In this document: positions 1-64,000 of the stretch, piece after piece
Layout of the letters: each line of letters opens with the position of its first letter
Position numbering within the stretch: position 1 is the stretch's first letter
From: Bacteroidales bacterium
GTDB taxonomy: Bacteria > Bacteroidota > Bacteroidia > Bacteroidales > UBA1715
Length of the DNA: 64,000 nucleotides
Direction of reading: 5' to 3'
NCBI GenBank assembly: GCA_045600045.1
Contig: JAZRXD010000021.1
Coordinates: 9,121-73,120, forward strand
Notes under the pieces: generated by a model
What the model saw: only the letters and a program-made list of their open reading frames with translations
Told to the model about the DNA's origin: nothing
Database searches by the model: none
Made by a program: the position numbers and the translations under genes

Positions 1-384
1 GTAACGATACTTCATACGAAGATCGTCGCCGCCATCTGTATCATCTTGAATTGTGAATGGAGGAATTTCCGATGAATTCAAAATCGTAAGTTTATTCACG
101 ATAATTTCAACATCGCCAGTATCCATTTTTGGATTCTTGCTTGAACGTTCAACAACAGTTCCTTCTATTTGAATAACATATTCTCGTCCGAGTTTTTTTG
201 CTTCTTGACAAACTTCCGCATTTTGATTTTCGTCAAAAACCAACTGAGTGATACCATAACGGTCACGCAAGTCAACGAAAGTCATTCCACCCAATTCACG
301 GGTTTTTTGTACCCAACCAGCAAGGGTAACAGTTTTTGAAACATCGGAGATTCGTAATTCTCCGCACGTGTGTGTTCTGTACAT
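1..384 (-). CDS. aspS: aspartate--tRNA ligase, N-terminal 128 codons (rest lies beyond the window edge)
   Basis: Not in the ORF track because it runs off the edge. Reverse-strand translation from the ATG at 384-382 gives [44 protein letters not shown]..., the canonical AspRS N-terminal OB-fold. Confidence 0.9.
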
Positions 385-421
385 AATGTTAAGTTTAAAA
401 CCGCTTTTTGAAAAAGCATCA

Positions 422-429
422 CAAAGATA
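422..429 (-). promoter_or_regulatory. Bacteroidota -7 promoter box (TATCTTTG) for aspS
   Basis: Exact TAnnTTTG match on the minus strand, 38 nt upstream of the aspS ATG. Confidence 0.45.
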
Positions 430-822
430 TTAAAAGTTATCAGTTGTCAGTTGTCTACTTTCAGAAAATTGATAAATGAAAACGGTCAAGTGCCAATTAA
501 AAAACACGTTTAAACATAGAACTGTCGCGTTTCTAATTTCTAAAATCGGGTAAGCTTTTTTACGTGAAATTCGCATTCCAAATCTTTTTGTCGATATTTT
601 GTTAATAAACCCGAAAATTTTGAACAAAATTAACTCGTTATTGTTGAAAAATACATAATTTTACTTTTACTAATTTGAAAAAAATAGTGCGTAAGGCGTA
701 GAGAACGAGAATGTTACAAAAATCACCTAAAAAGAAAGATTTTGGAGTTTTTTGTAACAAAATTGTCTTAGTGTGTGTCTTACAATATTATAGTGAGGTA
801 TCAAACTAAAAGATTAGATATT

Positions 823-903
823 ATGAGGGAACATTTATCTTCTTTAGTGAAAAAACTGGCAGTTGTTGCTATTTTATTCGCTTGTTCTTTAAGAGTATTT
901 GCC
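823..903 (+). other. signal peptide of the giant adhesin
   Basis: Basic n-region (KK), hydrophobic LAVVAILFACSL, and VFA|D cleavage-type motif. Confidence 0.7.
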
Positions 904-3900
904 GATGGTTCGCGCGATATGTATCCAGCTGATTATTATACATTGCATGGAATAACAAAAACTGATATAACTAAATATCGTGCACCTATAGTAGCATATG
1001 AAAAGATTGATGCTATTAGTGGTTGTCCATTTCCTACAAATGCGACAATGAAGGTGTATGCCAAAGAAGGTGAGAAAATTTATGTGGCTTCGAGTTTGTT
1101 TTCTACTAAACATAATGCTAATTCTAAAATTACTTATAAAGCACCCGATGGGGTTACGAGTGGCACGTTTACAAGAAATGGCAACATTGGATTGATTGCC
1201 AATAGAAAAGCGGAACTTGCGGGCCCAAAATTGCCAAATGGACAGCCTTCAAATGGATATCAATCTTGTGTCATTACGGTTGGAGCAGGACAAACAGGTG
1301 TCTGGGAAATTGAGTTTAATGGAAATGCTAACTATAACTATGACGACACAAAAACAGCAACTGTTGATGATTGGGTCGATGGGTCATCTTGCCTTATGAA
1401 TGCGTTCGATATTTCGGTGCTAAATGAGACAGGAGATGCGTTTATCCCTGGTCGTGTTTACACAAATGTATTGAATATATATTTTACATCTGCTACGCAA
1501 AAAGGTTATGCCGAAGAATGGTATTCGGGTTTTTATGTGCTTACCAATACTGGGTATTTGTATTATGTTGATGCAAATGGACAAAATCCATGTTTGGGAA
1601 CTTTCTTTGCGAACAACAAGGGAATTCAAACAGGGTATGGAGACTTTATACAATCTTCAACATCCATAAAATATGCTAAAGGCGGAAAACCTTCGTACAA
1701 TAGTGTAGTATGGGATACAGGTTCGGGTTTAGCAAAAGCTGGAACAATTCCAATTTACGATCCTCGTGTGCCTGACAATGTTGTTAAAAAGACAGATGCC
1801 GATGGCAATTTGGTGGATTATTATGAAGATGTGACGCACAAATTATTTTTCACGAAACCTGCTGCCGATATGCCGGAATTTGCGCCTTGCGTGTACGATG
1901 ATCAAGTTGTAACTACGTGGTTGATATCAAAAGAAAACGCAAAGAATGCTCCTGTTTTGTCGAATTTGTGTATCGCAGGTAAAGAAAGCCATTTGGCCTG
2001 CGTGTTGGGTCCCGAAGGTGTTGAAATATATTTCGATGCCAATTGTGCAGGTGATTTTATGATTGAAATGGATTTTGGTGAGGATTATACTCCTAGAATA
2101 TTGGAAGGTACGTGTATTGAAGGTGCAAATACTATAGATTGGGACGGAAAAGATGGTGATGGAAATTTGGTTGAAAATGCCATGATATCTCTTGCCGGAA
2201 AATTGAAATCTGCCGAAATACATTTTCCCTTTGTTGATTTGGACAACAACAAACATGGTCTTGTCTTAAATCAATTGAATGCCAATTGGAACGAGGTTGC
2301 ACGAAATATTATTTATTGGAATGATTCAAATGTGCAAACATCTAAAACAACTGGCGATAGTGAAATAGCTAGTGGTGAAAGTGGTGTAACAAGTCCAAAT
2401 CATAATTTTTCATATACTTCCACATCAGATGTGTCTGGTAAAAAAACTTCTCGCGGTGATTATGCTATTATAGATACATGGACATTTGCACAGGGAGCCA
2501 CAGCAAGTTCGCAAAACGCTGTTGTTCGTTCTAACTTTATAGATTTAAAAGCAACAAGTATTACATGTAACAAAACAGAAGCTCGCATAGGCGAACTACT
2601 TACTTATACCTTGGAGGTTGAAAACGTACACCACGATATGATTGAGTTACAGAGCGAAGGTGTGATGGTATCTACCGAGGCTGATGCCGATAGTGCTTCG
2701 GTTGGTGTATGGTTCCCTGATGGTGGGTTCTACACTACAGAAGTTTCTCTTGTTTCTTCCGATGACCCTGACTGTATTGTTGTTCAACAACCTTCGGGTG
2801 AAGAATTCGGTTTGGGTTTCATCAATCTTAAAAATGGTAAAAAAGCAACTATTAAGGTGACTGGTTATGCCGGTGCAAAAATGGCTCACTCTTTGGTTGA
2901 GCCAGTTGGCTTTATTATGCGTCCTGGTGACTATTTCGAAATTGATGCTGCCAATCTTAATAATGATGGTATGCCATTAATTCCACAAAGAACACAAAGT
3001 GGCGATAAAGATGGTGAGTACGATACTTACGATAATAATAACCTTACAACCGCTAATCCAGTAATTTTCTTCTTGAACTCGAATCCAATTTGTTCCGACG
3101 ATAATGTTTCGGGTGAAGCAAAAGTTCAAATTACGGGAAATGTATTCGACAATGATAATGATCCTGATAATGATTTGGACAGCGATCCACAAGTGATTAG
3201 CGATATTCTTATTGTTGAAAAATTCGATGTCGAAGGTGTTGGAACAAATTATACTCCTGGTTCTTCGGTTACAATTTCCAATGTTGGTACAGTTCGATTG
3301 AACCAAGATGGTTCGTTCACATTCACTTCGGTTGGAGCGTTTGTTGGTCCAGTCCCTGCAGTAACATACTATGTAAGTGACCAATATACGGCTGCTGCAA
3401 CTCCAGTGGAATTCAGAGATAAGGAAATTGCTCCCGGACGCGATACTGCGACCATATATATAGGTATTGCATACAACTTCCCTCCTGAAGTTTCGCCATT
3501 AGCTGTTACAATCGAACACAAATCTGCAAAAACTGCGTTGCCATTAACGTTCTCCGATATTGAAAATAATACAATTATTATTTCAAGTCTCACGGGCGAC
3601 GATGCTGAAAATTTTGAATTCACAGGAACTACCGTATATTATAATGGTACGGTTACTCGTGAAGATGCAGTGTATAATATTACATTAACGTTAACCGATG
3701 ATGGTGACAATGCAAAAACTGCTACTTACGATATTGCAGTTACAGTAAAGAAAAATAACGCACCTACAGTTTCGTCTTCTCCAATCGATGTTACTGCTGT
3801 TTCTGCTCAGACATTAGTACCTTATGTTTTCCGTGATGCTGAAAATGATCCTATTACTGTTGCTGTAAGCGGAACAGATTCCGATAAATTTACAGTAATT

Positions 3901-6900
3901 GACAATAAGGTGTATTATATAGGAGCTTTGACTCATGGAAAAACTACATACAATATAACTTTAACATTGAATGATGGTTATGGTGAAGTAACTCGTGATA
4001 TGGTTGTAAATGTGTTCGATAACCAAGAACCTGTTATTTCTCCATCGGTTATTACTATTGCTAAAACAGGAGATGAAACTTTGGTTCCTTTCGTTATCGA
4101 AGATAAAGATGGAGATATTGTCTCAATTACAAATATATCGGGAACTGATGCATCGAATTTTAAAATAAAGACAAATAAGATTTTCTATATTGGAGACGAA
4201 AACTTGTCTCGTGATGATGCAAATAACAATATAACAGTTACGCTAAGTGATGGTCTTATTTCTGTAAGTTACGATGTTGTTGTTGTGTTAGGGAAAAATC
4301 AGGCTCCTATTTTAACAACAAAATATGTTGAAATCACCGGCGTTGCATCGGATGTGGAAGTCCCTTTGACATTTGAGGATAAGGAAAACGAAACAGTTTC
4401 TATAACTGCAATAAACGGAGATGATGTCGACAAATTCTCGCTAGTTGACGGTACAATTTTTTATATAGGCGGTGTGCTTGATGAGCCACAAGTATATACG
4501 TTATCTGTTGTATTTACCGACGGAATTGCTCTCGAAACAGACAATATCAATGTTTCGATTCTTGTAAACAAAGCTCCAAGTGTTTCGCCGACTGCAATAA
4601 CAATAAAACGTTCAGGTACAGAAACATTGGTCCCAATTTCATTCTCCGACCCTGAAGATGATGCGTTGACTATTTCGGTAAATGATGTCACTAATTTTAA
4701 AATAAAAGATGGAAGTCTATATTATATAGGTAGTAATAAAACCGAAGATACTCCTTTTAATATTTCATTAACACTGAATGATGGAATAAATACTACTGTA
4801 CAACCAGTTACGGTTACGGTTTTAGGAAACAATCTTCCTGAACTTTCGCCTTCCTCTGTTACAATAACAGTTAAAAGGACAACAAGCAGTACGTCTACAA
4901 ATAATAATGTGCCTGTAACAATTTCTGATCCAGATGGAGATGAAATAACAAGTGTTACAATTACGAGTGGTAATGATAAAAATTATTTTACGGTATCGGG
5001 AACTCAAATTATTTTTAAATCCAATAAAAATAATGCAAATACAACAACAACTAATGGAACAACATATAATTTGACTATAGCAATCGTTTCAAATGGGGAA
5101 ACAACAACATTGCCTTTGGCTGTAAAAGTTAATGTTGTAAGTTCTTTAACTACACCAACTCTTACTGTTACGGGTTCTACTCAAGAGTATGGAACAAAAA
5201 TAAGTGAATGCTATACATTTTCAGCAAAGACTAGTTCTTTTTCGTCAACAAATGTTCAAGGTACAGCCTCAATTGTAGGTTATTCAGATGATTATATTCC
5301 TTCTGTAGGAATGCATACATATACTGTATTGTTTACTCCAAATGATTTGACAACGTATGCAACAACAACTAAAACAGTTAACATTACAATCAATAAGAAA
5401 GCAATAACTGTAACATCTGCATCTGGTAGCAAAGAATATGACGGAACGGAGTTAAAAGCAGAAAGTGCATCAGTAACTACAGGTTCATTGGTTGGAGATG
5501 ATATATTGTATTATTCTGATTTTACAAGCATAACAAATGTAGGCTCTGCAGAAAACAATTTTACAATAACAGGGGACGATACGGACAATTACGAAATAAC
5601 CCAAGAAAAAGGTACTTTGTCTATCACAAAGAACACAACAGATGAAAAAATAGTAACTATTACTGGTAATAGTGGAACAAAAATATATAATGGTTCTTCC
5701 CAAAGTGTATCTGGTTTTACTCATGATGCATCTCCAGAATTTACTGTTGCATTAAAATCGGGGAAAAAAGCCGTTGCGACAGGCACGAACGCGGGGACTT
5801 ACAATATGGGTCTAAAAGCCGATATGTTCAATGTAAGTTCTACGAACTACTCAAATATAAAGATTACAGTTGTTGACGGAACGTTGACAATCGCACCAGA
5901 TGCCGTGACCGAGAAGGAAATCACCATCACGGGTAACAACGACGAGAAAACATACACAGGCAGTTCACAGTCAGTTACGGGCTTCACGCATGACGGCGAC
6001 GCAAACTTCACAGTATCGTTGAAGAGTGGCGAGAAAGCTGAAGCATCTGGAACGAACGCTGGCACATACCCAATGGGCTTGACTGCCGATATGTTTAATG
6101 TAAGCTCTACGAACTACTCAAATATAAAGATTACGGTTGTTGACGGAACGTTGACAATCACACCGGATGCCGTGACCGAGAAGGAAATCACCATCACAGG
6201 TAACAACGACGAGAAAACATACACAGGCAGTTCACAGTCAGTTACGGGCTTCACTCACGACGGCGATGCAAGCTTCACAGTGGCATTGAAGAGCGGAAAG
6301 TCGGCAGTTGCATCGGGAACAAATGCTGGTTCATACACAATGGGCTTGACAGCCGACATGTTCAATGTGTCATCGACGAACTACTCAAATATAAAGGTTA
6401 CGGTTGAGGACGGAACGTTGAAAATCGAACCGAAAAATATTTTAATAAAAGGAGGTTCTACGGTAGAGGATAAATACTACGATGGAACAACAGCAACAAC
6501 AACTACACTTGGATCAGTAGATGGAATAGTAGATGGTGATGATGTAACGATAACAGCAGTTGGTACATTGGTAGACGCAAATGCGGGTACTGACAAAACA
6601 GTAAACATTGTTTATACATTGTCTGGTGCAGATAAAGACAATTATGTGGAAATTCTCGGTGAAACAAAAAAAATAACAGTAAGCAAGGCTCCAATCACAG
6701 TAACAACACCGACAGTAAAAGATAAAGAATACGATGCGACGACAGCCGCAGAAATAGACGGAACCCTATCATTTACAGGTGTACAGAACAACGAAGGCAC
6801 AAGCGTAATAAACGTAACGGCCGTTGCCAAATTTGAGGACGTAAAAGTAGGTGACGACAAAGATGTAACAGTAACCTATACTCTTGAAGGAACAGGAAAA

Positions 6901-9900
6901 GACAACTATGTATTGTCAAGCACAACAGGAACAACCACAGCCGACATCACTGCAAAAGAAATCACCCCGTCAGCAACGGGAGTTGATAAGGAATACGATG
7001 GCACAACGACAGCAACGGTAACGAGCGTTTCAGGAAGGGGAATCCTTACTGGCGATGATGTAACAGTAACAGCAACTTCGGCAAACTTTGCTACTGCAAG
7101 CGTAGGAACAAACAAAACTATTACGGTAACCTATTCATTAAGCGGTGCGGATGCAAGTAACTATGTACTTGGCACTTCAACAGCAATCACAGCCGACATA
7201 ACTTCAGCACCAATCACGGTAACATCGGTAACAGCGTCAGACAAGGAATATGACGGTACTACAGATGCGACGATAGGCTCGGTAGTTTTCAGTGGAGTAC
7301 AAAACAGCGAAGGCTCGAGCGTAATCAACGTAACAGCAACAGCTTCGTTTGCCGATGCAAATGTAGGTAAAGACAAAACCGTCAATATAGCATCATACAC
7401 ATTGACAGGAACAGGGGCAAGCAACTATCAGTTAGCAACAGGAGCTCCAACGGCAACAGAAGCCGACATCACAGCAAAAGAAGTAACAATCACAGTTGAT
7501 GATAAAGAAAAGGTCTATGGAGCCACGAACCCAACATTCACAGGTTCTGTATCAGGTTTGATAAACAACAGCGATCTTGGCACAATCTCGTATTCACGTA
7601 TCAGCACAAATGAAAATGCAGGTACGTACACCAACGATTTGACAGCAAGCTACACGACCAACACGAATTACAACGTGTCGGTAACAAAAGGAACGTTCAC
7701 AATTAAACCGATAACAGACGAAATTACGGTAACCATAACAGGAAACAGTGATGAAAAAACATACAGTGGCAGTTCACAGTCGGTAACGGGCTTCACGCAC
7801 GACGGCGACGCAAGCTTCACAGTATCGTTGAAGGAAGGCAAGAAAGCGGAAGCATCCGGCACGAACGCCGGCACGTACGCAATGGGCTTGACAGCCGACA
7901 TGTTCAATGTGTCATCGACGAACTACTCAAATATAAAGGTTACGGTAGAAGACGGAACATTGACAATCACTCCTGATGCGGTAACCGAAAAGGAAATCAC
8001 AATCACGGGTAACAGCGACGAGAAAACATACACAGGCAGTCCTCAGTCGGTAACGGGCTTCACGCACGACGGCGACGCAAGCTTCACAGTATCGTTGAAG
8101 GAAGGCAAGAAAGCGGAAGCATCCGGCACGAACGCCGGCACGTACACAATGGGCTTAACATCGGATATGTTTAATGTAAGTTCGACGAACTACTCAAATA
8201 TAAAGGTTACGGTAGAAGACGGAACATTGACAATCACACCGAAAGAGGTTGATGACGAAGCATATACAGTGACATTAAGCAGCGGAGACAGCTATGAATA
8301 CAACGGTTTGGCACAAGTTCCGGCAGTAGTTGTGAAGGTCAACGGTGTTGAGGTTTCATCAACGGAATATCAGGTGGAATATTCAAACAATAAAAATGTC
8401 GGAGAAGCAACCATCACGGTTACCGATGCCGCAAACGGCAATTATGCTTTTGAAGAAAAGAGCGTAGTTTTCACAATCACTCCCGCAACAATTACGGTAA
8501 ATGGTTCAACAGCAAGCTCCAAAGAATATGATGGTTCAACTTCGGCAACAATAAGTGCTATTGATTTTGAAGGCGTTCAGAATGAAGAATCAACTTCAGT
8601 AATCAATGTTGTAGCAACAACGGCATCGTTCGACAATGCAAATGTAGGAACAGGAAAGACAGTAAGCGTGACATACGCATTGTCGGGAACAGGAGCTTCG
8701 AACTATGTCCTTGCAAATAATAACGGAACAACGACTGGTACAATAACACCAAAAGAGGTGATTTTGAGTTGGGGAACAACAACATTCACATACAATGGTT
8801 CTGTCAAGACAGTAACAGCAGTGGTAACGAACAAGGTAGGATCCGAAACGGTCAATGTGGCAACATACAGCGGCAATACCGAGACAGAAGCTGGAAAATA
8901 TATAGCGACAGCTTTAACATTGGATAACAGCAACTATAAATTGCCGTTAAATGCAACGCAATCATGGTCAATTGAAAAATCGGAAACTGAAAAAGAAATC
9001 ACCATCACAGGTAACAATGATATAAAAATATTCAATGGTAGCACGCAGTCAGTCGAAGGCTTTACGCATGACGGCGACGCAAGCTTCACGGTGGCGTTGA
9101 AGAGCGGAAAATCTGCAATTGCATCAGGCAAGAACGCTGGTTTATATACAATGGGCTTGACGGCAGATATGTTTGATGTAAGTTCAACGAATTATTCAAA
9201 CATAAAGGTTACGATTGTAGATGGTAAATTGACAATCAATTCTCAGACTATCGACGATGATGCTTACGCAATTTCAATCGATGGCGACGAAACATTTACA
9301 TACGATGGAACGTCAAAAGAGCCGAAGATTGTCGTAAAAGTTGGTGAAACAGAAGTTGATGTTGTTGAATACAAAGTTGAATATTTCAGTAATATCAACG
9401 CTGGTACGGCAACAGTGAAGGTTTCCGATGTAGCAAACGGCAACTACACTTTTGCAGACAAGAGTATCAATTTTACAATTGAAAAAGCTACAATTACTGT
9501 AAATGGCTCGATAGCAAGTTCTAAAGAATATGATGGTTTAACTTTGGCAACAATAAGCTCTATTGATTTTGAAGGTGTTCAGAATGAAGAATCGACTTCG
9601 GTAATCAATGTGATTGCAACAACTGCTGCATTTGAGGATGCGAATGCCGAAAATGACAAAACGGTTAATGTAACGTATGCATTGGAAGGAACTGGAATTC
9701 CGAATTATAAACTAGCTGCTACTTCTGGCACAACAATAGCCAATATTACTGCTAAAGAAGTTGAATTGTCTTGGAAACCAAGTCCGGCATTGTTCTCGTA
9801 CGATGGTACGGTTAAAACTGTTACTGCAACGGTTCAAAATCCAGTTGGGTCGGATGTCGTTACGGTAACGAAATATAACAACAATACAAAAACTGATGCT

Positions 9901-12900
9901 GGTGAATATGTTGCAGAGGCTATAGAATTAAGTAGCTCTAACTACAAATTACCTGCAAATGCAAAACAAACTTGGTCAATTGCTGAAGGTATCTTTACTG
10001 TTTCGTTGGATGACGATACATATACGTATGACGGTATTGCACACCATAATACAAAAACAGCAAGTTGTACGGCTATAGGAGGTACTACGGAATATCAATA
10101 TTCATTCGATAAAGAAACATGGGTTTCTGATTTGGCTGATCTTGAACAAACAAATGCAGGCACATATACAATCAATGTAAAAGCTTCGAATTCAAAATAT
10201 AAAACAGATGCAACTTGTACAGCAAGTTTGATTATCAATAAGGCAACAATTACGGTAGAAGAGGTTTTGGTGGCCGACAAATATTACGATGGAACAAAAA
10301 CAGCTGTTGTTTCTGATGTTACATTTTCAGGTAATGTTTCTGGGCAAGGTTCTGAAATAGTTACAGTTACGCCTTCTGCTTCATTTATTGATGCAAATGT
10401 TGGCACAGAAAAGACTGTAAATGTTGTATATACATTAGCTGGAACTGGTGCTTCGAACTATGTACTTGCAAGTGAATCGGGTTCAACAACAGCCGATATC
10501 AATGCTAAGAATGTTGTAATTACTGTAAATTCATCGTATAAAACTTACGGAGAATCAGATCCTACATTTACAGGTTCTGTTGATGGTTTGGTACAAGCCG
10601 GCGATCTTGGAACAATCAGTTATGTACGTACAAATAGTAGTGTAAGTGCTGCCGACAGTTACGAAAAAGTAATCAATGCTATTTTTGATGCAAATGCGAA
10701 CTATGATGTAAAGGTTGAAAAAGGTGATTTCACAATCAATCAAAAAGAAGTTGAGTTAGTTTGGAGTTCTACAATTGAGTTTGATTATGACGGTAGCAAA
10801 CATAGTGTTTCAGTTTCGGTTAAGGCGGAAAGTTTGGTTGGAACAGACGAATGTTCAGTGGAAGTTTATGATAATGAACAAACTGCAGTAGGTAATTATA
10901 CTGCAACTGCAATAGGCTTGAGTAATGAAAATTACAAATTACCATCTAGCGGAACACAATTATCTTGGGCAATTGTTTCTTCGGAAACTGCTCCGGTTAT
11001 TACTTGGAATATTGGTGAACTTGAAAGTTACAAATACGATGGTACAGAAAAAACTCCTGCTCCATCTTCTATCCAAGTAAATGATGTTGATTTGATAAAA
11101 GATGTTGATTATACAATTTCTTATGCCAATAATAAAAATGCAGGAACGGCAACTGTCACTATAAAAGCAAAAGGTGGTTATTCGTTCGACGATGTGACAA
11201 AAGAATTCGCAATTGCGAAACGTATAGTTACATTAACTTCCGATAACGGCGAAAAAACGTATGATGGAACAGCTTTAACAAATAGTACGGTGTTCGTTGG
11301 CGACGACAAATTTGTTGACGGCGAAGGTGCAACCTATTCTGTAACTGGAACTCAGACAAATGCTGGTTCAAGTCAAAATACATTTACTTATGAATTGAAA
11401 GAAGGAACATCGGCATTAAATTACGAAATCAGTTCGATTTATGGGGCTTTGAATGTACTTACCTACGACGAAAAATACACTATTACAGTTAATGGTAATA
11501 AGGCAACAGTTCCATTTACTGGCGAAGAACAAAGCATAAGTGGTTATACAATAAGTGATTACGATGCAACAATCACATTAAATGGACCAGAACAAACTTC
11601 TGTTAAGGCAACAGGTTCAGCTGTAGGTTCATACAATATGGGATTGAAAGTTGAAGATTTCACTGCAACTTCATCTAACTATACAAATATTGAAATCGTT
11701 GTAAAAGATGGTAAACTAACAATCAGCACAAAAGCTATTGTTGTAACTGCAACTATTGATGAGGATGAAATTATTTATGATGGTTCGGAACACAAACCAA
11801 CATATACTGTAGTTGATGGCAACGAACAAGTAATTTCTCCAGACGAATATATTGTTGAATATTCTGAAAATACGACTGATGCTGGTGAAGTGACAGTTAC
11901 AATCAGTCCAAAAGAAGGGTCATCTTTCGATTTCGAACCAATTGTTGAAACATTTACGATTGAGCAAAAAACAGTGACTTTGGAATGGAATTCTGATTCT
12001 CCATTTGAGTTTGATAATACAGAAAAATCGGTAAGTATTAAATCAGTTGCTGGTATTGTTTCTGGTGATGAATGTTCTATTGTTCTTTCAGGTGATAAGG
12101 GAACCGAAGTCAAAGAATACGAAGCTACGGCAAGTCTTAGCGGTAAAGATAAGGGCAATTATAAATTGGCAAGCGACAATAGCTCTTTGGCTTGGGAAAT
12201 AACAACTAAGGAACTTGAAAAAACGAATTTCACAATCAGTGGCGACGAAGTTGTTTACAATGGCGAATCACAAGATGTTTCGTTCACGTCCGATCCTGAG
12301 TTGATTGAGGGTACAGATTACGAAGTGTACTATAAAATTGATGGTGAATGGACAACAGAAGCTCCATCAAATGCTGGGGAATATGAAGTGAAAATTGAGA
12401 TTATCAATCCAAATTATTCTGATGAGGATATTGAAGGTTGGACATTGGTAATTCAACAAAAAGAAGTTTCTCTTGTTTGGAGCAAAACTACTTCATTTGA
12501 ATATGACGGAACTGCAAAATCTGTAACAGCAGAGCTTGAAGATGTATTGAGTGGCGATGATTGTAAAGTTGTGTTGAGTAACAATACCAATACCGCTGTT
12601 GGTGAATACATTGCCACTGCATCGCTTGATGGAGCAGATAAAAACAATTATATAATCAAAGGTTCTACAAGTTTGGCTTGGGAAATTCTTATATCAGGTG
12701 ATGAATATGTAATTACGGTAACAGGAAATTCTGCAACAAAAGTATATAATGGTTCAGAACAAAATGTAAGTGGTTATACAGTAAGTTCTTACGATGCTTC
12801 TATTACATTTAATGGTCCTGCACAAGATGATGCTGTTGCAAAAGGAACTACTACGGGTACATATTATATGGGATTGACAAAGAGTGATTTCTCAGCATCT

Positions 12901-15900
12901 TCGTCTATTTATTCTAATATTACAATAAAAGTTGTTGATGGTTCATTGACAATTTCACGTAAACCTCTTGATGTAATAACCGCAACAATCGAAGAAGGCG
13001 AGATTATTTATAACGGCGAAGAGCAAGAACCAAGCTATATACTGACAGACGGCGACGGAAATGTCCTCTCTCCAAGTGAATATGAAATTGTTTTCAATAA
13101 CAATGTCAATGTCGGTGAAGCAGATGTCATTATAAAACCGACAAAAAATTCTCAATATAATTTCAAAGAATTTGTGGAACATTTCACGATATCCCCTAAG
13201 GAGATAGCGTTGAAGTGGAGTGAAACCACCGAGTTCGAATACGACGGCTCCGAGAAGTCGGTAACCGTAGAGGCGAGCGGCATCATCTCCAGCGACAAGT
13301 GCACGACGAAGGTGACGGACGTGACGGGCGTGAACGCCGGCGACCATACGGCGACGGTAACATTGGACGGCGCAGACAAGGACAACTACAAGCTACCGTC
13401 AAACAGCACGCAGTCATGGACGATATCCAAGGCACCTCTATACACGATAGAAGTCCAAGGCAAGAGCGCGACGAAGATCTACACGGGCGCAGAGCAGAGC
13501 GTAAAGGGCTACACGTATAACCCATACGACGCAACGATAACAATCACGGAATCTCCATCCCAGGAAGAAATCTTTGCGAAGGGAACTTCGGTCGGCACGT
13601 ACCCAACCAACATGACAGAAGACATGTTCACTGCGACCTCTCCGAACTACGAAACAGTCAAGTTCGAGATAAAGAACGGCGCATTGACGATAAAGACGAA
13701 CCCAGTCGAAGTGACAGCGACGATTGCCGAAGACGTGATAACATACAACGGTTCGCCACAGGAACCTAAGTTCGTGGTTAAGGACAAAGACGACAACGAA
13801 ATCCCCGAATCAGCCTACGAAGTGACCTACTCGAACAACACGAGCACCGGCGAGGCAACGGCAACAATCCGTCCGAAGTCCGACTCACCGTACAACTTCG
13901 AGGAGATAACGGAATACTTCACGATATCGCCTAAGGAAATAGAGCTTGCATGGAGCGAAACCACCGAGTTCGAATACGACGGCATGGAGAAGAACGTAAC
14001 GGTAGAGGCGACCGGCATCGTTTCCGGCGACAAGTGCTACGTCAAGGTAGAAAATGCCAAAGCGACGGAGGTAGGCACCTATACTGCGACAGCTACCCTT
14101 GAAGGCTCCGACAAGGGCAATTATGTTTTGCCTGCGGTCCCATCCCAGCCGTGGTCAATCGAACCAAAGAAATTAACAGAGTCTAATTTCGAAATTTCGG
14201 GTGAAAATACCGTTTACGACGGCCAGCCACAAGAAGTCAGCTTCTCAAGCGAGCCGGAATTGGAAGAAGGCACGGATTACGAAGTATACTACAAAGTAGA
14301 TGGCGAATGGACCACCGAAGGTCCAACAAATGCCGGCGAATATGAAGTCAAGCTAGAAATAACCAATCCTAATTATGCATCCACCGACATAGAAGGCTGG
14401 ACTTTGACAATAGAGAAAGGCACCCAGGAAAAACCTGTGATAACCAGCACGCCAACAAGTTCGGAGGTAGCCGAGGACGGCAAGATGATAGGCCTTGCGA
14501 CCACGATGGAAATCAGGAAGGAAGGCGAAACGACGTACGTTCCTGTAACCGATGAGAACGAGGATTTTGCCAACGGAACGTACTATGTCCGTTACGCAGA
14601 AACGGACAATTTGTATGCTTCTGAAGACACGAAGGTTGTGATAACACCAAACGTAAAAGAAGACTTGACGACAGCCGACTTCGAATTCACGGCGCCATCG
14701 GATTTGACATATGACGGCACGGAAAAAGAAGCGACATTCACAACCGATAAAGAAGGTGTGGGTAACATAATGGTTTACTATTCAAATGAAGGTGGTTCAA
14801 CCTGGACGACCGAGAAACCTGTAGAAGCAGGCGACTACATTGTCAAGATAGAAGTTGAGGAAACTGAAAAATATAATGGTGTGACATTGACAGATCCAAG
14901 TTGGTATTTTACAATAGAAAAAGGCGAGCAATCTGCTCCTGTAGTAACCGGCAAACCAACATCAACTCCGGTTACACTTGATGGTAAGATCGACGGCTTG
15001 ACAACGGCAATGGAAATCCGCAAGGATGGCGAATCAGAATATATTAAATATACGAAAGTAACTAATCCAGACATGCTTCTTGAACCTGGAATATATTACG
15101 TCCGTTATGCGGAAACCGACAACTTATATGCTTCGGAAGAAACAGCAGTTGTTATTGAATCAGCGCCAAAACAAGATCCTGTAGTTGCCGACTTCGAATT
15201 CTCGGCTCCATCAGACTTGACTTATGACGCTACAGAGAAAGAAGCATCGGTATATACAGATGAAGAAAATATTGGCGACATCACAATCTACTATTCAAAT
15301 GACGGCGGCGAAACCTGGACGACCGATAAACCTGTTGAAGCTGGTGACTATATTGTCAAAATTGAAGTTGAAGAAAACGAATTTTATAATGGTATTTCAT
15401 TGGCTGACGATGATTGGAACTTTACAATTGAGAAGGGAGCCCAAGAAAAACCAGATGTTGCAGGTCAACCAACTTCAACTCCAACATCATCTGACGGTAA
15501 GATAGAAGGTTTAACAACAGCAATGGAAATCCGCAAGGAAGGCGAGACAACATATTCTCAGGTAACTGATCCTGATGCAGATTTCGAAGCAGGAACATAT
15601 TACGTACGTTATGTCGAAACAGACAACTTGAATGCTTCGGAAGACGTGTCAGTTGTAATTAATCAGGCTGAAAAACAAAATCGTTTGCCGGAAGAATACG
15701 AGGTTGTAATTCCTGCAGTAGAAGATTTGGTTTACGATGGCGAAACTAAAGAAGTAACTGTTGATGGCGACGGCGACATCGAAATTTGGTATTCGGGTGA
15801 TGGCGGTGAAACTTGGACAACCGACAAACCAGTTGATGCTGGTTATTACGAAGTGAAGATTGTTGTTTCAGAAGATGATAACTATAATTCTGCTGAATTG

Positions 15901-18525
15901 ACCGATCCAAGTTGGAACTTCACAATTGAAAAAGGTTCTCAAGAAAAACCATTTATAACAACTGTTCCTGCAAGCTCCAATGTTGCAGAGGATGGTAAAA
16001 TGAACGAACTTGCAACAACAATGGAAATCCGCAAAGATGGAGAATCTACATATACTCCGGTAATTGATGTGGATATGAATTTTGCAGTTGGCACATATTA
16101 CGTACGTTACGCTGAAACTAAAAACTTGAATGCTTCAGACGAAACGGAAGTTGTTATCACATCGACACCAAAGAAAACATTGGATATAAGCGATTTCATG
16201 TTCAATCAACCTGTTGAATTAGTTTATGATGGAAAAGAAAAAGAAATCGAAATTACAACTGGTTTGGAAGGTGTTGGTGAAATGACAATTTATTATTCTA
16301 CTGATGGTGGAGAAACATGGACGACAGACAAACCTATAGATGCAGGTGATTACATCGTAAAAGTTGAAATTGCCGAAAGTGCTGAATACGAAGCAATTAC
16401 ATTAACAAGTGATGATTGGACATTTGTGATTAGCAAAGGCTCTCAAGAAGTTCCTGAAGTGTCTGGAATTCCAACATCAAAAGAAGATGTTGCCGATGGT
16501 AAAATTAAAGGCTTGACAACGGCTATGGAAGTTCGTAAGGAAGGTGAATCTACATATACTCCGGTTGCCGATCCTGATATGGAATTCGAAACTGGTACAT
16601 ACTATGTTCGTTATGCCGAAACTAAGAACTTGAAGGTTTCTGAAGAAACTCCAGTTGAAATTGAAAGTGGAACAAAACAAACTCATACAACAGAGGATTA
16701 CGTAGTTGTTTTGCCTTCAATTGAAGATTTGGTTTATGATGGAAAATCTAAAGAAGTTACTGTTGATGGCGAAGGAGATGTTGTTATTTGGTACTCAAGC
16801 GACGGTGGCGAAACTTGGACAACGGAAAAGCCAGTTGAAGCAGGTGATTATGAAGTGAAGATTGTTGTTGCTGAAGATGATGATTATTATTCAGCTGAAT
16901 TGACAGATCCAGATTGGAACTTCTCAATCGCTAAAGGTAGCCAAGACAAACCAGAAGTTGAAGGATTTCCTGCAAGTTCAGAAACTGCTATCGATGGTAA
17001 GATTACTGGTTTGACTGATGGTATGGAATATCGTTTGGTTGGCGAAACAACATATACTCCAGTAACTGATCCTGAAATTTTTGTAGGAGTGGGAACATAT
17101 TATGTTCGTTTTGCTGAAACAAATAACTTACAAGCTTCCGAAGATCAAGAAATTGTGATTTCAGTTGCTCCAAAGAATTCATTAACAGAATTAGACTTCA
17201 CGTTTACTGTTCCGGATAATTTGACATACGACGGAACAGAAAAAGAGGCAAAATTCTCAACAGATGCCGAAGGTGTTGGCGATGTGATAGTTTATTACTC
17301 AAATGATGGCGGTGATTCTTGGACAACCGACAAGCCTGTTAATGTAGGAACATACAATATTAAGATTGAGGTTGTTGAAAGTGAAAATTATGATGAAACA
17401 ACTCTAACTGACGATAGTTGGATGTTCGCAATCACAAAAGCAGATCAAGACGCTCCTGAAGTCTTTGGTATTGCTACTTCGGCACCTGATATGAACGATG
17501 GAATGATTAAAGGTTTGGCTGCCGGAATGGAAGTAAGTAACGACAATGGTGAAACTTGGATCAATATTTCCGACCCAACAATGGCTGAATTGATAGACTG
17601 GATTACCAATGGTAACGATACTACAATGTTGGATGAAAATATGTTGTTTGCTCCAGGAGAATACTTAGTTCGTTACGCTGAAACAGAAAATCTAAATGTT
17701 TCAGAATCTACTTCGGTAACTATTGAAGAAGGTACGTTACCTGATATCGATATGGTTGATAAAGATAGCTTCGAAACAGATGTTGATGGATTCTGTCCTG
17801 AAACTGACGGTGAAGTTAAATTCGTTGTCAACTATGGCGATCCAACAGAATATCGTGCTATAATTAAGGGAATTGACACTGTTGCTTTGGCTGATGCTCA
17901 ATATCAAGCTCTTGCCGATGATGGTAAATTCAACCTTTACATTCCTGATTGCAAAGCTGGATTGTATGTGATTGAGGTACAGTTCCGTAACGACGAAGGT
18001 TTGGAATCTCTTGTTTACCAATTCGATGTGACTGTTAATTTGTCGAAGAAATACATCACAAAAATTTGGGATGACGTTGTGTCAATCATCAATAAAGTTG
18101 ATTTGAACGATCCAACCAATATGACAAAACAATTCGTTGAATATCAATGGTATCGCAATGATGAAGAAATTCCTGGTGCAACATTACCATACTACAATGA
18201 AGAAGGTGGTTTGCAAGGCGAATATTACGTTACGGTGGTAACTACTGATGGTAATGAACTTCGTACTTGTAGTCAAGAATGGCACTTGATTTATGGCGAA
18301 ATTACTGCCAAAGTTTATCCAAATCCTGTTGTTACAACAGCTACAGTGGAATTGTCGGCAGACAATGGAATGGAACACATTGTTGAGGTAAATAACATTT
18401 ATGGAACTTCGGTTTACAGCACAACATTCTTTGGTCAAAAGACTACAATTGATTTGCAAAATCTTGTGGCTGGCGATTATGTAATAGTTGTAGATGGATA
18501 TGCAGTAAAGGTTGTTAAAAAATAG
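823..18525 (+). CDS. giant (~5,900 aa) secreted repeat adhesin; T9SS cargo with cadherin-like and YDG-motif (MBG-type) beta-sandwich repeats
   Basis: Single stop-free ORF of 17.7 kb. The ATG at 823 gives a signal peptide, MREHLSSLVKKLAVVAILFACSLRVFA|DGS; the track start at 775 is an upstream GTG. The C-terminus, KVYPNPVVTTATVELSADNG...VKVVKK, fits a T9SS type-A C-terminal sorting domain. The body is built from ~85-90-aa modules with recurrent (E/K)YDG(T/S) motifs. Confidence 0.9.
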   Translation: MREHLSSLVKKLAVVAILFACSLRVFADGSRDMYPADYYTLHGITKTDITKYRAPIVAYEKIDAISGCPFPTNATMKVYAKEGEKIYVASSLFSTKHNANSKITYKAPDGVTSGTFTRNGNIGLIANRKAELAGPKLPNGQPSNGYQSCVITVGAGQTGVWEIEFNGNANYNYDDTKTATVDDWVDGSSCLMNAFDISVLNETGDAFIPGRVYTNVLNIYFTSATQKGYAEEWYSGFYVLTNTGYLYYVDANGQNPCLGTFFANNKGIQTGYGDFIQSSTSIKYAKGGKPSYNSVVWDTGSGLAKAGTIPIYDPRVPDNVVKKTDADGNLVDYYEDVTHKLFFTKPAADMPEFAPCVYDDQVVTTWLISKENAKNAPVLSNLCIAGKESHLACVLGPEGVEIYFDANCAGDFMIEMDFGEDYTPRILEGTCIEGANTIDWDGKDGDGNLVENAMISLAGKLKSAEIHFPFVDLDNNKHGLVLNQLNANWNEVARNIIYWNDSNVQTSKTTGDSEIASGESGVTSPNHNFSYTSTSDVSGKKTSRGDYAIIDTWTFAQGATASSQNAVVRSNFIDLKATSITCNKTEARIGELLTYTLEVENVHHDMIELQSEGVMVSTEADADSASVGVWFPDGGFYTTEVSLVSSDDPDCIVVQQPSGEEFGLGFINLKNGKKATIKVTGYAGAKMAHSLVEPVGFIMRPGDYFEIDAANLNNDGMPLIPQRTQSGDKDGEYDTYDNNNLTTANPVIFFLNSNPICSDDNVSGEAKVQITGNVFDNDNDPDNDLDSDPQVISDILIVEKFDVEGVGTNYTPGSSVTISNVGTVRLNQDGSFTFTSVGAFVGPVPAVTYYVSDQYTAAATPVEFRDKEIAPGRDTATIYIGIAYNFPPEVSPLAVTIEHKSAKTALPLTFSDIENNTIIISSLTGDDAENFEFTGTTVYYNGTVTREDAVYNITLTLTDDGDNAKTATYDIAVTVKKNNAPTVSSSPIDVTAVSAQTLVPYVFRDAENDPITVAVSGTDSDKFTVIDNKVYYIGALTHGKTTYNITLTLNDGYGEVTRDMVVNVFDNQEPVISPSVITIAKTGDETLVPFVIEDKDGDIVSITNISGTDASNFKIKTNKIFYIGDENLSRDDANNNITVTLSDGLISVSYDVVVVLGKNQAPILTTKYVEITGVASDVEVPLTFEDKENETVSITAINGDDVDKFSLVDGTIFYIGGVLDEPQVYTLSVVFTDGIALETDNINVSILVNKAPSVSPTAITIKRSGTETLVPISFSDPEDDALTISVNDVTNFKIKDGSLYYIGSNKTEDTPFNISLTLNDGINTTVQPVTVTVLGNNLPELSPSSVTITVKRTTSSTSTNNNVPVTISDPDGDEITSVTITSGNDKNYFTVSGTQIIFKSNKNNANTTTTNGTTYNLTIAIVSNGETTTLPLAVKVNVVSSLTTPTLTVTGSTQEYGTKISECYTFSAKTSSFSSTNVQGTASIVGYSDDYIPSVGMHTYTVLFTPNDLTTYATTTKTVNITINKKAITVTSASGSKEYDGTELKAESASVTTGSLVGDDILYYSDFTSITNVGSAENNFTITGDDTDNYEITQEKGTLSITKNTTDEKIVTITGNSGTKIYNGSSQSVSGFTHDASPEFTVALKSGKKAVATGTNAGTYNMGLKADMFNVSSTNYSNIKITVVDGTLTIAPDAVTEKEITITGNNDEKTYTGSSQSVTGFTHDGDANFTVSLKSGEKAEASGTNAGTYPMGLTADMFNVSSTNYSNIKITVVDGTLTITPDAVTEKEITITGNNDEKTYTGSSQSVTGFTHDGDASFTVALKSGKSAVASGTNAGSYTMGLTADMFNVSSTNYSNIKVTVEDGTLKIEPKNILIKGGSTVEDKYYDGTTATTTTLGSVDGIVDGDDVTITAVGTLVDANAGTDKTVNIVYTLSGADKDNYVEILGETKKITVSKAPITVTTPTVKDKEYDATTAAEIDGTLSFTGVQNNEGTSVINVTAVAKFEDVKVGDDKDVTVTYTLEGTGKDNYVLSSTTGTTTADITAKEITPSATGVDKEYDGTTTATVTSVSGRGILTGDDVTVTATSANFATASVGTNKTITVTYSLSGADASNYVLGTSTAITADITSAPITVTSVTASDKEYDGTTDATIGSVVFSGVQNSEGSSVINVTATASFADANVGKDKTVNIASYTLTGTGASNYQLATGAPTATEADITAKEVTITVDDKEKVYGATNPTFTGSVSGLINNSDLGTISYSRISTNENAGTYTNDLTASYTTNTNYNVSVTKGTFTIKPITDEITVTITGNSDEKTYSGSSQSVTGFTHDGDASFTVSLKEGKKAEASGTNAGTYAMGLTADMFNVSSTNYSNIKVTVEDGTLTITPDAVTEKEITITGNSDEKTYTGSPQSVTGFTHDGDASFTVSLKEGKKAEASGTNAGTYTMGLTSDMFNVSSTNYSNIKVTVEDGTLTITPKEVDDEAYTVTLSSGDSYEYNGLAQVPAVVVKVNGVEVSSTEYQVEYSNNKNVGEATITVTDAANGNYAFEEKSVVFTITPATITVNGSTASSKEYDGSTSATISAIDFEGVQNEESTSVINVVATTASFDNANVGTGKTVSVTYALSGTGASNYVLANNNGTTTGTITPKEVILSWGTTTFTYNGSVKTVTAVVTNKVGSETVNVATYSGNTETEAGKYIATALTLDNSNYKLPLNATQSWSIEKSETEKEITITGNNDIKIFNGSTQSVEGFTHDGDASFTVALKSGKSAIASGKNAGLYTMGLTADMFDVSSTNYSNIKVTIVDGKLTINSQTIDDDAYAISIDGDETFTYDGTSKEPKIVVKVGETEVDVVEYKVEYFSNINAGTATVKVSDVANGNYTFADKSINFTIEKATITVNGSIASSKEYDGLTLATISSIDFEGVQNEESTSVINVIATTAAFEDANAENDKTVNVTYALEGTGIPNYKLAATSGTTIANITAKEVELSWKPSPALFSYDGTVKTVTATVQNPVGSDVVTVTKYNNNTKTDAGEYVAEAIELSSSNYKLPANAKQTWSIAEGIFTVSLDDDTYTYDGIAHHNTKTASCTAIGGTTEYQYSFDKETWVSDLADLEQTNAGTYTINVKASNSKYKTDATCTASLIINKATITVEEVLVADKYYDGTKTAVVSDVTFSGNVSGQGSEIVTVTPSASFIDANVGTEKTVNVVYTLAGTGASNYVLASESGSTTADINAKNVVITVNSSYKTYGESDPTFTGSVDGLVQAGDLGTISYVRTNSSVSAADSYEKVINAIFDANANYDVKVEKGDFTINQKEVELVWSSTIEFDYDGSKHSVSVSVKAESLVGTDECSVEVYDNEQTAVGNYTATAIGLSNENYKLPSSGTQLSWAIVSSETAPVITWNIGELESYKYDGTEKTPAPSSIQVNDVDLIKDVDYTISYANNKNAGTATVTIKAKGGYSFDDVTKEFAIAKRIVTLTSDNGEKTYDGTALTNSTVFVGDDKFVDGEGATYSVTGTQTNAGSSQNTFTYELKEGTSALNYEISSIYGALNVLTYDEKYTITVNGNKATVPFTGEEQSISGYTISDYDATITLNGPEQTSVKATGSAVGSYNMGLKVEDFTATSSNYTNIEIVVKDGKLTISTKAIVVTATIDEDEIIYDGSEHKPTYTVVDGNEQVISPDEYIVEYSENTTDAGEVTVTISPKEGSSFDFEPIVETFTIEQKTVTLEWNSDSPFEFDNTEKSVSIKSVAGIVSGDECSIVLSGDKGTEVKEYEATASLSGKDKGNYKLASDNSSLAWEITTKELEKTNFTISGDEVVYNGESQDVSFTSDPELIEGTDYEVYYKIDGEWTTEAPSNAGEYEVKIEIINPNYSDEDIEGWTLVIQQKEVSLVWSKTTSFEYDGTAKSVTAELEDVLSGDDCKVVLSNNTNTAVGEYIATASLDGADKNNYIIKGSTSLAWEILISGDEYVITVTGNSATKVYNGSEQNVSGYTVSSYDASITFNGPAQDDAVAKGTTTGTYYMGLTKSDFSASSSIYSNITIKVVDGSLTISRKPLDVITATIEEGEIIYNGEEQEPSYILTDGDGNVLSPSEYEIVFNNNVNVGEADVIIKPTKNSQYNFKEFVEHFTISPKEIALKWSETTEFEYDGSEKSVTVEASGIISSDKCTTKVTDVTGVNAGDHTATVTLDGADKDNYKLPSNSTQSWTISKAPLYTIEVQGKSATKIYTGAEQSVKGYTYNPYDATITITESPSQEEIFAKGTSVGTYPTNMTEDMFTATSPNYETVKFEIKNGALTIKTNPVEVTATIAEDVITYNGSPQEPKFVVKDKDDNEIPESAYEVTYSNNTSTGEATATIRPKSDSPYNFEEITEYFTISPKEIELAWSETTEFEYDGMEKNVTVEATGIVSGDKCYVKVENAKATEVGTYTATATLEGSDKGNYVLPAVPSQPWSIEPKKLTESNFEISGENTVYDGQPQEVSFSSEPELEEGTDYEVYYKVDGEWTTEGPTNAGEYEVKLEITNPNYASTDIEGWTLTIEKGTQEKPVITSTPTSSEVAEDGKMIGLATTMEIRKEGETTYVPVTDENEDFANGTYYVRYAETDNLYASEDTKVVITPNVKEDLTTADFEFTAPSDLTYDGTEKEATFTTDKEGVGNIMVYYSNEGGSTWTTEKPVEAGDYIVKIEVEETEKYNGVTLTDPSWYFTIEKGEQSAPVVTGKPTSTPVTLDGKIDGLTTAMEIRKDGESEYIKYTKVTNPDMLLEPGIYYVRYAETDNLYASEETAVVIESAPKQDPVVADFEFSAPSDLTYDATEKEASVYTDEENIGDITIYYSNDGGETWTTDKPVEAGDYIVKIEVEENEFYNGISLADDDWNFTIEKGAQEKPDVAGQPTSTPTSSDGKIEGLTTAMEIRKEGETTYSQVTDPDADFEAGTYYVRYVETDNLNASEDVSVVINQAEKQNRLPEEYEVVIPAVEDLVYDGETKEVTVDGDGDIEIWYSGDGGETWTTDKPVDAGYYEVKIVVSEDDNYNSAELTDPSWNFTIEKGSQEKPFITTVPASSNVAEDGKMNELATTMEIRKDGESTYTPVIDVDMNFAVGTYYVRYAETKNLNASDETEVVITSTPKKTLDISDFMFNQPVELVYDGKEKEIEITTGLEGVGEMTIYYSTDGGETWTTDKPIDAGDYIVKVEIAESAEYEAITLTSDDWTFVISKGSQEVPEVSGIPTSKEDVADGKIKGLTTAMEVRKEGESTYTPVADPDMEFETGTYYVRYAETKNLKVSEETPVEIESGTKQTHTTEDYVVVLPSIEDLVYDGKSKEVTVDGEGDVVIWYSSDGGETWTTEKPVEAGDYEVKIVVAEDDDYYSAELTDPDWNFSIAKGSQDKPEVEGFPASSETAIDGKITGLTDGMEYRLVGETTYTPVTDPEIFVGVGTYYVRFAETNNLQASEDQEIVISVAPKNSLTELDFTFTVPDNLTYDGTEKEAKFSTDAEGVGDVIVYYSNDGGDSWTTDKPVNVGTYNIKIEVVESENYDETTLTDDSWMFAITKADQDAPEVFGIATSAPDMNDGMIKGLAAGMEVSNDNGETWINISDPTMAELIDWITNGNDTTMLDENMLFAPGEYLVRYAETENLNVSESTSVTIEEGTLPDIDMVDKDSFETDVDGFCPETDGEVKFVVNYGDPTEYRAIIKGIDTVALADAQYQALADDGKFNLYIPDCKAGLYVIEVQFRNDEGLESLVYQFDVTVNLSKKYITKIWDDVVSIINKVDLNDPTNMTKQFVEYQWYRNDEEIPGATLPYYNEEGGLQGEYYVTVVTTDGNELRTCSQEWHLIYGEITAKVYPNPVVTTATVELSADNGMEHIVEVNNIYGTSVYSTTFFGQKTTIDLQNLVAGDYVIVVDGYAVKVVKK
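3475..5150 (+). repeat. six tandem ~270-290-bp cadherin-like/Ig-like coding repeats
   Basis: Six ~90-aa units of the form xAPxVSPxxVTIxxxxxxTLVPxxFxDxExDxxTxSxxxGxDxxxFxIxxxxxYYIGxxxxxxxYNITLTLxDG....V.V. Confidence 0.7.
5620..6420 (+). repeat. 3 x 267-bp in-frame tandem repeat (89-aa module TITPDAVTEKEITITGNNDEKTYTGSSQSVTGFTHDGDA...NYSNIK(I/V)TV(V/E)DGTL)
   Basis: The string gatgccgtgacc recurs at 5899 and 6166, exactly 267 nt apart. Copy 1 (5620-5886) uses AT-rich codons; copies 2-3 are GC-rich and near-identical. Confidence 0.85.
7699..8229 (+). repeat. second set of the same module: 264-bp + 267-bp tandem copies
   Basis: cggtaacgggcttcacgcacgacggcgacgcaagcttcac... at 7781 recurs at 8048 (offset 267) with ~108 nt identical. 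A further single copy lies at ~8970-9240. Confidence 0.85.
13190..14700 (+). other. intragenic GC-rich block (compositional island inside the adhesin ORF)
   Basis: Hand counts: 63/100 GC at 13261-13360 and 51/100 at 14401-14500, against 34/100 at 12661-12760. The transition is abrupt at ~13190. Confidence 0.8.
14413..17436 (+). repeat. six tandem ~498-513-bp (166-171 aa) bi-domain coding repeats plus a partial seventh
   Basis: Unit starts ((E/S/A/T)K(G/A)xQ(E/D)xP) lie at 14413, 14917, 15430, 15928, 16432, 16930 and 17434. Each unit reads GxPTSxxxxDGKIxGLTTAMEIRKEGETTYxPVTDPDxxFxxGTYYVRYAETxNLxASE followed by ...YDGxEKE...YYSxDGGETWTTxKPVxAGDYxVKI. Confidence 0.85.
18295..18522 (+). other. 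T9SS C-terminal sorting domain (type A, Por_Secre_tail-like)
   Basis: GEITAKVYPNPVVTTATVELSADNGMEHIVEVNNIYGTSVYSTTFFGQKTTIDLQNLVAGDYVIVVDGYAVKVVKK. Confidence 0.75.
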
Positions 18526-18533
18526 AAGTCAAA

Positions 18534-18567
18534 GGGAAGGTGGTCAAAAGATAACCTTCCTTTTTTA
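18534..18567 (+). terminator. rho-independent terminator after the adhesin gene
   Basis: The ggaaggt / accttcc stem is followed by TTTTTT. Confidence 0.6.
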
Positions 18568-18580
18568 GAATAAAAGATTT

Positions 18581-20248
18581 ATGAAAAAAGCGATTTTAAT
18601 TTTTAGTTTGTTTTTTGCTGTAATACAATCATTCTCTCAAGAGTATAAAGTATATAAGCATAATATTGATTTTAATTTTGGGGGCGGTTTGCATTCCGTT
18701 CAATTCGATCCAACCGAAGGGGGTGATCACAGAATGAGAATGGGTGGTACTTTCAATGCGCAATATCGTTATGCAATGGATGAAAATTGGAGTTTTGCCA
18801 TTGGTTTAGGTTTTACGACTTATTGCGGAAAGTCTAAATACGATTTATTGCAGGACAATATGTTATATACCGATCCCGAAAACGGCGAAGAATATCATTT
18901 TAAAGCGACTTTTACAGATTGGAATGAAATTCAACGTTCGTTTGATTTTGAAGTCCCAATCGCAGCATATTACCGTTATCCAATCAACCCAACGTGGAGC
19001 TTGGTTGGTGGCGCTGGTTTTAAATTGGATGTCCCTACAAGCAAAAAATTCAAAACTAAAAACGAAAGTTCCGGCGGAGAGTTAGTTCGTTCGGGTGAAT
19101 TCGAAAGTACCAATGTTGAATATAGCGATCTTCCTCAACATGGATTTTACGGTTCTGATGAGTATGAGGGCAAAGCAAAAATGAAAGGTGCTGGTATGTC
19201 GATGTTCGGTGAAGTTGGCGTTACTCGTCCTTTAAAAAACAATATGTCTTTGTACCTAGGAACGTATTTCAGTCATAGTTTGATAAATTCCTTGAAGGAG
19301 AGCGATAATCATTTGTACGATCCTGAAAACGAAAAATATTGCGGTGTCGTTTCTTCAGATTTGGTAAAGAAAACGCATTTGCTTGCTTTTGGTGTAAAAG
19401 CTGGTTTGAGTTTAGGATTCCCTCGCAATATTCTTCCTCCTATTGATACTGCCTTGTTGGCTGTAGAACGTTTGGCTGCTGAACAAGCCGAAGCAGAACG
19501 TCTTGCTGCCGAGAAAAAAGCAGAAGAGGAACGCTTGGCGGCAGAACAAGCAGAAGCAGAAAGATTGGCCGCCGAACAAGCAGAGGCAGAACGTCTTGCT
19601 GCCGAGAAGAAAGCTGAGGAGGAACGCTTAGCGGCAGAACAAGCAGAGTCAGATAGAATTGCTGCTGAAAAGAAAGCTGAAGAAGATAGATTGGCTGCCG
19701 AAAAAGCCGAAACAGAAAGAATCGCGGCTGAGAAGAAGGCCGAAGAGAAACGAATTGCTGCTGAAAAAGCTGAAGCAGAACGCCTTGCTGCCGAAAAGAA
19801 GGCCGAGGAAGAAAGAATCGCGGCAGAGAAGAAAGCCGAAGAAGAACGAATTGAGGCGGAAGCAGTTGCACAGGCCGAGGCTGCCGTTGAATGGATTAAT
19901 AAAAACCTTGTAGTAAACTTTGATCTTGGTAAGGCAAACATTCTGTCAAATGAAGAAATTGACGCGAAGATTCAATTTTTGATTGAGTTCTTGCAAAAAT
20001 ATCCTGAAAGAAAACTTCTTATAAAAGGTCATACGTGTGATTTAGGTAATCCTGCAACAAATGTTAAGTTGAGTAAACAACGTGCCGATGCAATGAAGAC
20101 AATTCTTGTTTTAAAAGGTTGTAATCCAAATAATATTGTGACAAAAGGTATGGGTTCCGCTGAACCTTTGGTTCCAAATACGAACGAAGAAAATCGTAAG
20201 AAGAATCGTCGTATCGAAATGCAGATTGAAAAAATCCTAAAGGAATAA
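18581..20248 (+). CDS. OmpA-family outer-membrane protein: N-terminal beta-barrel, central coiled coil, C-terminal OmpA peptidoglycan-binding domain
   Basis: Signal peptide [20 protein letters not shown]. The C-terminus, ...[28 protein letters not shown]...NRRIEMQI, is OmpA_C-like. Confidence 0.85.
19466..19866 (+). repeat. ~12 tandem 30/33-bp coding repeats ([10 protein letters not shown] / [11 protein letters not shown])
   Basis: Alternating 10- and 11-residue units give a 21-residue (3-heptad) periodicity. Both antisense ORFs here are repeat artefacts. Confidence 0.85.
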
Positions 20249-20302
20249 GATTCAGGATTTAAGAAACTTGAAAAAGTAGGAAAATAGTTTGTTGATTAGA
20301 AA

Positions 20303-20338
20303 TAAAAAAACCTTGAAAGTTACTTTCAAGGTTTTTTG
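20303..20338. terminator. bidirectional terminator between convergent genes
   Basis: aaaaaaaa-ccttgaaag-tta-ctttcaagg-tttttt: a perfect 9-bp stem flanked by an A-run and a T-run. Confidence 0.75.
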
Positions 20339-20359
20339 TTGTGGTAGGTAAGGGTTAGA

Positions 20360-21844
20360 TTACCATTTTGTGTTTCTCATATCGCCGGAATTCAAGAATT
20401 CCATGTGCATTGCAAATGCTTTGTCAAGCTTGTGCATTGTGTGCGATGGTTTTGTGGAAAGTTTCAAGTAATCCCACAACAATTCTTTATAATCTGGATG
20501 TGCAACTTTCTCAATGATTTCTTTTGCTTTGTCCATTGGCGATTTAGCACGAAGGTCGGCAACACCATATTCCGAAACAATCACTTTTAAATCGTGTTCA
20601 GAGTGGTCTTGGTGAGTTACCATTGGAACAATAGAACTTACCATTCCGCCTTTTGCTGTAGAAGGTGTCGTACAAATTGACAAATAAGCATTTCTTAAGA
20701 AATCGCCCGAACCGCCAATTCCGTTCATCATTTTGGTTCCGTAGAAATGGCTTGAGTTCATGTTACCGAAAATATCGCATTCAATAGCTGTGTTGATTGC
20801 GATTAATCCTATTCGACGAACAACTTCGGGGCTGTTTGAAATTTCTTGTGGACGAAGAACAATGTGTTGACGGAAGAAATCCAAATCTCCCATAACTTTG
20901 TCCATTGCTTCTTTGCTGCAAGTTAAGGAACTACCGCTGGCAAATTTAATTTGTCCTTCCTGCAACAATCCAATCACAGAATCTTGGATAACTTCGGTGT
21001 ACATTTCAAATGCTGGAATGTCTTTACTTTCGCCAATTCCGTGTAATACTGCGTTTGCAATATTTCCAACTCCCGATTGAATAGGAAGGAATGTGCTTGG
21101 AATTCTTCCAACTTTAATTTCGTTGGCAAGGAAATTGGCAACGTTTTCGCCAATCTTGATGGTTGTGTCGTCTAATTCCGTAAATCCTTTAATTTCATCG
21201 TCGAAGAACGTTTCAATTACACCAATGATTTTACTTGGGTCAACCTTTAGGACAGGATCTCCAATGCGGTCGCTTGGTTTGTAAACAGGAATTTCTTTTC
21301 TGTATGGTGGATCGTTTGGAATGTAGATGTCGTGAAGACCGCGCATTTCTTTTGGACGATTTGCGTTGTGTTCCAAGATGATTTTGTCGGCCAATTTTGC
21401 AAATGTTGGAACGTTACCAACAGCTGTTGTCAAAACAAGATTTCCTTGTTCGTCGTAATCGCAAACTTCAATAACTGCTACATCAACTTTTCCGAAATAT
21501 CCGTAACGGATGTCTTGTGCCAATTGCGACAAGTGGTAGTCGCAGTAGCGTATTTTTTGCTCGTTGATTGCTGCGCGTGAATCTTTGTTTGTTTGATACG
21601 GAGAACGAAGGTCCGTTGCATTGGCTCTTGCAAGAACTCCATCAAGCGATTCGCCTGTTGATGCTCCTGTAAACAAATTGATTTTAAATGGTTTTCCTGC
21701 AGCGTGTTCTGCTTCTGCTTTTTTTGCAATTGCAGTTCCAATTGCTTTAGGAACACCAACAGCGGTAAAACCACTTACACCGATACTAAACCCATTCTCG
21801 ATGTATGATGCTGCCTCGTCGGCAGTAATTACTGGAATACTCAT
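20360..21844 (-). CDS. acetyl-CoA hydrolase/transferase family protein (succinate/acetate CoA-transferase, Cat1/ScpC-like)
   Basis: MSIPVITADEAASYIENGFSIGVSGFT...FTGASTGESLDGVLARA...HLSQLAQDIRYGYFGKVDVAVIE, typical of this family in anaerobic Bacteroidales. Confidence 0.85.
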   Translation of the reverse strand: MSIPVITADEAASYIENGFSIGVSGFTAVGVPKAIGTAIAKKAEAEHAAGKPFKINLFTGASTGESLDGVLARANATDLRSPYQTNKDSRAAINEQKIRYCDYHLSQLAQDIRYGYFGKVDVAVIEVCDYDEQGNLVLTTAVGNVPTFAKLADKIILEHNANRPKEMRGLHDIYIPNDPPYRKEIPVYKPSDRIGDPVLKVDPSKIIGVIETFFDDEIKGFTELDDTTIKIGENVANFLANEIKVGRIPSTFLPIQSGVGNIANAVLHGIGESKDIPAFEMYTEVIQDSVIGLLQEGQIKFASGSSLTCSKEAMDKVMGDLDFFRQHIVLRPQEISNSPEVVRRIGLIAINTAIECDIFGNMNSSHFYGTKMMNGIGGSGDFLRNAYLSICTTPSTAKGGMVSSIVPMVTHQDHSEHDLKVIVSEYGVADLRAKSPMDKAKEIIEKVAHPDYKELLWDYLKLSTKPSHTMHKLDKAFAMHMEFLNSGDMRNTKW

Positions 21845-21874
21845 TTTAGATTACCATTTATTGTTTGTCGGCTG

Positions 21875-21882
21875 CAAAAATA
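21875..21882 (-). promoter_or_regulatory. -7 promoter box (TATTTTTG) for the CoA-transferase gene
   Basis: Exact TAnnTTTG match, 31 nt upstream of the ATG at 21844. Confidence 0.45.
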
Positions 21883-21919
21883 CAATTTTGTTGTAATATA
21901 GTAGACTCAAAATCTTGAA

Positions 21920-22651
21920 TTATTCTTCTTTTCGATTTACATCAACCAATGGTCCCATGATGTTTTTTGCTGGTTTATACCTGTTATCAATTGGCTTGTC
22001 TGTCGCAAAACGGTGACAATCTTCAGGAGTAGTGGCGAATTCTTGAAGACTATTTAATGTTGTGTCTATTATGTATCTCCACTCTTCAAAAGTTCCTTCT
22101 GCTTTTTCTTTAAACATGGATATAGCGTATGAATATAAAAAATCATGATAAACTTTGTCGCCAATGGAAACCGCGGTCATTGTAAACATTGAATAAAAAT
22201 TCACCCATGTGTCGACATCAACTTGATCTCTCAAATTGAATAGTTCTTTTCTGATAAATCTTGCTTCTAGTTCTCTCAGGTCAAAGAGATTTTGTAAAGT
22301 TATATAAGTTGCGGAATCGTTGTTTAATATGAATGACCCCTCTTTTTGAAAAACGGGTGCGACATGTAATACATCGGGAATACAACTTTTTTTTTGTTTT
22401 TTCTTTGGAACATCTACTGTGAACCACAAATTTGTTTTTGCATCGCCTTGCACACCAGCCTCGTTCATAATTTTTAGTATTGTAGAATCTTTTGTCATAT
22501 CATGTTGGAAATCATCAAAAGTGAGTTTTCTGTCCGCCTGCCAAAAAATGTGCGTTTCGGTTTCCGTAATATACTGAGCTGTATCTTGCGCTGATACGAT
22601 TGAACATAATTTGACACATATCAAACAGAATGCGAGAAGTATTTTTTTCAT
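21920..22651 (-). CDS. hypothetical secreted protein (243 aa)
   Basis: Signal peptide MKKILLAFCLICVKLCSIVSAQ. It is the last gene of the tightly packed porQ-cmk-ispH operon. No recognisable family. Confidence 0.65.
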   Translation of the reverse strand: MKKILLAFCLICVKLCSIVSAQDTAQYITETETHIFWQADRKLTFDDFQHDMTKDSTILKIMNEAGVQGDAKTNLWFTVDVPKKKQKKSCIPDVLHVAPVFQKEGSFILNNDSATYITLQNLFDLRELEARFIRKELFNLRDQVDVDTWVNFYSMFTMTAVSIGDKVYHDFLYSYAISMFKEKAEGTFEEWRYIIDTTLNSLQEFATTPEDCHRFATDKPIDNRYKPAKNIMGPLVDVNRKEE

Positions 22652-22652
22652 G

Positions 22653-23069
22653 CTAGTAAATAGAGATTTTTCGTTCCAATTTCGGAGTTAATTCAATCAT
22701 CAAATAGTTGATGGAGTCGGTTGTGGGAATATGCCCAACTTCAGTTGCTTCATCGCCAATATGTATCGTGATAGCTTTTGTTGAATCAAAGTGCCAGTTG
22801 TGTTCGAAAATAGTTTTGCCTGGAGGTAGTGGCGCTTCAAACAAAATCACATCGCCAACATTTATTTTGCATGATTGTGTGTCGGCTTGGTTTTCTATTT
22901 CGCAATGCAAAATATGCGTTTGTTTGGCTTTTTGCTTTTGTGCTTGGATAAAAAGATTTTGTGTGCCAAATATGGCTGTAACTAAAACACAGACAAATCC
23001 AATTGAAATAATAAAGAAATTTCTGTTTGTCCTTTTTTTATTACGATCACGGAATGATTGAGAATGCAT
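22653..23069 (-). CDS. hypothetical membrane-anchored protein (138 aa)
   Basis: Basic N-terminus followed by one TM helix (FFIISIGFVCVLVTAIFG). There are 1-nt gaps to both neighbouring genes. Confidence 0.6.
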   Translation of the reverse strand: MHSQSFRDRNKKRTNRNFFIISIGFVCVLVTAIFGTQNLFIQAQKQKAKQTHILHCEIENQADTQSCKINVGDVILFEAPLPPGKTIFEHNWHFDSTKAITIHIGDEATEVGHIPTTDSINYLMIELTPKLERKISIY

Positions 23070-23070
23070 G

Positions 23071-23964
23071 TTATATCTTATTGATTGATAATATTTTATT
23101 CGCTATTTCTTCCATTAACCATTTAGGCGTTGAAGTTGCTCCGCAAATTCCTACTGTTTTGTTTTTAGAAAAATCTATTTCATTCAAATCTTCCAAATTT
23201 GAAACAAAATAAGTGTTTTCGTTGATTTGCTTGCAAATATTGAAAAGAACTTTTCCATTTGAGCTTTTCTTTCCGCTCACGAAAATCACAATATCGAAAT
23301 TTTGGGCGAATTTTTTCAAATCGCTTTCTCTGTTCGCTACACGACGGCAAATCGTGTCGTGACAAGTGAAATCCTCGTTTCCAACAAGTTTCGCTTTGTT
23401 TGCTATTTCGTCTTGAATGATTTTCAAGTCGTGGATGTTTTGCGTTGTTTGAGAGAAAAGTGCAGTTGGACGAGAAAAATCTATTTCGTTCAAATCTTCC
23501 AATTTGTTGATTACCAACGCTTCGTTATCGGTTTGTCCTAAAAGTCCTACAACTTCGGCGTGTCCTGGCTTCCCGAACAAAAGAATTTGTCCGTTTTTCT
23601 TTTTGATTTCTTTATAAGAAGCTTTGATTTTTTTCTGCAAAGCTAACACAACAGGGCAGGTTGCATCGATAATAGTTATGTTGTTTTGCTTCGCAATTTC
23701 GTATGTCTCAGGAGGTTCACCATGGGCACGTAAAAGCACCGTGCAGTTTTTCAATTCTTTGAATTGCTCGTATGTTATTGTTATGAGGCCTTTTGCGTTT
23801 AATCTGGCAACTTCGGCACCATTGTGAACAATGTCACCTAAACAATACAATGTTTTTTGACTTTCTAAGGCTTTTTCTGCTTGTTGTATTGCATTAATTA
23901 CACCAAAGCAAAATCCTGATTTAGAGTCGATTTCTACTATCGTTTTATTTTGCTCAGTATCCAT
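23071..23964 (-). CDS. ispH: 4-hydroxy-3-methylbut-2-enyl diphosphate reductase
   Basis: GFCFGV...LGDIVHN...ATCPVV motifs of IspH/LytB. Confidence 0.9.
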   Translation of the reverse strand: MDTEQNKTIVEIDSKSGFCFGVINAIQQAEKALESQKTLYCLGDIVHNGAEVARLNAKGLITITYEQFKELKNCTVLLRAHGEPPETYEIAKQNNITIIDATCPVVLALQKKIKASYKEIKKKNGQILLFGKPGHAEVVGLLGQTDNEALVINKLEDLNEIDFSRPTALFSQTTQNIHDLKIIQDEIANKAKLVGNEDFTCHDTICRRVANRESDLKKFAQNFDIVIFVSGKKSSNGKVLFNICKQINENTYFVSNLEDLNEIDFSKNKTVGICGATSTPKWLMEEIANKILSINKI

Positions 23965-24605
23965 TCCAATTGTCCTTCGCGTGTCATATTGCTCGTATCA
24001 ACCAAAATTGCGTCATCGGCTTGTTTTAGTGGGCTTTCTTTTCGTGTGGAATCTATTAAATCTCGTTGTTTCAAGTTTTCGAGAATTTCCTCGAAATTTG
24101 CTTTCCCTTCTTTTTGCATCAATTCGTCGTAGCGACGTTTTGCTCGGATTTCGGGCGAAGCCGTTACAAAAAATTTATAGTCGGCATTCGGGAAAACCAC
24201 TGTTCCTATATCTCGTCCATCCATTACCACACTTGCGTTTTTGCCATAATCTTGCTGTTTTACGAGAAGATATTTTCGTACAAAACCAATTTGACTGACT
24301 TTGCTCACATCGTGTGCGACTTCCATACTGCGGATTTGTTTCTCGACGTTTTCGCCATTCAAATATGTGTCTTGTTGGTTCGTGCTTGCATTTGGAGCAA
24401 ACGAAATTTCTATTTCGTGAATGTGTTTTTGCAATTTTTCATCGTCAACTTCGCCGTTTGCGATGAATTTGTTTTGTTGACAAAAAAATGTGACTGCGCG
24501 ATACATTGCGCCGGTATCGACATATGTGAATTTTAGTTCTTTTGCGAGAGCTTTCGCAATAGTGCTTTTGCCACACGAAGAATGTCCGTCAATTGCTATA
24601 ATCAT
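23937..24605 (-). CDS. cmk: (d)CMP kinase
   Basis: MIIAIDGHSSCGKSTIAKALAKELKFTYVDTGAMYRAVT. Confidence 0.9.
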   Translation of the reverse strand: MIIAIDGHSSCGKSTIAKALAKELKFTYVDTGAMYRAVTFFCQQNKFIANGEVDDEKLQKHIHEIEISFAPNASTNQQDTYLNGENVEKQIRSMEVAHDVSKVSQIGFVRKYLLVKQQDYGKNASVVMDGRDIGTVVFPNADYKFFVTASPEIRAKRRYDELMQKEGKANFEEILENLKQRDLIDSTRKESPLKQADDAILVDTSNMTREGQLEWILSKIKR

Positions 24606-25675
24606 AATTCAGTGTCTTTGTTCTTTTGAAAGTTTGTTTTACAAGCCGAATAAATTGTTTCGGCATTGAATTTAAGCGTGAAGAAATTCCGTCCGCCCGC
24701 TGCTTGTTGTTTTGCCCATCCGTACGAAATGCTGAAACGTGACAGATTTAGTGCTACTCCTGCACTTAATCCTGCGCCGTATTTTGTGTTGCCGAATGAT
24801 AATTCTTGTGATTTGCGATAGTTGTATCCGCCCATAACGACGATGTTTTTGCCAAGTAGAATTTCAGCGGAAATGTTCACGTGTTTCAGAAGTTTCTTGC
24901 CAAAATCCACGAATTTCCGTTCCTCATCGTCATTATAGAAGTCGTTGTTTGTTACTTTTTGGTTTTCGGTGTACGACAAATCGAATTTCTGCAAATCTTC
25001 ATAAGTTATATTAAAACGGATTGGCGCATGTTCCAATTTTTGGGAATAACCTAAGTCTATACTGTAAGGAATTGGTTCTCGGTTGCCTTCGACGTAATGT
25101 TTAAGTTGCCAACCAAAATTTCGTGTAGTAATTGAAAAACAATTTTTTTCGGTTTTGTATGAAATTCCTAAATCAAACAAAAGACCGTATGAAGAGTAGC
25201 TTTCCATATAAGAAAGTATCGGCTTCAGGTTCGCCCCGATAAATAAATTTTCGCGAATGGGATACGAAGCTCCACAAATCAATTCATATTCTTGAGGGAA
25301 AAAGTTGGCAATTTTGTTACCGTCTTCGTCGTAGCCGCTAAAACTTCCGTAATTTATAAAATTGATTCCGCCGGCAAGTGTTATGTCGTGCGAAATTGCG
25401 TGGGCGTATCCAATTGTGCCAAGACCAATCCCGGTTTCTTTCATGTGAAGCAGGCCCCAGTTTCCGCTTATTTCATTTGTGTACGAAGAGTCTAATAATG
25501 AAGGATTTTTCAAAGCGAAAGGAAGATCTTTCACAACAGTTGTTACAACATTTCCGCCAAACGCATTTTCTCTTGCGGAATAGGGCAGCGAAACAAACTC
25601 AAATGTCGAATTTCCGCCGATTTGCGCGCAAACGGTTAGGGGAAATAATACGACACAAAAAAGAATTTTTTTCAT
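24602..25675 (-). CDS. porQ: outer-membrane beta-barrel protein, probable T9SS component PorQ
   Basis: Signal peptide followed by GGNSTFEFVSLPYSARENAFGG. The porQ-cmk-ispH order matches what I recall for Porphyromonas. The assignment is from memory, not from a search. Confidence 0.55.
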   Translation of the reverse strand: MKKILFCVVLFPLTVCAQIGGNSTFEFVSLPYSARENAFGGNVVTTVVKDLPFALKNPSLLDSSYTNEISGNWGLLHMKETGIGLGTIGYAHAISHDITLAGGINFINYGSFSGYDEDGNKIANFFPQEYELICGASYPIRENLFIGANLKPILSYMESYSSYGLLFDLGISYKTEKNCFSITTRNFGWQLKHYVEGNREPIPYSIDLGYSQKLEHAPIRFNITYEDLQKFDLSYTENQKVTNNDFYNDDEERKFVDFGKKLLKHVNISAEILLGKNIVVMGGYNYRKSQELSFGNTKYGAGLSAGVALNLSRFSISYGWAKQQAAGGRNFFTLKFNAETIYSACKTNFQKNKDTEL

Positions 25676-25723
25676 TGCTTAACTATTGATACAAAGAAAA
25701 CGATTTTTTGTGGATTTATTGCA

Positions 25724-25756
25724 TAAAAAAAGAGGATGACTAAAAAATCATCCTCT
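25724..25756 (-). terminator. rho-independent terminator downstream of tRNA-Phe
   Basis: agaggatga / tcatcctct stem followed by a T-run on the minus strand. Confidence 0.7.
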
Positions 25757-25760
25757 TTCG

Positions 25761-25833
25761 TGGAGAGGGGCGGGATCGAACCGCCGACGCCAGGATTTTC
25801 AGTCCTGTGCTCTACCGACTGAGCTACCACTCC
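25761..25833 (-). tRNA. tRNA-Phe (anticodon GAA)
   Basis: Reverse complement: GGAGTGGTAGCTCAGTCGGTAGAGCACAGGACTGAAAATCCTGGCGTCGGCGGTTCGATCCCGCCCCTCTCCA. It folds as a cloverleaf with anticodon loop CTGAAAA. There is one U5-U68 acceptor mismatch, and CCA is not encoded. Confidence 0.9.
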
Positions 25834-25927
25834 GAATTGGTGAGGCAAAAGTAATGATATTTTTCAATTCTCAAAATAAAACAACGCTTTTTTTGTTTTT
25901 TCGGGCAAAAATCATTGCCTGGAATTC

Positions 25928-26515
25928 TTATTTTGAGTTGATTACGCTTATGATTGAAGGAAATGTATTGGCGAAAACTTTTGAGAAATCTTTTTTTGTA
26001 AGCCATTGTAATTCCGTGATTTGTTCTTCGGTTTGCGGCTTGCTGTCTTGATTTTTTGTCGCTGTCATATCGTACCAATATGTTTGTTTTAGAACTTGTT
26101 CGCCACGTAGTTCGTATGTGTGCCAAGTTGAACAACGATATTGTTTCATTGTTACATTTTGCAATCCGGTTTCTTCTTGAACTTCGCGAATTGCTGCGAT
26201 TTCTGGTGTTTCTCCTGCTTCAAGTTTTCCTTTAGGTAAATCCCACTTTTCTCTTCTAAATATGAATAGATACTCATCAAATTCATTGTGAATAAATCCA
26301 CCGGCAGCTTCGATGTATTTAAAGTTTGCCTTGAACTGATTGAGCAGACTTTGAAAATTTTCGTGGTAAAGAATCGCATTGTTTTGATTTTTTAGGGAAT
26401 CAATAGCGAATTGAATGCTGGAGTTGTTTTTAAAAGCAATTGCTTTTTGGCTTAAAACAGATTTGTCGTCGGTTAGGACAATGCTTTTTTCGTCAAAATA
26501 AATAGTTAGTTCCAT
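25928..26515 (-). CDS. NUDIX hydrolase
   Basis: Nudix box GKLEAGETPEIAAIREVQEETG. The ATG at 26515 (MELTIYF...) is preferred over the GTG at 26533. Confidence 0.8.
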   Translation of the reverse strand: MELTIYFDEKSIVLTDDKSVLSQKAIAFKNNSSIQFAIDSLKNQNNAILYHENFQSLLNQFKANFKYIEAAGGFIHNEFDEYLFIFRREKWDLPKGKLEAGETPEIAAIREVQEETGLQNVTMKQYRCSTWHTYELRGEQVLKQTYWYDMTATKNQDSKPQTEEQITELQWLTKKDFSKVFANTFPSIISVINSK

Positions 26516-26605
26516 AGTTTTAATTTGATGCACAATAATAAAAAAGAATTCTCAATATTAAACTGATAAGTGTGGTTTTCTCTGTATAATGGATTGACAA
26601 TTTGT

Positions 26606-26613
26606 TACTTTTG
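26606..26613 (+). promoter_or_regulatory. -7 promoter box (TACTTTTG) for azlCD
   Basis: Exact match only 6 nt before the ATG, which implies a leaderless or very short leader mRNA. Confidence 0.35.
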
Positions 26614-26618
26614 CATCA

Positions 26619-27344
26619 ATGAAAAACAATAAAATACGAAAGGCTTTTTTTGAAGGTGTTCGCGATGGTTTTCCTATCGGAATGGGATATTTCGCGGTTG
26701 CCTTTTCTTTGGGAATCGTGGCCCAATCTGCTGGATTGAACGCATTGCAGGGCTTTTTGGCAAGTCTTTTCAATGTGGCGTCGGCTGGCGAATATGCGTT
26801 GTTCACTTCGATTCGTGAAGGTGCAACGTATGTTGGCGTGGCAATAGCAACGTTTATTATTAATGCTCGTTACATGTTGATGAGTTGCTCTTTGAGTCAA
26901 AAATTTTCTCCATCTACGAGTTTTTTTCATCGATTTTTAGTTGGATTTGGAATAACCGACGAAATCTTCGGCATTTCCATTGCTCGTCATGGTCGTTTGA
27001 TACCTGCATATAATTACGGAGCAATGACAATCGCTATTCCGCTTTGGGCAATTGGAACATCGCTCGGGATTTATGCCGGCGATTTGCTTCCTGTCCGTGT
27101 CGTAAGTGCCTTCTCTGTCGCTTTGTATGGAATGTTTATCGCAATAATTATTCCTCCGGCAAAACATGACAGGATTATTTTTTATGCGATATTGGCAAGT
27201 TTTCTATTGAGTCTGCTTTGTGCTAAAGTCCCCTATATTCGCAATTTGTCGTCGGGGACAAGAATTATAGTGTTGACAATCGTTATTTCTGCAGTTGTGG
27301 CACTGATTGCTCCGATAAGGGAAGAACGATTTGAAAAAAAATGA
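26619..27344 (+). CDS. azlC: AzlC-family branched-chain amino acid exporter subunit
   Basis: FFEGVRDGFPIGMGYFAVAFSLGI...NARYMLMS, with multiple TM segments. Confidence 0.8.
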   Translation: MKNNKIRKAFFEGVRDGFPIGMGYFAVAFSLGIVAQSAGLNALQGFLASLFNVASAGEYALFTSIREGATYVGVAIATFIINARYMLMSCSLSQKFSPSTSFFHRFLVGFGITDEIFGISIARHGRLIPAYNYGAMTIAIPLWAIGTSLGIYAGDLLPVRVVSAFSVALYGMFIAIIIPPAKHDRIIFYAILASFLLSLLCAKVPYIRNLSSGTRIIVLTIVISAVVALIAPIREERFEKK

Positions 27345-27658
27345 GTATGCAGGGTAATGTTTACATATACATTTTTGTCGCCGCATTTGTGACGTATCTC
27401 ATTCGTGTTCTACCTCTTACGTTGATTCGAAAACCGATACGGAATCAATTTATAAAATCTTTTTTGTATTATGTTCCGTATGTTACTTTGGCTGTTATGA
27501 CGTTTCCTGCTATTGTTGAAACTACACAGTCGCCACTTGCTGGATGTGCGGCGTTAATCGTAGGAATTGTTGCTTCTTGGCTTGGAGCAGGCTTGTTTCC
27601 TGTGGCTTGTATTTGTTGTGCTATTGTGTTCATAATAGAGTTACTTTTGGGACTTTAA
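27341..27658 (+). CDS. azlD: AzlD-family small membrane protein
   Basis: 105-aa polytopic protein that overlaps the azlC stop by 4 nt. Confidence 0.7.
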   Translation: MSMQGNVYIYIFVAAFVTYLIRVLPLTLIRKPIRNQFIKSFLYYVPYVTLAVMTFPAIVETTQSPLAGCAALIVGIVASWLGAGLFPVACICCAIVFIIELLLGL

Positions 27659-27789
27659 AATATCAACGGAATTTGTTGGTGCAAAATATTTTATAGTGAT
27701 TATTTAACCGTTTGATTTAATAGAGCTTTTTTGTTGAAAAATCGTTAGTTTTCGATTGCCAAAATACAGGCTCGGAATTTGATTTTTGG

Positions 27790-27797
27790 TATCTTTG
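27790..27797 (+). promoter_or_regulatory. -7 promoter box (TATCTTTG) for pyrE
   Basis: Exact TAnnTTTG match 13 nt upstream of the ATG at 27810. It lies inside the longer TTG-started track ORF, which argues for the shorter start. Confidence 0.45.
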
Positions 27798-27809
27798 CTA
27801 AAAATTTTT

Positions 27810-28451
27810 ATGACTATGACGACAAACGTTGAAAGTACGATTATTGAAAATTTATTGCAAATAAAGGCAATAAAACTTCAGCCAGAAAACCCTTTTACTT
27901 GGGCTAGCGGCTGGAAATCTCCAATTTATTGCGATAATAGAAAAACTCTTTCATATCCGGCTGTTCGTGAATGTTTGAAACAAGCTTTTGCGGCAAAAGT
28001 TAAGGCTATGTATCCTGATGTAGAGGTGATTGCGGGAGTTGCTACTGGAGCGATTGCGGTTGGTGTTTTGGCTGCCGAAGCTTTAAATTTGCCATTCATC
28101 TATGTTCGTTCGGCTTCGAAAGACCATGGTCTAGGAAACCAAATCGAAGGCTATTACGAAGAAGGTCAAAAAGTTGTGGTGATTGAAGATTTGATTTCGA
28201 CAGGTGGAAGTAGTTTGAAAGCCGTTGAGGCACTTCGTGAAGCAAAAGTGAATGTCCTTGGAATGTTGGCGATTTTTACTTATCAATTCAATGTCTCTGT
28301 TGACGCGTTTGCAAAAGCAAACTGTAAAGTTGATACGTTGACGAATTACACTGCGTTAATTGAACTTGCTACAGAAAGAAATTATATCACGCCAGCACAA
28401 ATGGAGAGTTTGAAAGAATGGCGTCAACATCCTGATACTTGGGGAAAATAA
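27810..28451 (+). CDS. pyrE: orotate phosphoribosyltransferase
   Basis: FTWASGWKSPIYCDNR...VVVIEDLISTGGSS (PRPP-binding motif). Confidence 0.9.
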   Translation: MTMTTNVESTIIENLLQIKAIKLQPENPFTWASGWKSPIYCDNRKTLSYPAVRECLKQAFAAKVKAMYPDVEVIAGVATGAIAVGVLAAEALNLPFIYVRSASKDHGLGNQIEGYYEEGQKVVVIEDLISTGGSSLKAVEALREAKVNVLGMLAIFTYQFNVSVDAFAKANCKVDTLTNYTALIELATERNYITPAQMESLKEWRQHPDTWGK

Positions 28452-28454
28452 GCT

Positions 28455-29168
28455 ATGTCGATTTCTGTTAAAAATTTAGTAAAAACATACGGAACGCAAC
28501 GTGCGGTTGATGGAATTTCGTTTGAGATTCCTTCGGGTGAAATTGTAGGTTTTATCGGTCCAAATGGTGCTGGAAAATCTACTACGATGAAGGTTATTAC
28601 TGGGTTTTTGTCTGATTTTGAAGGTGATGTTTTGGTGAATGGCAAAGATGTTCGTTCTAATCCTCTTGAAGTTAAAAAGATGATTGGTTATTTGCCGGAA
28701 CACAATCCGTTGTATCCTGAAATGTATGTCCGCGAATATTTGATGTTTATTGCTAAAATGTATGGTTTAAACAACGATGCGGAACAAGCTGTAAATGATG
28801 TAATTGAAAGTGTTGGATTGACTAAAGAACAACATAAGAAAATCTCAATGCTTTCTAAAGGATATCGTCAACGTGTTGGCTTAGCTTCGGTGTTGGTCCA
28901 TAACCCTGAAGTTTTGATTTTAGACGAGCCAACTACTGGTTTGGATCCCAATCAGTTGATTGAAATTAGAAGTTTGATAGAAAAACAAGGAAAGTCAAAA
29001 ACAGTAATGCTTTCCACTCACATAATGCAAGAGGTTGAGGCGATTTGTGATAGAGTTATTATAATCAACAATGGACAAATCGTTGCAAACGACACTGCAG
29101 AAAATGTGAAACAAAACAAGTCTTTGGAACAAGTTTTCCACGAATTAACCCAAAATCCTACTGAATGA
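28455..29168 (+). CDS. ABC transporter ATP-binding protein (ABC-2 / GldA-like), no adjacent permease
   Basis: Walker A GPNGAGKST, signature LSKGYRQRV, Walker B LILDEPTTGLD, and IGYLPEHNPLY. Confidence 0.85.
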   Translation: MSISVKNLVKTYGTQRAVDGISFEIPSGEIVGFIGPNGAGKSTTMKVITGFLSDFEGDVLVNGKDVRSNPLEVKKMIGYLPEHNPLYPEMYVREYLMFIAKMYGLNNDAEQAVNDVIESVGLTKEQHKKISMLSKGYRQRVGLASVLVHNPEVLILDEPTTGLDPNQLIEIRSLIEKQGKSKTVMLSTHIMQEVEAICDRVIIINNGQIVANDTAENVKQNKSLEQVFHELTQNPTE

Positions 29169-30706
29169 GAAAGGTAATCGCGTTGTTGTCTGTTTTGCTT
29201 TTGTGCTTCTATGTTGATGCACAAAATCCGTCGGCAGCACTCGAAACTCCTATTGATAGCACAGAAATCGAAGATGTTGTTATCAAAAATTACAATACCC
29301 AACTTGATAGTTTGGTGAATTTGTGGTATGTGCAAAAGGCTGGTGCACTGCAATATAACGATAAAACAAAACATCATCACGATAGCACGTATGTGCCTCA
29401 ATTTTCGGATAAGGAATACAAAAAACGCATAGAACAGATGAGTTCTGTGGTAACGTTGACCTACAATGCTAAAGTTCAGACGTACATCAATGTTTATGCG
29501 AATAAACGCAGAAATTCCGTGTCAACTATGTTGGGTTTGTCTGAGTATTATTTCCCGATTTTCGAAGATATTTTTGAACAATACGGAGTTCCTTTGGAAT
29601 TGAAGTATTTGGCAATCATAGAATCTGCATTGAATCCCAAAGCAAAATCTCCTGCTGGCGCTCGTGGTCTTTGGCAATTTATGCCATCAACGGGAAAGGG
29701 ATACGGATTAAAAATAAATTCTTATTTGGATGAACGATGCGATCCAGTAAAATCAACACATGCGGCAGCACAGTATTTGAACAATTTGTATTCCATTTTC
29801 AACGACTGGGTTTTGGCTATTGCAGCATACAACTGTGGTCCTGGAAATATAAAAAAAGCTATTGCTCGTTCTGGTGGTAAAACGGATTATTGGGAGATTT
29901 ATCCTTTTTTGCCGAAAGAAACAAGAAGCTATGTTCCTGCGTTTATTGCTGCTTATTACGTCTTTGAACATCACGAATTACACAACTTGTATCCTCGTAA
30001 GGTGAAAATTCCACAATTAGATACTGTTGTTATTTCTAAAAAACTTCATTTTAAACAAATAGCAGAAGTACTTGAAGTTCCGCTTAAAGAAATTGAGGAC
30101 GTAAATCCTCAGTATAAGGCAGATATAGTTCCTTATAGCGAGGAGGGCAGTCCGTTGTATTTGCCGGTGGATTTTGTTTCTCCATTTATTCGTTTGCAAG
30201 ATTCAATTTACGCTTATAAGGATTCTCTATATCTCAACTTGCAACCAGAAAAAGTTGTTGCATCAACGCCGTATTCAAAGGTTGACAATTCTTCTTCTAC
30301 GGCTGGCAAGTCTAAGGTCTATTACACTGTGAAAAAAGGGGATACGTATTCTCATATTGCGTCGAAATACGGCGTGTCTGTAAATGCTTTGAAAACATGG
30401 AATCATAAAACAAGTAACATGTTGCATATTGGCGACAAATTAGTCGTATATGTCGCTAAATCGGGTGGGGGAAACTATGCCCAAACATCAACGCCTAAAT
30501 CTACTGTTGCTTTGTCAAATACAACGGCAAAAAAGACAACAAATGTTTCTTCAGGAACAAATAAATCATCGTTTCATACTGTGAAAACGGGTGATACCTT
30601 ATGGGGGATTTCGCAGGCCTATGGAACAACGGTGGAAAGTCTCAAGAGTTTGAATGGTTTGACATCTTCGAAACTTTCGCCTGGAATGAGTCTTAGAGTG
30701 CAGTAA
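29165..30706 (+). CDS. lytic murein transglycosylase (MltD-like SLT domain) with two C-terminal LysM domains
   Basis: LAIIESALNPKAKSPAGARGLWQFMPSTG...AAYNCGPGN. LysM domains: YYTVKKGDTYSHIASKYGV and HTVKTGDTLWGISQAYG. Confidence 0.85.
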   Translation: MRKVIALLSVLLLCFYVDAQNPSAALETPIDSTEIEDVVIKNYNTQLDSLVNLWYVQKAGALQYNDKTKHHHDSTYVPQFSDKEYKKRIEQMSSVVTLTYNAKVQTYINVYANKRRNSVSTMLGLSEYYFPIFEDIFEQYGVPLELKYLAIIESALNPKAKSPAGARGLWQFMPSTGKGYGLKINSYLDERCDPVKSTHAAAQYLNNLYSIFNDWVLAIAAYNCGPGNIKKAIARSGGKTDYWEIYPFLPKETRSYVPAFIAAYYVFEHHELHNLYPRKVKIPQLDTVVISKKLHFKQIAEVLEVPLKEIEDVNPQYKADIVPYSEEGSPLYLPVDFVSPFIRLQDSIYAYKDSLYLNLQPEKVVASTPYSKVDNSSSTAGKSKVYYTVKKGDTYSHIASKYGVSVNALKTWNHKTSNMLHIGDKLVVYVAKSGGGNYAQTSTPKSTVALSNTTAKKTTNVSSGTNKSSFHTVKTGDTLWGISQAYGTTVESLKSLNGLTSSKLSPGMSLRVQ

Positions 30707-30708
30707 TT

Positions 30709-32559
30709 ATGTGCGGAATAGCTGGTTATTTTTCTTATTCTAATGTGTTTGATTCCAGTGAATTAAATAGTGTTGGAGAAAGTATTGCTTTACGTGGTCC
30801 GGAATGTCAGGGGGTGTTTTCTGATGACGTTTGTGGCCTAGTTCATCGTCGTTTAAAAATCATTGATTTATCCGATGAATCGAATCAGCCAATGGCTTCC
30901 GAAAATGGCCGTTTTCAAATTGTTTATAATGGCGAGGTTTATAATTACGACGAAATCCGTCGTGAACAACAAATCCAAGTAACGACAACTTCCGATACGG
31001 AAATTGTTTTAAAAACATTGTTGGCAAATGGCGTGGAAGCTGTGGAGTCTTTCAATGGTATGTTTGCCATTGCGTTGTATGACACTCTCGAAAAAAAGCT
31101 TTTTCTCGTTCGTGATAGAATGGGCGTGAAGCCATTGTATTATTATTGGGATGGAGCTAATTTTGCGTTTGCTTCGGAGATTAAAGCCTTACTTCAATTT
31201 GATTTTATAAACAAAAATAAATCAATTGATTATTTGGCATTAAATCAATTTTTACATTTAGGTTATACAGGAGCGGAAAATACTATCTATAAAAATATTT
31301 TCAAATGTCCTGCTGGTTCCTATATGGAAGTTTCTAAAAATAATGTTTCGATTCTGTCATATTGGAAAACGTACGATTGTATACAAAAAGAAACTGTTAA
31401 TGATTATTATTCGGCAAAGGAGATTTTGCGAGATTTGGTAGAACAGGCTGTTCGTTATCGCTTGAAAAGTGATGTGCCTTATGGAACTTTTTTGAGCGGA
31501 GGAATAGATTCTTCGCTTATTACAGCAGTTGCTCAACGAAATTTGAATTCTCGATTAAATACTTTTACGATAGCTTTTGCCGAAAACAAATACGATGAAA
31601 GTCAATATGCGAAACAAGTAGCTGACTATTTGGGCACTGAACATACGGAAATGGTTGTGACTCAGAAAGAAGCGTCAGAATTGATTCCAACTATTCTTGA
31701 TACGTTCGATGAACCTTTTGCTGATTCGTCTGCGATTCCGACAATGTTGGTTTCGAGGTTAGCAAAAACAAAGGCTACGATGATTTTGTCTGGAGATGGT
31801 GGCGATGAATTATTTATGGGATATGGTGCATATAATTGGGCTTCAAGACTTTCCGACTCTTATTTGAATTTTTTCAGGAAGCCTGTTTTTGTCGCATCTC
31901 AGCTAGGATCTTCAAGAATGAAACGTGCCGGTCACGTGTTGAATTATCCTTCGGAGACTCAAAAACCTTCACATATATTTTCGCAAGAACAATGTTTGTT
32001 TTCTCGAAATGAAATCCATCGTGTGTTAAACGAAGATTTTTATTCTGCATTTGATTTACAAAACGAAATTGCCTGTGTGGAAAGACAATTGTCTGCTTCG
32101 GAAAATCAAGCGCTGTTTGATATGAATTATTATTTGCGTGAAGATTTGTTGCCGAAAGTCGATCGTTCATCTATGAAATATTCACTTGAGGTTCGAGTAC
32201 CGCTGTTGGATTATAATATTGTTGAGTTTGCGTTGAACTTAAATGAAAATCTTAAAATCCATAATGGCACGCAGAAATATTTGTTGAAACAAGTTTTGTA
32301 TGACTATGTTCCTGCTCATTTATTTAATCGCCCCAAATGGGGTTTCTCTATTCCTTTGTGTGATTGGCTTAAAAATGATTTACATTACCTTATAGAAGAT
32401 TATCTAAATGAAAACTTGATATGTCAAGTAGGTTTATTTAATCCTAAAGAAATCCATTCGTTAGTAAGAAAATTCGAAAGCGGACGAAATGATTATTTGT
32501 ATAATAGAATATGGCAATTTATTCTTGTACAAAAATTTATGCTGGAAAAATTCAAGTAA
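30709..32559 (+). CDS. asnB: asparagine synthase (glutamine-hydrolysing)
   Basis: N-terminal MCGIAG nucleophile and the SGGIDSS PP-loop. Confidence 0.9.
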   Translation: MCGIAGYFSYSNVFDSSELNSVGESIALRGPECQGVFSDDVCGLVHRRLKIIDLSDESNQPMASENGRFQIVYNGEVYNYDEIRREQQIQVTTTSDTEIVLKTLLANGVEAVESFNGMFAIALYDTLEKKLFLVRDRMGVKPLYYYWDGANFAFASEIKALLQFDFINKNKSIDYLALNQFLHLGYTGAENTIYKNIFKCPAGSYMEVSKNNVSILSYWKTYDCIQKETVNDYYSAKEILRDLVEQAVRYRLKSDVPYGTFLSGGIDSSLITAVAQRNLNSRLNTFTIAFAENKYDESQYAKQVADYLGTEHTEMVVTQKEASELIPTILDTFDEPFADSSAIPTMLVSRLAKTKATMILSGDGGDELFMGYGAYNWASRLSDSYLNFFRKPVFVASQLGSSRMKRAGHVLNYPSETQKPSHIFSQEQCLFSRNEIHRVLNEDFYSAFDLQNEIACVERQLSASENQALFDMNYYLREDLLPKVDRSSMKYSLEVRVPLLDYNIVEFALNLNENLKIHNGTQKYLLKQVLYDYVPAHLFNRPKWGFSIPLCDWLKNDLHYLIEDYLNENLICQVGLFNPKEIHSLVRKFESGRNDYLYNRIWQFILVQKFMLEKFK

Positions 32560-32625
32560 AACTTGAGTTGATTTTTGCACTTGCATAAAATCTAATTTTT
32601 TCACGTGTACATTCCTGTAAATTTT

Positions 32626-32633
32626 TATTTTTG
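32626..32633 (+). promoter_or_regulatory. -7 promoter box (TATTTTTG) for glnS
   Basis: Exact match 17 nt upstream of the ATG at 32650. Confidence 0.45.
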
Positions 32634-32649
32634 CATTTCGTAAGACTTA

Positions 32650-34341
32650 ATGTATATGGCAGACAATACAAATTTAGAAGAAGAAAAAAAATCTCTTAAC
32701 TTCTTAGAAGAAATCATTGAGAATGATTTAGCAAGTGGCAAACATAAATCAATTTTAACACGTTTCCCACCAGAACCAAACGGTTACTTGCATATTGGTC
32801 ACGCAAAGTCTATTTGCTTGAACTTTGGCTTGGCAAAAAAATATGGAGGAAAAACAAACCTTCGTTTTGACGATACAAATCCAGTAAAAGAAGATACGGA
32901 ATATGTTGATTCTATTATGGAAGATGTTCGTTGGTTAGGATTTGAGTGGGCAAGTGTTCACTATGCTTCGGACTATTTCGATCAACTTTACGAATGGGCT
33001 GTTGTTTTGATAAAGAAAGGTTTGGCATACGTTGACGACCAATCTTTGGAAGAAATCAGAAAAAATCGTGGAACGGTTCAAACTCCTGGAACGCCAAGTC
33101 CGTGGAGAGATAGAAGCGTAGAAGAAAATTTGGATTTGTTCGAAAGAATGAAAGCGGGCGAATTCCCTGATGGCTCAAAAGTTCTTCGTGCAAAGATTGA
33201 CATGGCTCACCAAAATATGCAATTCCGCGATCCGATTATGTATCGTATTTTGCATGCTCATCACCATAGAACTGGCGACAAATGGAATATTTATCCTATG
33301 TATGACTTTGCTCATGGTGAAAGTGATTCAATAGAAAATATCACTCACTCAATTTGTACTTTGGAATTCGATATTCACCGTCCGTTGTACGATTGGTTTA
33401 TTCAACAATTAGGAATTTTCCCATCACACCAATACGAATTTGCTCGTTTGAACATCAACTACACAGTGATGAGCAAACGTAAGCTTTTGCAATTGGTAAA
33501 AGAAAATTACGTAAGTGGTTGGGACGATCCACGAATGCCGACAATTTGCGGATTCCGTCGTCGTGGTTACACGCCAGAAGCAATTAGAAATTTCTGTGAA
33601 AAAATTGGTGTTGCAAAACGTGACAATGTGATTGATTATTCTGTTTTGGAATTCTGTCTTCGCGAGCATTTGAACAAAGTTGCTCCACGTATGATGGCTG
33701 TTCTTCATCCTGTGAAAGTTGTGATTACAAACTATCCAGAAGGACAAGTTGAATATTTGACAGCCGTGAATAATCCAGAAGACGAAACTGCTGGAACGCG
33801 CGAAATTCCATTCTCTCGCGAGATTTACATTGAGCAAGATGACTTTATGGAAAATCCACCAAAGAAATATTTCCGTCTTGCTCCAGGACAAGAAGTTCGT
33901 TTGCGTTATGCATATTTCATTACTTGTCAAGAAGTTATAAAAGACGCTGCGGGTAATATAACAGAAATTCATTGTACATACGATCCTGCTTCGAAAGGTG
34001 GAAATTCTCCTGACGGACGTAAAGTGAAAGGTACAATTCACTGGGTTTCGGCAGAACACGCAATTGATGCAGAAGTTCGTTTATTCGACAGATTGTTTGC
34101 CGTTGAAGCTCCAGAAGAATGCGAAGAAGGCAAGACATTCCTTGACAATTTGAATCCAAATTCATTACAAGTTCTTCAAAACTGTAAATTGGAACCATAT
34201 TTGGCAAACAGCAAAGTGCTTGACAAAATGCAGTTCGAACGCCTTGGCTATTTCTGCGTAGATAAAGATTCTACTCCAGAACATTTGGTATTCAACCGTG
34301 CTTGCACGTTGAAAGATAGCTGGGCAAAGATTAACGGATAA
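32650..34341 (+). CDS. glnS: glutamine--tRNA ligase
   Basis: [16 protein letters not shown] (HIGH) and VMSKRKL (KMSKS). An alternative ATG lies at 32656. Confidence 0.92.
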
Positions 34342-34360
34342 GGATTTAGCTTACATAAAT

Positions 34361-34400
34361 AAAACCCGATGTTGTTTTTCAGCATCGGGTTTTATTTTTT
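34361..34400 (+). terminator. rho-independent terminator after glnS
   Basis: aaaacccgatg / catcgggtttt 11-bp stem followed by a T-rich tail. Confidence 0.8.
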
Positions 34401-34600
34401 GCTTAGTTTCGTTGTTTTTATCTATTCAAGTAAAAACCATCAGAAAAAATTATCTTGAATGAAGAATATATATAATCATTTATTTTGCATTATGCAATTT
34501 GCATAATGTGATTTACATAATAAAAGATTTGGACGTTCTTTGCAGATATGAGACAAAGTAGAATGTATTTCTTTACAATAACACTTTTACAATCATTAAT

Positions 34601-35866
34601 TTATTTGTTATTTACCACCCAAGTTGTGCAATTAAGGAGGCCGCCTTCCTGAGCTACATCGTTGTAATTTATAGTTTCAATAACTTTGTCAGGGAAGGCA
34701 TTTTTAATAATATCAATAGCCAGCTTGTCTTCATCTCTTCCGAATACAGGAATAACTATTAAATTATTGACTTCCAAATAATTCACATATATTCCAATTG
34801 CACTTTCAGGATGTTTGTTGTCGTTGTGTTTAAAGAATGGTACATCAATGTATTTCAAACTATATTGTGTAATTACCTTTTGCATGCCCTCACGCCAATA
34901 CTTGTATTCAGTTGCTAAATTGTTTCCAAGAATGGTATTCCTGTCCACGAATCTCACCATTCCATCTGCATGTCCTGTGTAATCGTTATTTTGTGCAGGA
35001 ATTATAATTATCTCACACTCCAACAATTTCGATAATTCACTAATAAGAACTTCCTTTTCATAATCAGGATTTTCAGAAAAAATTCTATCTGATAATATCG
35101 CCCGTCCATCACAAATAAGGACATTTCCTCCATCAATATTTATATCCGAAAAATAAGCTTCAATATTATTAAGTTTGCAAACTTCCCGCACATCGGAACG
35201 CGAATCTTCCCATTCTTTTTTGCCTTTCAAGTAGCTTGGGTTGTATGTAAACTGAATGAACTTGCCCGATTCAGTTTGAATTGGCATATAGTCACGACAC
35301 CAAATATCCTTCGTACCTTTCAACAGACGATATTCCACATCGTGTTTTCTAAGTATGGAAGTCAACCGATTGAAGCAATCTGGGAAACGCTCTTGAAGTA
35401 GTTCCGACAAATATATAACACTTTTGACCTTTGTCAGTGCTGAAATAGATTCAACTTTCTCAACGACATCGGCAGTTAGCTCTTCTCTTTTCTGTTGTGA
35501 ATTTTTCATTTCCCAATATTTCTTTCTGATTGACGGATAATTACCTTTCATAAACATTTCACACAGATCCTTGGAGGGTTCCCAGTCATTTTGCAGACAT
35601 AAATCCAAAAAGACTGCCTCCTTACCTCTGTCGTTTAGTACAAAGTTTTGAATGTACCCATTTTTGATTCTTCTTCCTAACGGCAATAATCGCTTGTCTA
35701 TTTCCCGAAGAATTTTTTGGTGTTCTTTTTTCGTCAGATTTTTATCAACGAGTTCGTTCATCAACTCTGTCAGTGGTTGTTTTTTCAACCATTTATAAAT
35801 TGATCTACCTGCTCCTACAATAGCGATAACACCACTGATAATTCCGATTATAGATTCTATATTCAT
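34601..35866 (-). CDS. membrane-tethered agmatine deiminase / PAD-fold (guanidino-group modifying enzyme) family protein
   Basis: N-terminal TM helix IIGIISGVIAIVGAG followed by basic residues. The C-terminal ~260 aa carry IWCRDYMP, IDGGNVL, TGHADGMVRF and EGGLLNCTTW, which parallel the W-x-R-D, GH-x-D and GG-x-x-(H/N)-C motifs of agmatine deiminases. Confidence 0.7.
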   Translation of the reverse strand: MNIESIIGIISGVIAIVGAGRSIYKWLKKQPLTELMNELVDKNLTKKEHQKILREIDKRLLPLGRRIKNGYIQNFVLNDRGKEAVFLDLCLQNDWEPSKDLCEMFMKGNYPSIRKKYWEMKNSQQKREELTADVVEKVESISALTKVKSVIYLSELLQERFPDCFNRLTSILRKHDVEYRLLKGTKDIWCRDYMPIQTESGKFIQFTYNPSYLKGKKEWEDSRSDVREVCKLNNIEAYFSDINIDGGNVLICDGRAILSDRIFSENPDYEKEVLISELSKLLECEIIIIPAQNNDYTGHADGMVRFVDRNTILGNNLATEYKYWREGMQKVITQYSLKYIDVPFFKHNDNKHPESAIGIYVNYLEVNNLIVIPVFGRDEDKLAIDIIKNAFPDKVIETINYNDVAQEGGLLNCTTWVVNNK

Positions 35867-35888
35867 AAGTTACAATATTTAAATATGA

Positions 35889-36263
35889 TTATTCCTTTTT
35901 GAAAGTTCCTGAAATCCAGCCTTCTCCTTCCAGAGTATGACTATCTATAATTTCCATTGATAAAGTTCCCAATTCTCCACCAACAGCTATATAAACATAA
36001 TTCCCGTCAATTTTATATTCCCCACTCATTGGAAAACAACCAAAATAGGCAAAACGACAATTCCTTTCACCAAAATAGATTGTGTCAACCAATCCCTTTT
36101 GAAAAACATTCCAAACAGTGCCACGATCATTTTCTCTTACCTTTGTATAACACCCTGTAATGCTTGGTTTTGTTGTGCAGGAAAATAGTAAAATCCCGAT
36201 TGTACCTATTATTACGTTTCTCAACGTAATAATAAACTCATTTCTAATCTCGTTTGCTTTCAT
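35889..36263 (-). CDS. small lipoprotein (124 aa), unknown function
   Basis: Lipobox-like GILLFSC. Lies 22 nt upstream of the PAD-fold gene on the same strand. Confidence 0.6.
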   Translation of the reverse strand: MKANEIRNEFIITLRNVIIGTIGILLFSCTTKPSITGCYTKVRENDRGTVWNVFQKGLVDTIYFGERNCRFAYFGCFPMSGEYKIDGNYVYIAVGGELGTLSMEIIDSHTLEGEGWISGTFKKE

Positions 36264-36647
36264 TAATCCATACCCTTAATCCGTGTCGAGCACAACTTTT
36301 AATATACCGTAACCTACCGACAAAAAAAAGCGTGAAACTTAACCGTCTCCCGCTCTATGAGGTGTTTGGCGTAACCTGAATACACGAAATAAGTAAAGTC
36401 CACGCCATAGCATGAACATAATCACTTATTCCTTTCGTATTCTATTATAGTCGCCAAACTTTCACAGAGAAAGAAATAAAGCTTAATGCTTTTAATATGT
36501 CAAAACCGCATTTTGCAATTTCGCTACAAATGTGTAAAATTTTTTTAAGGAAAACAAATGGTAAATTTTATTGGTATTTGCAACTTTGTGAATGCTTATT
36601 GTTTTTTAATTTTTCAATAACTTATTGAATTACAATCTATTATTTAA

Positions 36648-36818
36648 CTAACAAGTTTGTTAGTAACAAACTTGTTACTAATCAGAAAAGTAACTCGTTT
36701 AATACGAGCATTGGAATCAAAAGAAATTGTAGAAGTAACAGGTAAAAAAGTTGAATTGTCTGATCCCGTTTTTGGTCGTTGGGTTCAGAAGAATTTGAAT
36801 TCATTCTTTAAAGAATAA
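36648..36818 (+). pseudogene. 3' remnant of a gene (winged-helix C-terminus of the type found in DUF234/AAA ATPases); no start codon
   Basis: The in-frame translation ...IRKVTRLIRALESKEIVEVTGKKVELSDPVFGRWVQKNLNSFFKE* reads like a protein C-terminus. Upstream there is only AT-rich sequence dense with stops and no ATG. Confidence 0.4.
36649..36677. promoter_or_regulatory. 29-bp perfect palindrome = two adjacent TAACA-N4-TGTTA operator-like sites
   Basis: TAACAAGTTTGTTA-g-TAACAAACTTGTTA: 14-bp arms that are exact reverse complements. The second site extends to GTAACAaactTGTTAC (36663-36678). Confidence 0.6.
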
Positions 36819-36820
36819 AA

Positions 36821-37030
36821 CTACATTAAATCCTTCACATCAACACCCAGCGCTTTACTAATTGTAAAAAGAGTTTTAATTGTAATATTCACCCGACCAG
36901 ATTCAATTCTGCTCATACTTGAGCGCTCCATGTCGCATAGATATGCAAGGTCTTGTACCGACAGATTCTTTTCTATTCGGAAAGCCTTTATTTTAGAGGC
37001 AATTACCTGAATCTCATCTTGATACTCCAT
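36821..37030 (-). CDS. XRE-family helix-turn-helix transcriptional regulator (69 aa)
   Basis: IKAFRIEKNLSVQDLAYLCDMERSSMSRIESGRVNITIKTLFTISKALGV is a classic Cro/C1 HTH. The ATG at 37030 is preferred to the TTG at 37057. Confidence 0.85.
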   Translation of the reverse strand: MEYQDEIQVIASKIKAFRIEKNLSVQDLAYLCDMERSSMSRIESGRVNITIKTLFTISKALGVDVKDLM

Positions 37031-37035
37031 GTTTT

Positions 37036-37055
37036 GCGTAACATATTTGCTACGC
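37036..37055. promoter_or_regulatory. operator O1: GCGTAACAtattTGCTACGC (one mismatch to the palindrome)
   Basis: Lies 6 nt upstream of the XRE ATG and shares the GTAACA-N4-TGTTAC core. Confidence 0.55.
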
Positions 37056-37068
37056 AAAGAAATCTTTT

Positions 37069-37076
37069 TATATTTG
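37069..37076 (+). promoter_or_regulatory. -7 promoter box (TATATTTG) facing the DUF4236 operon
   Basis: Exact TAnnTTTG match on the plus strand, divergent from the XRE gene. Operator O2 begins 8 nt downstream, over the predicted +1. Confidence 0.45.
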
Positions 37077-37083
37077 CATAATG

Positions 37084-37101
37084 CGTAACATATATGTTAC
37101 G
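37084..37101. promoter_or_regulatory. operator O2: CGTAACATATATGTTACG, an 18-bp perfect palindrome
   Basis: Read directly from the sequence. The core is GTAACA-tata-TGTTAC. Confidence 0.6.
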
Positions 37102-37304
37102 GAGAAAATTTGGAAACAAAAATTTTTTTGTTGTGTTCCAGATTTTTGCACAGTAACAATTTTGATTTGCACAGAACGGAGATGCCGATAGCCGATGTAA
37201 GTGGAGGCAAAAATTAAAATTTTATATTCTATGTACACTTTAAATTTCCCAAATGGTAATGTTCAAACAAATAGTACTTACCTTTTGTATACTGAATAGC
37301 GGAT

Positions 37305-37502
37305 ATGGGAAACTTTAGGTTTTGGAAACGAATAAAATTATGTTCTGGAATCTTCCTAAACATAGGGAAAAAGAGCGGTTCCGTTTCTGTTGGACCTAAG
37401 GGGCTCAAATATACAATAGGTTTAGTCGGAAGACGATTCACTATCAGCATTCCTGGTACAGGATTGTATTATACAATATTTAAATCATGGCATAAAAAGT
37501 AA
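37305..37502 (+). CDS. DUF4236-like small protein (65 aa)
   Basis: MGNFRFWKRIKLCSGIFLNIGKKSGSVSVGPKGLKYTIGLVGRRFTISIPGTGLYYT matches my memory of the DUF4236 pattern (FRFRKRIKIxPGVRLNxSKxGxSxSxGxxGxxxxxGxxGxxxxxxIPGTGL). Confidence 0.6.
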   Translation: MGNFRFWKRIKLCSGIFLNIGKKSGSVSVGPKGLKYTIGLVGRRFTISIPGTGLYYTIFKSWHKK

Positions 37503-37532
37503 AAGTACATGTGTAATTGATAATCTTAAGTT

Positions 37533-38807
37533 ATGGGAAAGAGAAATAATGATTCAGATGCAAGTTCTATTTTATTAGGAATTATTGTTCTAGTTGTTTA
37601 TTTTGCAATAGTTTTAATTCCAATATTTCTTATTATTGGTTGGATTGTAAATTTCACCTCTTATAGAAGAAATTATAAAAACAAGTTTGAGAACGGTTTT
37701 TGGTTAGACAAGAATCAAAAAAAACTATTTAAATTATTAACCGAACGTGTTGACTATTGTTACGAGCAAATACGTTTAGCAAACCAAACTGCAGATGCAG
37801 AAGGAATAGCTAGAAATAAGGACGGACAAATCTCATCAAAAAGTTACAGAGGCAAAAACTTACGCTCAATTATCGGGAAAAGCCAATGGCAAATCAACGA
37901 AGACGAACCAGAAATAGACGACTTATCCGAACAGCCACGTTCTAATTACAAAAAATATCGTAAGACATACAGTTTGATGCTTGGATGTGGTTATGCTGTG
38001 GTTTTTTATGCGGGATACTTTTTGTATTATTATGTAAACAACAATCTAGAGTCTATTTTTGCAGAAAAAGGAATTCTTGAAGGATTTATTGCTATTTCAT
38101 CCAAGATTTCTATTCAATCACTGGCAGTTTTTGTAATAATATATATAATAGGAATCATAAAATTTAGAATAAATTTCGGGGGAAAGCCACCCTTTGTTTC
38201 TATAGAAAATGTTGACACATATAAAGACCCTAACTATGTAGAAAAAGAGTCTTGGGAAATGCCTAAACCCTCTACGTCTGCGACAAATGTAAAACCACAG
38301 CGAGAATTCACAAATCCTATAGAAATACAGTTGTATTTCTGGGACGAATTACGACGACAATTGAAACAAATGGGATACCCAATAGATACCTCAGAAAATT
38401 TATCACAAAAAATAGAACAATATTACGCCAATAATGAAAATAGAGATTGGTATAAATGGTATGGATTTAGCTTTGAAATAGGGAAAAATCCAGAAGGCAA
38501 TTCTATAAAATTCTGCGTTCAAATTGACGACGTATACTTTTTTAGTTTTCCTAGATTTCAAAAAAAATATCAAGATGAAAAAATATCTCAATCTTTACAT
38601 AATATAGGATTTACCGAATGGGAAGACGAGAATCTTTTTGCTGGACGACATCCTTATCAAGAAATATCAATAGACTTTTGGAGCTTTAGAGGATTTGAAA
38701 AAATAAATTCGGATTCACAAGAAAGCAGAGAATTCATTAGCAAAATTGCAAGTCAAGTTGATTCTTATATAAAAGCTTTCAAAAAAGAATACAACCAATT
38801 ACAATAA
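37533..38807 (+). CDS. hypothetical multi-pass membrane protein (424 aa) with a C-terminal soluble domain
   Basis: TM segments ILLGIIVLVVYFAIVLIPIFLIIGWIV, LMLGCGYAVVFYAGYFLYYYV and LAVFVIIYIIGII. No family recognised. Confidence 0.65.
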   Translation: MGKRNNDSDASSILLGIIVLVVYFAIVLIPIFLIIGWIVNFTSYRRNYKNKFENGFWLDKNQKKLFKLLTERVDYCYEQIRLANQTADAEGIARNKDGQISSKSYRGKNLRSIIGKSQWQINEDEPEIDDLSEQPRSNYKKYRKTYSLMLGCGYAVVFYAGYFLYYYVNNNLESIFAEKGILEGFIAISSKISIQSLAVFVIIYIIGIIKFRINFGGKPPFVSIENVDTYKDPNYVEKESWEMPKPSTSATNVKPQREFTNPIEIQLYFWDELRRQLKQMGYPIDTSENLSQKIEQYYANNENRDWYKWYGFSFEIGKNPEGNSIKFCVQIDDVYFFSFPRFQKKYQDEKISQSLHNIGFTEWEDENLFAGRHPYQEISIDFWSFRGFEKINSDSQESREFISKIASQVDSYIKAFKKEYNQLQ

Positions 38808-38875
38808 ATTCAAAAGACACATTGCATTTTTGCTAAAGAACAAGATTATGACACAAATTGTGAAATATTACATTT

Positions 38876-39601
38876 ATGAAGACAATATTTGAAATCAATA
38901 AACAATTAGATGAGCTTTTTAAATATTGGAAATTTAAAAGCAAATATTTAGGAGATACCGAAGCTTTTGTTTCTGATGGCATTATGCGTAATACAGAAAA
39001 TGACTTCCCTTGGCATGAAAAACCCATTAGAATAGCTTTTTTAGTAAAAGATAATCCCGATGGAGAACAGGATACGCGTGACTGGCTGCAATTTAAAAAG
39101 AACCAAAATTTAAGTTTTACTTTTATTCACAAAATTGCAAATCTCTTTTATGGATTGAGTAAAGCTACGGACGCAAACGATGCATCATGGTGGTTTGGAG
39201 AAATAGAACAACATCAAGAAGATGTAAAGGATTTCTTTAACACAGAACCATTTGCTTTTATAGAATGCAAGAAACAACCTGGCAAGCAAAATATTGATGA
39301 CAAAGTATTACAAAAATATTTAATCACATATCAAAATCTGTTGTATGAAGAATTAGAAATAATTGAACCAAACATATTGGTTTGTATGGGGCAACCAATA
39401 TTTGATTTTGTAAAAAAAATATATGATGATGCGATATTAGGTGCAGATAAAAATATCTATTATGTTCCTTCTAATAAAAAAATCATAATTTATGCGGGAC
39501 ATCCAAGCGGTAGAGACAGTTATGAGAATAACTATGAGGGTGTTATGCATTGGTATAGACAATTCCTGAAATCAGATATGTATAAAGATTTTAACAAATA
39601 A
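38876..39601 (+). CDS. hypothetical protein (241 aa) with weak uracil-DNA-glycosylase-superfamily-like motif order
   Basis: IAFLVKDNPDGEQD ... ILVCMGQPIFDFV ... IIIYAGHPSGRDS resembles UDG-fold motif A / core strand / HPS motif B. This is pattern recognition only. Confidence 0.55.
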   Translation: MKTIFEINKQLDELFKYWKFKSKYLGDTEAFVSDGIMRNTENDFPWHEKPIRIAFLVKDNPDGEQDTRDWLQFKKNQNLSFTFIHKIANLFYGLSKATDANDASWWFGEIEQHQEDVKDFFNTEPFAFIECKKQPGKQNIDDKVLQKYLITYQNLLYEELEIIEPNILVCMGQPIFDFVKKIYDDAILGADKNIYYVPSNKKIIIYAGHPSGRDSYENNYEGVMHWYRQFLKSDMYKDFNK

Positions 39602-39734
39602 ACTTCCTGAAAGTGAACAAGTAGCGGCGAATCGAAAGGTTCGCTTTTTTGTTTATCTTTGTGTTTGCCGTAGCACAAGTATCATGTTTTTATTTAAAAC
39701 ATTTTGTTGCAACTAAAATTTAGTTACATTTGTC

Positions 39735-40016
39735 ATGGGAACAAAAGAGAAATTGATAAGACGATTTATGTCCAATCCGAAAGACTTTACTTTCGACGAA
39801 TTAAAACGATTGTTTGAAATATTTGGATATTCATTAGAAAACAAAGGAGGAACATCTGGTTCGCGAGTAATGTTTACTAAAGGAGAAAGTACATTTATTA
39901 TGCACAAACCACATCCCTCAAATATTATCAAACAATACATAATGAAAAACGCAATCAACTTTGTGAGAGACAATAACTTAGAAGAACAATTTAAATCTGA
40001 AAAGGAGGACGAATAA
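39735..40016 (+). CDS. hicA: type II toxin HicA (YcfA-like mRNA interferase)
   Basis: KEKLIRRFMSNPKDFTFDELKRLFEIFGYSLENKGGTSGSRVMFTKGESTFIMHKPHP. Confidence 0.8.
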   Translation: MGTKEKLIRRFMSNPKDFTFDELKRLFEIFGYSLENKGGTSGSRVMFTKGESTFIMHKPHPSNIIKQYIMKNAINFVRDNNLEEQFKSEKEDE

Positions 40017-40357
40017 TGGGAACACTTACATATAAAGATTATCTTGGGACTGTTGAATACGACAGTCAAGAAGATTGTCTTGTCGGAAAAGTATTAGGAT
40101 TGCCAAACAAAGTTGCAATAACATACGAAGGGCAGAGTCTTTCCGAAATACGAAAAGATTTTGAGGGTGCGGTTGACGATTATTTAGATTATTGCAACAA
40201 AAAAGGAATAACTCCACAAAAATCGTATAGCGGCAGTTTCAACATTAGAATTTCTTCTGACTTGCATTACAAAATAGCAATGATTGCTCAACAAAAAGGA
40301 GAGACCATCAACGCATTTGTAAAACAATGCTTAGAAAATGCCGTTAAAGTGATTTAA
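40016..40357 (+). CDS. hicB: type II antitoxin HicB
   Basis: YKDYLGTVEYDSQEDCLVGKVLGL...YEGQSLSEIRKDFEGAVDDYLDYCNKKGITPQKSYSGSFNIRISSDLH. The start overlaps the hicA stop (TAATG). Confidence 0.85.
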   Translation: MGTLTYKDYLGTVEYDSQEDCLVGKVLGLPNKVAITYEGQSLSEIRKDFEGAVDDYLDYCNKKGITPQKSYSGSFNIRISSDLHYKIAMIAQQKGETINAFVKQCLENAVKVI

Positions 40358-40454
40358 TCCATCGGATATTTCACGCCCCACTCTTTGCGCAACGCATCCA
40401 TTTGCTGCATAACCAAATGGTTTTGGCATGAGCCATTTGTGTACAAAAAGAAAA

Positions 40455-40488
40455 TAAAAAAGTCACACGTGTTTGCGTGTGACTTTTA
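40455..40488. terminator. bidirectional terminator
   Basis: aaaaaa-agtcacacg-tgtttg-cgtgtgact-ttt, between convergent hicB and the 264-aa membrane protein gene. Confidence 0.7.
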
Positions 40489-40510
40489 ACATATTAAGGA
40501 TTTTGAAGAA

Positions 40511-41305
40511 TTATTCTTTTACTTCTTCCACAGTTTCTTCAACTGCTTCTGTCGTTTCTTGAACTTCTTCTTCAATAGCTTGAGTTTCTTCAGCTTGTTC
40601 TGATTCTACAGCTTGGCTTTCTTCTTTTAATTTTTGGTCTTTCTTATAGCAGCCTTTACAAAGTTCCATTTTTCCTGCTTCTTCTGCTTGTCCAATTGAA
40701 CCAACGATTAAAGAATCTTGTGTTGAGCGGTCTAGATATTGACAATCTGCGTGAGTGTGGTATTTAGAACCTGTTGAAACCCAATAAACGTCAATGTCGG
40801 CGTTGCCATATTGTTCTTGTAATTGTTCCTGGCTTACAGGGTTGAAGTCGTAGCTTGACACACCAGCAATAGCAAATGCTACAGCAGCAACAGCTGTTGC
40901 TATTTTCTTTGTTTTTGGATCTAAATCCTTTTTAGTTAAAATGTAGATGATAACAGGAATGAATGCCAAACAAGCTACAATTACGCCCATATTGTTCCAA
41001 ATCCAGAATTTTAATTTGTTTTGTTCCGAAGCTGGATCAATGTGATTAGCTTTCTTCCACATCAATGAACCTGCAATTACAAATGCCATATCAACAACCA
41101 AAGGGATGATGATTGTCGTTAATTGACTGCCGAACCATACAAATTTGCCGGCAATAGCCATGCAACACACAACTTCCATTGCGATTGCAAGTACCCAACA
41201 TACAACTGCACCAATGCGCAATCCTGAAGCGTTACCTTCAACTTTCACTTGTCCTGAAGGAGCTTTACGTTCTCCTGCAGCCTTCACAATTTTTTTTTCT
41301 GCCAT
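40511..41305 (-). CDS. hypothetical 4-TM membrane protein with a C-terminal Cys/His motif and acidic tail
   Basis: TM-rich core, then VYWVSTGSKYHTHADCQYL...MELCKGCYKK and a glutamate-rich tail EESQAVESEQAEETQAIEEEVQETTEAVEETVEEVKE. Confidence 0.65.
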   Translation of the reverse strand: MAEKKIVKAAGERKAPSGQVKVEGNASGLRIGAVVCWVLAIAMEVVCCMAIAGKFVWFGSQLTTIIIPLVVDMAFVIAGSLMWKKANHIDPASEQNKLKFWIWNNMGVIVACLAFIPVIIYILTKKDLDPKTKKIATAVAAVAFAIAGVSSYDFNPVSQEQLQEQYGNADIDVYWVSTGSKYHTHADCQYLDRSTQDSLIVGSIGQAEEAGKMELCKGCYKKDQKLKEESQAVESEQAEETQAIEEEVQETTEAVEETVEEVKE

Positions 41306-41518
41306 AGTTTTATCATTTTAAGTTTATATTCCCAAAGATAGAAAAATACCTTTACATTATCAAATCAACTACATAAGTTATATTAACAAGTTGTCAGTCC
41401 CCAAACTGTCAGTTGTTTTGATTCCAAAGAAAATATTTTGTTGAAAAAAGACAGTAACCAATTTCTGTCATTGACGAAAAAATTGTAATTTGCGAAAAAA
41501 CTATAAAACTAAAAAATT

Positions 41519-41905
41519 ATGGGAAAATTAGATTTATCAAGTATTTGGAACACTGTGCTTACAGCAACAAAAAGTTCCGACAATGGCTCTTTGTCACAAA
41601 ATGCGCTTTCCGACATTGCACAGAATGTGATACAAGGTTTTACTAGCACAAGTTCAAAAAGCAAATCTTCAAGCATTAATTATGCTAAAATCGCAAAAGA
41701 ACTTTTATCGTTATATACTAAATATAAATCAAGTTCTGACTCAACAGAAAAACAAGCTGCACTAAATGTGAAATCCATTTCCGATATTGTAAAAGCAATT
41801 GGTGGAGACAAAGCAAGTGCGATTTCTGCGGCTGCTTCAATGCTCGGCGGAGGAAACGCTGGCGGCATTCTTGGTAAACTTGGCAGTTTATTCGGGAAAA
41901 AATAA
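41519..41905 (+). CDS. hypothetical Ser/Gly-rich small protein (128 aa)
   Basis: The ORF is followed by a good terminator. No family recognised. Confidence 0.5.
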   Translation: MGKLDLSSIWNTVLTATKSSDNGSLSQNALSDIAQNVIQGFTSTSSKSKSSSINYAKIAKELLSLYTKYKSSSDSTEKQAALNVKSISDIVKAIGGDKASAISAAASMLGGGNAGGILGKLGSLFGKK

Positions 41906-41925
41906 ATCAAAACTACTTTATAATG

Positions 41926-41960
41926 ACGCCATTCGGAATTTCTGAATGGCGTTTTCTTTT
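41926..41960 (+). terminator. rho-independent terminator
   Basis: acgccattc / gaatggcgt stem followed by TTTTCTTTT. Confidence 0.75.
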
Positions 41961-42056
41961 TACATGCATCCTTTAAGGATTGAATTCAAGAATTGCTGCA
42001 AACTATCGTGCCATTCACGTTAAATTTCATATACTTGCAATAATTCTTTGAAAACA

Positions 42057-43763
42057 ATGAAATCTCCAGAAATGAAACAACCTCGAGCGCTTATGGTGCT
42101 GTTCTTCACCGAAATGTGGGAACGGTTCAGCTACTATGGTATGCGCGCGTTGCTGGTGCTATATCTTATTCAGCAATTGTTCAATTTCGAAGGTTCCAAG
42201 ACCGTTGCCTACGGCATTTTTGCCGCCTATGGTTCGTTAGTTTACGCTTCGCCGTTTATTGGCGGGTTGATTGCCGATAAATTCCTTGGTCATCGCAAAG
42301 CCGTTATTTGGGGCGCAATTATGATGGCAATCGGACATTTCTTGATGGCGATAGAGAATGAATGGTTCCTGTATTTAGCATTGTCGTTCCTGATTATCGG
42401 CAACGGCTTTTTCAAACCAAATATGCCGACAATTTTAAGCGGATTGTACGAAGAAAAGAATGATCCACGCCGCGATGGTGGTTTCACCATCTACTATATG
42501 AGCGTGAATTTAGGTGCGTTTTTCTCCCCAATTTTATGTGGCGTGATTGGCGAAACATACGGATGGCATTATGGTTTCACTATTGCCGGTATTGGTATGA
42601 TTGCAGGACTTTTCATCTTTATAAAGTTCGGACATATTATCGACTATCACGAATCGTACAATAAAGAAACTGGTGAAAAAGAATACACCTATAAACCGCT
42701 CGGAACTGTTCCCGACGAGGAAAATCTTGCACAGAAATTCTGCGGACTTTCGAAAGAACTTTGGATTTATATTTTATGCGTCGTAAGCACGTTCGGTATA
42801 GCATTGCTGGTAAAACACTACGAAATTATGTCGTTCGTGATTTTCCCGCTTTCGCTTGCTATTTTGGCTGTGATTTTTATCATTGCAATACGCAGTACAA
42901 AAGTTGAACGTGACAGATTGTTTGTCATTCTCATTTTGCTAATGTTTATGACATTGTTCTGGACATTCTTCGAACAAGCAGGTTCGTCGCTCACATTGTA
43001 TGCAAGCGAAAACGTGAATAGGAACTTCTTCGGAACAGTTATTCCTGCTTCGTTGTTCCAGTCGGTCAATCCAATGTTTATCTTGGTTTTCGCTTCGCCG
43101 TTGTCGGTTTTGTGGATGCAATTGGCTAACAGAAAGAAAGAACCTTCAACACCCATAAAATTTTCTATTGGAATATTATTGCTCAGTATAGGATTTTTAT
43201 TGTTAGGATTGGCACCACGATTCTTGTCGTTCGAGACAATTTCCGAAGGTGGCACCATAATAAAGATTGCTGCTGTTCCTGCCATATTTTTGGTGTTGAG
43301 TTATATGTTTCAGACATTGGGAGAACTTTGTCTGTCGCCTATCGGACTTTCTATGGTGACACGTTTGGCGCCGGCAAAAATTGTCGGAATGGTTATAGGC
43401 GCATGGTATTTGTCTTCGTCTTTGGCATTTCAAATTGGTGGCTGGGTGGCAAATTCTACAACCGACGAAAGCTCATACGAAACAACCACGGCGGAGGAAT
43501 CACAGGAATTTGGCGACGACTGTGTTTCGTACGAAAAAGTATTGGCAAACGACTATTCACAACAAACATTGCGAAGTGCGGTAGAAGACAAATATGTGTC
43601 GGAAGAAACATTGCAGACAATTTCCGACGAAGAAAAAGTTTCGTTGGTGAATTTGTTCCGCTATACAAATGTCTTCCTAAATGTTGGTGTGGTTGCATTG
43701 TTCGCAAGTTTGCTTTTATTCGCCCTGTCGCCGATGATACGTAGAATGATGCACGAAGACTGA
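42057..43763 (+). CDS. proton-dependent oligopeptide transporter (POT/PTR2 family MFS)
   Basis: FFTEMWERFSYYGMRALLVLYL and GGLIADKFLGHRKAV signature motifs. The ATG at 42057 is preferred to the TTG at 42048. Confidence 0.88.
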   Translation: MKSPEMKQPRALMVLFFTEMWERFSYYGMRALLVLYLIQQLFNFEGSKTVAYGIFAAYGSLVYASPFIGGLIADKFLGHRKAVIWGAIMMAIGHFLMAIENEWFLYLALSFLIIGNGFFKPNMPTILSGLYEEKNDPRRDGGFTIYYMSVNLGAFFSPILCGVIGETYGWHYGFTIAGIGMIAGLFIFIKFGHIIDYHESYNKETGEKEYTYKPLGTVPDEENLAQKFCGLSKELWIYILCVVSTFGIALLVKHYEIMSFVIFPLSLAILAVIFIIAIRSTKVERDRLFVILILLMFMTLFWTFFEQAGSSLTLYASENVNRNFFGTVIPASLFQSVNPMFILVFASPLSVLWMQLANRKKEPSTPIKFSIGILLLSIGFLLLGLAPRFLSFETISEGGTIIKIAAVPAIFLVLSYMFQTLGELCLSPIGLSMVTRLAPAKIVGMVIGAWYLSSSLAFQIGGWVANSTTDESSYETTTAEESQEFGDDCVSYEKVLANDYSQQTLRSAVEDKYVSEETLQTISDEEKVSLVNLFRYTNVFLNVGVVALFASLLLFALSPMIRRMMHED

Positions 43764-44323
43764 TGAAAAAAATCCTGCTTCATATTTGTTGCGCGCCGTG
43801 TGGCTCGGCATCGGTAGAACGATTACTTTCGGAAGACTGGAACGTGACTTTGTATTATTATATGCCTAACATTTTCCCAAAAGAAGAATGGGAGAAAAGA
43901 AAATTTTATATTGAAAAACTAGCAAAACACTTTGGAGTTCAATTAATTGTAGGAAACTACAACCACGATTTTTGGCGTGAACAAGTTGTTGGTTTGGAAA
44001 ATGAAAAAGAAGGCGGACTTCGTTGCCACACATGTTTCAAAACATTATTACAAGCAACCAGCGAAAAGGCGAAAGAGCTTGGTTTTGAACATTTTGCAAC
44101 AACATTAACAATTAGTCCGCATAAAAATTCTGCGGTAATACAAGCCATTGGCGAACAATTTGAAGGCTACACACACTACGACTTTAAGAAAAAAGACGGA
44201 TACAAACGAAGCATAGAACTCAGCAAAGAATTGGAATTGTACCGTCAGTGCTATTGTGCGTGCGAATTTAGTATGAATAACGGTGCGTTTTTGGCAAATA
44301 AGCCGTCGAACAACTGCTTGTAA
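43763..44323 (+). CDS. queH: epoxyqueuosine reductase QueH (DUF208)
   Basis: [15 protein letters not shown]... and C-terminal ...CYCACEFS. Confidence 0.8.
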
Positions 44324-44361
44324 CAATAAATTATTGTAATTTAGCCACAAAATCGAAATTT

Positions 44362-45390
44362 ATGATAATTCGAAGTAAAGCTCCATTACGGTTAGGTTTG
44401 GCAGGCGGAGGTAGCGATGTGTCTCCTTACAGCGATATGTACGGTGGCCTTATCCTAAATGCGACAATCAATTTATATGCCCATTGTACTATAGAAGAAA
44501 CCGACTCTGATTTAATAGAAATTGTTGCGACAGATTTGAAAATATCGCAATCATATAAAGTTGAACAAATACTTCCGATAAATGGTGTATTAGATTTACA
44601 CAAAGGTGTTTATAATAGAATTATAAAAGATTTTGGCGTGAATCCACGTTCATTTCGCATAACTACATATTCTGATGCTCCGGCAGGAAGTGGTTTGGGC
44701 TCGTCTTCCACAATGGTTGTGTGTATTTTGAAAGCTTTTGCGGAATGGTTCAATTTGCCGATGGGTGATTATGAAATTGCTCGTTTGGCTTATGAAATTG
44801 AACGAATTGATATTGGGTTGAGTGGAGGAAAACAAGATCAATATGCGGCAGCTTTTGGAGGTTTCAATTTCATGGAGTTTTTGAAGGACGACCATGTTAT
44901 TGTGAATCCTCTCCGTATAAAATCTTGGATTGTAGAAGAATTGCAGGCCTCGTTGTTGTTATTTTATACAGGAGCCTCTCGCTCTTCGGCAAAAATTATT
45001 GACGAGCAACGTAAAAATACTCGCGAAAACAATAAAGCTGCTATTGAGGCAATGCATAAAATCAAACAAAGCGCAGTTGATATGAAAACGGCCATTTTGA
45101 AAGGTGATTTGCGCAGTTTTGCTTCAATTCTTGGACAAGCCTGGGAAGACAAGAAAAAAATGGCTACGTCAATCACAAATCCTATGATTCAAAAAGCGTT
45201 TGATGTTGCTTTGGAAGCTGGCGCAATTGCAGGAAAGGTTAGTGGAGCAGGCGGTGGAGGTTTCATTATGTTTGTGGTTGAGCCGACAAAACGAAAGAAT
45301 GTTGAGTTCGCACTTAAGGATTTGGAAGGTTCTGTTGTGGAATTCCAATTCAGCGACCATGGAACTCAAAGTTGGAAAATCTTCAATTAA
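44362..45390 (+). CDS. GHMP-family sugar kinase (HddA-like heptose-7-phosphate/sugar-1-kinase)
   Basis: [17 protein letters not shown] and [14 protein letters not shown] motifs. Confidence 0.8.
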
Positions 45391-45393
45391 ATT

Positions 45394-46098
45394 ATGGATG
45401 CCATTATTTTAGCGGGAGGTCTTGGCACACGTTTACGTTCGGTTGTGAGTGAATTGCCGAAGTGTATGGCTCCGGTTTGTGGTGAACCGTTTTTGTCGTA
45501 TTTGCTAAAATATTTGTCGAAATATTCGGAAATAGATAATGTTATTCTTTCTGTTGGTTATTTGCGAGAATCGATTTTTTTGTGGATTGATGAACACAAA
45601 ATGGAATACCCTTTTTCAATAACCTATGCGGTTGAAGAAACACCGTTAGGAACAGGTGGTGGTATTAAATTGGCAATGAAGCAAATGAAATCAAACGAAG
45701 TTATTATTGTGAATGGCGATACTTTTTTTGATGTTGATATTCATGATTTTTTGAAAATGAGCAGATTATCATCCGCTACTTTAAATGTTGCTTTAAAATA
45801 TTTGCACGATTTCGACAGATATGGTTCAGTTGATGTTGATGTCTCGAATACGATAATTGCTTTTAATGAGAAAAAACATTGCGATGACGGACTAATCAAT
45901 GGGGGAATTTATTATGCTGATATGCGTAGGTTTCCTTTGGAAATAATTCCCGACTGTGGCTCGTTTGAAAAAGAAGTGCTTGAAAAAGAAGCTGTAAAAA
46001 AACATTTGCAAGGATATATTAGCGATGGCTATTTTATTGATATTGGAATTCCCGAAGATTATGATAAAGCAAATGTTGAATTGAAATCAAGAATTTGA
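45394..46098 (+). CDS. sugar-1-phosphate nucleotidylyltransferase (HddC-like)
   Basis: MDAIILAGGLGTRLRS...LPKCMAPV. Confidence 0.8.
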   Translation: MDAIILAGGLGTRLRSVVSELPKCMAPVCGEPFLSYLLKYLSKYSEIDNVILSVGYLRESIFLWIDEHKMEYPFSITYAVEETPLGTGGGIKLAMKQMKSNEVIIVNGDTFFDVDIHDFLKMSRLSSATLNVALKYLHDFDRYGSVDVDVSNTIIAFNEKKHCDDGLINGGIYYADMRRFPLEIIPDCGSFEKEVLEKEAVKKHLQGYISDGYFIDIGIPEDYDKANVELKSRI

Positions 46099-46116
46099 TT
46101 GATTTTCAATATGTAA

Positions 46117-46590
46117 CTACAATTTTATTCTCCAAAATCTGTTTGTGATATCTGTCATGTTTCCATTCTCGCTGATGGAAAATAACTTTTGATTTGTCGT
46201 TGGTTTGTTCAACGGACCGTTTTCGGCTTGGAAAGGACCTAATTTAATGTAATCGAAATTGTTGAGGTTGATAGTTTCCGATAATTGCGGTTTCCCAGAA
46301 TACCAAGCAGTTTTGATGTTCGAAAAGTTTTTTTTGATAAATGTTGCAAGTTTATCAACGGCGTTTGGCTCTCTGTCGCCACCCATAAAACATACGCATG
46401 TAATGTCGTAGTTGTATTTTTGTACGAGTTTTGAAAGTTCGTTTTCATCAAGAGGCATACCTATGTCCTCCTGTAAATGAGGACTATGACAACCAACACA
46501 ACGATTCGGACAATTCGTTATGTTGATTGCAAGTGTGACCTCGTCTGGAATTTCGGCAAAAACAATATCGAAATTGTAATACTTGAGCAT
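46117..46590 (-). CDS. nrdG: anaerobic ribonucleoside-triphosphate reductase activating protein
   Basis: Radical-SAM cluster CPNRCVGCHSP. Overlaps the nrdD stop by 1 nt. Confidence 0.88.
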   Translation of the reverse strand: MLKYYNFDIVFAEIPDEVTLAINITNCPNRCVGCHSPHLQEDIGMPLDENELSKLVQKYNYDITCVCFMGGDREPNAVDKLATFIKKNFSNIKTAWYSGKPQLSETINLNNFDYIKLGPFQAENGPLNKPTTNQKLFSISENGNMTDITNRFWRIKL

Positions 46591-48701
46591 TACAAATCAA
46601 GTACGAATTGCTTTTCGTTCGCATAGAATCTACGTTTTGCTTCTTCCTGTCTTGCGGCTGAGAAGTTCGAAACTCGTTTCATATAGCCAATTACACGTGT
46701 CAAATAGTCGACATTTGTGCTGTGGCAACAAGGACATTCTTTCAAATATCGTTTGTCAATGTGTCCACATTCGTTACAAACTGTGTTTGGAATGTTGAAT
46801 GTGAAGTAATTACACCCTTCGTGGGCAGCTACACGAATCAAATGTCTGTATTGTTCTTTTGTTAAGTGGCTTTCCAAATTTGCGTGCAAAGCGGAACCAC
46901 CAGTTAAGTGTTCAATATATTTGCGTCCGTGCAAACGGAATTTATCGACTATGTTAAGTGATTCATCTTCAACAATGTAGAAATACGAATTGTAGCAATC
47001 ACGAGGAACAACGTAACCATCTTCTTTGTCCCATTTTGCGTGTTTCACACCAACATTTTCTGCTGGAATCATTTCGCAGTTGAACATCATATGTTTTGTG
47101 CGATATTTCTTGTTGTATTTTTCAATCAAGCCAAGAACTTGTTGTACGAATTCAGCATATTTGGGATTGTCGTTGATTTCGATTCCTAAAAATTCGGCAG
47201 CTTCAACCAATCCGTTTACACCAATTGTTAAGTATTGGCGGTTGATATTGATATAACCAGCGTCGAACAATGGCAACATTCCTTTTTCTTGAAGGTTTTT
47301 CAAGTTTTCGTTGTAACCGATTTGAACTTTATGTACTAAATCAACAATTCCTTCAAGATATGTCATATAGTGCATGTTGTTTTTCACAGCGTATTGAATA
47401 CAACGGTTCAAGTTTATTGTCAGCACACTTTTTGAACCTGTTGAAACACCTCCGGCACCAAGTGTATAGCTGAATCCGTTGTCTTGAATTTCGTTACGTA
47501 AACGGCAGCACGAAGCCAACGAATCGGCGTTGTCGCTGATGTATGTGAAGAATGAATGTCCTTCGGAATACATTTCTGCTGTGAAATCGCCCCATTCTGA
47601 ATCCATTACGTCGCCATCTTTTGTAAGTAACGCCATTGTTTCTACTGGAAAAGTCAAAACAGCTTTTGTACGTTCGTGGTTGAACCATTTCATGAAACGT
47701 TTTTGTAACCACGACAACGATTCCCAATGTGGTTGTGAACCGTCAGGAAAGTAGAATTCTCCAAAAATGTTTTCGAAATAGTATTTGTCGTAATATGAAA
47801 TGTTCCAGAACACGGCTTGGAAGTTTCTTGCTCCGGAAGGTTGGTTGATTGAGTAAACAACTTGTTCGAAGCAATCTTCGATAACTTTTCCTATTGTTCT
47901 TTGTTTTTTAGATAAGTCAACAACTTCGTCGGCACGTTTGTAATAATCTTCGCCAAATTCCTTTTCTATAAAATAGTTCATATACATAAGGAATTCGGGT
48001 GTCGCGCAGGCACCGCTCAACATGCTCGATACAATGAAAACCATATTGACAAATCCGCCGCAGAATGATTTTAAGTTGGTTGGAGCTTTTGAATTTCCAC
48101 CAACCGAAATGGTTCCGCCCAACAACCATGGATACATTGTGATTGATGCGCAGTAGTTTGCCATTGAAGTCTCGTCGTTTTTGTAAACGAAATGATTATT
48201 AAGCAAATACAAATATTTGTCGGCTAATTCTTTTCCGTACAATTCTTTCAAACGATCGGTAAGCAAACGTCTGTTTAAACGAATAAAGTTTGATTTTGGA
48301 AGTTCTCCAATCAATGTTGCGATGTTTTTCTTCTCAACATTGGCATTTGCATCGTATTTTGAACCTGAAGCTGCATTTTCGGCATTGCAGTAGCTAACCA
48401 AAAAGTTTAGTTTTTCGCGGTCTTCACGGTCTTCGGTGTGTTTTTGGCGATACAACATATAACTTTTCGCAACGGAATAATATCGTTCTGCCATAAGGGC
48501 AACTTCAACTTGGTTTTGAACTTCTTCAACGCTCATTCCGTCGGCAATATGCACGCGGCTCAATACACCAGCTAAATCATCGTCGGTTGCGTAGCTTCCA
48601 ACCGAAAGGAATGCTTTACGTACGGCGTATTTGATTTTCTCAATTGAAAAAGGTTCGCGTGAACCATCACGCTTTACGATTCGAATTTCCGATATTCCCA
48701 T
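46590..48701 (-). CDS. nrdD: anaerobic ribonucleoside-triphosphate reductase (class III)
   Basis: N-terminal ATP-cone (VKRDGSREPFSIEKI), a C-terminal Cys4 cluster, and the glycyl-radical motif TRVIGYM. Confidence 0.92.
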   Translation of the reverse strand: MGISEIRIVKRDGSREPFSIEKIKYAVRKAFLSVGSYATDDDLAGVLSRVHIADGMSVEEVQNQVEVALMAERYYSVAKSYMLYRQKHTEDREDREKLNFLVSYCNAENAASGSKYDANANVEKKNIATLIGELPKSNFIRLNRRLLTDRLKELYGKELADKYLYLLNNHFVYKNDETSMANYCASITMYPWLLGGTISVGGNSKAPTNLKSFCGGFVNMVFIVSSMLSGACATPEFLMYMNYFIEKEFGEDYYKRADEVVDLSKKQRTIGKVIEDCFEQVVYSINQPSGARNFQAVFWNISYYDKYYFENIFGEFYFPDGSQPHWESLSWLQKRFMKWFNHERTKAVLTFPVETMALLTKDGDVMDSEWGDFTAEMYSEGHSFFTYISDNADSLASCCRLRNEIQDNGFSYTLGAGGVSTGSKSVLTINLNRCIQYAVKNNMHYMTYLEGIVDLVHKVQIGYNENLKNLQEKGMLPLFDAGYININRQYLTIGVNGLVEAAEFLGIEINDNPKYAEFVQQVLGLIEKYNKKYRTKHMMFNCEMIPAENVGVKHAKWDKEDGYVVPRDCYNSYFYIVEDESLNIVDKFRLHGRKYIEHLTGGSALHANLESHLTKEQYRHLIRVAAHEGCNYFTFNIPNTVCNECGHIDKRYLKECPCCHSTNVDYLTRVIGYMKRVSNFSAARQEEAKRRFYANEKQFVLDL

Positions 48702-48811
48702 TACTTAAATTTTTAATCAATTAACTTTTGTTAAGTGACAAGATAGTTTCTATATCCAAAAATTGGTTTGTCATATTCCGCTGTTATTCTTCATCCCGAG
48801 AATTTCAGTTT

Positions 48812-48980
48812 CAATGCCAAGCAGGTCTTCTGACTTGTTCCGTCTGTACTGTCTTCCCGCCAATCGGCAGTGACTAAAGATTGGTACAGATTTTTAAAGA
48901 ACTCACAGCTACGGGTATAGTTTCAGATTTTCACTGAATTCCCTTTTCAATTTTGATAAGAAATTATCGCCATCACTTTA
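48812..48980 (-). promoter_or_regulatory. cobalamin (B12) riboswitch in the nrdDG leader
   Basis: The minus strand reads ...GAAAAGGGAAttcaGTGaAAATCtgaaaCtatACCCGtaGCTGTga...CACTGccgattggcGGGAAGacag...AGTCAGAAGACCTGC. This matches the conserved core and the B12 box (plus-strand coordinates 48821-48835). Confidence 0.85.
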
Positions 48981-48986
48981 GCATGT

Positions 48987-48994
48987 CAAAAGTA
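48987..48994 (-). promoter_or_regulatory. -7 promoter box (TACTTTTG) driving the riboswitch-nrdDG transcript
   Basis: Exact match just upstream of the riboswitch 5' end. Confidence 0.5.
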
Positions 48995-49161
48995 AAATTT
49001 AAGTTAATTCTTATTGTGTAATTTTGTTGAAAGTTATTAGCAATTGTTGTTGTGGGGGTGTTTTAATTTGCTGACTTTCAGTGAGTTTATAGGTTAATAA
49101 CCTAAATTTGCGCTTTGATTTGTTGTTGGAAATCAGATTTCAAGATAATTAAGAGCAAAGA

Positions 49162-49203
49162 CAAAAAAATTAAAGGTAATTTTTTATGAAAATTACCTTT
49201 AAT
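49162..49203 (-). terminator. strong rho-independent terminator after the ROK kinase gene
   Basis: Perfect 15-bp stem attaaaggtaatttt / aaaattacctttaat with a 5-nt loop, followed by TTTTTTT on the minus strand. Confidence 0.8.
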
Positions 49204-49237
49204 TTGATTTTTGACTCTTGTCTCCGAAATCCAAAAA

Positions 49238-50197
49238 TTATTTTTCCAATTCTTTCCAAGCCAATGCACTCGCACCAAGTACGGCTGCATTTTTATCCAT
49301 CAAACCACTTAGTTTAATGTCAATCTTGTTTTTGAAGATTGGCAATAAATATTCTTCCATTGATTTTTTTGCTGGTTTAATGATTGCATCGCCGGCTTTT
49401 GCAGGTCCGCCAAACAAGAAAATTGTTGAAGGGCTTGTGTGGCAAACCACATCGGCGAATTTAATACCAAGAATTTTTCCTGTGTATTCAAAAGTTTCCT
49501 TTGCGATTTCGTCGCCAGCTTGATATGCTTTGTACACGTCGTACGAAGTTAATTGGTTGAATGGAATGTCGCGCAATGTGGATGGTTTACGTGTTTTGCA
49601 AATAAGTTCCGTAACGGTTCTTGTGATTCCCGAAGCTGAAGCATAAGCTTCCAAACAGCCTTTTTTGCCGCAACCGCATTCGCGTCCGTCAGGAAATACG
49701 GTTGTGTGTCCTACTTCGCCGGCAAAACCGTCGTGTCCGTAAACTAAGTCGCCGTTTACAACAATACCGCTACCAACACCTGTCCCCAATGTAATTACCA
49801 CAAAGTCGGTCAAACCTTTTGCTGCGCCGAAAATCATTTCGCCCATAGCAGCAGCGTTTGCGTCGTTTGTAATGGCAATTTTCACATTTGGAAAATATTC
49901 GCCCATCATTTTGCAAAAATGAACGGTTCCTTTCCAACTTAAATTTGGAGCTTCTTCAATTGTTCCTCGGTGATAATTTGCGTTTGGTGCACCAATTCCA
50001 ATTCCCATCAACTGGCAATCGGTGTGGTTTTGCAACTCTTTTTGAATCAATCCGCACAAATTTTTCATGTACGATTCAATATCTAAAAATTCTTTTGTCG
50101 GAATGCTTGTTTCAAACAAACAGTTCCCTTCGCGGTCAACAAAACCAATAGCGGTGTTCGTTCCGCCTATGTCAATACCAACAGTGATTTGTTTCAT
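49238..50197 (-). CDS. ROK-family sugar kinase (glucokinase-like)
   Basis: MKQITVGIDIGGTNT... and the zinc motif GHTTVFPDGRECGCGKKGCLEAYAS. The ATG at 50197 is preferred over the long track start. Confidence 0.85.
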   Translation of the reverse strand: MKQITVGIDIGGTNTAIGFVDREGNCLFETSIPTKEFLDIESYMKNLCGLIQKELQNHTDCQLMGIGIGAPNANYHRGTIEEAPNLSWKGTVHFCKMMGEYFPNVKIAITNDANAAAMGEMIFGAAKGLTDFVVITLGTGVGSGIVVNGDLVYGHDGFAGEVGHTTVFPDGRECGCGKKGCLEAYASASGITRTVTELICKTRKPSTLRDIPFNQLTSYDVYKAYQAGDEIAKETFEYTGKILGIKFADVVCHTSPSTIFLFGGPAKAGDAIIKPAKKSMEEYLLPIFKNKIDIKLSGLMDKNAAVLGASALAWKELEK

Positions 50198-50219
50198 AAT
50201 TTTATTTATTTCATTTGAG

Positions 50220-50227
50220 CAAAAGTA
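50220..50227 (-). promoter_or_regulatory. -7 promoter box (TACTTTTG) for the ROK kinase gene
   Basis: Exact match 23 nt upstream of the ATG at 50197. Confidence 0.45.
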
Positions 50228-50282
50228 TTGAAAATCTTGCATTAATACAATTTGAAAATCGGTTTCGTTTCCTTGAAAAATG

Positions 50283-50290
50283 TATTTTTG
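50283..50290 (+). promoter_or_regulatory. -7 promoter box (TATTTTTG) for thiL
   Basis: Exact match 15 nt upstream of the ATG at 50305. Confidence 0.45.
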
Positions 50291-50304
50291 CAAAAAACAA
50301 ATTT

Positions 50305-51342
50305 ATGGAAAAACAAAGAACACTTGCCGAAGTCGGTGAATTTGGTCTAATAGACATTCTTACAAAGGATTTTAAGACTTCGAAATCAACTATAAAAGGA
50401 GTGGGAGACGATTGCGCCGTTCTTGAATACAAAAAAGATGAATATCAGTTGGTTACGACTGACTTGTTAATGGAAGGAATACATTTTGATTTAATGTATT
50501 TCCCTCTTAAACATTTAGGCTTCAAGGCGGTAGCGCAAAATTGCTCCGACATTTTGGCAATGAACGGAAAGCCACAAAAAATGACTGTTTCCATTGCTGT
50601 TTCGGCAAAATTTTCGGTAAATGCGCTGGAACAATTGTACGAAGGAATCAAATTGGCGTGTGATAAATATGGCGTGGAATTGATTGGCGGTGACACATCG
50701 GCTTCGATGACTGGATTGGCTATCAGCGTTACAATGATAGGCACGGTGGGGAAAAATAAAATTGCATATCGTTCGGGTGCGAAACCAACCGATTTGATTT
50801 GTGTGTCGGGTGATTTGGGCGGAGCGTATGCAGGTTTGCAAATCCTTCAACGCGAAAAAGCGGTGTATAATCAAGGTAAGGGCGACCAGCCGAAACTCGA
50901 CGGTTACGAATATGTGCTTCAACGTTTGTTGAAACCTGAAGCTCGTTTCGACGTGATTGAAAATTTGGAAAAACAAAATATTATTCCAACGTCAATGATT
51001 GATATTTCCGACGGACTTTCTTCGGAATTGTTCCATTTGTGTTTGAATTCGAATGTCGGATGTAAAATTTATGAAGACAAAATCCCTGTAAACGAAGCGA
51101 CTGGCGATGTTTGCCACGAATTTTCGTTGGAACCGATTATCCCCGCTTTACACGGAGGTGACGATTACGAATTGTTGTTCACTGTTCCGCTTTCGCAATA
51201 CGAGGAAATCAAGAAAATAAAAGATATTTCTGTGATTGGAAATATTGTAGAAAAAGAACAGGGCTTGGGTATGGTTAGTCGCTCTGGTGACTATGTTCAT
51301 TTGAAAGCCCAAGGTTGGAATAATATTGACACAAAAAAATAA
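50305..51342 (+). CDS. thiL: thiamine-monophosphate kinase
   Basis: LAEVGEFGLIDIL...GVGDDCAVL...TTDLLMEGIHF. Confidence 0.88.
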   Translation: MEKQRTLAEVGEFGLIDILTKDFKTSKSTIKGVGDDCAVLEYKKDEYQLVTTDLLMEGIHFDLMYFPLKHLGFKAVAQNCSDILAMNGKPQKMTVSIAVSAKFSVNALEQLYEGIKLACDKYGVELIGGDTSASMTGLAISVTMIGTVGKNKIAYRSGAKPTDLICVSGDLGGAYAGLQILQREKAVYNQGKGDQPKLDGYEYVLQRLLKPEARFDVIENLEKQNIIPTSMIDISDGLSSELFHLCLNSNVGCKIYEDKIPVNEATGDVCHEFSLEPIIPALHGGDDYELLFTVPLSQYEEIKKIKDISVIGNIVEKEQGLGMVSRSGDYVHLKAQGWNNIDTKK

Positions 51343-51363
51343 TAGTATTCAGATTGTTTTAAC

Positions 51364-51371
51364 TACTTTTG
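51364..51371 (+). promoter_or_regulatory. -7 promoter box (TACTTTTG) for the DUF2723 gene
   Basis: Exact match 22 nt upstream of the ATG at 51393. Confidence 0.45.
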
Positions 51372-51392
51372 CACGAAAATTAATTTAATCAA

Positions 51393-54300
51393 ATGGAGAA
51401 AAAATATAAACTGTTTAATAATCTCCTTGGACTTCTTTCTTTCATCGGTGCTTCGATTGTGTACATGCTTACTATCGAGCCAACCGTAAGTCTTTGGGAT
51501 TGTGGAGAATTTATAGCAACGGCAGGCAAATTAGAAGTTGGTCACCCTCCTGGGGCACCATTTTTCTTACTTTTAGGAAGATTCTTCTCGTTGTTTGCTT
51601 CGTCACCGGAACAAATCGCAGCGTGTGTCAATACTATGTCAGCTTTGGCAAGTGGAGCCACAATTATGTTCTTGTTTTGGACAATAACCCACTTAGCTAA
51701 AAAATTCTTCGACGATAAAGAACTAAATTTAACAAGTGTCATAATTATTCTTGCTGCTGGTCTTATTGGTGCTGGAGCTTATACATTCACCGATACATTC
51801 TGGTTCTCGGCTGTTGAAGGCGAAGTTTACGGGATGTCGTCGTTGCTTACGGCAGTTGTTTTCTGGGCAATTTTGAAATGGGAAGATCATTTCAATGAAC
51901 CAGGGAGTGATCGTTGGATTATTTTCATCGCTTACATTATGGGATTGTCAATTGGTGTTCACTTGTTGAACTTGTTGACAATTACGGCAATAGTTTTTGT
52001 TTACTATTTCAAGAAATTCGAGCCAACAATCAAGGGAATGATATTCACTTGCTTGCTTTCGTTCTTGTTCATTGCATTTATGATGTGGGGAATCATTGCA
52101 GGTTCGGTTGATGTTGCTTCTAAATTCGAATTGTTCTGCGTGAATGTTCTTGGAATGCCATTCCAGTCAGGTTTGATTGCGTGGCTGATTGTTCTTACGT
52201 TGGCGTTTGTTGCCGGAATTTGCGTTACAAAATGCGACAAAGTGAACAAATGGGTGAAAGTTGGTGTGGTTACTTTTATAACGATTTTGCTTGGTATTCC
52301 AACATTAACCGACAGCGTCCTTGTTTGGCTTATAATTCTTGCCGGAATAATTTGGGGCTTGAATTATGTTAACGGGAAAAATAAGTATGTGTTGAATACA
52401 ATCGTTAACGTGTTGTTGGTTGTTATGATAGGTTATTCATCGTATGCGATGATAATTATTCGTTCAAATGCCAACACGCCAATGAACGAAAATGCTCCAA
52501 AAGATGCGTTTTCGCTTCTTTCTTATTTGAACCGTGAACAATATGGTTCTACGCCAATTCTTTATGGTCCTTACTACAACGCTTCGCCTGTTTGGAAATC
52601 CGACGGGTCGGCAGAAATCAAGGAAAAATTCACTTATACGCCACGTGATGGCAAATATGTGAAAGTAAGTAATGGTTTGGAATATGTTTGGAATCCTGAT
52701 ATGTGCACGATTTTCCCACGTATGTATAGCCGCGAGGCACATCATATTCGTGGTTACAAAGATTGGGCTGGAATAAAAGACGGAGTAAATACAAGAAAGG
52801 TTCGTTACGATCGCGAAGGTAAAACGTACGACGTTCCTACTTTCGGTCAGAATTTGAAATATTTCTTTTCATATCAAATTGGCCACATGTATATGCGTTA
52901 CTTTATGTGGAATTTCTGCGGACGTCAGAATGATATTCAAGGCCATGGCGACATAGAACACGGAAACTGGATAACGGGTATCAACGCAATTGATAAGCAT
53001 TTGGTCGGCGATCAGTCGCAAATTTCCGATGTCGCAAAAAACACTCCTTCAAGAAACGTATATTATATGCTTCCGTTCATTCTTGGTTTGATTGGATTAG
53101 TTTATCATTTAAGCCGTAAGAAAAACGATTCGCTTGTTGTGATTCTTTTGTTCTTGATGACAGGTTTAGCTATCATAGTTTATCTGAACCAGAAACCTTA
53201 CGAACCACGTGAACGTGACTATGCATATGCAGGTTCATTCTATGCATATTGTATTTGGATTGGATTGAGCGTTTTGGCGATTTTCGAATTGATAAAGAAA
53301 CGTATCAAAAATGCAAAAACTGGTACTGTTGTGGGCATTGCGGTTGCATTGTTAGTGACTATTCCTGCACCAGTTTTGTTGGCAACAGAAAACTGGGACG
53401 ACCACGATCGTTCGGGACGATACACGGCGCACGATTTCGCCTACAACTATTTGCAAAGTTGCGATCCTAATTCAATGATTGTCACTGCAGGCGATAACGA
53501 TACTTTCCCATTGTGGTACATTCAAGAAATTGAAGGTGTGAGAACTGATGTTCGCGTGCTTTGTACTCCATTGTTGGCAACAGATTGGTATGCTCAACAA
53601 ATGAAACATCGTGCCTACGAATCGGCTCCGCTTCCAATGAAATTGACTGAAAAACAAGTTGGTAAAGGCATTCGTGATATGGTTCCTGTACGTGAATTCA
53701 GCAGTGTGAAAGGTAAATATTATTCTATTCACGATGCAATGGAAGTTGTACGCGATGACAAAATGCTGACTAATTATTACGGAGATAAATACAATTTCTT
53801 CCCTGCTAAGAATTTAATGTTCACTGTCGATAAGGAATTGGCATTGAAGAACAATGCTGTGTCGGCAAAAGATTCAAGTTTGATAGCGTCTGAAATTAAA
53901 TTTACATTGCGCGACAATAATATCTACAAAAATAAACTTGTGATTTATGATTGTCTTGATGGTTGGATGTGGGATCGTCCTTTGTATTTCACAAGCCAAT
54001 CGTCGGCTGAGGATTTGGGTTTGGAAAATTATCTTCGTTATGATGGATTTGCATTCAAATTCGTTCCGATTTACAATCAAGATGCAAATATTCCGTATGT
54101 CGATACCGATGTTATGTACGACAAGTTGATGAATGTTTACAAATGGCGCGGAATGGGCGAAAAAGGTGTGTATATCGATCATTTCCACGAACGTACGACA
54201 CGTGTAATCGGCGTTCGCCAAATGTTCAACTCGCTTGCGCTTAATTTGATTACTGAACACAAGGTTGATTCTGCAAAACAAGTTCTTCAAAAACTTGATG

Positions 54301-54641
54301 AAATAATGCCTAACTGGCAAATTCCATATTTCGATGACGGAATCATTACAACTGCATATGCTCATTATATGACTGGCAATATGGAAGCTGGAAATAATGA
54401 ACTGAAAACTCTTGCATTTAATTTAATGGATGAAATAGAGTGGTATAATTCGTTGAAGGACAATCAAGATGAAATTTACAAAAAAGTAGAAGGAAGTAAG
54501 ATTGAATATTTGAGAACAAACTTACGAATCTACCAAATGGCTATGCAGTACAATCAAGTTTCTTTGTGTGAAGAATTGGAATTGCGTTGGAATGAATTGG
54601 GCGAATATCCATTGTCGGAATACTCAAAAATGTTAAAATAG
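51393..54641 (+). CDS. DUF2723 domain membrane protein (GT-C-like putative glycosyltransferase, 1082 aa)
   Basis: TIEPTVSLWDCGEFIATAGKLEVGHPPGAPFFLLLGRFF, followed by many TM helices and a large C-terminal soluble domain. Confidence 0.8.
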   Translation: MEKKYKLFNNLLGLLSFIGASIVYMLTIEPTVSLWDCGEFIATAGKLEVGHPPGAPFFLLLGRFFSLFASSPEQIAACVNTMSALASGATIMFLFWTITHLAKKFFDDKELNLTSVIIILAAGLIGAGAYTFTDTFWFSAVEGEVYGMSSLLTAVVFWAILKWEDHFNEPGSDRWIIFIAYIMGLSIGVHLLNLLTITAIVFVYYFKKFEPTIKGMIFTCLLSFLFIAFMMWGIIAGSVDVASKFELFCVNVLGMPFQSGLIAWLIVLTLAFVAGICVTKCDKVNKWVKVGVVTFITILLGIPTLTDSVLVWLIILAGIIWGLNYVNGKNKYVLNTIVNVLLVVMIGYSSYAMIIIRSNANTPMNENAPKDAFSLLSYLNREQYGSTPILYGPYYNASPVWKSDGSAEIKEKFTYTPRDGKYVKVSNGLEYVWNPDMCTIFPRMYSREAHHIRGYKDWAGIKDGVNTRKVRYDREGKTYDVPTFGQNLKYFFSYQIGHMYMRYFMWNFCGRQNDIQGHGDIEHGNWITGINAIDKHLVGDQSQISDVAKNTPSRNVYYMLPFILGLIGLVYHLSRKKNDSLVVILLFLMTGLAIIVYLNQKPYEPRERDYAYAGSFYAYCIWIGLSVLAIFELIKKRIKNAKTGTVVGIAVALLVTIPAPVLLATENWDDHDRSGRYTAHDFAYNYLQSCDPNSMIVTAGDNDTFPLWYIQEIEGVRTDVRVLCTPLLATDWYAQQMKHRAYESAPLPMKLTEKQVGKGIRDMVPVREFSSVKGKYYSIHDAMEVVRDDKMLTNYYGDKYNFFPAKNLMFTVDKELALKNNAVSAKDSSLIASEIKFTLRDNNIYKNKLVIYDCLDGWMWDRPLYFTSQSSAEDLGLENYLRYDGFAFKFVPIYNQDANIPYVDTDVMYDKLMNVYKWRGMGEKGVYIDHFHERTTRVIGVRQMFNSLALNLITEHKVDSAKQVLQKLDEIMPNWQIPYFDDGIITTAYAHYMTGNMEAGNNELKTLAFNLMDEIEWYNSLKDNQDEIYKKVEGSKIEYLRTNLRIYQMAMQYNQVSLCEELELRWNELGEYPLSEYSKMLK

Positions 54642-54661
54642 ACTTTTAAATAAGTAATACA

Positions 54662-56104
54662 ATGTCAAAAAGAATTGAAATAAAGAACCTTTTGAACGCA
54701 ACCGAGTTAGACGTTAAGGTTGTTGTGAAAGGTTGGGTTAGAAATTACAGAGGAAACAGTTTCGTAATGTTCGCCGCATTGAATGACGGCTCGTCGTTGC
54801 AAAATCTCCAAGTTGTAATTGATATAGCAAAATTCGATGCTGTCGAATTAAAGAAAATCAGTGTTGGTTGCTCTTTGTCGGTCGAAGGTACGTTGAAGGC
54901 ATCGGAAGGGAAAGGACAACGTGTTGAGGTTGTTGCCGAAACAATTGAGGTTCTTGGTATAGCCGATCCTGAAAAATATCCTATCCAGCCGAAAAAACAC
55001 TCGTTGGAATTCCTTCGCGAAAATGCCCACTTACGTTTCCGTACGAATCTATTCGGCGCAATCATGCGTGTTCGTCACAATATGATTTATGCAATCCACA
55101 CGTTTTTTACTGAACGTGGATTCTATAACATTCACACGCCACTTATAACAGGTTCCGATTGCGAAGGAGCTGGCGAAATGTTTCAGGTAACGACGTTGGA
55201 TTTGAATAATTTGCCAAAAACAGAAGATGGTAAAGTTGATTATTCCGAAGATTTCTTTGGTAAAATGACAAATTTAACTGTGTCTGGACAGTTGGAGGTT
55301 GAATTGGCTTGTATGGCATTATCAAAAGTTTACACATTTGGACCAACTTTCCGTGCCGAAAATTCAAATACAACCCGTCACTTGGCTGAATTTTGGATGA
55401 TTGAACCGGAAATTGCTTTTGCCGACATAAACGATGATATGGATGTTGCCGAAGAGTTTTTGAAATATTTGATTCAATATGCTCTTGATCATTGTCGCGA
55501 AGATTTGGAATTCCTACAAGAACGTTTGATTCAAGAAGAAAAATCAAAACCGGAATCAGAACGTTCTATGCCATTGATTGAAAAATTGCAATTTGTTTTG
55601 GCAAATGATTTCCAAAGATTGACTTATACCGAAGCAATAGACATTTTGAAAAATTCGAAACCAAATCAAAAAGGACAATTCAAGTACAAAATAGAAGGTT
55701 TCGGTGCCGATTTGCAAAGCGAACACGAACGTTATTTGGTTGAAAAACACTTCAAAAAACCAGTTATTTTAACTGGCTATCCAAAAGAAATCAAAGCATT
55801 CTATATGAAACAAAATCCTGACGGAAAAACAGTTGCCGCTATGGATATTTTGTTCCCTGGAATTGGCGAAATAATTGGTGGTTCGGAACGCGAAGCCGAC
55901 TTCGACAAATTGAACAAACGTATTGAGGAATTACACATTCCAATGAAAGATATGTGGTGGTATTTGGATACTCGTCGCTTTGGCGCAGTTCCTCACTCTG
56001 GTTTCGGACTTGGTTTTGAACGTTTGATGTTGTTCGTAACAGGTATGACTAACATCCGCGACGTGATTCCTTTCCCTCGTTATCCAAAATCCGCAGAGTT
56101 TTAG
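54662..56104 (+). CDS. asnS: asparagine--tRNA ligase
   Basis: OB-fold N-terminus and class II motifs ([38 protein letters not shown]). Confidence 0.92.
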
Positions 56105-56105
56105 A

Positions 56106-56543
56106 ATGGGAAAAGAATTAGAATTTGTAAGTAAGATTACTAAGAACAGTTGCGAGGATTCGCAGCTGTTCTCTTTTATTTCTGATTTTAGAAATATTGC
56201 TTCTATGTTGCCTGCCGAAGCAAAGGATAAAATTTCGGTTACAAACGACACGATTACCATTCAGGCAATGGCGGGTATGAGTATTACCTTGTCAGTTTTG
56301 GATAAAGAACCATACAAATTGTTGAAAATAGGAACTGCAGGGAACGATATGTTTTGTATTTGGATACAGTTAAAACAAGTTGCTCCTTACGATACGCGAA
56401 TTCGTATAACAATGCGTGCAAATGTTCCGTTGGTTGCACGGCCAATGATAAAAAAAGACAAAATGCAAGATTTGGTTGATAATCTAGCACTTGCTTTGTC
56501 GCAGATTCCAGCATATGCAATGCAAGGAAATAATTTCAATTAA
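56106..56543 (+). CDS. hypothetical protein (145 aa), possibly SRPBCC/START-like
   Basis: Starts 1 nt after the asnS stop. The fold guess is weak. Confidence 0.5.
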   Translation: MGKELEFVSKITKNSCEDSQLFSFISDFRNIASMLPAEAKDKISVTNDTITIQAMAGMSITLSVLDKEPYKLLKIGTAGNDMFCIWIQLKQVAPYDTRIRITMRANVPLVARPMIKKDKMQDLVDNLALALSQIPAYAMQGNNFN

Positions 56544-56620
56544 TAAAGGTGTCAAGAATTAAGATTAGGGTTTAGAAATCACAAACAATAATCTAAACTC
56601 GGGTATGCACTATACGGAGA

Positions 56621-57739
56621 TTATAACTCTTTAATACACTTGGTCATTCTGTTCCAAGTGTATTTTTGTTTTTCCACCACAACGTTTTCAATAAATTCGT
56701 TTTCGCGGTTGTTGTCGTAGAAGTCGCAAAGTGCGGAAACTATTGCGTTTGCGTTTGATTCCACAACGTAACCAACTTTCCCATTAGGAACAATTTCTGC
56801 CAATCCGCCTACATTGGTTACCAACATTGGCTTTTCGAAATGGTAGGCGATTTGTGTCACGCCGCTTTGTGTTGCTGATTTGTAAGGTTGCACAATAATG
56901 TCGGCTGCCGAAAAGTATGTTGCAACTTGGCTGTCGGGAATAAAATCATTTCTCCAAATAATTTTGTCGGCAATGTTGAATTTCTTTTCAAGTTCAAAAT
57001 ATTTGTCGGCGTTGTTGTAAAATTCTCCTGCAACAATCAACTTCAAATTTTTGTCTTTCAGTTTTTTGTTTGCCATTGCTTCAAGTAAAAGATCAAGTCC
57101 TTTGTAGTCGCGTATAAATCCAAAAAATAAAATATATTGTGTTTTTTCGTCTAATTGCAGATTTCTTATAGCATCGCTTTTAGCAAGTTTTTCCCCGAAA
57201 TTGTCGTACAACGGGTGTGGACAAAAACAACGTGGTTTTTGTTTGTCGAATAAGTTAAGATCCGACAAAACTGATTTTGACATTGCAATAAAACCATCAA
57301 CTGCTCCTACAAAATAATTCGATAACAGCTTGTCGGCCAATCGTTTTTCGTGAGGAATGATGTTGTCGAGAATTGAAATTACTTTGGTTTTTCCGTTTTT
57401 ACGAACTTTTCGTGCTATTGTTCCAAAGCAGGGAGCCATGAAAGGAAGCCAAAATTTTATAATAAGAATGTCAGGTGCATCTTTTGCTATTTTGCGTCCA
57501 ACCGAAAGCCAGTTAAAGGGATTTACGGAACTTACGGAACGTTGGATTTGTATGTTTTCCGGCGCTGGTTCCGAAGAATATTGTGTTTTCCCAGGAAACA
57601 AAAAGTTTGGATATTGTAATGTGAATGTTTCAATTGTTACGTTGTCGCTTTCTTTCACAAATTCTTGCGCCAATCTTTCATTGAAAGCGGCCAAGCCGCC
57701 TCTGTATGGATATGCGGTTCCTAAAATTGTGATTTTCAT
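56621..57739 (-). CDS. glycosyltransferase family 4 (GT-B)
   Basis: ILFFGFIRDYKGLDLLLEAM...VAGE...PYKSATQSGV, a typical GT4 C-terminal domain. Confidence 0.8.
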   Translation of the reverse strand: MKITILGTAYPYRGGLAAFNERLAQEFVKESDNVTIETFTLQYPNFLFPGKTQYSSEPAPENIQIQRSVSSVNPFNWLSVGRKIAKDAPDILIIKFWLPFMAPCFGTIARKVRKNGKTKVISILDNIIPHEKRLADKLLSNYFVGAVDGFIAMSKSVLSDLNLFDKQKPRCFCPHPLYDNFGEKLAKSDAIRNLQLDEKTQYILFFGFIRDYKGLDLLLEAMANKKLKDKNLKLIVAGEFYNNADKYFELEKKFNIADKIIWRNDFIPDSQVATYFSAADIIVQPYKSATQSGVTQIAYHFEKPMLVTNVGGLAEIVPNGKVGYVVESNANAIVSALCDFYDNNRENEFIENVVVEKQKYTWNRMTKCIKEL

Positions 57740-57740
57740 G

Positions 57741-58460
57741 TTACTTGTTTTTAATGACTGACATCATCTCCGAAAGAAGATTTGGCTGTTTTTCTATAAT
57801 AGTTCCAATTACGGCAATGTCGGCGCCACAATCAAAAATTTGATTCAAAACTTCGGGTGTGCGTATGCCGCCGCCAACGATTATAGGAATGGAACAAGCT
57901 TTTTTTACGCGCGAAATAATATCGGGATTTACGAATGTGTTTGCTCCGCTTCCGCCTTCCAAATACAAAGCTTTTAATCCGAGCATTTCGCCAGCAAGGG
58001 CTGTTGCTACGGCGATGTCGGGTTTGTTGTATGGAATAGGGCGGGTGTTGCTCATATATTCCACCGAAGTCGCTCCACCGCAGTCAATCAAAAGATAGCC
58101 GGTAGGAATAGCTTCGAGATTTGCGTTTTTGATTACAGGTGCCGAAAGTACGTGGTTGCCGATAAGAAATTCGGCATTTCTTCCCGAAATCAACGATAAA
58201 AACAAAATTGCGTCGGCATTTGCACTGACTTGACTTGCATTTCCAGGAAATAAAATAACAGGACCTTTGTACGATTCTTTTATAATGCTGATTGCGTGCG
58301 AAGTGCTTGATGTTACCAAACTTCCGCCAACAAAAATGAAATGAACTCCTTCTTTTTGCGCTGTTGTTGAAATTGTCCGCAACGAATCATCGGATTGTTT
58401 GTCGGGATCGATGAGTAACGCAAGTTGTTTGTTCTTTTTCAAAAATGAATCGTAAATCAT
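57741..58460 (-). CDS. geranylgeranylglyceryl/heptaprenylglyceryl phosphate synthase family protein (PcrB/GGGPS)
   Basis: LLIDPDK...FIFVGGS...YLEGGSGA...IIVGGGIR TIM-barrel motifs. Confidence 0.8.
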   Translation of the reverse strand: MIYDSFLKKNKQLALLIDPDKQSDDSLRTISTTAQKEGVHFIFVGGSLVTSSTSHAISIIKESYKGPVILFPGNASQVSANADAILFLSLISGRNAEFLIGNHVLSAPVIKNANLEAIPTGYLLIDCGGATSVEYMSNTRPIPYNKPDIAVATALAGEMLGLKALYLEGGSGANTFVNPDIISRVKKACSIPIIVGGGIRTPEVLNQIFDCGADIAVIGTIIEKQPNLLSEMMSVIKNK

Positions 58461-58465
58461 GGTTC

Positions 58466-60046
58466 CTAAAGATTTGATAAAACTTCCAACGCTTTCTGTA
58501 TTGTTTTGTCGTCGGTGTTGTATAGTTCGTAAAATGGTTCTTCTCCAAATATGTCGCGAATGACGTAGCAGCGGGCAAGTTTTTCTAAGAATTCAATTTC
58601 GCTTTCGCTTGTGATGTGGTATTTCGCTTGTTTTTTGTTTTCGATAAATCGTTCTATCGTTGCGATTGAAATTTTGCCCGTAAGATATTCATTCGCTTGT
58701 TTGTAGTTCTTTGAAGCGAAAGCTTGTCTGTTTTTATCGGCAAAATCAAAAGCAAAATCGTACACAAATCCGCGATTTGTAATTTGGTGAAACGCATCGG
58801 AGTATTTGATTGAATCGATAGGAACGAAAATGTCAGGCATAATGCCACCGCCACCATACACGATTTTACCAGTTCTCGTCACATATTTCAACGAATCTGG
58901 GAAATTCACACTGTCAGCAGAACTTAATTCTCCGTGTGAAAATCTATCGCTTAATTCTTTGTCGTAGTCTTTCAAACTGCCATTGTAAGGTTTTTGAATA
59001 CAACGTCCGCTTGGCGTGTAGAATTTTTTTGTGGAAAGACGAACAACAGAACTGTCGCGAAGTGTAAAATCTTCGTTCACAACGCCTTTGCCGAACGAAC
59101 GGCGTCCTATAACAAGTCCACGGCCGTTGTCTTGCATTGCGCCAGCAAAAATTTCGCTTGCCGAAGCCGAATATTCGTTGATTAATACGCAGATTTTCAG
59201 ATTTTTAAATGTCCCGTTCCCTTCGGCATTGAAATATTCCGTGTTGCCGAATTTGTCTTTTGTGAACACAATTGTGTCGCCGTTCTGTAGAAATTCGTTA
59301 GCTAAATCGATTGCGGTGAATAACAATCCGCCACCATTTTCGCGAAGATCAATGATAAGATTTTTGGCACCTTGCGACATGAATCTTTTTGTTGCCGAAA
59401 CAAATTCATCGTATGTTGTTTGCGAGAAACAATCAAAAGCGATGTAGCCTGTTTTTTCATCAATCATATATGCGGCGGTAACGCTTTCTATAGGAATTGC
59501 GTCGCGGGTGATTTTAAACGGTAGAATTTCGTTGATTCCGCTTCGTTTTATGCCCACATTGACTTTTGTTCCTTTTGGCCCTTTTAATAATTTAATAACT
59601 TTTTCGTTTGTCATACCAACTCCTGCAACGGTTGAGTCGTTTACGGAAACGATTCTGTCGCCCGCCAAAATGTTCAATTTTTCCGATGGCCCGCCGTGAA
59701 TAACCTGAATGATTACGATTGTATCGTTTTGAATGTTGAATTGCACGCCAATTCCTTCGAACGAACCACGGATTGGGTCAGTCAAGTCACGATATTCATC
59801 GTTTGAAATATATACAGAATGCGGATCGAGTTTTTCCAAAATCATTGGCAGAATGTCGTCGCTTAAACTGTCGATGTTTACATCGTCAACGTAAACTTTG
59901 GAAATTAGATTGAGAACTTCCGAAACTTTTGACTGCTCGTTTTGTTTGATGATTTGTTTTGGAGAAAGTACTTTCTCAACAAACATTCCGCACGCAAAGA
60001 TCAATGCGAAAATCAAGGGCAGGGCTGTCGAAAGTTTGTTATTCAT
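58466..60046 (-). CDS. S41-family C-terminal processing peptidase (PDZ domain)
   Basis: PDZ segment (GGPSEKLNILAGDRIVSVND) and the catalytic region LINEYSASASEIFAGA...GKG. Confidence 0.85.
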   Translation of the reverse strand: MNNKLSTALPLIFALIFACGMFVEKVLSPKQIIKQNEQSKVSEVLNLISKVYVDDVNIDSLSDDILPMILEKLDPHSVYISNDEYRDLTDPIRGSFEGIGVQFNIQNDTIVIIQVIHGGPSEKLNILAGDRIVSVNDSTVAGVGMTNEKVIKLLKGPKGTKVNVGIKRSGINEILPFKITRDAIPIESVTAAYMIDEKTGYIAFDCFSQTTYDEFVSATKRFMSQGAKNLIIDLRENGGGLLFTAIDLANEFLQNGDTIVFTKDKFGNTEYFNAEGNGTFKNLKICVLINEYSASASEIFAGAMQDNGRGLVIGRRSFGKGVVNEDFTLRDSSVVRLSTKKFYTPSGRCIQKPYNGSLKDYDKELSDRFSHGELSSADSVNFPDSLKYVTRTGKIVYGGGGIMPDIFVPIDSIKYSDAFHQITNRGFVYDFAFDFADKNRQAFASKNYKQANEYLTGKISIATIERFIENKKQAKYHITSESEIEFLEKLARCYVIRDIFGEEPFYELYNTDDKTIQKALEVLSNL

Positions 60047-60485
60047 TAATGTCTATTTGTAAAACCTCAATGTTTGCACGTTTCAAAAGTTGAATTCCAT
60101 CATCAATGCGGTATGGCTCGCAGAACACAACTTTTTTGATTCCCGATTGAATAATCAATTTCGCACATTCAATGCAAGGCGAAGTTGTGACGTACAAAGT
60201 TGCTCCGTCACTGTTGTTTGCCGATTTCGCAACTTTTGTTATTGCGTTTGCTTCGGCGTGGAGTACATATGGTTTTGTTTTGCCTTCCTCGTCTTCGCAA
60301 ATGTTTTCGAAACCCGATGGCGTTCCATTGAAACCATCGGAAATGATCATTTTGTCTTTGACCAACAAAGCTCCAACTTGACGGCGTTGGCAATAGGAGT
60401 TTTCCGCCCAAATTTTTGCCATACGCAAATATCGTTTGTCAAGGTTGATTTGCTTATCTTTCAATACGTTATAATCACAAGCCAT
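60039..60485 (-). CDS. dCMP deaminase
   Basis: HAEANAI and PCIECAKLI zinc-binding motifs. Confidence 0.88.
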   Translation of the reverse strand: MACDYNVLKDKQINLDKRYLRMAKIWAENSYCQRRQVGALLVKDKMIISDGFNGTPSGFENICEDEEGKTKPYVLHAEANAITKVAKSANNSDGATLYVTTSPCIECAKLIIQSGIKKVVFCEPYRIDDGIQLLKRANIEVLQIDINE

Positions 60486-60575
60486 TTGATGTATTTTAAT
60501 GTGGCGAAAGGTAAGAATTAATTGAGAATTGACAATCTATAATTAAGATTTGCTTTGCAACCAACTGACATTTAT

Positions 60576-60583
60576 TACATTTG
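60576..60583 (+). promoter_or_regulatory. -7 promoter box (TACATTTG)
   Basis: Exact match 5 nt before the ATG at 60588, implying a leaderless transcript. Confidence 0.3.
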
Positions 60584-60587
60584 CGGT

Positions 60588-61304
60588 ATGAAAAAAGTTT
60601 TTTTTGTTTTTCTATTGTGTTGTGTTTTTTGTTCGTATGGACAAATTTCGTCGATTGATTGCCGGTTGACAGAGTCGTTCATCAATCAGAATATGAAGGA
60701 ATGGAACAAATATGTTGACGAACTTTCAATGGAAATAGGAAAAACTCATTCCCAAGACTTGCAATTTAAAAGAATGGTAGTCAGACATTTGTATTTGGCT
60801 TATTTGCTATTCAACACGCCTGATTCTAAGCAGGTTGATGTTCAGCTTGAAGGTTTGGAAAAAGATATTGAAGAACTGAAGCACACAAAAAAATACGAAA
60901 AATTGGCGTTGGCGTTTGAATCGCCGTATTATGCGTATGCCGCGTTAAATAATCCTGTAACGGCAGTGTATCGTTTGCCAAAAAGTTTTTCCGTGGCAAA
61001 ATCGGCAATTTCCGAAGCTCCTGAGTCGCCTTACGCATGGTCGGAATATGGCAATCTGCAATATTGCTACGCACTTTTTATTGGTGGCAGTTTTGACGAT
61101 GCGGTTTCTTCGTTTCAAAAAGCTATTTTGTTGATTGAAAAAAATGGTGGCAACAGTAATTGCAATTGGTATTATTTGAACACGTTGTTGTTTTTGGCCA
61201 AAAGCTACGAGGACGGAAAACAATTTGATAAAGCCAACGAAGTTTACGATAAAATCTTACGTATCCGTCCCGATTACGAAGCTATTCATCGGTGGAAACA
61301 TTAA
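60588..61304 (+). CDS. hypothetical secreted helical-repeat (TPR-like) protein
   Basis: Signal peptide MKKVFFVFLLCCVFCSYGQ from the ATG at 60588. Confidence 0.6.
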   Translation: MKKVFFVFLLCCVFCSYGQISSIDCRLTESFINQNMKEWNKYVDELSMEIGKTHSQDLQFKRMVVRHLYLAYLLFNTPDSKQVDVQLEGLEKDIEELKHTKKYEKLALAFESPYYAYAALNNPVTAVYRLPKSFSVAKSAISEAPESPYAWSEYGNLQYCYALFIGGSFDDAVSSFQKAILLIEKNGGNSNCNWYYLNTLLFLAKSYEDGKQFDKANEVYDKILRIRPDYEAIHRWKH

Positions 61305-61309
61305 GCTGT

Positions 61310-62212
61310 TCACTTAAACGTAAATTGCAGATTACAAATTACAGTCACGGGGTCTCCGAGTTTTTCCCCTGGTTCGAATTTCATTTTCTTCAGTTGCATC
61401 AACGCAATTCTATCAGCTTCGGGAGATAGGGATTCTTCAATGAAGGGATTTCGAATATTTCCCTCTCTGTCAATAATAAAAAACACATCAACGATTCCTT
61501 TTTTGCCTGTTGTGTTTACGGGTGTCAAAAGTTGGTCCAATGTGCTTTGTTCGCCTTTGTACTGTGGCTTGACTTCAACTTGAAAATCCTGATAAACATT
61601 GGTGATTTCTGGTAATTTCTCGGAAATTTTTTCTATCGGTTCATTGGTAAGATAGTTCAATTCATTTAAAAGCCAATTTTCCCTAAAATTATTTGCTAAT
61701 CCGAAATTCCATGTTATATGACATTTGCATACACCTTTATTGTTCGCAACAATAGAAACGGCGTAACTCATTCCCCCGCCTCGATGAAACACTTCTGATG
61801 CGTCCATAATCAAGACATCTTCCGTTTTGTTATCTAAAGAATGAATTTTTCCTAAATAATAAATGCTTCCATAATCATTTATCATAAAATGGCGGGCTAC
61901 CGAATCAATAAATTCTTGGGAAGACAAAAATCTATTTGTGTTGAAATATCTTACTTCCAATATATCATAGACGTTGCAACAATTACAGCAATAGAAAAAT
62001 TCGTTCCATTCAGCCCTGTTTTTCAATGTCAATTCGCCATCGAAAACACTTTCTCCTCTTTCATCCAAATTCTTACCTTCTCCTTTGGCTTCTAATCTTC
62101 TATCTAAAACACTGTATTTGTCAAGCAATGAGTCTATTGTTTTTTCGAACTCCTGTCCAAAAGAATTTAGCGAGCAAAACAGTATGGCGGAACAGAAAAT
62201 AAATTTCTTCAT
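61310..62212 (-). CDS. hypothetical secreted protein with a TonB-C-terminal-like domain
   Basis: Signal peptide MKKFIFCSAILFCSLNSFGQ (ATG at 62212) and a CCNCCN cluster. The C-terminal ~90 aa (KPQYKGEQSTLDQLL...GIVDVFFIIDREGNI...EADRIALMQLKKMKFEPGEKLGDPV) resemble TonB_C. Confidence 0.6.
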   Translation of the reverse strand: MKKFIFCSAILFCSLNSFGQEFEKTIDSLLDKYSVLDRRLEAKGEGKNLDERGESVFDGELTLKNRAEWNEFFYCCNCCNVYDILEVRYFNTNRFLSSQEFIDSVARHFMINDYGSIYYLGKIHSLDNKTEDVLIMDASEVFHRGGGMSYAVSIVANNKGVCKCHITWNFGLANNFRENWLLNELNYLTNEPIEKISEKLPEITNVYQDFQVEVKPQYKGEQSTLDQLLTPVNTTGKKGIVDVFFIIDREGNIRNPFIEESLSPEADRIALMQLKKMKFEPGEKLGDPVTVICNLQFTFK

Positions 62213-62247
62213 AAAAATGTTTTGCTGTAAAAATAGTGATTTTTTAA

Positions 62248-63255
62248 TTACAACGAATTTCGTCTTCCTTTGTAAATCACCAAGATAACGATTGGCGCGC
62301 CGAAAATTGCAGTTACTGTGTTTATTGGCAACATTGACTGCATTCCAGGTAATTGCGAAATTAAATCGCATAAAAGCATTAGATTAACTCCTATAAGTAA
62401 TGAGTTGATAATGAGTTTTTTATGCGAACTTGTCTTGAATGCAAATCGTGCGATATGTGGAACCGTCATTCCTACGAAACCGATTGGACCGGCAAATGCT
62501 GTAACAATACTCGCCAAAATTGCCGAAATAATAATAACTATTATTCGTAGTCGTGCCGTTTGTACGCCCAATCCGTGAGCATAATTATCTCCTAAAAGTA
62601 TTGCGTCTAATGGTTTGTGAATCAATATGGTAGCAATCGTTGCGGGAACAATACAACTTGCCATAAGAATTAGTTCGGTGCTGTCAATGTTTGCAAAACT
62701 TCCCATTGTCCACAAAATGAAATCGTGTACTTCGTTTGGATTCGAAAAATATTGCAGCACATTCACAATCGCGGCGGTAATGCTTCCAAACATGATTCCA
62801 ATGATAAGTAACGAAGCTGTGTCCTTAACTTTCGGTGCAATTGCTAAAATCAACAAAATAACAATCGTAGAACCAATTAAGGCGAAAATTGCTGTCCCGA
62901 CAGTTCCGTTACATGCCGACAAAAGACCTACGGTCGTTCCTCCAGCAAGCGTAAACAACGCAACTCCTAAGCTCGCTCCGGTGCTTACACCAAGCACGTA
63001 CGGATCGGCAAGCGGATTTCGGAATAATGTCTGCATCAACAAACCAGAAATCGGCAAAGCCATTCCTACCAATAAGGCTGTACAGGCGCGTGGCAGACGG
63101 AGATTTACGATAATGTTGTACCATAATGAATCGTCATTTCCTTTCAATACATCGCAAAAACCATCAAATGGGATATTCACACTGCCAAACAAAATATCAG
63201 CTACGAAACAAATTGGAATGAAAATGAGCAATATGAAAGAGAAGAGTTTACTCAC
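62248..63255 (-). CDS. FecCD/BtuC-family ABC transporter permease (iron-siderophore/cobalamin type)
   Basis: Polytopic protein with LRLPRACTALLVGMALPISGLLMQ...NPLADPYVLGVS motifs. Confidence 0.88.
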   Translation of the reverse strand: MSKLFSFILLIFIPICFVADILFGSVNIPFDGFCDVLKGNDDSLWYNIIVNLRLPRACTALLVGMALPISGLLMQTLFRNPLADPYVLGVSTGASLGVALFTLAGGTTVGLLSACNGTVGTAIFALIGSTIVILLILAIAPKVKDTASLLIIGIMFGSITAAIVNVLQYFSNPNEVHDFILWTMGSFANIDSTELILMASCIVPATIATILIHKPLDAILLGDNYAHGLGVQTARLRIIVIIISAILASIVTAFAGPIGFVGMTVPHIARFAFKTSSHKKLIINSLLIGVNLMLLCDLISQLPGMQSMLPINTVTAIFGAPIVILVIYKGRRNSL

Positions 63256-64000
63256 GCACTTTTTCTAAAAAAACAGTTTCGTAATTGGGTAGCAATTCAG
63301 GATGTACGACCTTCATATAGTCGGAAAGAACAATGTCGGGACGGACATAGCCATATTCCCAATAATCGTTTCCTCCATTTGCATTGAGCTGTTTGGAACG
63401 GTGGTAAATTTCTCCTTTTTTGAACACGTTAAGTAAAGTGTAATTCTTATTTGTCGCATATAAATCCGACAATGTTTTTTCGTCGCACCCAATCCATAAA
63501 TCGGCTTTTTGCGATGCTTGCAGAACTTGCTCAAAATTGACGACAACACTTCCTGTATTTTGGTCGTCTTTCCAAATATAGTTGCCACCAGCGTCGGCAA
63601 TGAATTGTGCCACATAACTTTTCCCACCGGGCATATACCAAATGTCGTTGCTTGCCGCTCCTGCTAAAACAAGAGGTTTGTGTTCAACGCTGTCGGCTAA
63701 ATTCTTAATGTTGGAATAGTTTTGCTCAATAGCAGAAAAAATACTGTCGGCTTTGGGGAGATTGTGTGTCAGCAACCCATATAATTTAATCCATTCACAT
63801 CGTGCGAATGGCGTGTTTTCTTGCCAACTCATAGTGAAAATGACAGGAATATCTCCTAGTTTTTCTTTTAATTTTTCGAAATTCTGAATGTCTTTCTGAC
63901 TATATGCCGAAGTGATGATGAGATCGGGATTAAGTGCAGCCAATGCTTCCGCATTGATTTCCATACTTGTCCCCACATTTTTTATTTTTCCTTTTGCAAT
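63248..64000 (-). CDS. BtuF/FecB-type periplasmic substrate-binding protein (5' end beyond the window)
   Basis: The frame stays open to the window edge (...IAKGKIKNVGTSMEINAEALAALNPDLIITS...). Overlaps the permease start by 8 nt. Confidence 0.8.
   Translation of the reverse strand: MAKGKIKNVGTSMEINAEALAALNPDLIITSAYSQKDIQNFEKLKEKLGDIPVIFTMSWQENTPFARCEWIKLYGLLTHNLPKADSIFSAIEQNYSNIKNLADSVEHKPLVLAGAASNDIWYMPGGKSYVAQFIADAGGNYIWKDDQNTGSVVVNFEQVLQASQKADLWIGCDEKTLSDLYATNKNYTLLNVFKKGEIYHRSKQLNANGGNDYWEYGYVRPDIVLSDYMKVVHPELLPNYETVFLEKVRE

What the first reader, a model, noticed from the sequence alone, without database searches (positions are those of the whole stretch)
5620..9240. Second GC-elevated stretch carrying near-identical 267-bp tandem repeats next to an AT-rich copy of the same module
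Seen: the 89-aa module (TITPDAVTEKEITITGNxDEKTYTGSSQSVTGFTHDGDASFTV...NYSNIKVTVEDGTL) occurs as 3 tandem copies (5620-6420), 2 more (7699-8229) and 1 more (~8970-9240). Copy 1 uses AT-rich codons, while adjacent copies are 50-60% GC (hand counts: 61/100 at 7781-7880 and 52/100 at 6961-7060). Copies at 7781 and 8048 share ~108 identical nt at an exact 267-nt offset. Inference: this is the same mosaic phenomenon as at 13.2 kb. In addition, long identical in-frame repeats are substrates for RecA-dependent or slippage expansion and contraction, so adhesin length should vary between cells or strains.
Basis: partly seen in the sequence, partly recalled or inferred. Interest (0 to 1): 0.55.

Follow-up and report, generated by a model that had tools for sequence, protein, structure and literature searches.

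The report
Codon-usage mosaic in giant adhesin repeats
Inside a 5,900-residue secreted surface-protein gene of a low-GC gut-type Bacteroidales bacterium, six copies of an 89-residue repeat show a purely synonymous rise in GC, most likely because the repeat cassettes came from a GC-richer genome and then recombined among themselves; this is an instructive but fairly ordinary case of a mosaic repeat adhesin.

Summary
The stretch lies inside one ORF (ATG 823 to stop 18525, 5,900 aa). The protein has a signal peptide, many YDG/MBG domains and a type IX secretion (T9SS) C-terminal sorting domain.

"Near-identical" overstates it: module pairs are 86-88% identical in DNA (TRF arrays 88% and 92%), and the longest exact tract is 102 nt.

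The GC excess is entirely at third codon positions. It is concentrated in the module arrays: GC3 is 0.55 at 5758-6432 and 0.66 at 7777-8154. Elsewhere in the gene GC3 is about 0.24, and in neighbouring genes it is 0.34±0.05. The 5' breakpoint falls inside module 1, which is a hybrid. Identity tracts among modules are clustered (permutation p≤0.002), which indicates past gene conversion.

No donor DNA was found. The closest module relatives (60-68% aa) are 89-aa tandem arrays in surface proteins on 57-59% GC Firmicutes-like contigs. An independent 1.5-kb metagenome fragment shares 83% nt identity with 7206-7706 and shows the same composition pattern.

Best reading (~0.45): imported GC-rich cassettes were amplified, homogenised and partly ameliorated. 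GC-biased gene conversion, codon selection and assembly chimerism remain open. Length variation could not be tested for this gene.

The parts
823..18525 (+). Giant surface-protein gene (5,900 aa). It has an N-terminal signal-like peptide, a unique N-terminal region and cadherin-like repeats. These are followed by about 35 MBG/YDG-type beta domains, six ~170-aa C-terminal repeats and a T9SS C-terminal sorting domain.
   Evidence: ORF, translation, Pfam hits YDG/MBG_2/MBG_3/Por_Secre_tail. The exact sequence starting at ATG 823 is on record.
5617..5883 (+). Module M1, a hybrid. The 5' ~140 nt use AT-type codons. From ~5758 the codons are GC-type, and the last ~55 nt are almost identical to the end of M2.
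   Evidence: Alignment A1, GC3 change-point at 5757/5758, exact runs 5839-5867 and 5869-5892 at offset 267.
5884..6417 (+). Modules M2 and M3, GC-type, with GC3 0.55-0.57 and 86% nt identity to each other.
5758..6432 (+). GC3-rich patch 1 (GC3 0.55, T3 0.20). It ends at the end of M3.
   Evidence: Segmentation.
6433..7776 (+). Spacer block of four YDG domains, one MBG_2 domain and the first 80 nt of M4. GC3 is at host level (0.33), but the block is A3-rich (0.45) and T3-poor (0.22). GTA makes up 76% of Val codons in the overlapping codon-usage segment 6475-7674.
   Evidence: L025 shares 83% nt identity with 7206-7706 and has the same style.
7696..8226 (+). Modules M4 and M5, GC-type, with GC3 0.56-0.59 and 86% nt identity to each other.
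7777..8154 (+). GC3-rich patch 2 (GC3 0.66, T3 0.07). It begins exactly where the 102-nt exact repeat begins.
7777..7878 (+). Longest exact repeat, 102 nt, with its partner at 8044-8145 (offset 267, in frame). Other exact pairs are 6338-6404 = 7880-7946 (67 nt, offset 1542), 5932-5987 = 6199-6254 (56 nt) and 7915-7970 = 8182-8237 (56 nt).
8965..9231 (+). Module M6, of intermediate composition (GC3 0.42-0.43), 70-76% nt identity to M2-M5.
13183..14721 (+). Second, stronger GC3-rich block (GC3 0.63, locally 0.8, T3 0.12). It is a multi-domain super-repeat unit. Its best relative anywhere is the AT-rich paralogous block at 11218-12609 (44% aa).
18313..18522 (+). T9SS C-terminal sorting domain (Por_Secre_tail, 29 bits against a cutoff of 27).
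18581..20248 (+). Downstream OmpA-like gene with an Ala/Glu/Lys coiled-coil-like repeat (19465-19853). It is part of the same two-gene indel.
390..20250 (.). About 19.9 kb (the giant gene plus the OmpA-like gene) that is absent between aspS and the CoA-transferase gene in a syntenic related species (L019).

Best explanation
The flagged stretch is the part of a giant T9SS-secreted MBG/YDG repeat protein that holds six copies of an 89-aa MBG-like beta domain. The protein is probably a cell-surface fibril or adhesin. On general T9SS knowledge, its C-terminus would be anchored to the cell and the conserved N-terminal domain would sit at the tip.

The GC excess is a synonymous codon-usage mosaic. 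The most likely history (inferred, not shown) has four steps:
1. The module lineage evolved for a long time in a GC-richer genome. The nearest sampled relatives are 89-aa tandem arrays in SLH/Flg_new surface proteins on 57-59% GC Firmicutes-like contigs.
2. It entered this low-GC gene by recombination between homologous modules. This left a junction inside M1 at ~5758.
3. It was amplified in tandem and partly homogenised by unequal crossing-over and gene conversion.
4. It is now decaying slowly towards the AT-rich composition of the host.

The A3-rich spacer (6433-7776) and the 13.2-kb block would be separate imports with other codon styles.

Because all exact repeats are in frame, the same recombination can add or remove 89, 514 or 603 residues. 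That would change stalk length without destroying the protein.
For: Shown:
- The shift is confined to third codon positions and appears within every amino-acid family.
- It is far outside the host range.
- The change-points are sharp, and one lies inside a module that is visibly hybrid.
- At least three codon styles coexist in one gene: T-rich, A-rich and C/G-rich.
- M-type modules are closer to Firmicutes-like modules (60-68% aa) than to the N-type modules of the same protein (36-48%).
- In those GC-rich hosts the modules match the composition of their gene (module GC3 0.73-0.91; gene GC3 0.78-0.82). This suggests the GC-rich lineage is the long-term home.
- 109 of the 174 proteins fetched by then carry the module, mostly as 89-aa-period arrays.
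- Other assemblies show the same pattern. L025 shares 83% nt identity over 501 nt and the same A3-rich/T3-poor style. Its module has GC3 0.46-0.54 beside a nadE-like ORF with GC3 0.29.
- The orthologue in a 39% GC Paludibacteraceae MAG rises to GC3 0.68 as it enters its repeats.
- L009 shows the reciprocal case, an AT-rich 4.2-kb core inside a GC-rich gene.
- The whole gene is accessory, being absent at the syntenic site in L019.
- Singleton synonymous differences among M2-M5 run 13 GC-to-AT against 1 AT-to-GC.
- Identity tracts among modules are clustered, with p = 0.0002-0.002.
Against: - No donor DNA or close protein was found. The best external match to the modules is 68% aa, and to the 13.2-kb block ~30-37%.
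- GC-rich and AT-rich copies of this gene are each other's closest relatives on the protein tree.
- The GC-rich segments keep TTG, ATA, CCA and GTA and lack CTG/CTC. Every sampled GC-rich homologue does the opposite. The pattern looks like host usage with T replaced by C rather than like a foreign genome.
- The GC3-rich patches coincide with the tracts that show recent conversion, as biased gene conversion would also predict.
- The 13:1 polarisation result is weak. A control on AT-rich repeats showed that majority-rule polarisation partly mirrors composition. My hand-computed binomial tail, from the counts, is p ~0.02-0.05 after correction. The result does not separate amelioration from biased conversion.
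- The source is probably a draft or MAG contig.
Confidence: 0.45

Rival explanations
1. In-situ GC-biased gene conversion. Frequent conversion among paralogous modules, with heteroduplex repair favouring G/C, has driven third positions of the exchanging copies towards G/C. Protein sequence and host tRNA-linked choices (TTG, ATA, CCA) stayed in place.
For: - The GC3-rich patches coincide with the modules that carry conversion tracts. Patch 2 starts at the first base of the 102-nt exact repeat.
- The codon flavour looks like host usage with T replaced by C and partly A by G. It does not look like any sampled GC-rich genome.
- GC-rich and AT-rich copies are closest relatives.
- W alleles are rare singletons among M2-M5.
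Against: - The strongest GC3 block (13183-14721) has no partner of 30 nt or more anywhere in the gene. Its nearest paralogue is only 44% identical in aa.
- The A3-rich, T3-poor spacer involves T-to-A replacement, which a GC drive does not explain.
- L009 shows the opposite polarity, an AT-rich core in a GC-rich gene.
- The six C-terminal repeats are not GC3-enriched.
- From general knowledge, biased conversion of this strength has not been demonstrated in bacteria.
Confidence: 0.17
2. Assembly chimera. The contig, probably from a metagenome, joins reads of homologous repeat genes from organisms with different GC content, so the mosaic is not present in any one genome.
For: - The window's proteins sit on a single unnamed 110-kb NCBI contig whose cluster mates are labelled MAG.
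- Giant repeat genes are typical break and misjoin points. L003 and L019 both end at or near such repeats.
- All comparison cases are also metagenome assemblies.
Against: - Joins need long shared exact k-mers, yet AT-type and GC-type modules are only 64-68% identical in nt.
- The frame and super-repeat register are preserved across at least five composition boundaries.
- The GC-rich parts share host idiosyncrasies (TTG, CCA, ACG>ACC).
- An independent assembly (L025) reproduces 501 nt at 83% identity with the same style.
- The L005-L008 mosaic profile recurs at 99% identity in four assemblies.
Confidence: 0.1
3. Local selection on synonymous sites. Avoidance of U-ending codons in these domains is selected, for example to tune translation or folding of the beta domains, or to lower DNA identity between repeats and so stabilise the array.
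For: - The feature common to all anomalous segments is T3 depletion (0.07-0.22, against 0.44 in the rest of the gene) rather than GC gain. T is replaced by A in one block and by C in others.
- The same style is conserved between the window and L025.
Against: - Paralogous domains of the same fold in the same protein use T-ending codons freely (M1 5' half, N1, N2; GC3 0.09-0.28).
- The boundaries cut through a domain.
- Selection for repeat divergence would not be directional.
Confidence: 0.08

Closest known systems
T9SS-secreted giant repeat surface proteins of Bacteroidota (type A C-terminal sorting domain cargo)
   Same: It has a Por_Secre_tail C-terminal domain above Pfam's threshold, an N-terminal signal-like peptide, porQ 6 kb away, and a long run of beta-domain repeats.
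   Different: It is much longer than most (5,900 aa). It is a singleton at 90% identity. It has an internal codon-usage mosaic. Its function and surface attachment are untested.
MBG/YDG-domain proteins (Pfam PF17883, PF18676, PF18887, PF18657), including SLH/Flg_new/LPXTG surface proteins of Firmicutes
   Same: It has multiple YDG, MBG_2 and MBG_3 hits above threshold. The 89-aa module recurs as 89-aa-period tandem arrays of 3-12 copies in more than 100 such proteins, at 60-68% aa identity.
   Different: The module itself scores just below the MBG gathering threshold (21.5 against 23.3 bits). Its confident model (pLDDT 96) has no PDB fold match. The anchoring system is T9SS rather than SLH or sortase.
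Copy-number-variable tandem-domain adhesins (for example Rib/alpha C, SasG/Aap, Bap; from general knowledge)
   Same: The domain-length repeats are in frame, with exact tracts long enough for homologous recombination. There is statistical evidence of past conversion.
   Different: Repeat identity is 86-92%, not above 95%. Copy-number variation has not been observed for this gene.
Mosaic genes made by import of foreign segments followed by amelioration (general concept, Lawrence and Ochman; from general knowledge)
   Same: Third-position composition is atypical, boundaries are sharp, segments differ in how far they depart from the host, and the whole gene is accessory.
   Different: No donor has been identified, and the codon flavour of the GC-rich parts is not that of any sampled GC-rich genome.
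GC-biased gene conversion in multicopy families (shown in mammals, proposed for bacteria; from general knowledge)
   Same: GC3 enrichment coincides with converting paralogous repeats.
   Different: The richest block has no conversion partner in the gene. T-to-A replacement in the spacer is unexplained.

Membership tests
T9SS cargo protein (type A CTD) | C-terminal Por_Secre_tail / T9SS sorting domain | tested here: met
   PF18962 at the last 70 residues, 29.0 bits against a cutoff of 27, E = 1.3e-6.
T9SS cargo protein (type A CTD) | N-terminal Sec signal peptide | tested here: inconclusive
   Read by eye only: MREHLSSLVKKLAVVAILFACSLRVFA/DG from ATG 823. No signal-peptide predictor was available.
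T9SS cargo protein (type A CTD) | T9SS machinery encoded in the genome | tested here: met
   PorQ equivalog at 24602-25675 (-), 306 bits against a cutoff of 220. Other components lie outside the window.
MBG/YDG repeat proteins | YDG, MBG_2 and MBG_3 domains above Pfam gathering scores | tested here: met
   YDG 252 bits with 6 stretches in 5389-9600. MBG_2 50.7 bits. MBG_3 74.8 bits.
MBG/YDG repeat proteins | The 89-aa module itself is an MBG domain | tested here: inconclusive
   PF17883 covers positions 2-86 of 97, but at 21.5 bits against a cutoff of 23.3. The model is all-beta with pLDDT 96 and has no PDB match at E < 0.5.
Horizontally imported segment (mosaic gene) | Composition atypical for the host at synonymous sites, with sharp boundaries | tested here: met
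   GC3 0.55-0.66 against host 0.346±0.065 (maximum 0.551). Change-points at 5758, 6432, 7777 and 8154.
Horizontally imported segment (mosaic gene) | An identifiable donor lineage closer than the resident paralogues | tested here: not met
   The best external module identity is 68% aa. M1-M6 form one clade. No DNA match above ~72% was found to GC-rich loci.
Horizontally imported segment (mosaic gene) | Codon usage of the segment resembles a plausible donor genome | tested here: inconclusive
   The 13.2-kb GC-rich block correlates at 0.59-0.66 with its best GC-rich homologues, and the module patches at up to 0.66. However, ATA is 33-57%, TTG 50-69% and CTG+CTC 6%, whereas all sampled GC-rich homologues have ATA ≤12% and CTG+CTC 42-86%.
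Copy-number-variable tandem-repeat adhesin | Tandem in-frame repeats with identity tracts sufficient for homologous recombination | tested here: met
   Exact tracts of 102, 67 and 56 nt at offsets 267, 1542 and 1809. Clustered identity with p ≤ 0.002.
Copy-number-variable tandem-repeat adhesin | Observed copy-number differences between strains or cells | not testable with these tools
   The protein is a singleton at 90% identity. The syntenic relative L019 lacks the gene. Only homologues show variation.
Simple-sequence contingency locus (slipped-strand phase variation) | Short (1-9 nt) repeat units whose number shifts the reading frame | tested here: not met
   The units are 267 nt and in frame. 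TRF finds no short-unit array in 5600-9300 other than a 2-copy 21-nt match at 9340-9380.
GC-biased gene conversion among paralogues | GC3 enrichment restricted to sequences with conversion partners | tested here: not met
   This holds for M1(3')-M5. It fails for 13183-14721, which has the highest GC3 and no exact partner of 30 nt or more in the gene.

The most novel reading that the evidence does not exclude
The GC3-rich, T3-poor patches might not be foreign DNA at all. They could be the footprint of GC-biased gene conversion acting on intragenic repeats of a bacterial gene. That would make this gene, and the similar patches seen in its homologues, a natural test case for the long-disputed role of biased gene conversion in bacterial base composition.

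A second reading is somewhat more likely but less novel. MBG-module cassettes may be exchanged across phyla between Firmicutes SLH/sortase-anchored proteins and Bacteroidota T9SS proteins in gut communities, with codon usage recording each import.
Probability: 0.15. Interest if true: 0.7.

Novelty: new member of a known kind. Interest (0 to 1): 0.35.

Why it matters
If the cassette-import reading is right, giant repeat adhesins of gut anaerobes are built by swapping domain cassettes between distant taxa. Codon usage then gives a cheap way to date and trace those swaps. If the biased-conversion reading is right, the gene offers rare direct evidence for a debated force on bacterial GC content.

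There are also two practical points for annotation and assembly. The stated copy number of such repeats in draft assemblies should be treated as provisional. GC-based "foreign DNA" calls inside repeat genes need third-position and paralogue checks.

Tried and rejected
1. Donor search. Protein searches with the whole stretch, with M4-M5 and with the 13.2-kb block found nothing above 68%, 65% and 37% aa identity respectively. The genome scan gave only two distant orthologues of the N-terminal domain, at 50% and 38%. The metagenome scan gave at most 55%. blastn of the gene against all fetched loci gave no match to GC-rich loci above ~72% over more than 150 nt. The viral scan found no relative.

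2. Amino-acid composition as a donor signal. The K/R ratio and GARP/FYMINK were rejected as tests, because the module is Arg-free and Lys-rich even in 57-59% GC hosts.

3. Polarised synonymous changes as proof of amelioration. This was downgraded after a control on AT-rich repeats gave the mirror-image bias.

4. Strain comparison through neighbouring genes. Four look-ups of CoA-transferase cluster members gave one syntenic contig (L019), which lacks the gene, and several non-syntenic ones.

5. Exact look-up of the giant protein. It is a singleton cluster.

6. Invertible promoter or mobile-element marks. Only short, imperfect inverted repeats were found in the upstream region that was scanned (380-830). 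The downstream border of the island and the search for an integrase or tRNA gene there were not examined with a tool.

7. Overlapping ORFs as a constraint on third positions. No ORF of 100 aa or more lies in other frames of 5600-9300.

8. Fold assignment. The model is confident, but there is no PDB match.

9. Literature. Three full-text searches found nothing on bacterial MBG/YDG repeats or on intragenic GC3 mosaics in repeat adhesins.

Full report
**What is at the coordinates**

The finding lies wholly inside one very long ORF (775..18525 by the ORF listing). The start recorded for this gene in the protein collection is ATG 823, giving 5,900 residues. That exact sequence is on record as a singleton cluster.

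The product begins with a signal-like peptide. Next come a ~700-residue region without Pfam matches and weak cadherin-like repeats. These are followed by dozens of YDG, MBG_2 and MBG_3 domains. The protein ends in a Por_Secre_tail T9SS sorting domain above Pfam's threshold.

Neighbouring genes are chromosomal Bacteroidales genes: porQ, ispH, glnS, nrdD and a CoA transferase. The window is 38% GC, and 26 neighbouring ORFs have GC3 of 0.34±0.05. The window's proteins sit on one unnamed 110,298-bp NCBI contig. Their cluster mates are labelled "MAG... Bacteroidales bacterium". The nearest orthologue of the N-terminal domain is in a Paludibacteraceae MAG, at 50% aa identity. The source is therefore probably a draft or metagenome-assembled genome of that group.

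**Check of the observation**

TRF finds period-267 arrays at 5817-6426 (88% matches) and 7744-8237 (92%). The two hand counts are exact.

- The copies are similar rather than near-identical. GC-type pairs are 78-88% identical in nt, and M1 is only 64-68% identical to the rest.
- The longest exact tract is 102 nt (7777-7878 = 8044-8145). Further tracts of 67 and 56 nt lie at offsets 267, 1542 and 1809, all multiples of three.

**Nature of the GC excess**

Sliding windows by codon position show that GC1 and GC2 do not change. GC3 rises from 0.12-0.30 to 0.5-0.62 in this region and to 0.6-0.79 at 13.1-14.7 kb. Per-amino-acid tables show the shift in every codon family, so it is synonymous.

Change-point analysis gives five blocks:

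| Block | GC3 |
|---|---|
| 775-5757 | 0.24 |
| 5758-9468 | 0.42 |
| 9469-13182 | 0.22 |
| 13183-14721 | 0.63 |
| 14722-18522 | 0.27 |

At finer scale the flagged stretch resolves into four parts:

| Block | GC3 | Content |
|---|---|---|
| 5758-6432 | 0.55 | 3' part of M1, M2, M3 |
| 6433-7776 | 0.33 | four YDG domains and one MBG_2; A3 0.45, T3 0.22 |
| 7777-8154 | 0.66 | core of M4-M5; T3 0.07 |
| 8155-10074 | 0.33 | mixed tail |

The GC3-rich patches are therefore the module arrays themselves. They are extreme for this genome. Host 89-codon windows reach a maximum of 0.551 (n = 861), and 51 windows of this gene exceed that. The contrast with the AT-type parts of the gene gives chi-square 193, p = 8e-44.

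The feature common to all anomalous blocks is depletion of T-ending codons. T is replaced mainly by C (and A partly by G) in the module arrays and the 13.2-kb block. In the spacer it is replaced by A, where GTA makes up 76% of Val codons.

**Junctions and recombination**

The alignment of the six modules shows that M1 is a hybrid. Its first ~140 nt use T-ending codons. From about 5758 it is GC-type, and its last ~55 nt are almost identical to the end of M2.

A permutation test on runs of concordant polymorphic sites finds significantly clustered identity for four pairs:

| Pair | p |
|---|---|
| M2/M3 | 0.0002 |
| M3/M4 | 0.0006 |
| M4/M5 | 0.0002 |
| M1/M2 | 0.002 |

Different pairs share different tracts. 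This is the signature of gene conversion or unequal crossing-over among modules. Every possible exchange between exact tracts would stay in frame, changing the protein by 89, 514 or 603 residues.

**Search for relatives**

No close relative of the GC-rich DNA exists in the collections I could search.
- Protein searches found at most 68% identity for modules and about 30-37% for the 13.2-kb block.
- The genome and metagenome scans gave only distant loci.
- blastn of the gene found no strong DNA match to GC-rich loci.

The best relative of the 13.2-kb block is its own AT-rich paralogue at 11218-12609 (44% aa, offset 1980 nt).

The closest relatives of the 89-aa module are informative. They are tandem arrays with the same 89-aa period in surface proteins that carry Flg_new, SLH or VWA domains. 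These sit on contigs of 57-59% GC with Firmicutes-like neighbours. Module GC3 there is 0.73-0.91, matching the gene around it.

On a protein tree M1-M6 form one clade that is sister to those modules. The other modules of similar type in the same protein (N1-N3) are more distant.

**Is the pattern peculiar to this contig?**

No. Four other cases show related patterns.
- P0124/L025 is a 1,468-nt contig from another assembly with 40% GC. It shares 83% nt identity over 501 nt with 7206-7706 and has the same A3-rich, T3-poor style. Its M-type module has GC3 0.46-0.54, next to a nadE-like ORF with GC3 0.29.
- The orthologue in the 39% GC Paludibacteraceae MAG has GC3 0.12-0.38 for 4.8 kb. It then rises to 0.68 as it enters deeper repeats, just before the contig ends.
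- L009 is an LPXTG/Flg_new-type gene on a 58% GC contig. It shows the reverse: a 4.2-kb core with GC3 0.2-0.38 between flanks at 0.6-0.74. Of the two M-type modules inside that core, the second is locally richer (GC3 0.51, against 0.27 for the first).
- A T9SS homologue recovered at ~99% identity from four assemblies has the same GC3 step in each. It differs between assemblies by in-frame indels (+438 nt; net -45 nt) in the repeat zone.

All of these are short-read metagenome assemblies, so they are supportive rather than conclusive.

**Context of the whole gene**

A contig from a related species (L019) is syntenic with window 20361-33852, at 76-85% nt identity. After the CoA-transferase gene and a 173-nt spacer it runs directly into aspS, which is window 2-385 on the minus strand at 92% nt identity. 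The giant gene and the OmpA-like gene downstream of it are therefore a ~19.9-kb two-gene indel. The L003 orthologue sits in a different neighbourhood. The gene is accessory, which makes exchange of its parts more plausible.

**Interpretation**

The best-supported account is that the module cassettes spent a long time in a GC-richer lineage. They were then recombined into this low-GC gene at homologous modules, amplified, partly homogenised, and are now decaying towards AT.

Direction is inferred as follows. The modules are at compositional equilibrium with their genes in the GC-rich Firmicutes-like hosts. They are far from equilibrium here.

Singleton synonymous differences among M2-M5 are 13 GC-to-AT against 1 AT-to-GC. 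A control on AT-rich repeats gave the opposite bias. Majority-rule polarisation therefore partly mirrors composition. From the counts I computed a corrected binomial tail of only about 0.02-0.05 by hand. The result fits amelioration and biased conversion equally well.

**Why confidence is only moderate**

- No donor was found.
- GC-rich and AT-rich copies of this gene are each other's closest relatives.
- The codon usage of the GC-rich parts is odd. ATA is 33-57% of Ile codons, TTG is 50-69% of Leu codons, CCA is common, and CTG+CTC is about 6%. Every sampled GC-rich homologue has ATA ≤12% and CTG+CTC 42-86%. This looks like host usage with T-ending codons replaced. It would fit a related mid-GC donor, an in-situ drive or selection.
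- The GC3-rich patches coincide with the conversion tracts, as GC-biased gene conversion predicts.
- Against biased conversion, the richest block has no conversion partner in the gene. The spacer shows T-to-A replacement. L009 has the opposite polarity.
- A chimeric assembly is unlikely but cannot be excluded without reads.

**Function**

The AlphaFold model of M5 is confident (pLDDT 96, seven strands). It has no significant fold match in the PDB. The module scores just under the MBG threshold.

From general knowledge of T9SS cargo, the C-terminal domain directs export and surface attachment. On that basis the repeats would form a stalk that presents the N-terminal domain. Module number would then set the reach of the protein. 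This is inference and nothing here tests it.

**Verdict**

The "mosaic" interpretation is reasonable but unproven. The prediction of length variation is plausible but untested for this gene. The case is a new member of a known kind: a mosaic, repeat-rich surface protein. A minority reading, biased conversion, would be more interesting if true.

Noticed in passing
window 390-20250; L019 9998-12087: The giant gene and the downstream OmpA-like gene form a ~19.9-kb indel. In a syntenic related species the CoA-transferase gene is followed, after 173 nt, directly by aspS. aspS corresponds to window 2-385 on the minus strand, at 92% nt identity. Only the upstream region 380-830 was scanned for repeats, and it held only short, imperfect inverted repeats. 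An integrase or tRNA gene at the borders was not searched for.
   Followed up: partly
window 18581-20248, repeats at 19465-19853: This is an OmpA-family protein with an Ala/Glu/Lys-rich repeat (periods 30-33, 63 and 93 nt). The repeat raises local GC to ~0.5 through amino-acid composition, not codon choice. It may be an anchoring partner of the giant protein.
   Followed up: no
window 13183-14721 vs 11218-12609: There is a 1,980-nt super-repeat. The GC3-rich block is the second copy of a multi-domain unit whose first copy is AT-rich. The two are 44% identical in aa overall, with more conserved patches such as 14173-14415 against 12214-12456. No external protein comes closer than ~37%.
   Followed up: partly
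window 14404-17424: Six tandem ~166-171-aa repeats (FTIEKG...GTYYVRYAET...GGETWTT) show GC3 declining from 0.49 in the first copy to 0.23 in the last three.
   Followed up: partly
L009 1211-7753: This is the reciprocal mosaic. An LPXTG/Flg_new-type gene on a 58% GC contig has a sharply bounded AT-rich core (2711-6910, GC3 0.2-0.38). Of the two M-type modules inside it, the second is locally GC3-richer (0.51, against 0.27 for the first).
   Followed up: partly
L005 4268-15148, L006 96-11414, L008 4049-14884, L007 4268-11164: The same T9SS repeat gene was recovered at ~99% nt identity from four assemblies. The copies differ by in-frame indels in the repeat zone (+438 nt; net -45 nt). One copy ends early at 2,299 aa. 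This could be real copy-number variation or repeat collapse during assembly.
   Followed up: partly
L025 195-1076: This fragment is 83% identical in nt to window 7206-7706. Its ORF stops abruptly just after the start of a further module (…FTINKDDTELTLLIKR*) and is followed by a nadE-like ORF. It may be a truncated gene, a pseudogene or a misjoin.
   Followed up: no
window 7960-8226 (module M5): The AlphaFold model is very confident (pLDDT 96.4, pTM 0.82, seven strands and one short helix). Foldseek finds no PDB match with E < 0.5, so this module type appears to lack a solved structure.
   Followed up: partly
window 4800-15700 (repeat region of the giant protein): Arginine is almost absent and lysine is used instead (K/(K+R) 0.91-1.00). 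The same holds for the homologous modules in 57-59% GC hosts, so it is a family property rather than a composition effect.
   Followed up: yes
window 42048-43763: This ORF has the highest GC3 (0.46) among the 26 neighbouring ORFs. It was not identified.
   Followed up: no

Follow-up and report, generated by a model that had tools for sequence, protein, structure and literature searches.

The window analysed here, a stretch of 64,000 nucleotides (64 kb) from an uncultured gut-type Bacteroidales bacterium (~38% GC), holds a giant surface-protein gene in which a block of modules at 13183-14721 is written in a codon style that differs abruptly from that of the modules before it. We rate at about even chances the explanation that this block is a piece recombined in from the homologous adhesin gene of a GC-richer relative, followed by local duplication and/or conversion. 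The gene and its sorting domain are as follows.

823 to 18525, forward strand: giant surface-protein gene, 17.7 kb and 5,900 aa from the ATG at 823 according to the ORF list (the mechanical ORF begins at GTG 775)
18313 to 18522, forward strand: T9SS C-terminal sorting domain (Por_Secre_tail, PF18962; 27.7 bits vs a cut-off of 27, E=3.5e-6)

YDG/MBG repeat modules make up the product, as judged from Pfam and the ORF list. Pfam reported YDG (PF18657; 6e-72, 238 bits, 7 stretches) with another match at 57 bits, MBG_2 at 49.5 and 35.6 bits, and MBG_3 at 63.8 bits; multiple YDG (PF18657) and MBG (PF18676/PF18887) domains were above the Pfam gathering score. A Sec signal peptide, judged by eye, stands at the N-terminus from ATG 823 (MREHLSSLVKKLAVVAILFACSLRVFA followed by DG), and the PF18962 match covers the last 70 residues (residues 2847-2916 of the protein's second half), a domain also found in the orthologs L009 and L005. 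The gene is thus predicted to encode a T9SS-secreted giant cell-surface protein of YDG/MBG-type Ig-like modules. No T9SS machinery genes were seen within the 64-kb window.

The limits of the compositional segments were taken from an unsupervised Bernoulli change-point segmentation of GC3, and the profile along the gene was not flat.

13183 to 14046, forward strand: core GC3-rich block, GC3 0.72 and T3 0.06, with peak GC3 of 0.85-1.0 at 13225-13344 (change-point segmentation, fine-scale profile and codon table)
14047 to 14721, forward strand: intermediate-composition tail, GC3 0.52 (change-point segmentation and fine-scale profile)

At exactly 13183, where a YDG module begins, GC3 climbs from ~0.2-0.3 to 0.72 (peak 0.86-1.0); the segmentation breakpoint falls at this very nucleotide, between FVEH and FTISPKE. 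The last host-style codon is CAT at 13180-13182, at the end of the upstream AT-rich unit, and the style flips within 15 nt or less. The first-pass annotation had described a GC switch within ~15 nt at this protein-module junction, and its hand counts of GC (34/100 at 12661-12760, 63/100 at 13261-13360 and 51/100 at 14401-14500) proved exact. Third codon positions alone shift, with GC3 rising from 0.10-0.34 (12625-13224) to 0.86 (13225-13374), while GC1/GC2 stay flat (0.452/0.439 in the block vs 0.447-0.455/0.389-0.421 in AT-rich paralogous units). At the 5' junction there is no visible nucleotide homology that would account for a homologous crossover. The 3' edge had been placed at 14700; it is not sharp, as the 5' edge is, and lies nearer 14721-14850. 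The tail spans the remainder of the second YDG module, then Z and the opening unit of the C-terminal ~500-nt repeat type, sharing 68-73% nt identity with the downstream AT-rich repeats, and in the segment 14722-18522 (GC3 0.27) the baseline is back from about 14722-14850. GC3 is 0.21-0.27 in the flanks, and the block is ~6 sd out when set against the 33 ORFs elsewhere in the window (396 windows of 100 codons; mean 0.349, sd 0.061, max 0.55). No other native gene with such GC-rich codon usage exists in the 64-kb window, where, apart from spurious overlapping frames, no other ORF has GC3 >0.46. Stop-free ORFs on both strands, which had also been pointed out, are present but trivial, being only 50-130 aa. 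An antisense gene was rejected (such ORFs are 130 aa or shorter), as was an invertible segment (two weak inverted repeats only).

The block forms one co-linear repeat unit, YDG-MBG-X-YDG-Z, of five intact modules. These modules, mapped by phmmer and blastp from the first YDG onward, are listed together with the direct repeat and the neighbouring unit.

13183 to 13443, forward strand: YDG1 module, GC3 0.78
13444 to 13695, forward strand: MBG module, GC3 0.67, 46-47% identical to the AT-rich MBGs at 12712 and 11479
13696 to 13917, forward strand: X module, GC3 0.68, 45-46% identical to the AT-rich X modules at 12976 and 11728
13918 to 14172, forward strand: YDG2 module, GC3 0.64, its 5' ~125 nt duplicating the YDG1 5' end
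14173 to 14421, forward strand: Z module, GC3 0.45, 69.5% identical to the AT-rich Z at 12214 and 60% to the L002 ortholog
13183 to 13305, forward strand: left copy of the ~125-nt direct repeat, 73-90% identity to 13918-14040
13918 to 14040, forward strand: right copy of the ~125-nt direct repeat (sequence comparison)
12451 to 13182, forward strand: AT-rich paralogous unit YDG-MBG-X directly upstream of the block, GC3 0.20

The direct repeat brackets the 735-nt unit 13183-13917, its right end coincides with the GC3 change-point at 14046, and on sequence comparison it is the footprint of unequal recombination or conversion. An internal duplication with a period of 732 had been proposed: the 27-mer does occur twice, at 13222 and 13957, and the spacing is 735. 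Of the parallels drawn between the block and upstream modules, the peptides do correspond (starting at 13183/11953, 13441/12706 and 14269/12310), but the third (GTDYEVYYK...), a motif of the Z module, is conserved across species and gives no evidence of exchange.

At the protein level, the block modules are 44-49% identical to their AT-rich neighbours and 43-47% identical to the orthologous modules of the relatives L002 and L009 (60% for Z). Being as distant from the former as from the latter, they represent old module-family lineages rather than recent local copies, and the earlier view that they are not recent in-situ copies is upheld. No partner similar at the nucleotide level exists anywhere in the 64-kb window for 13314-13910, ~600 nt of the most GC-rich part, and identity between paralogs rises from 43% to 83% at the junction 13183. 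When the same MBG peptide is compared in its AT and GC versions, nearly every synonymous site differs, including Ser TCT/AGT/TCA switches, which are not W-to-S; this indicates that the two versions probably had long separate histories. The MBG at 12712, which is AT-rich, shares 70% identity with a module of the Firmicute-like L010 but 46% with the MBG of the block. Judged by such identities, the modules of this gene are demonstrably not monophyletic.

The block had been taken for the sole GC-rich part of the gene, which is not the case, as a second zone of raised GC3 lies further upstream.

5758 to 9468, forward strand: second, weaker compositionally foreign zone (5758-8439: GC3 0.44, T3 0.20; 8440-9468: GC3 0.36)
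5656 to 5922, forward strand: chimeric MBG module A0 (change-point 5758 and copy-to-copy comparison)

This zone holds GC3-rich MBG tandem copies at 5923, 6190, 7732 and 7999 (78-91% nt identity, with 91% for the pair 7732/7999) and an A3-rich/T3-poor stretch at 6475-7524. The 5' ~100 nt of A0 has a GC3 of 0-0.07 and shares ~52% nt but ~80% protein identity with copies A/C/D; from about 5800 on, A0 is 84-96% identical to copy A. On comparison of the copies, module A0 shows an in-register crossover inside the module, at 5758-5820. The proposal of recombination at module boundaries is supported at 13183, which lies exactly at a junction with an identity jump; the edge at 5758 lies inside a module. 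An independent metagenome contig, L012, is 83% identical at the nucleotide level to 7206-7706 and has the same T3-poor style; since this separate sample carries the mid-zone module lineage in that style, the codon style travels with the module lineage. L012 is possibly an orphan adhesin fragment in a relative.

The syntenic relatives (n=3, 36-46% GC) were far less patchy than the gene at 823-18525. In L009 (43% GC), the syntenic full-length ortholog is a single homogeneous GC3 segment, equal to its neighbours. A ~1,000-residue C-terminal fragment from L007 (46% GC) had a GC3 of mostly 0.36-0.48, with 0.56-0.66 in the last three 50-codon windows, and the ~1,000-residue C-terminal fragment that alone represents L002 (36% GC) had 0.16-0.48. 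These profiles show that the clade spans different GC levels and that extreme patchiness is not a property of the family. Among 30 long family ORFs, the gene in the window had the most extreme GC3 range (0.66 vs 0.42 or less); milder GC3 patches occur elsewhere in the family, in L016 and L010. The idea that MBG arrays are generally GC-rich or T3-poor was dropped, as the L010 array is just in line with the genome that carries it. For this species no second assembly is public; the OmpA anchor retrieved only itself and matches of 63% or less. Exact look-ups of flanking genes gave no independent confirmation of the junction, nor did a walk from the close GlnRS in a sister genome, as synteny was not conserved.

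The block uses CTG/CTC for 0/16 Leu codons and is TTG-only for Leu, with no TTG-to-CTG shift; 10/29 Ile codons are ATC and 59% are ATA, and GGG accounts for 0/32 Gly codons. T-ending codons are specifically avoided, and the block is ACG/GCG/GGC-rich, with ACG over ACC. In contrast, the 61%-GC homolog L004 (GC3 0.88) has CTG/CTC at 38/39 Leu codons and ATC at 41/42 Ile codons, so the proposal that the donor was a much higher-GC organism was not supported. The dialect of L009 (ATA 0.33, CTA 0.2, few CTG/CTC) has ATA/CTA/TTG/AAG usage and CTG/CTC scarcity in common with the block, but L009 and L007 are ACT/GCT/GGT-rich, unlike the block. The block agrees best (r=0.79) with the GC3-rich patches elsewhere in its own gene, and no sampled genome matches well. 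Taken together, the codon counts suggest a dialect unlike that of a generic high-GC organism, one that fits a relative of the host better and partly matches the clade.

The searches for a donor or a silent cassette, which the first-pass annotation had suggested, were negative. Exhaustive HMMER against 1.84 billion representative proteins yielded no donor with >49% identity to the block, nor was a donor found in the GTDB genome scan, the word-indexed protein search, JGI metagenomes (single-protein scan and alignment scan), IMG/VR, phages, or plasmids (by DNA and by protein). The best external identity (49% or less) is at the level of the intragenic paralogs, and no donor lineage was found that lies closer to the block than the recipient's sequence itself does. 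At the protein level, the paralogs in its own gene and the clade orthologs come nearest to the block, not high-GC homologs. Within the 64-kb window there was neither a silent cassette nor a partial copy of the variable region. Literature searches found no description of such a phenomenon for MBG/YDG or T9SS proteins.

Considering these results, four other origins were weighed. Direct import of homologous adhesin sequence from a distantly related organism with a much higher GC content would suit the local GC3 of 0.86-1.0, the occurrence of homologous MBG/YDG proteins in high-GC organisms such as L004, and the cross-phylum module similarity seen with L010; nevertheless, the codon counts given above, together with nearest relatives that are paralogs and clade orthologs, make it very improbable. 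The unchanged amino-acid composition (K >> R, flat GC1/GC2) was discarded as an argument against a GC-rich origin, because GC1/GC2 in the family barely follow GC3 and the L010 array at GC3 0.66 is alike. Quite unlikely, too, is an assembly or binning artefact, that is, a chimera of the orthologous adhesin genes of two co-occurring relatives of different GC, or a mis-joined repeat array. The source is probably a MAG (uncultured Bacteroidales, a 110-kb NCBI contig without protein annotation), a single sequencing project (SRR183983xx) contains several relatives of 36-46% GC that have this locus, and misassembly is classic in repeat-rich genes. However, graph and overlap assemblers need shared exact sequence, and no repeat is common to both sides of 13183; as the style flips there within 15 nt or less with no repeat across the junction, we infer that at least one real molecule must carry the AT/GC junction. 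Reading frame and module register are kept at 13183, 13918 and 5758, the GC3 of the block is above that of any sampled relative, and the odd composition of the mid-zone is confirmed by the independent sample L012.

An endogenous origin, in which modules converting one another (or converting with unseen paralogs or cassettes) were driven to GC-ending codons by GC-biased heteroduplex repair (gBGC, concerted evolution), is unlikely. All intragenic repeat pairs with at least 77% nt identity over an aligned length of at least 120 nt are GC3-rich (GC3 0.43-0.78), as conversion-linked enrichment would give, while 65-68% is the most that long AT-rich pairs attain; the peaks of GC3 (13225-13344 and 13975-14034) fall within the YDG1/YDG2 similarity tract; host-like idiosyncrasies (TTG-only Leu, ACG over ACC, no GGG) are retained; and an external donor is absent from the public data searched. 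On the other hand, the ~600 nt at 13314-13910 have no similar partner in the window, an AT-rich pair with 79% identity does exist (15672-15951 and 16674-16953, GC3 about 0.2-0.34), some of the differences between AT and GC versions (e.g., Ser TCT/AGT) are not of the W-to-S kind, and neither raised GC at codon positions 1-2 nor a TTG-to-CTG shift is seen, though the family is compositionally constrained. Reported bacterial gBGC effects amount to a few percent of GC3, not +0.5. Polarised W-to-S vs S-to-W counts among MBG copies were set aside for want of a valid outgroup and because singletons specific to one paralog mirror mutation bias whichever model holds. That the GC-ending style was made inside the lineage, often-recombining modules or L012-like orphan cassettes being driven to extreme GC3 by biased mismatch repair, seems to us distinctly unlikely; if an endogenous origin were true, it would be a bacterial case of very strong module-local gBGC with cassette-style diversification of a T9SS adhesin, and unusually strong evidence of recombination-linked GC bias in bacteria. 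Most improbable of all is local selection on synonymous sites, whether it acted on translation speed or co-translational folding, on how stable or structured the mRNA is, or through codon scrambling against repeat recombination. It agrees with the facts that synonymous sites alone differ and that T-ending codons are specifically avoided, but RNA structure is not in excess (z=+0.82 vs dinucleotide shuffles) and no Rfam family matches, on which grounds a structured RNA in the block was also rejected. ATA, ACG, GCG and GGC are not typical optimal codons, which likewise counts against it; the GC-rich copies are the ones most alike and lie in tandem (7732/7999, 91%), the opposite of recombination avoidance, and the pattern is absent from the full-length ortholog in L009 and far milder in the L002 and L007 fragments.

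Import from a GC-richer relative, the reading we prefer, would have left several layers. The donor would be a homologous giant-adhesin gene that had long evolved under GC-ending, T3-avoiding codon usage, and its codon dialect suggests that it belonged to a GC-richer member of this Bacteroidales clade rather than to an unrelated high-GC bacterium. The youngest layer would be 13183-14046, with unequal recombination or conversion in the 5' part of its YDG module; 14047-14721 would be older or partly homogenised; and 5758-9468 would be a separate older zone, its left edge being the in-register crossover in A0. The MBG at 12712, by its similarity to L010, would be a precedent for cross-lineage module exchange in the same gene. 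Since the block and its homologous neighbour modules share one mRNA and strand, expression, strand and replication context cannot explain the difference. Because frame and module register are preserved at the three junctions, the product is an intact protein with a divergent module set in its stalk, changed in length and surface, which may have had some adaptive value. If the import is true, this is a very clean natural case in which exchange at the level of modules (sub-genic) helped to build a giant T9SS surface protein of gut/rumen Bacteroidales, and a single reading frame has kept several layers of different age. It bears on the origin of adhesin and stalk diversity in uncultured commensals; gene-by-gene HGT detection would miss such an event, and loci of this kind may be flagged or broken up during MAG quality control.

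Among known systems, the T9SS giant adhesins of Bacteroidota, e.g., SprB-type cargo (PMC5445135, PMC10202324), share the signal peptide, the very large repetitive extracellular region and the C-terminal Por_Secre_tail with this protein, which differs in having YDG/MBG modules instead of SprB repeats, in its anaerobic gut/rumen-type Bacteroidales host and in that no motility context was seen. Periscope-type and other giant surface proteins vary in repeat number and cassettes, e.g., the SHIRT/Rib/G5-E arrays (PMC8201768). Like them, the protein has a long Ig-like array forming a surface stalk and bears signs of unequal recombination (the 735-nt unit, the ~125-nt repeat and the 78-91% identical tandem MBGs). 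However, periscope proteins are sortase-anchored and Gram-positive and gain or lose near-identical DNA repeats within a lineage, whereas here the host is a T9SS-secreting Bacteroidales, and the modules gained differ greatly in sequence and are foreign in composition. Systems such as pilE/pilS, vlsE and MgPa achieve cassette-based antigenic variation, with silent copies serving as the source for gene conversion. As in those systems, segments of an expressed surface gene are replaced in register by homologous sequence, and L012 may offer an orphan fragment in a relative; unlike them, the window has no silent cassette and gives no evidence of ongoing switching, and silent cassettes of the same genome would be expected to share the host composition. 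Classic mosaic cases are pneumococcal pbp/pspA, the Neisseria surface antigens and Borrelia ospC. Mosaic genes are defined as arising by partial horizontal gene transfer or intragenic recombination (PMC3241670). The present gene resembles them in combining host-type and donor-type segments in one intact frame, in breakpoints recognized by composition and similarity jumps, and in its surface-exposed product, but its donor-type and recipient segments are paralogous or orthologous repeat modules with a protein identity of only 44-49%, not near-identical alleles. Mosaic surface-protein genes being already known, the gene is most likely an unusually clean, not an unprecedented, mosaic gene, in which the contrast (GC3 +0.5) is far larger than in the textbook cases and one breakpoint lies exactly at a module junction.

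The giant ORF runs mechanically from 775 to 18525; its true start is ATG 823, and the protein begins with a signal peptide. Considering this signal peptide together with the many YDG and MBG domains and the C-terminal Por_Secre_tail (Pfam), the gene is predicted to encode a giant Bacteroidota surface protein that is secreted through the T9SS. Its neighbours (CoA-transferase, GlnRS, AsnRS, and NrdD) are ordinary chromosomal genes, and the GlnRS clusters at ≥90% identity with Bacteroidales bacterium MAG entries. The source, a contig of 110 kb lacking protein names, is itself probably a MAG. An OmpA-like gene lies downstream (18581-20248). This arrangement is kept in no fewer than four related Bacteroidales genomes, whose GC contents are 36-46% (the window and the syntenic loci L002, L007, and L009), which suggests a functional pairing, e.g., as anchor or partner. 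Inside the OmpA-like gene, a coiled-coil-like tandem repeat (19465-19853; units of 11 or 10 residues, periods 30-33/63/93 nt) produces a local GC and AT-skew bump and a spurious 210-aa antisense ORF (19309-19941). Elsewhere, the ORF 51393-54641 (1,082 aa) had no NCBIfam match at E ≤ 1e-5.

Unsupervised change-point analysis of third-codon-position GC (GC3) divided the giant gene as follows.

775-4689, GC3 0.26
4690-5757, GC3 0.15
5758-8439, GC3 0.44
8440-9468, GC3 0.36
9469-12978, GC3 0.21
12979-13182, GC3 0.32
13183-14046, GC3 0.72 (core of the GC3-rich block)
14047-14721, GC3 0.52 (remainder of the block)
14722-18522, GC3 0.27

The first-pass annotation had placed an abrupt GC switch at a module junction near 13190. 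Its hand counts were all exact on recount, the profile was not flat (segments 0.15 to 0.72), and a breakpoint fell exactly at 13183 (FVEH^FTISPKE), where GC3 rose from 0.10-0.34 to 0.86 across 13183-13225. CAT 13180-13182 is the final host-style codon and TTC 13183 begins the new style. The change was purely synonymous, with GC1/GC2 constant (0.452/0.439 in the block, 0.447-0.455/0.389-0.421 in AT-rich paralogous units). The 100-codon GC3 of the remaining genes of the window averaged 0.349 (sd 0.061, max 0.55), so the block stands ~6 sd out. Directly before the 5758 breakpoint, 4690-5757 is unusually low (0.15, against a host gene average of 0.35). The stop-free ORFs on both strands, also pointed out from the sequence, were just 50-130 aa and trivial.

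The block is a single co-linear super-repeat and runs on into the first ~500-nt unit of the C-terminal repeat type.

13183-13443, YDG1 module
13444-13695, MBG module
13696-13917, X module
13918-14172, YDG2 module
14173-14421, Z module

That these are the module types found upstream was borne out, the AT-rich YDG, MBG, and X paralogs being 44-49% identical and Z 69.5%, about as identical as the orthologous modules of relatives; one proposed parallel (GTDYEVYYK...) is kept even in another species and gives no evidence of exchange. From 13183 onward the sequence matches 13918-14040 at 73-90% identity, whereas the preceding 60 nt match their counterpart at only 37-57%. Thus, a ~125-nt direct repeat delimits a 735-nt unit (13183-13917), and the right end of the repeat coincides with the change-point at 14046. 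Such a layout is the trace left by unequal recombination or conversion in the YDG 5' segment.

A second zone, 5758-9468, is likewise poor in third-position T, with tandem MBG copies of GC3 0.55-0.60 that share 78-91% of their nucleotides, and a stretch rich in third-position A (6475-7524). In MBG module A0 (5656-5922), GC3 is 0-0.07 over the first ~100 nt, which match copies A, C, and D at only ~52% of nucleotides, although the peptide is ~80% identical (differences include Ser TCT vs. AGT/TCA); from about 5800, identity to copy A is 84-96%. Module A0 is thus visibly chimeric: one module family exists in two codon versions, which are joined in register within this module. An independent 1.5-kb metagenome contig, L012 (ENA ERZ27247225 k141_933578), showed 83% nt identity to 7206-7706 in the same T3-poor, A3-rich style, so codon style is inherited along a module lineage. 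Its 293-aa adhesin-like ORF (L012:195-1076) starts mid-MBG module between ATP-synthase-b-like and NadE-like genes of a relative; possible readings are an orphan fragment or cassette, or a short-read assembly that has collapsed. In protein, the AT-rich MBG at 12712 (12712-12954; GC3 0.11) shares 70% identity with MBG modules (L010:7774-10659) of a 50%-GC Firmicute-like organism with Firmicute-type Flg_new/MucBP domains, but only 46% with the MBG of the block, 730 nt further along, and about 40-47% with MBG modules elsewhere in the gene. The modules are therefore not monophyletic, and this likeness suggests older cross-phylum module exchange.

The syntenic loci of three relatives were retrieved with the OmpA-like gene as anchor.

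L002, 36% GC, OmpA 63% identical, ~1,000-residue C-terminal fragment, GC3 0.16-0.48
L007, 46% GC, ~1,000-residue C-terminal fragment, GC3 0.36-0.48, rising to 0.56-0.66 in the final three 50-codon windows
L009 (GCA_024401535.1), 43% GC, full-length ortholog, a single homogeneous GC3 segment (0.46) like its neighbours

Among 30 long ORFs of the family, the window gene was the most extreme in GC3 range (0.66 vs. ≤0.42) and adjacent-window step (0.47 vs. ≤0.35). Milder patches occur in L010 and in a metagenomic giant surface-protein ORF (L016:2086-2715, JGI Ga0247611_10009781; 630 nt of GC3 0.80 between segments of 0.49 and 0.57), so such patches exist in other genes of this kind.

The block strongly favours AAG, GAC, AAC, GGC, ACG, and GCG, and T-ending codons are almost absent. 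CTG/CTC make up 0/16 of its Leu codons, ATA 59% of Ile, and GGG is missing, whereas L004, a real high-GC homolog (61% GC, GC3 0.88), uses CTG/CTC in 38/39 Leu and ATC in 41/42 Ile codons. A generic high-GC organism was therefore not the donor. The best codon-usage correlate was other GC3-rich DNA of the giant gene (r=0.79); L009 has block-like ATA/CTA/TTG/AAG habits, yet is ACT/GCT/GGT-rich. Neither the flat GC1/GC2 nor the large excess of K over R was informative on origin: both barely track GC3 across ~27 family members, and the L010 array at GC3 0.66 resembles the block in both. A search for a donor or silent cassette came up empty: no protein match exceeded 49% identity among 1.84 billion representative proteins, no donor appeared in GTDB genomes, JGI metagenomes (two scans), IMG/VR, phages, or plasmids, and the 64-kb window held no cassette copy and no other DNA resembling 13314-13910. 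Of the proposal that modules were imported by recombination from a much higher-GC organism, a recombinational, module-level mosaic is likely, while such a donor is unsupported.

Expression level, strand, and regional mutation bias cannot cause a GC3 gap of 0.5 between neighbouring homologous modules of a single mRNA; either the modules differ in history, or a process specific to modules acts on them. The main rival, GC enrichment linked to conversion, would account for every high-identity repeat pair in the gene being GC3-rich, but we consider it unlikely: no partner sequence exists for the core of the block, the gene also has an AT-rich pair with 79% identity, many synonymous differences are not A/T to G/C changes, and the shift far exceeds the conversion-linked effects reported in bacteria. 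An assembly chimera is still less probable, since assemblers need shared exact sequence to join and none crosses 13183, so that at least one real molecule must hold this junction; frame and register are also intact at all breakpoints. Selection on synonymous sites is very improbable, given that RNA structure (z=+0.82) and Rfam matches were absent and that the GC-rich copies are most alike among themselves, not scrambled.

We favour, at about even odds, layered partial-gene import, in which pieces of a GC-richer relative's homolog would have recombined into the giant gene, the imported modules would have been reshuffled locally by unequal recombination or conversion, and their foreign codon composition would decay gradually. 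Such a history would belong to the known category of mosaic genes and partial HGT (PMC3241670), and it overlaps with the way repeat arrays change in giant surface proteins (PMC8201768).

Follow-up and report, generated by a model that had tools for sequence, protein, structure and literature searches.

Four similar palindromes around a Bacteroidales XRE gene probably belong to two separate cis-regulatory elements

A small XRE-family regulator gene in this Bacteroidales contig is bracketed by four palindromes, two on either side, that look alike at first reading. The initial annotation took all four for operators of the one XRE repressor, and drew from them a single regulon spanning 34.6–39.6 kb of the window (the whole 64,000-nucleotide stretch analysed here). 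Do the four sites in fact form one set? We consider it probable (about 80%) that they are two independent cis-regulatory elements, 360 bp apart, which share a TAACA-N4-TGTTA core: a pair of operators for the XRE protein (sites iii and iv) and the relic of an array that belongs with a now-deleted ATPase gene (sites i and ii).

Two classes of palindrome

All four palindromes are present in the window as originally quoted:

36648–36663, site i, CTAACAAGTTTGTTAG, read in the window
36663–36678, site ii, GTAACAAACTTGTTAC, read in the window
37036–37055, site iii, the proximal operator, GCGTAACATATTTGCTACGC, with one mismatch in the right half-site
37084–37101, site iv, the distal operator, CGTAACATATATGTTACG, identified by conservation in relatives and by the first rank in the matrix scan below

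Sites i and ii together form a perfect 14+1+14 palindrome of 29 bp (36649–36677), as had been noted. Perfect palindromes of this size are expected 2.4e-4 times in the window under uniform composition, close to the ~2e-4 first estimated, and 5e-4 times at the window's 38% GC. With up to one mismatch allowed, GTAACA-N4-TGTTAC occurs three times, always within 36663–37100, against an expectation of 0.19; none of 100 shuffles reached three (0/100), placing the clustering beyond chance. The exhaustive pattern search returned no further site in the window with one mismatch or fewer, in agreement with the earlier by-eye impression that the motif is absent elsewhere in it. At up to two mismatches the count alone is not unusual (six in the window, 3.5 expected), and four of the six matches fall inside ~450 bp.

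The sequence common to all four sites is limited to TAACA...TGTTA, and flanks and centres split them into two classes. Sites iii and iv follow the consensus TGCGTAACATATATGTTACGCA, with CG flanks and a (T/A)ATA centre; sites i and ii follow CTAACAAnnTTGTTAG, a unit of the form S-TAACAA-NN-TTGTTA-S arranged in 15-bp tandem. The XRE operators are set off from the array by CG at the ±8 and ±9 flanks and by position −2, which is T in the operators and A in the array. The centre is A/T-only in every XRE operator, and the centres of sites i and ii contain G/C.

Cross-scoring with two position matrices sets the element classes cleanly apart. The XRE-operator matrix, built from 13 distinct operators of ten related loci (L001–L010) with the window left out, scores its training sites at 25.7–34.8 bits, and ranks site iv first (34.2 bits) and site iii second (33.9 bits) in the window. 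Site ii reaches 8.8 bits, the third-best score in the window (the next background match has 7.2), and site i falls to −2.1 bits. The ATPase-array matrix gives 33.4 bits to site ii, 30.8 bits to site i and values below 0 to sites iii and iv; its fixed positions are circular, because its training sites were picked with the search pattern. Some residual uncertainty attaches to site ii, where the TAACA core, shared at identical spacing, and the third-best matrix rank leave some probability of weak cross-binding by the XRE protein. A possible fifth site (37150–37176, 67%) was dropped, as it lies outside the top XRE-matrix matches.

The XRE gene, its operators and the promoters between them

The regulator gene and the promoter elements that surround sites iii and iv are:

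36821–37030, minus strand, XRE-family (HTH_3) repressor gene, 69 aa, assigned from Pfam, PADLOC and solved relatives
37069–37076, plus strand, −7 box of the divergent promoter, TATATTTG, Bacteroidota-type, read from the sequence
37046–37049, plus strand, −33 TTTG of the divergent promoter, inside site iii and 19 nt before TATATTTG
37055–37062, minus strand, candidate weak −7-like box of the XRE promoter, TTTCTTTG, directly upstream of site iii, with the consensus TA missing

The XRE protein matches Pfam HTH_3 (PF01381) over residues 14–67 at 42.7 bits (cut-off 23, E 5.6e-11) and PADLOC Control_protein over 5–68 of 77 positions (3.8e-13). Its closest solved relatives are C.Esp1396I (PDB 3clc, E 6e-7), C.AhdI (7e-5) and C.BclI. 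The 38 homologs are 69 aa long in nearly all cases, and scanning their alignment against one genome per species yielded 23 loci, the ten closest of which (L001–L010) share about 74–93% protein identity.

Measured from the XRE ATG, GTAACA-type palindromes recur at −72 and −25 in L002–L004 and L006–L009. L010 keeps a clear proximal operator at −25 and a degenerate distal one (GTAGCGTATATGCTGC); protein identity across L002–L004 and L006–L010 is 74–91%. The XRE module is incomplete in L001 and L005, where the two operators are fused and have lost the promoter core that separates them elsewhere. The operators stand out in the alignment as near-invariant islands, with the flanks of L006–L010 unalignable to the window. 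Even the imperfect GTAGCA half-site of site iii is kept in L002–L004 and L007–L010, L006 having a perfect one instead (GTAACAAAAATGTTAC).

More distant orthologs add a second type of operator. In L011–L019 and L021 (from Alistipes, Rikenellaceae and Paludibacteraceae, 52–64% identical to the XRE protein), the position of the distal operator is taken by CGTATCATATATGATACG. The change from GTAACA to GTATCA replaces A by T in both half-sites, preserving the dyad, and the HTH differs in step with operator type (LAYLCDMERSSMSRIESGRVNIT versus LAYRCDMERSNMSRIEAGRTNLT). Of the computational evidence, nothing speaks more strongly for an XRE dimer that would read sites iii and iv than this symmetric operator change with its match in the protein. 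The pair is conserved with the regulator gene and co-varies with its DNA-reading residues, and behaves as an operator pair in both respects.

Bacteroidota promoters follow the consensus TTTG (−33)/TAnnTTTG (−7), and elements of this kind lie back to back here. Seven nucleotides separate the TATATTTG box (37069–37076) from 37084, where site iv begins, consistent with the start 8 nt downstream of the box that had been described. Every orthologous locus, those of Alistipes type included, keeps the reverse complement of this box, GCAAATATA, with 7 nt between it and the distal operator, and the TTTG immediately before the proximal operator is likewise kept across XRE loci. Because site iv begins 7 nt after the −7 box, it would cover the predicted divergent transcription start. 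On the other side, 5 nt separate site iii from the XRE ATG (37030), correcting the 6 nt first given; the predicted XRE transcription start falls inside site iii, and TTTCTTTG is a candidate for the −7-like box of that promoter.

Measured between their centres, the two operators are 47 bp apart, and the promoter core occupies the intervening space. The divergent promoter would have its −33 element within site iii and its −7 box in the gap between the operators, with transcription predicted to begin at the margin of site iv; the XRE promoter appears as its mirror image. With one dimer per palindrome, the XRE gene (by autorepression) and the divergent cassette would therefore both be shut off. 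The proposal that sites iii and iv provide autoregulation together with repression of the divergent DUF4236 promoter is in this way supported, by the invariant island, the kept 7-nt spacing and the symmetric co-variation with the HTH.

The divergent transcript would carry the following genes:

37231–37299, plus strand, first gene of the divergent transcript, truncated to 22 codons; homology to L001 ends at 37268
37305–37502, plus strand, DUF4236 gene, divergent cargo
37533–38807, plus strand, 424-aa membrane protein gene, the C-terminal part of which matches the defence candidate PDC-S26
38876–39601, plus strand, gene for a 241-aa, weakly UDG-like protein, divergent cargo

The first of these genes has a full 45-aa form, MY(T/Q)LNFPNGNVQTY..., in L001 and L006. 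A 3.1-kb block (37269–40352) with the DUF4236, membrane and UDG-like cargo and HicAB is missing in L001, where 160 bp stand in its place; the glnS-adjacent locus is therefore a cassette hot spot. The divergent cargo of L002–L004 is a 102-aa protein and a GmrSD-type nuclease (HEC-06), and other XRE loci carry lipoproteins. In L005 the XRE gene abuts glnS, and ATPase and array are both absent. Neither the 45-aa ORF nor most divergent cargo proteins received an informative name from Pfam, NCBIfam or PADLOC. The constant part of the cassette locus is the XRE gene with its operators, which may form a conserved, C-protein-like control socket beside glnS into which defence-type cargos are swapped.

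How close is this module to known ones? It resembles the controller (C) proteins of restriction–modification systems in its small XRE-family HTH protein, for which C.Esp1396I, C.AhdI and C.BclI are the best sequence matches, in two palindromic operators with an A/T-rich (TATA) centre before its own gene, in its predicted autoregulation and, in L002–L004 only, in a cargo that includes a GmrSD-type restriction nuclease. Its context places it outside that family, as neither a place in a restriction–modification operon, ahead of the endonuclease gene and in the same orientation, nor the C-box layout is found. The window XRE gene has no adjacent restriction enzyme or methyltransferase gene; its neighbours are the ATPase relic and, divergently, the DUF4236/membrane/UDG-like block, and the genes it would regulate are divergent rather than co-transcribed. 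The C-box consists of adjacent OL and OR over ~35 bp, whereas the window operators are 47 bp apart around a bidirectional promoter, and the GTAACA half-site is unlike the GACT/AGTC of C proteins. With Cro/CI-type repressors (lambda, 434, P22) the module shares an HTH_3 dimer and palindromic operators lying over back-to-back promoters, for its own gene and the opposite transcript; it differs in having no phage context or partner repressor and a variable chromosomal cassette near glnS as cargo.

Sites i and ii and the ATPase family

On the far side of the XRE gene lie two features that belong together:

36648–36678, no strand, relic array of sites i and ii, with two CTAACAAnnTTGTTAG units at a 15-bp period
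36694–36818, plus strand, 3′ relic of an ATPase gene, approximately its last 42–49 codons with half of the winged helix, identified by tblastn and blastn

L001, L002 and L004 show what once stood here. In each, a full 377-aa ATPase gene, convergent to the XRE gene, lies between it and the array, and three tandem units (for example GTAACAAAGTTGTTACTAACAAACTTGTTACTAACAACTTTGTTAG) stand ~40 nt upstream of the ATPase ATG, just before a TATTTTTG box. The window aligns by tblastn (36669–36815) with residues 329–377 of the L002 ATPase at 82% identity. By blastn against L001, 36682–36693 of the window stands for 1,060 bp, with clear DNA homology from 36694 onwards. Lost with the 1,060-bp deletion are the −7 box, the ATG and ~330 codons, making the window copy a relic; two array units are left, compared with three in L001, L002 and L004. 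The tandem units themselves persist (at least two, at the 15-bp period), no longer at their position before a promoter box and ATG. A 53-codon ORF at 36657–36818 was rejected as a gene, since tblastn identifies it as the ATPase 3′ relic, and no intact ATPase of this subfamily was found within the window. As a promoterless relic, the array would have no expected role in the lipoprotein/PAD operon.

The link between array and ATPase extends well beyond these loci. The ATPase has more than 8,000 homologs, and all four that were fetched by protein (73%, 67%, 56% and 55% identity) have a perfect or degenerate array upstream (4/4), in unrelated neighbourhoods with no XRE gene nearby. At least 120 loci came up when metagenome contigs were searched for the DNA pattern TAACAANNTTGTTANTAACAANNTTGTTA and nothing else. 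Among the matches listed, 84 of 121 arrays have an ATPase-family N-terminus a median of 50 nt off, pointing away from the array. Beside the other 37 of the 121 no ATPase is detectable; these include contig ends, solo arrays (L057, L113 and L136, compared with L047) and one relic like that of the window (L134). None of the array loci listed has an adjacent XRE gene, the single XRE-like match (L063) being 8.5 kb off and 40% identical.

The position of the array is as constant as its partner. Across 36 distinct ATPase-linked arrays, mostly of 2–3 units, TAnnTTTG follows in 34, and in 26 of those 34 it starts 16–17 nt past the last unit; with this spacing to the −7 box, the TTGTTA of the final unit serves as the −33 element or overlaps it. 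The ATPases linked to arrays are 39–73% identical to ATPase1 (blastp) and have a C-terminal motif in common, LGSSANVxRxxxALxxKEII...DPvFxxW. The ATPase2 subfamily, that of a paralog in L001 with 23% identity, has another palindrome, cATTATnnGATTTnnATAATg (ATTAT-N7-ATAAT), which in five unrelated loci stands where the array does relative to the −7 box. With a distinct motif for each subfamily at one set place in the promoter, it seems likely that each ATPase regulates its own gene through its winged helix. For P0039, which has 99% identity to the L002 protein, the AlphaFold model (mean pLDDT 78) shows an AAA+ core followed by a winged helix, composed of helices 302–312, 322–327 and 333–345 and a hairpin at 349–358, with pLDDT above 90 for most of it. 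Its best structural matches are the archaeal ATPase_2 proteins PABY2304 and SSO1545, then Orc1/Cdc6 and ORC subunits. On these grounds, the most likely binder of the array would be the winged helix of the ATPase itself.

Two known arrangements are similar in part. Archaeal Orc1/Cdc6 with its ORB repeats, PABY2304 and SSO1545 share the AAA+ domain with C-terminal winged helix (matches to 2qen, 2fna and Orc1/Cdc6) and repeated inverted-repeat sites beside the gene of the presumed binder. The array host, however, is bacterial (Bacteroidota), the units are 15-bp tandem palindromes, and the array sits at the −33 of the ATPase gene's own promoter with no sign of origin function. The iterons of plasmid Rep proteins are likewise evenly spaced tandem repeats before the gene of the presumed binder, overlapping its promoter in a way that would autorepress. 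Iterons are direct asymmetric repeats, whereas the array units are palindromes, and the ATPase-array locus is chromosomal, scattered and single-gene, without replication genes. Full-text literature searches with the operator and array sequences returned chance matches only (mitochondrial and SARS-CoV-2 papers), and searches on DUF234, COG1672 and PF01637 gave nothing that bears on an upstream motif. Both motifs were absent from the viral contigs searched, and a phage origin of either was dropped for this reason.

Alternative readings and what the locus means

Of the other explanations, the one that survives best has the relic array still at work in trans: an intact ATPase of the same subfamily, encoded elsewhere in the genome, would bind 36648–36678 and affect lipoprotein/PAD or XRE read-through. 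Both units are indeed perfect and score like functional arrays, and the solo arrays of L057, L113 and L136 show that arrays without an ATPase persist in other genomes. The perfect units may simply mean that the deletion is recent, however, and the window holds neither an intact ATPase of the subfamily nor the −7 box. The likely lipoprotein/PAD promoter region (36264–36601), 95% conserved with L001, works there without an adjacent array. We regard action in trans as improbable.

Still less credible is the original proposal, in which one XRE repressor acts through all four palindromes on its own gene, the DUF4236 operon and the lipoprotein/PAD operon. What made it attractive is the GTAACA/TGTTAC-like half-sites at N4 spacing in all four sites within 453 bp, to which can be added the third-best matrix rank of site ii and the finding that XRE gene and array are neighbours in L001, L002 and L004 also. 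Comparison across loci separates them, though. An adjacent XRE gene is missing from at least 120 array loci, and L005–L010 have the XRE gene with iii/iv-type operators but without array or ATPase. Sites i and ii lack the CG flanks and the A/T-only centre, and their −2.1 and 8.8 bits compare with at least 25.7 for XRE operators; by these scores and by the absence of the array from XRE loci L005–L010 they are not members of that set. Nor does the array follow the lipoprotein/PAD operon, which the initial annotation had placed under the XRE repressor through sites i and ii: it tracks the ATPase gene, stands 385 nt from the lipoprotein start, is separated from lipoprotein/PAD in L001 by the second, paralogous ATPase gene, and is present in L002 and L004, where lipoprotein/PAD is absent. 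With two element classes that have separate associations, the single 34.6–39.6 kb regulon is not supported.

Less probable again is a purely structural role for sites i and ii, as a terminator hairpin of the XRE transcript, a cruciform or a recombination hot spot. The 14+1+14 palindrome can fold back, and arrays do lie near indel breakpoints: the window deletion begins 4 nt past the array, L047 and L057 part from each other exactly at the edge of the array, and the units vary in number from 2 to ~9. The stem is A/T-rich, however, with no T-run on either strand, and the terminator scan passed over the palindrome to call a hairpin at 36709–36693, on which grounds an intrinsic terminator at sites i and ii was rejected. 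Rfam covariance models gave no match in 34000–41000 at E up to 0.1, and a structured-RNA reading was dropped because of this. Recognition by a protein is favoured by the motifs specific to each subfamily, together with the fixed place that 34 of 36 arrays keep with respect to the −7 box. Least probable of all is that a factor other than the adjacent XRE protein would bind sites iii and iv, as these are found wherever the XRE gene is, at a set distance from it, and change in step with its HTH. The cargo, being variable, could not supply a constant binder.

For the window, the preferred reading of two independent elements replaces a tempting but wrong 5-kb regulon with an XRE repressor and its operator pair, beside a decayed ATPase gene. 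Conservation, gene associations, the deletion and the predicted fold are what the comparison shows; the binder of each site, the transcription starts and the direction of control are inferred. Motif likeness inside one window can mislead, and comparison of orthologous loci resolves such cases cheaply. The XRE part adds one more ordinary case to a familiar kind of system; the ATPase arrays emerged as a side result. A bolder extension can be put forward speculatively, with the odds against it: the 15-bp palindromes might serve as loading sites for an Orc1/Cdc6-like ATPase assembly, in what would be a very widespread and undescribed cassette of Bacteroidota, consisting of one self-regulating gene, with operator codes that differ by subfamily and possibly with a mobile or defence-related nature. 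On that reading a dead copy of this cassette would survive in the window. As a separate matter, the XRE module may act as a cargo-swapping socket beside glnS. More generally, the uncharacterised AAA+/winged-helix "ATP-binding protein" genes, which number thousands in the gut Bacteroidota, seem to have arrays of a type specific to their subfamily at the −33 of their own promoters, and the ATPase-linked arrays offer a testable handle on this large family.

Operators and cargo on the divergent side of XRE

The two operators that flank the back-to-back predicted promoters of the XRE repressor gene and its divergent cassette (window 37036–37055 and 37084–37101) are fused in two of the 11 closest XRE loci, the window counted: L001 (4960–5000) and L005 (4955–5000). 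L001 lacks 47 bp, apparently through recombination between the repeated operators, and in L005 32 bp are missing. Each deletion takes out the −7 box of the predicted XRE promoter as well as that of the predicted divergent promoter, so in these two strains the XRE control module may be inactive or degenerating.

The first divergent gene past the operators in L001 and L006 is a conserved 45-aa small ORF, MY(T/Q)LNFPNGNVQTY...AFVPKK, for which we found no family match. The window copy is shortened to 22 codons by the 3.1-kb DUF4236–HicB block.

Positions of the 45-aa small ORF
L001 4708–4845
L006 4627–4764
window 37231–37299, shortened

Within the cargo, a 424-aa membrane protein (window 37533–38807) matches the PADLOC defence candidate PDC-S26 over its C-terminal 160 residues (1.2e-12). 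The gene that follows (38876–39601) is weakly UDG-like (Pfam 0.0016, under threshold), and L005 carries a 40% identical homologue at the same relative position.

Palindromes with and without their ATPase genes

Tandem palindrome arrays, which elsewhere precede AAA+/winged-helix ATPase genes, also occur solo, with no ATPase gene, in three metagenome loci.

Solo arrays
L057 4432–4475
L113 2888–2931
L136 5188–5231

All three share one flank, which includes a 73-aa ORF, with the ATPase-bearing allele L047 (array 10850–10893), and their divergence from L047 begins exactly at the array edge. L134 (217–245) pairs an array with a C-terminal ATPase relic, the same state as the window. In L061 the array reaches about nine tandem units (approximately 1390–1520).

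A terminator-like hairpin (36693–36709, minus strand; GCTCGTATTAAACGAGT, then TACTTTTCTG) sits inside the window's own relic, right at the junction left by the deletion. It comes about 110 nt past the XRE stop codon and may now act as the XRE terminator.

The second, paralogous ATPase subfamily has a conserved palindrome particular to it, cATTATnnGATTTnnATAATg, directly before its −7 box.

Second-subfamily palindrome, upstream of the ATPase gene
L001 6556–6582
L155, L157, L159, L161 and L162

Its arms are lengthened to 22 bp in L161 and L162. The palindrome persists in L002 as a relic (about 6585–6615), its ATPase gene having been lost.

PAD_porph-family protein and possible cassette turnover between XRE and glnS

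The PAD_porph-family protein (421 aa, window 34601–35866) carries a hydrophobic N-terminal segment, and its deiminase fold is preceded by about 120 additional residues. Agmatine deiminase models match its last 65 residues only, far under their cut-offs.

In L001, the second ATPase gene has on either side a repeat of the sequence found just 3′ of glnS.

Sequence just downstream of glnS
window 34313–34534
L001 6533–6597 and 7693–7850, copies either side of the second ATPase gene

The window lacks this gene, and approximately 44 bp there (36558–36601) match both edges of the absence. Comparison of these sequences suggests that recombination between short repeats both adds and removes cassettes in the stretch between XRE and glnS.
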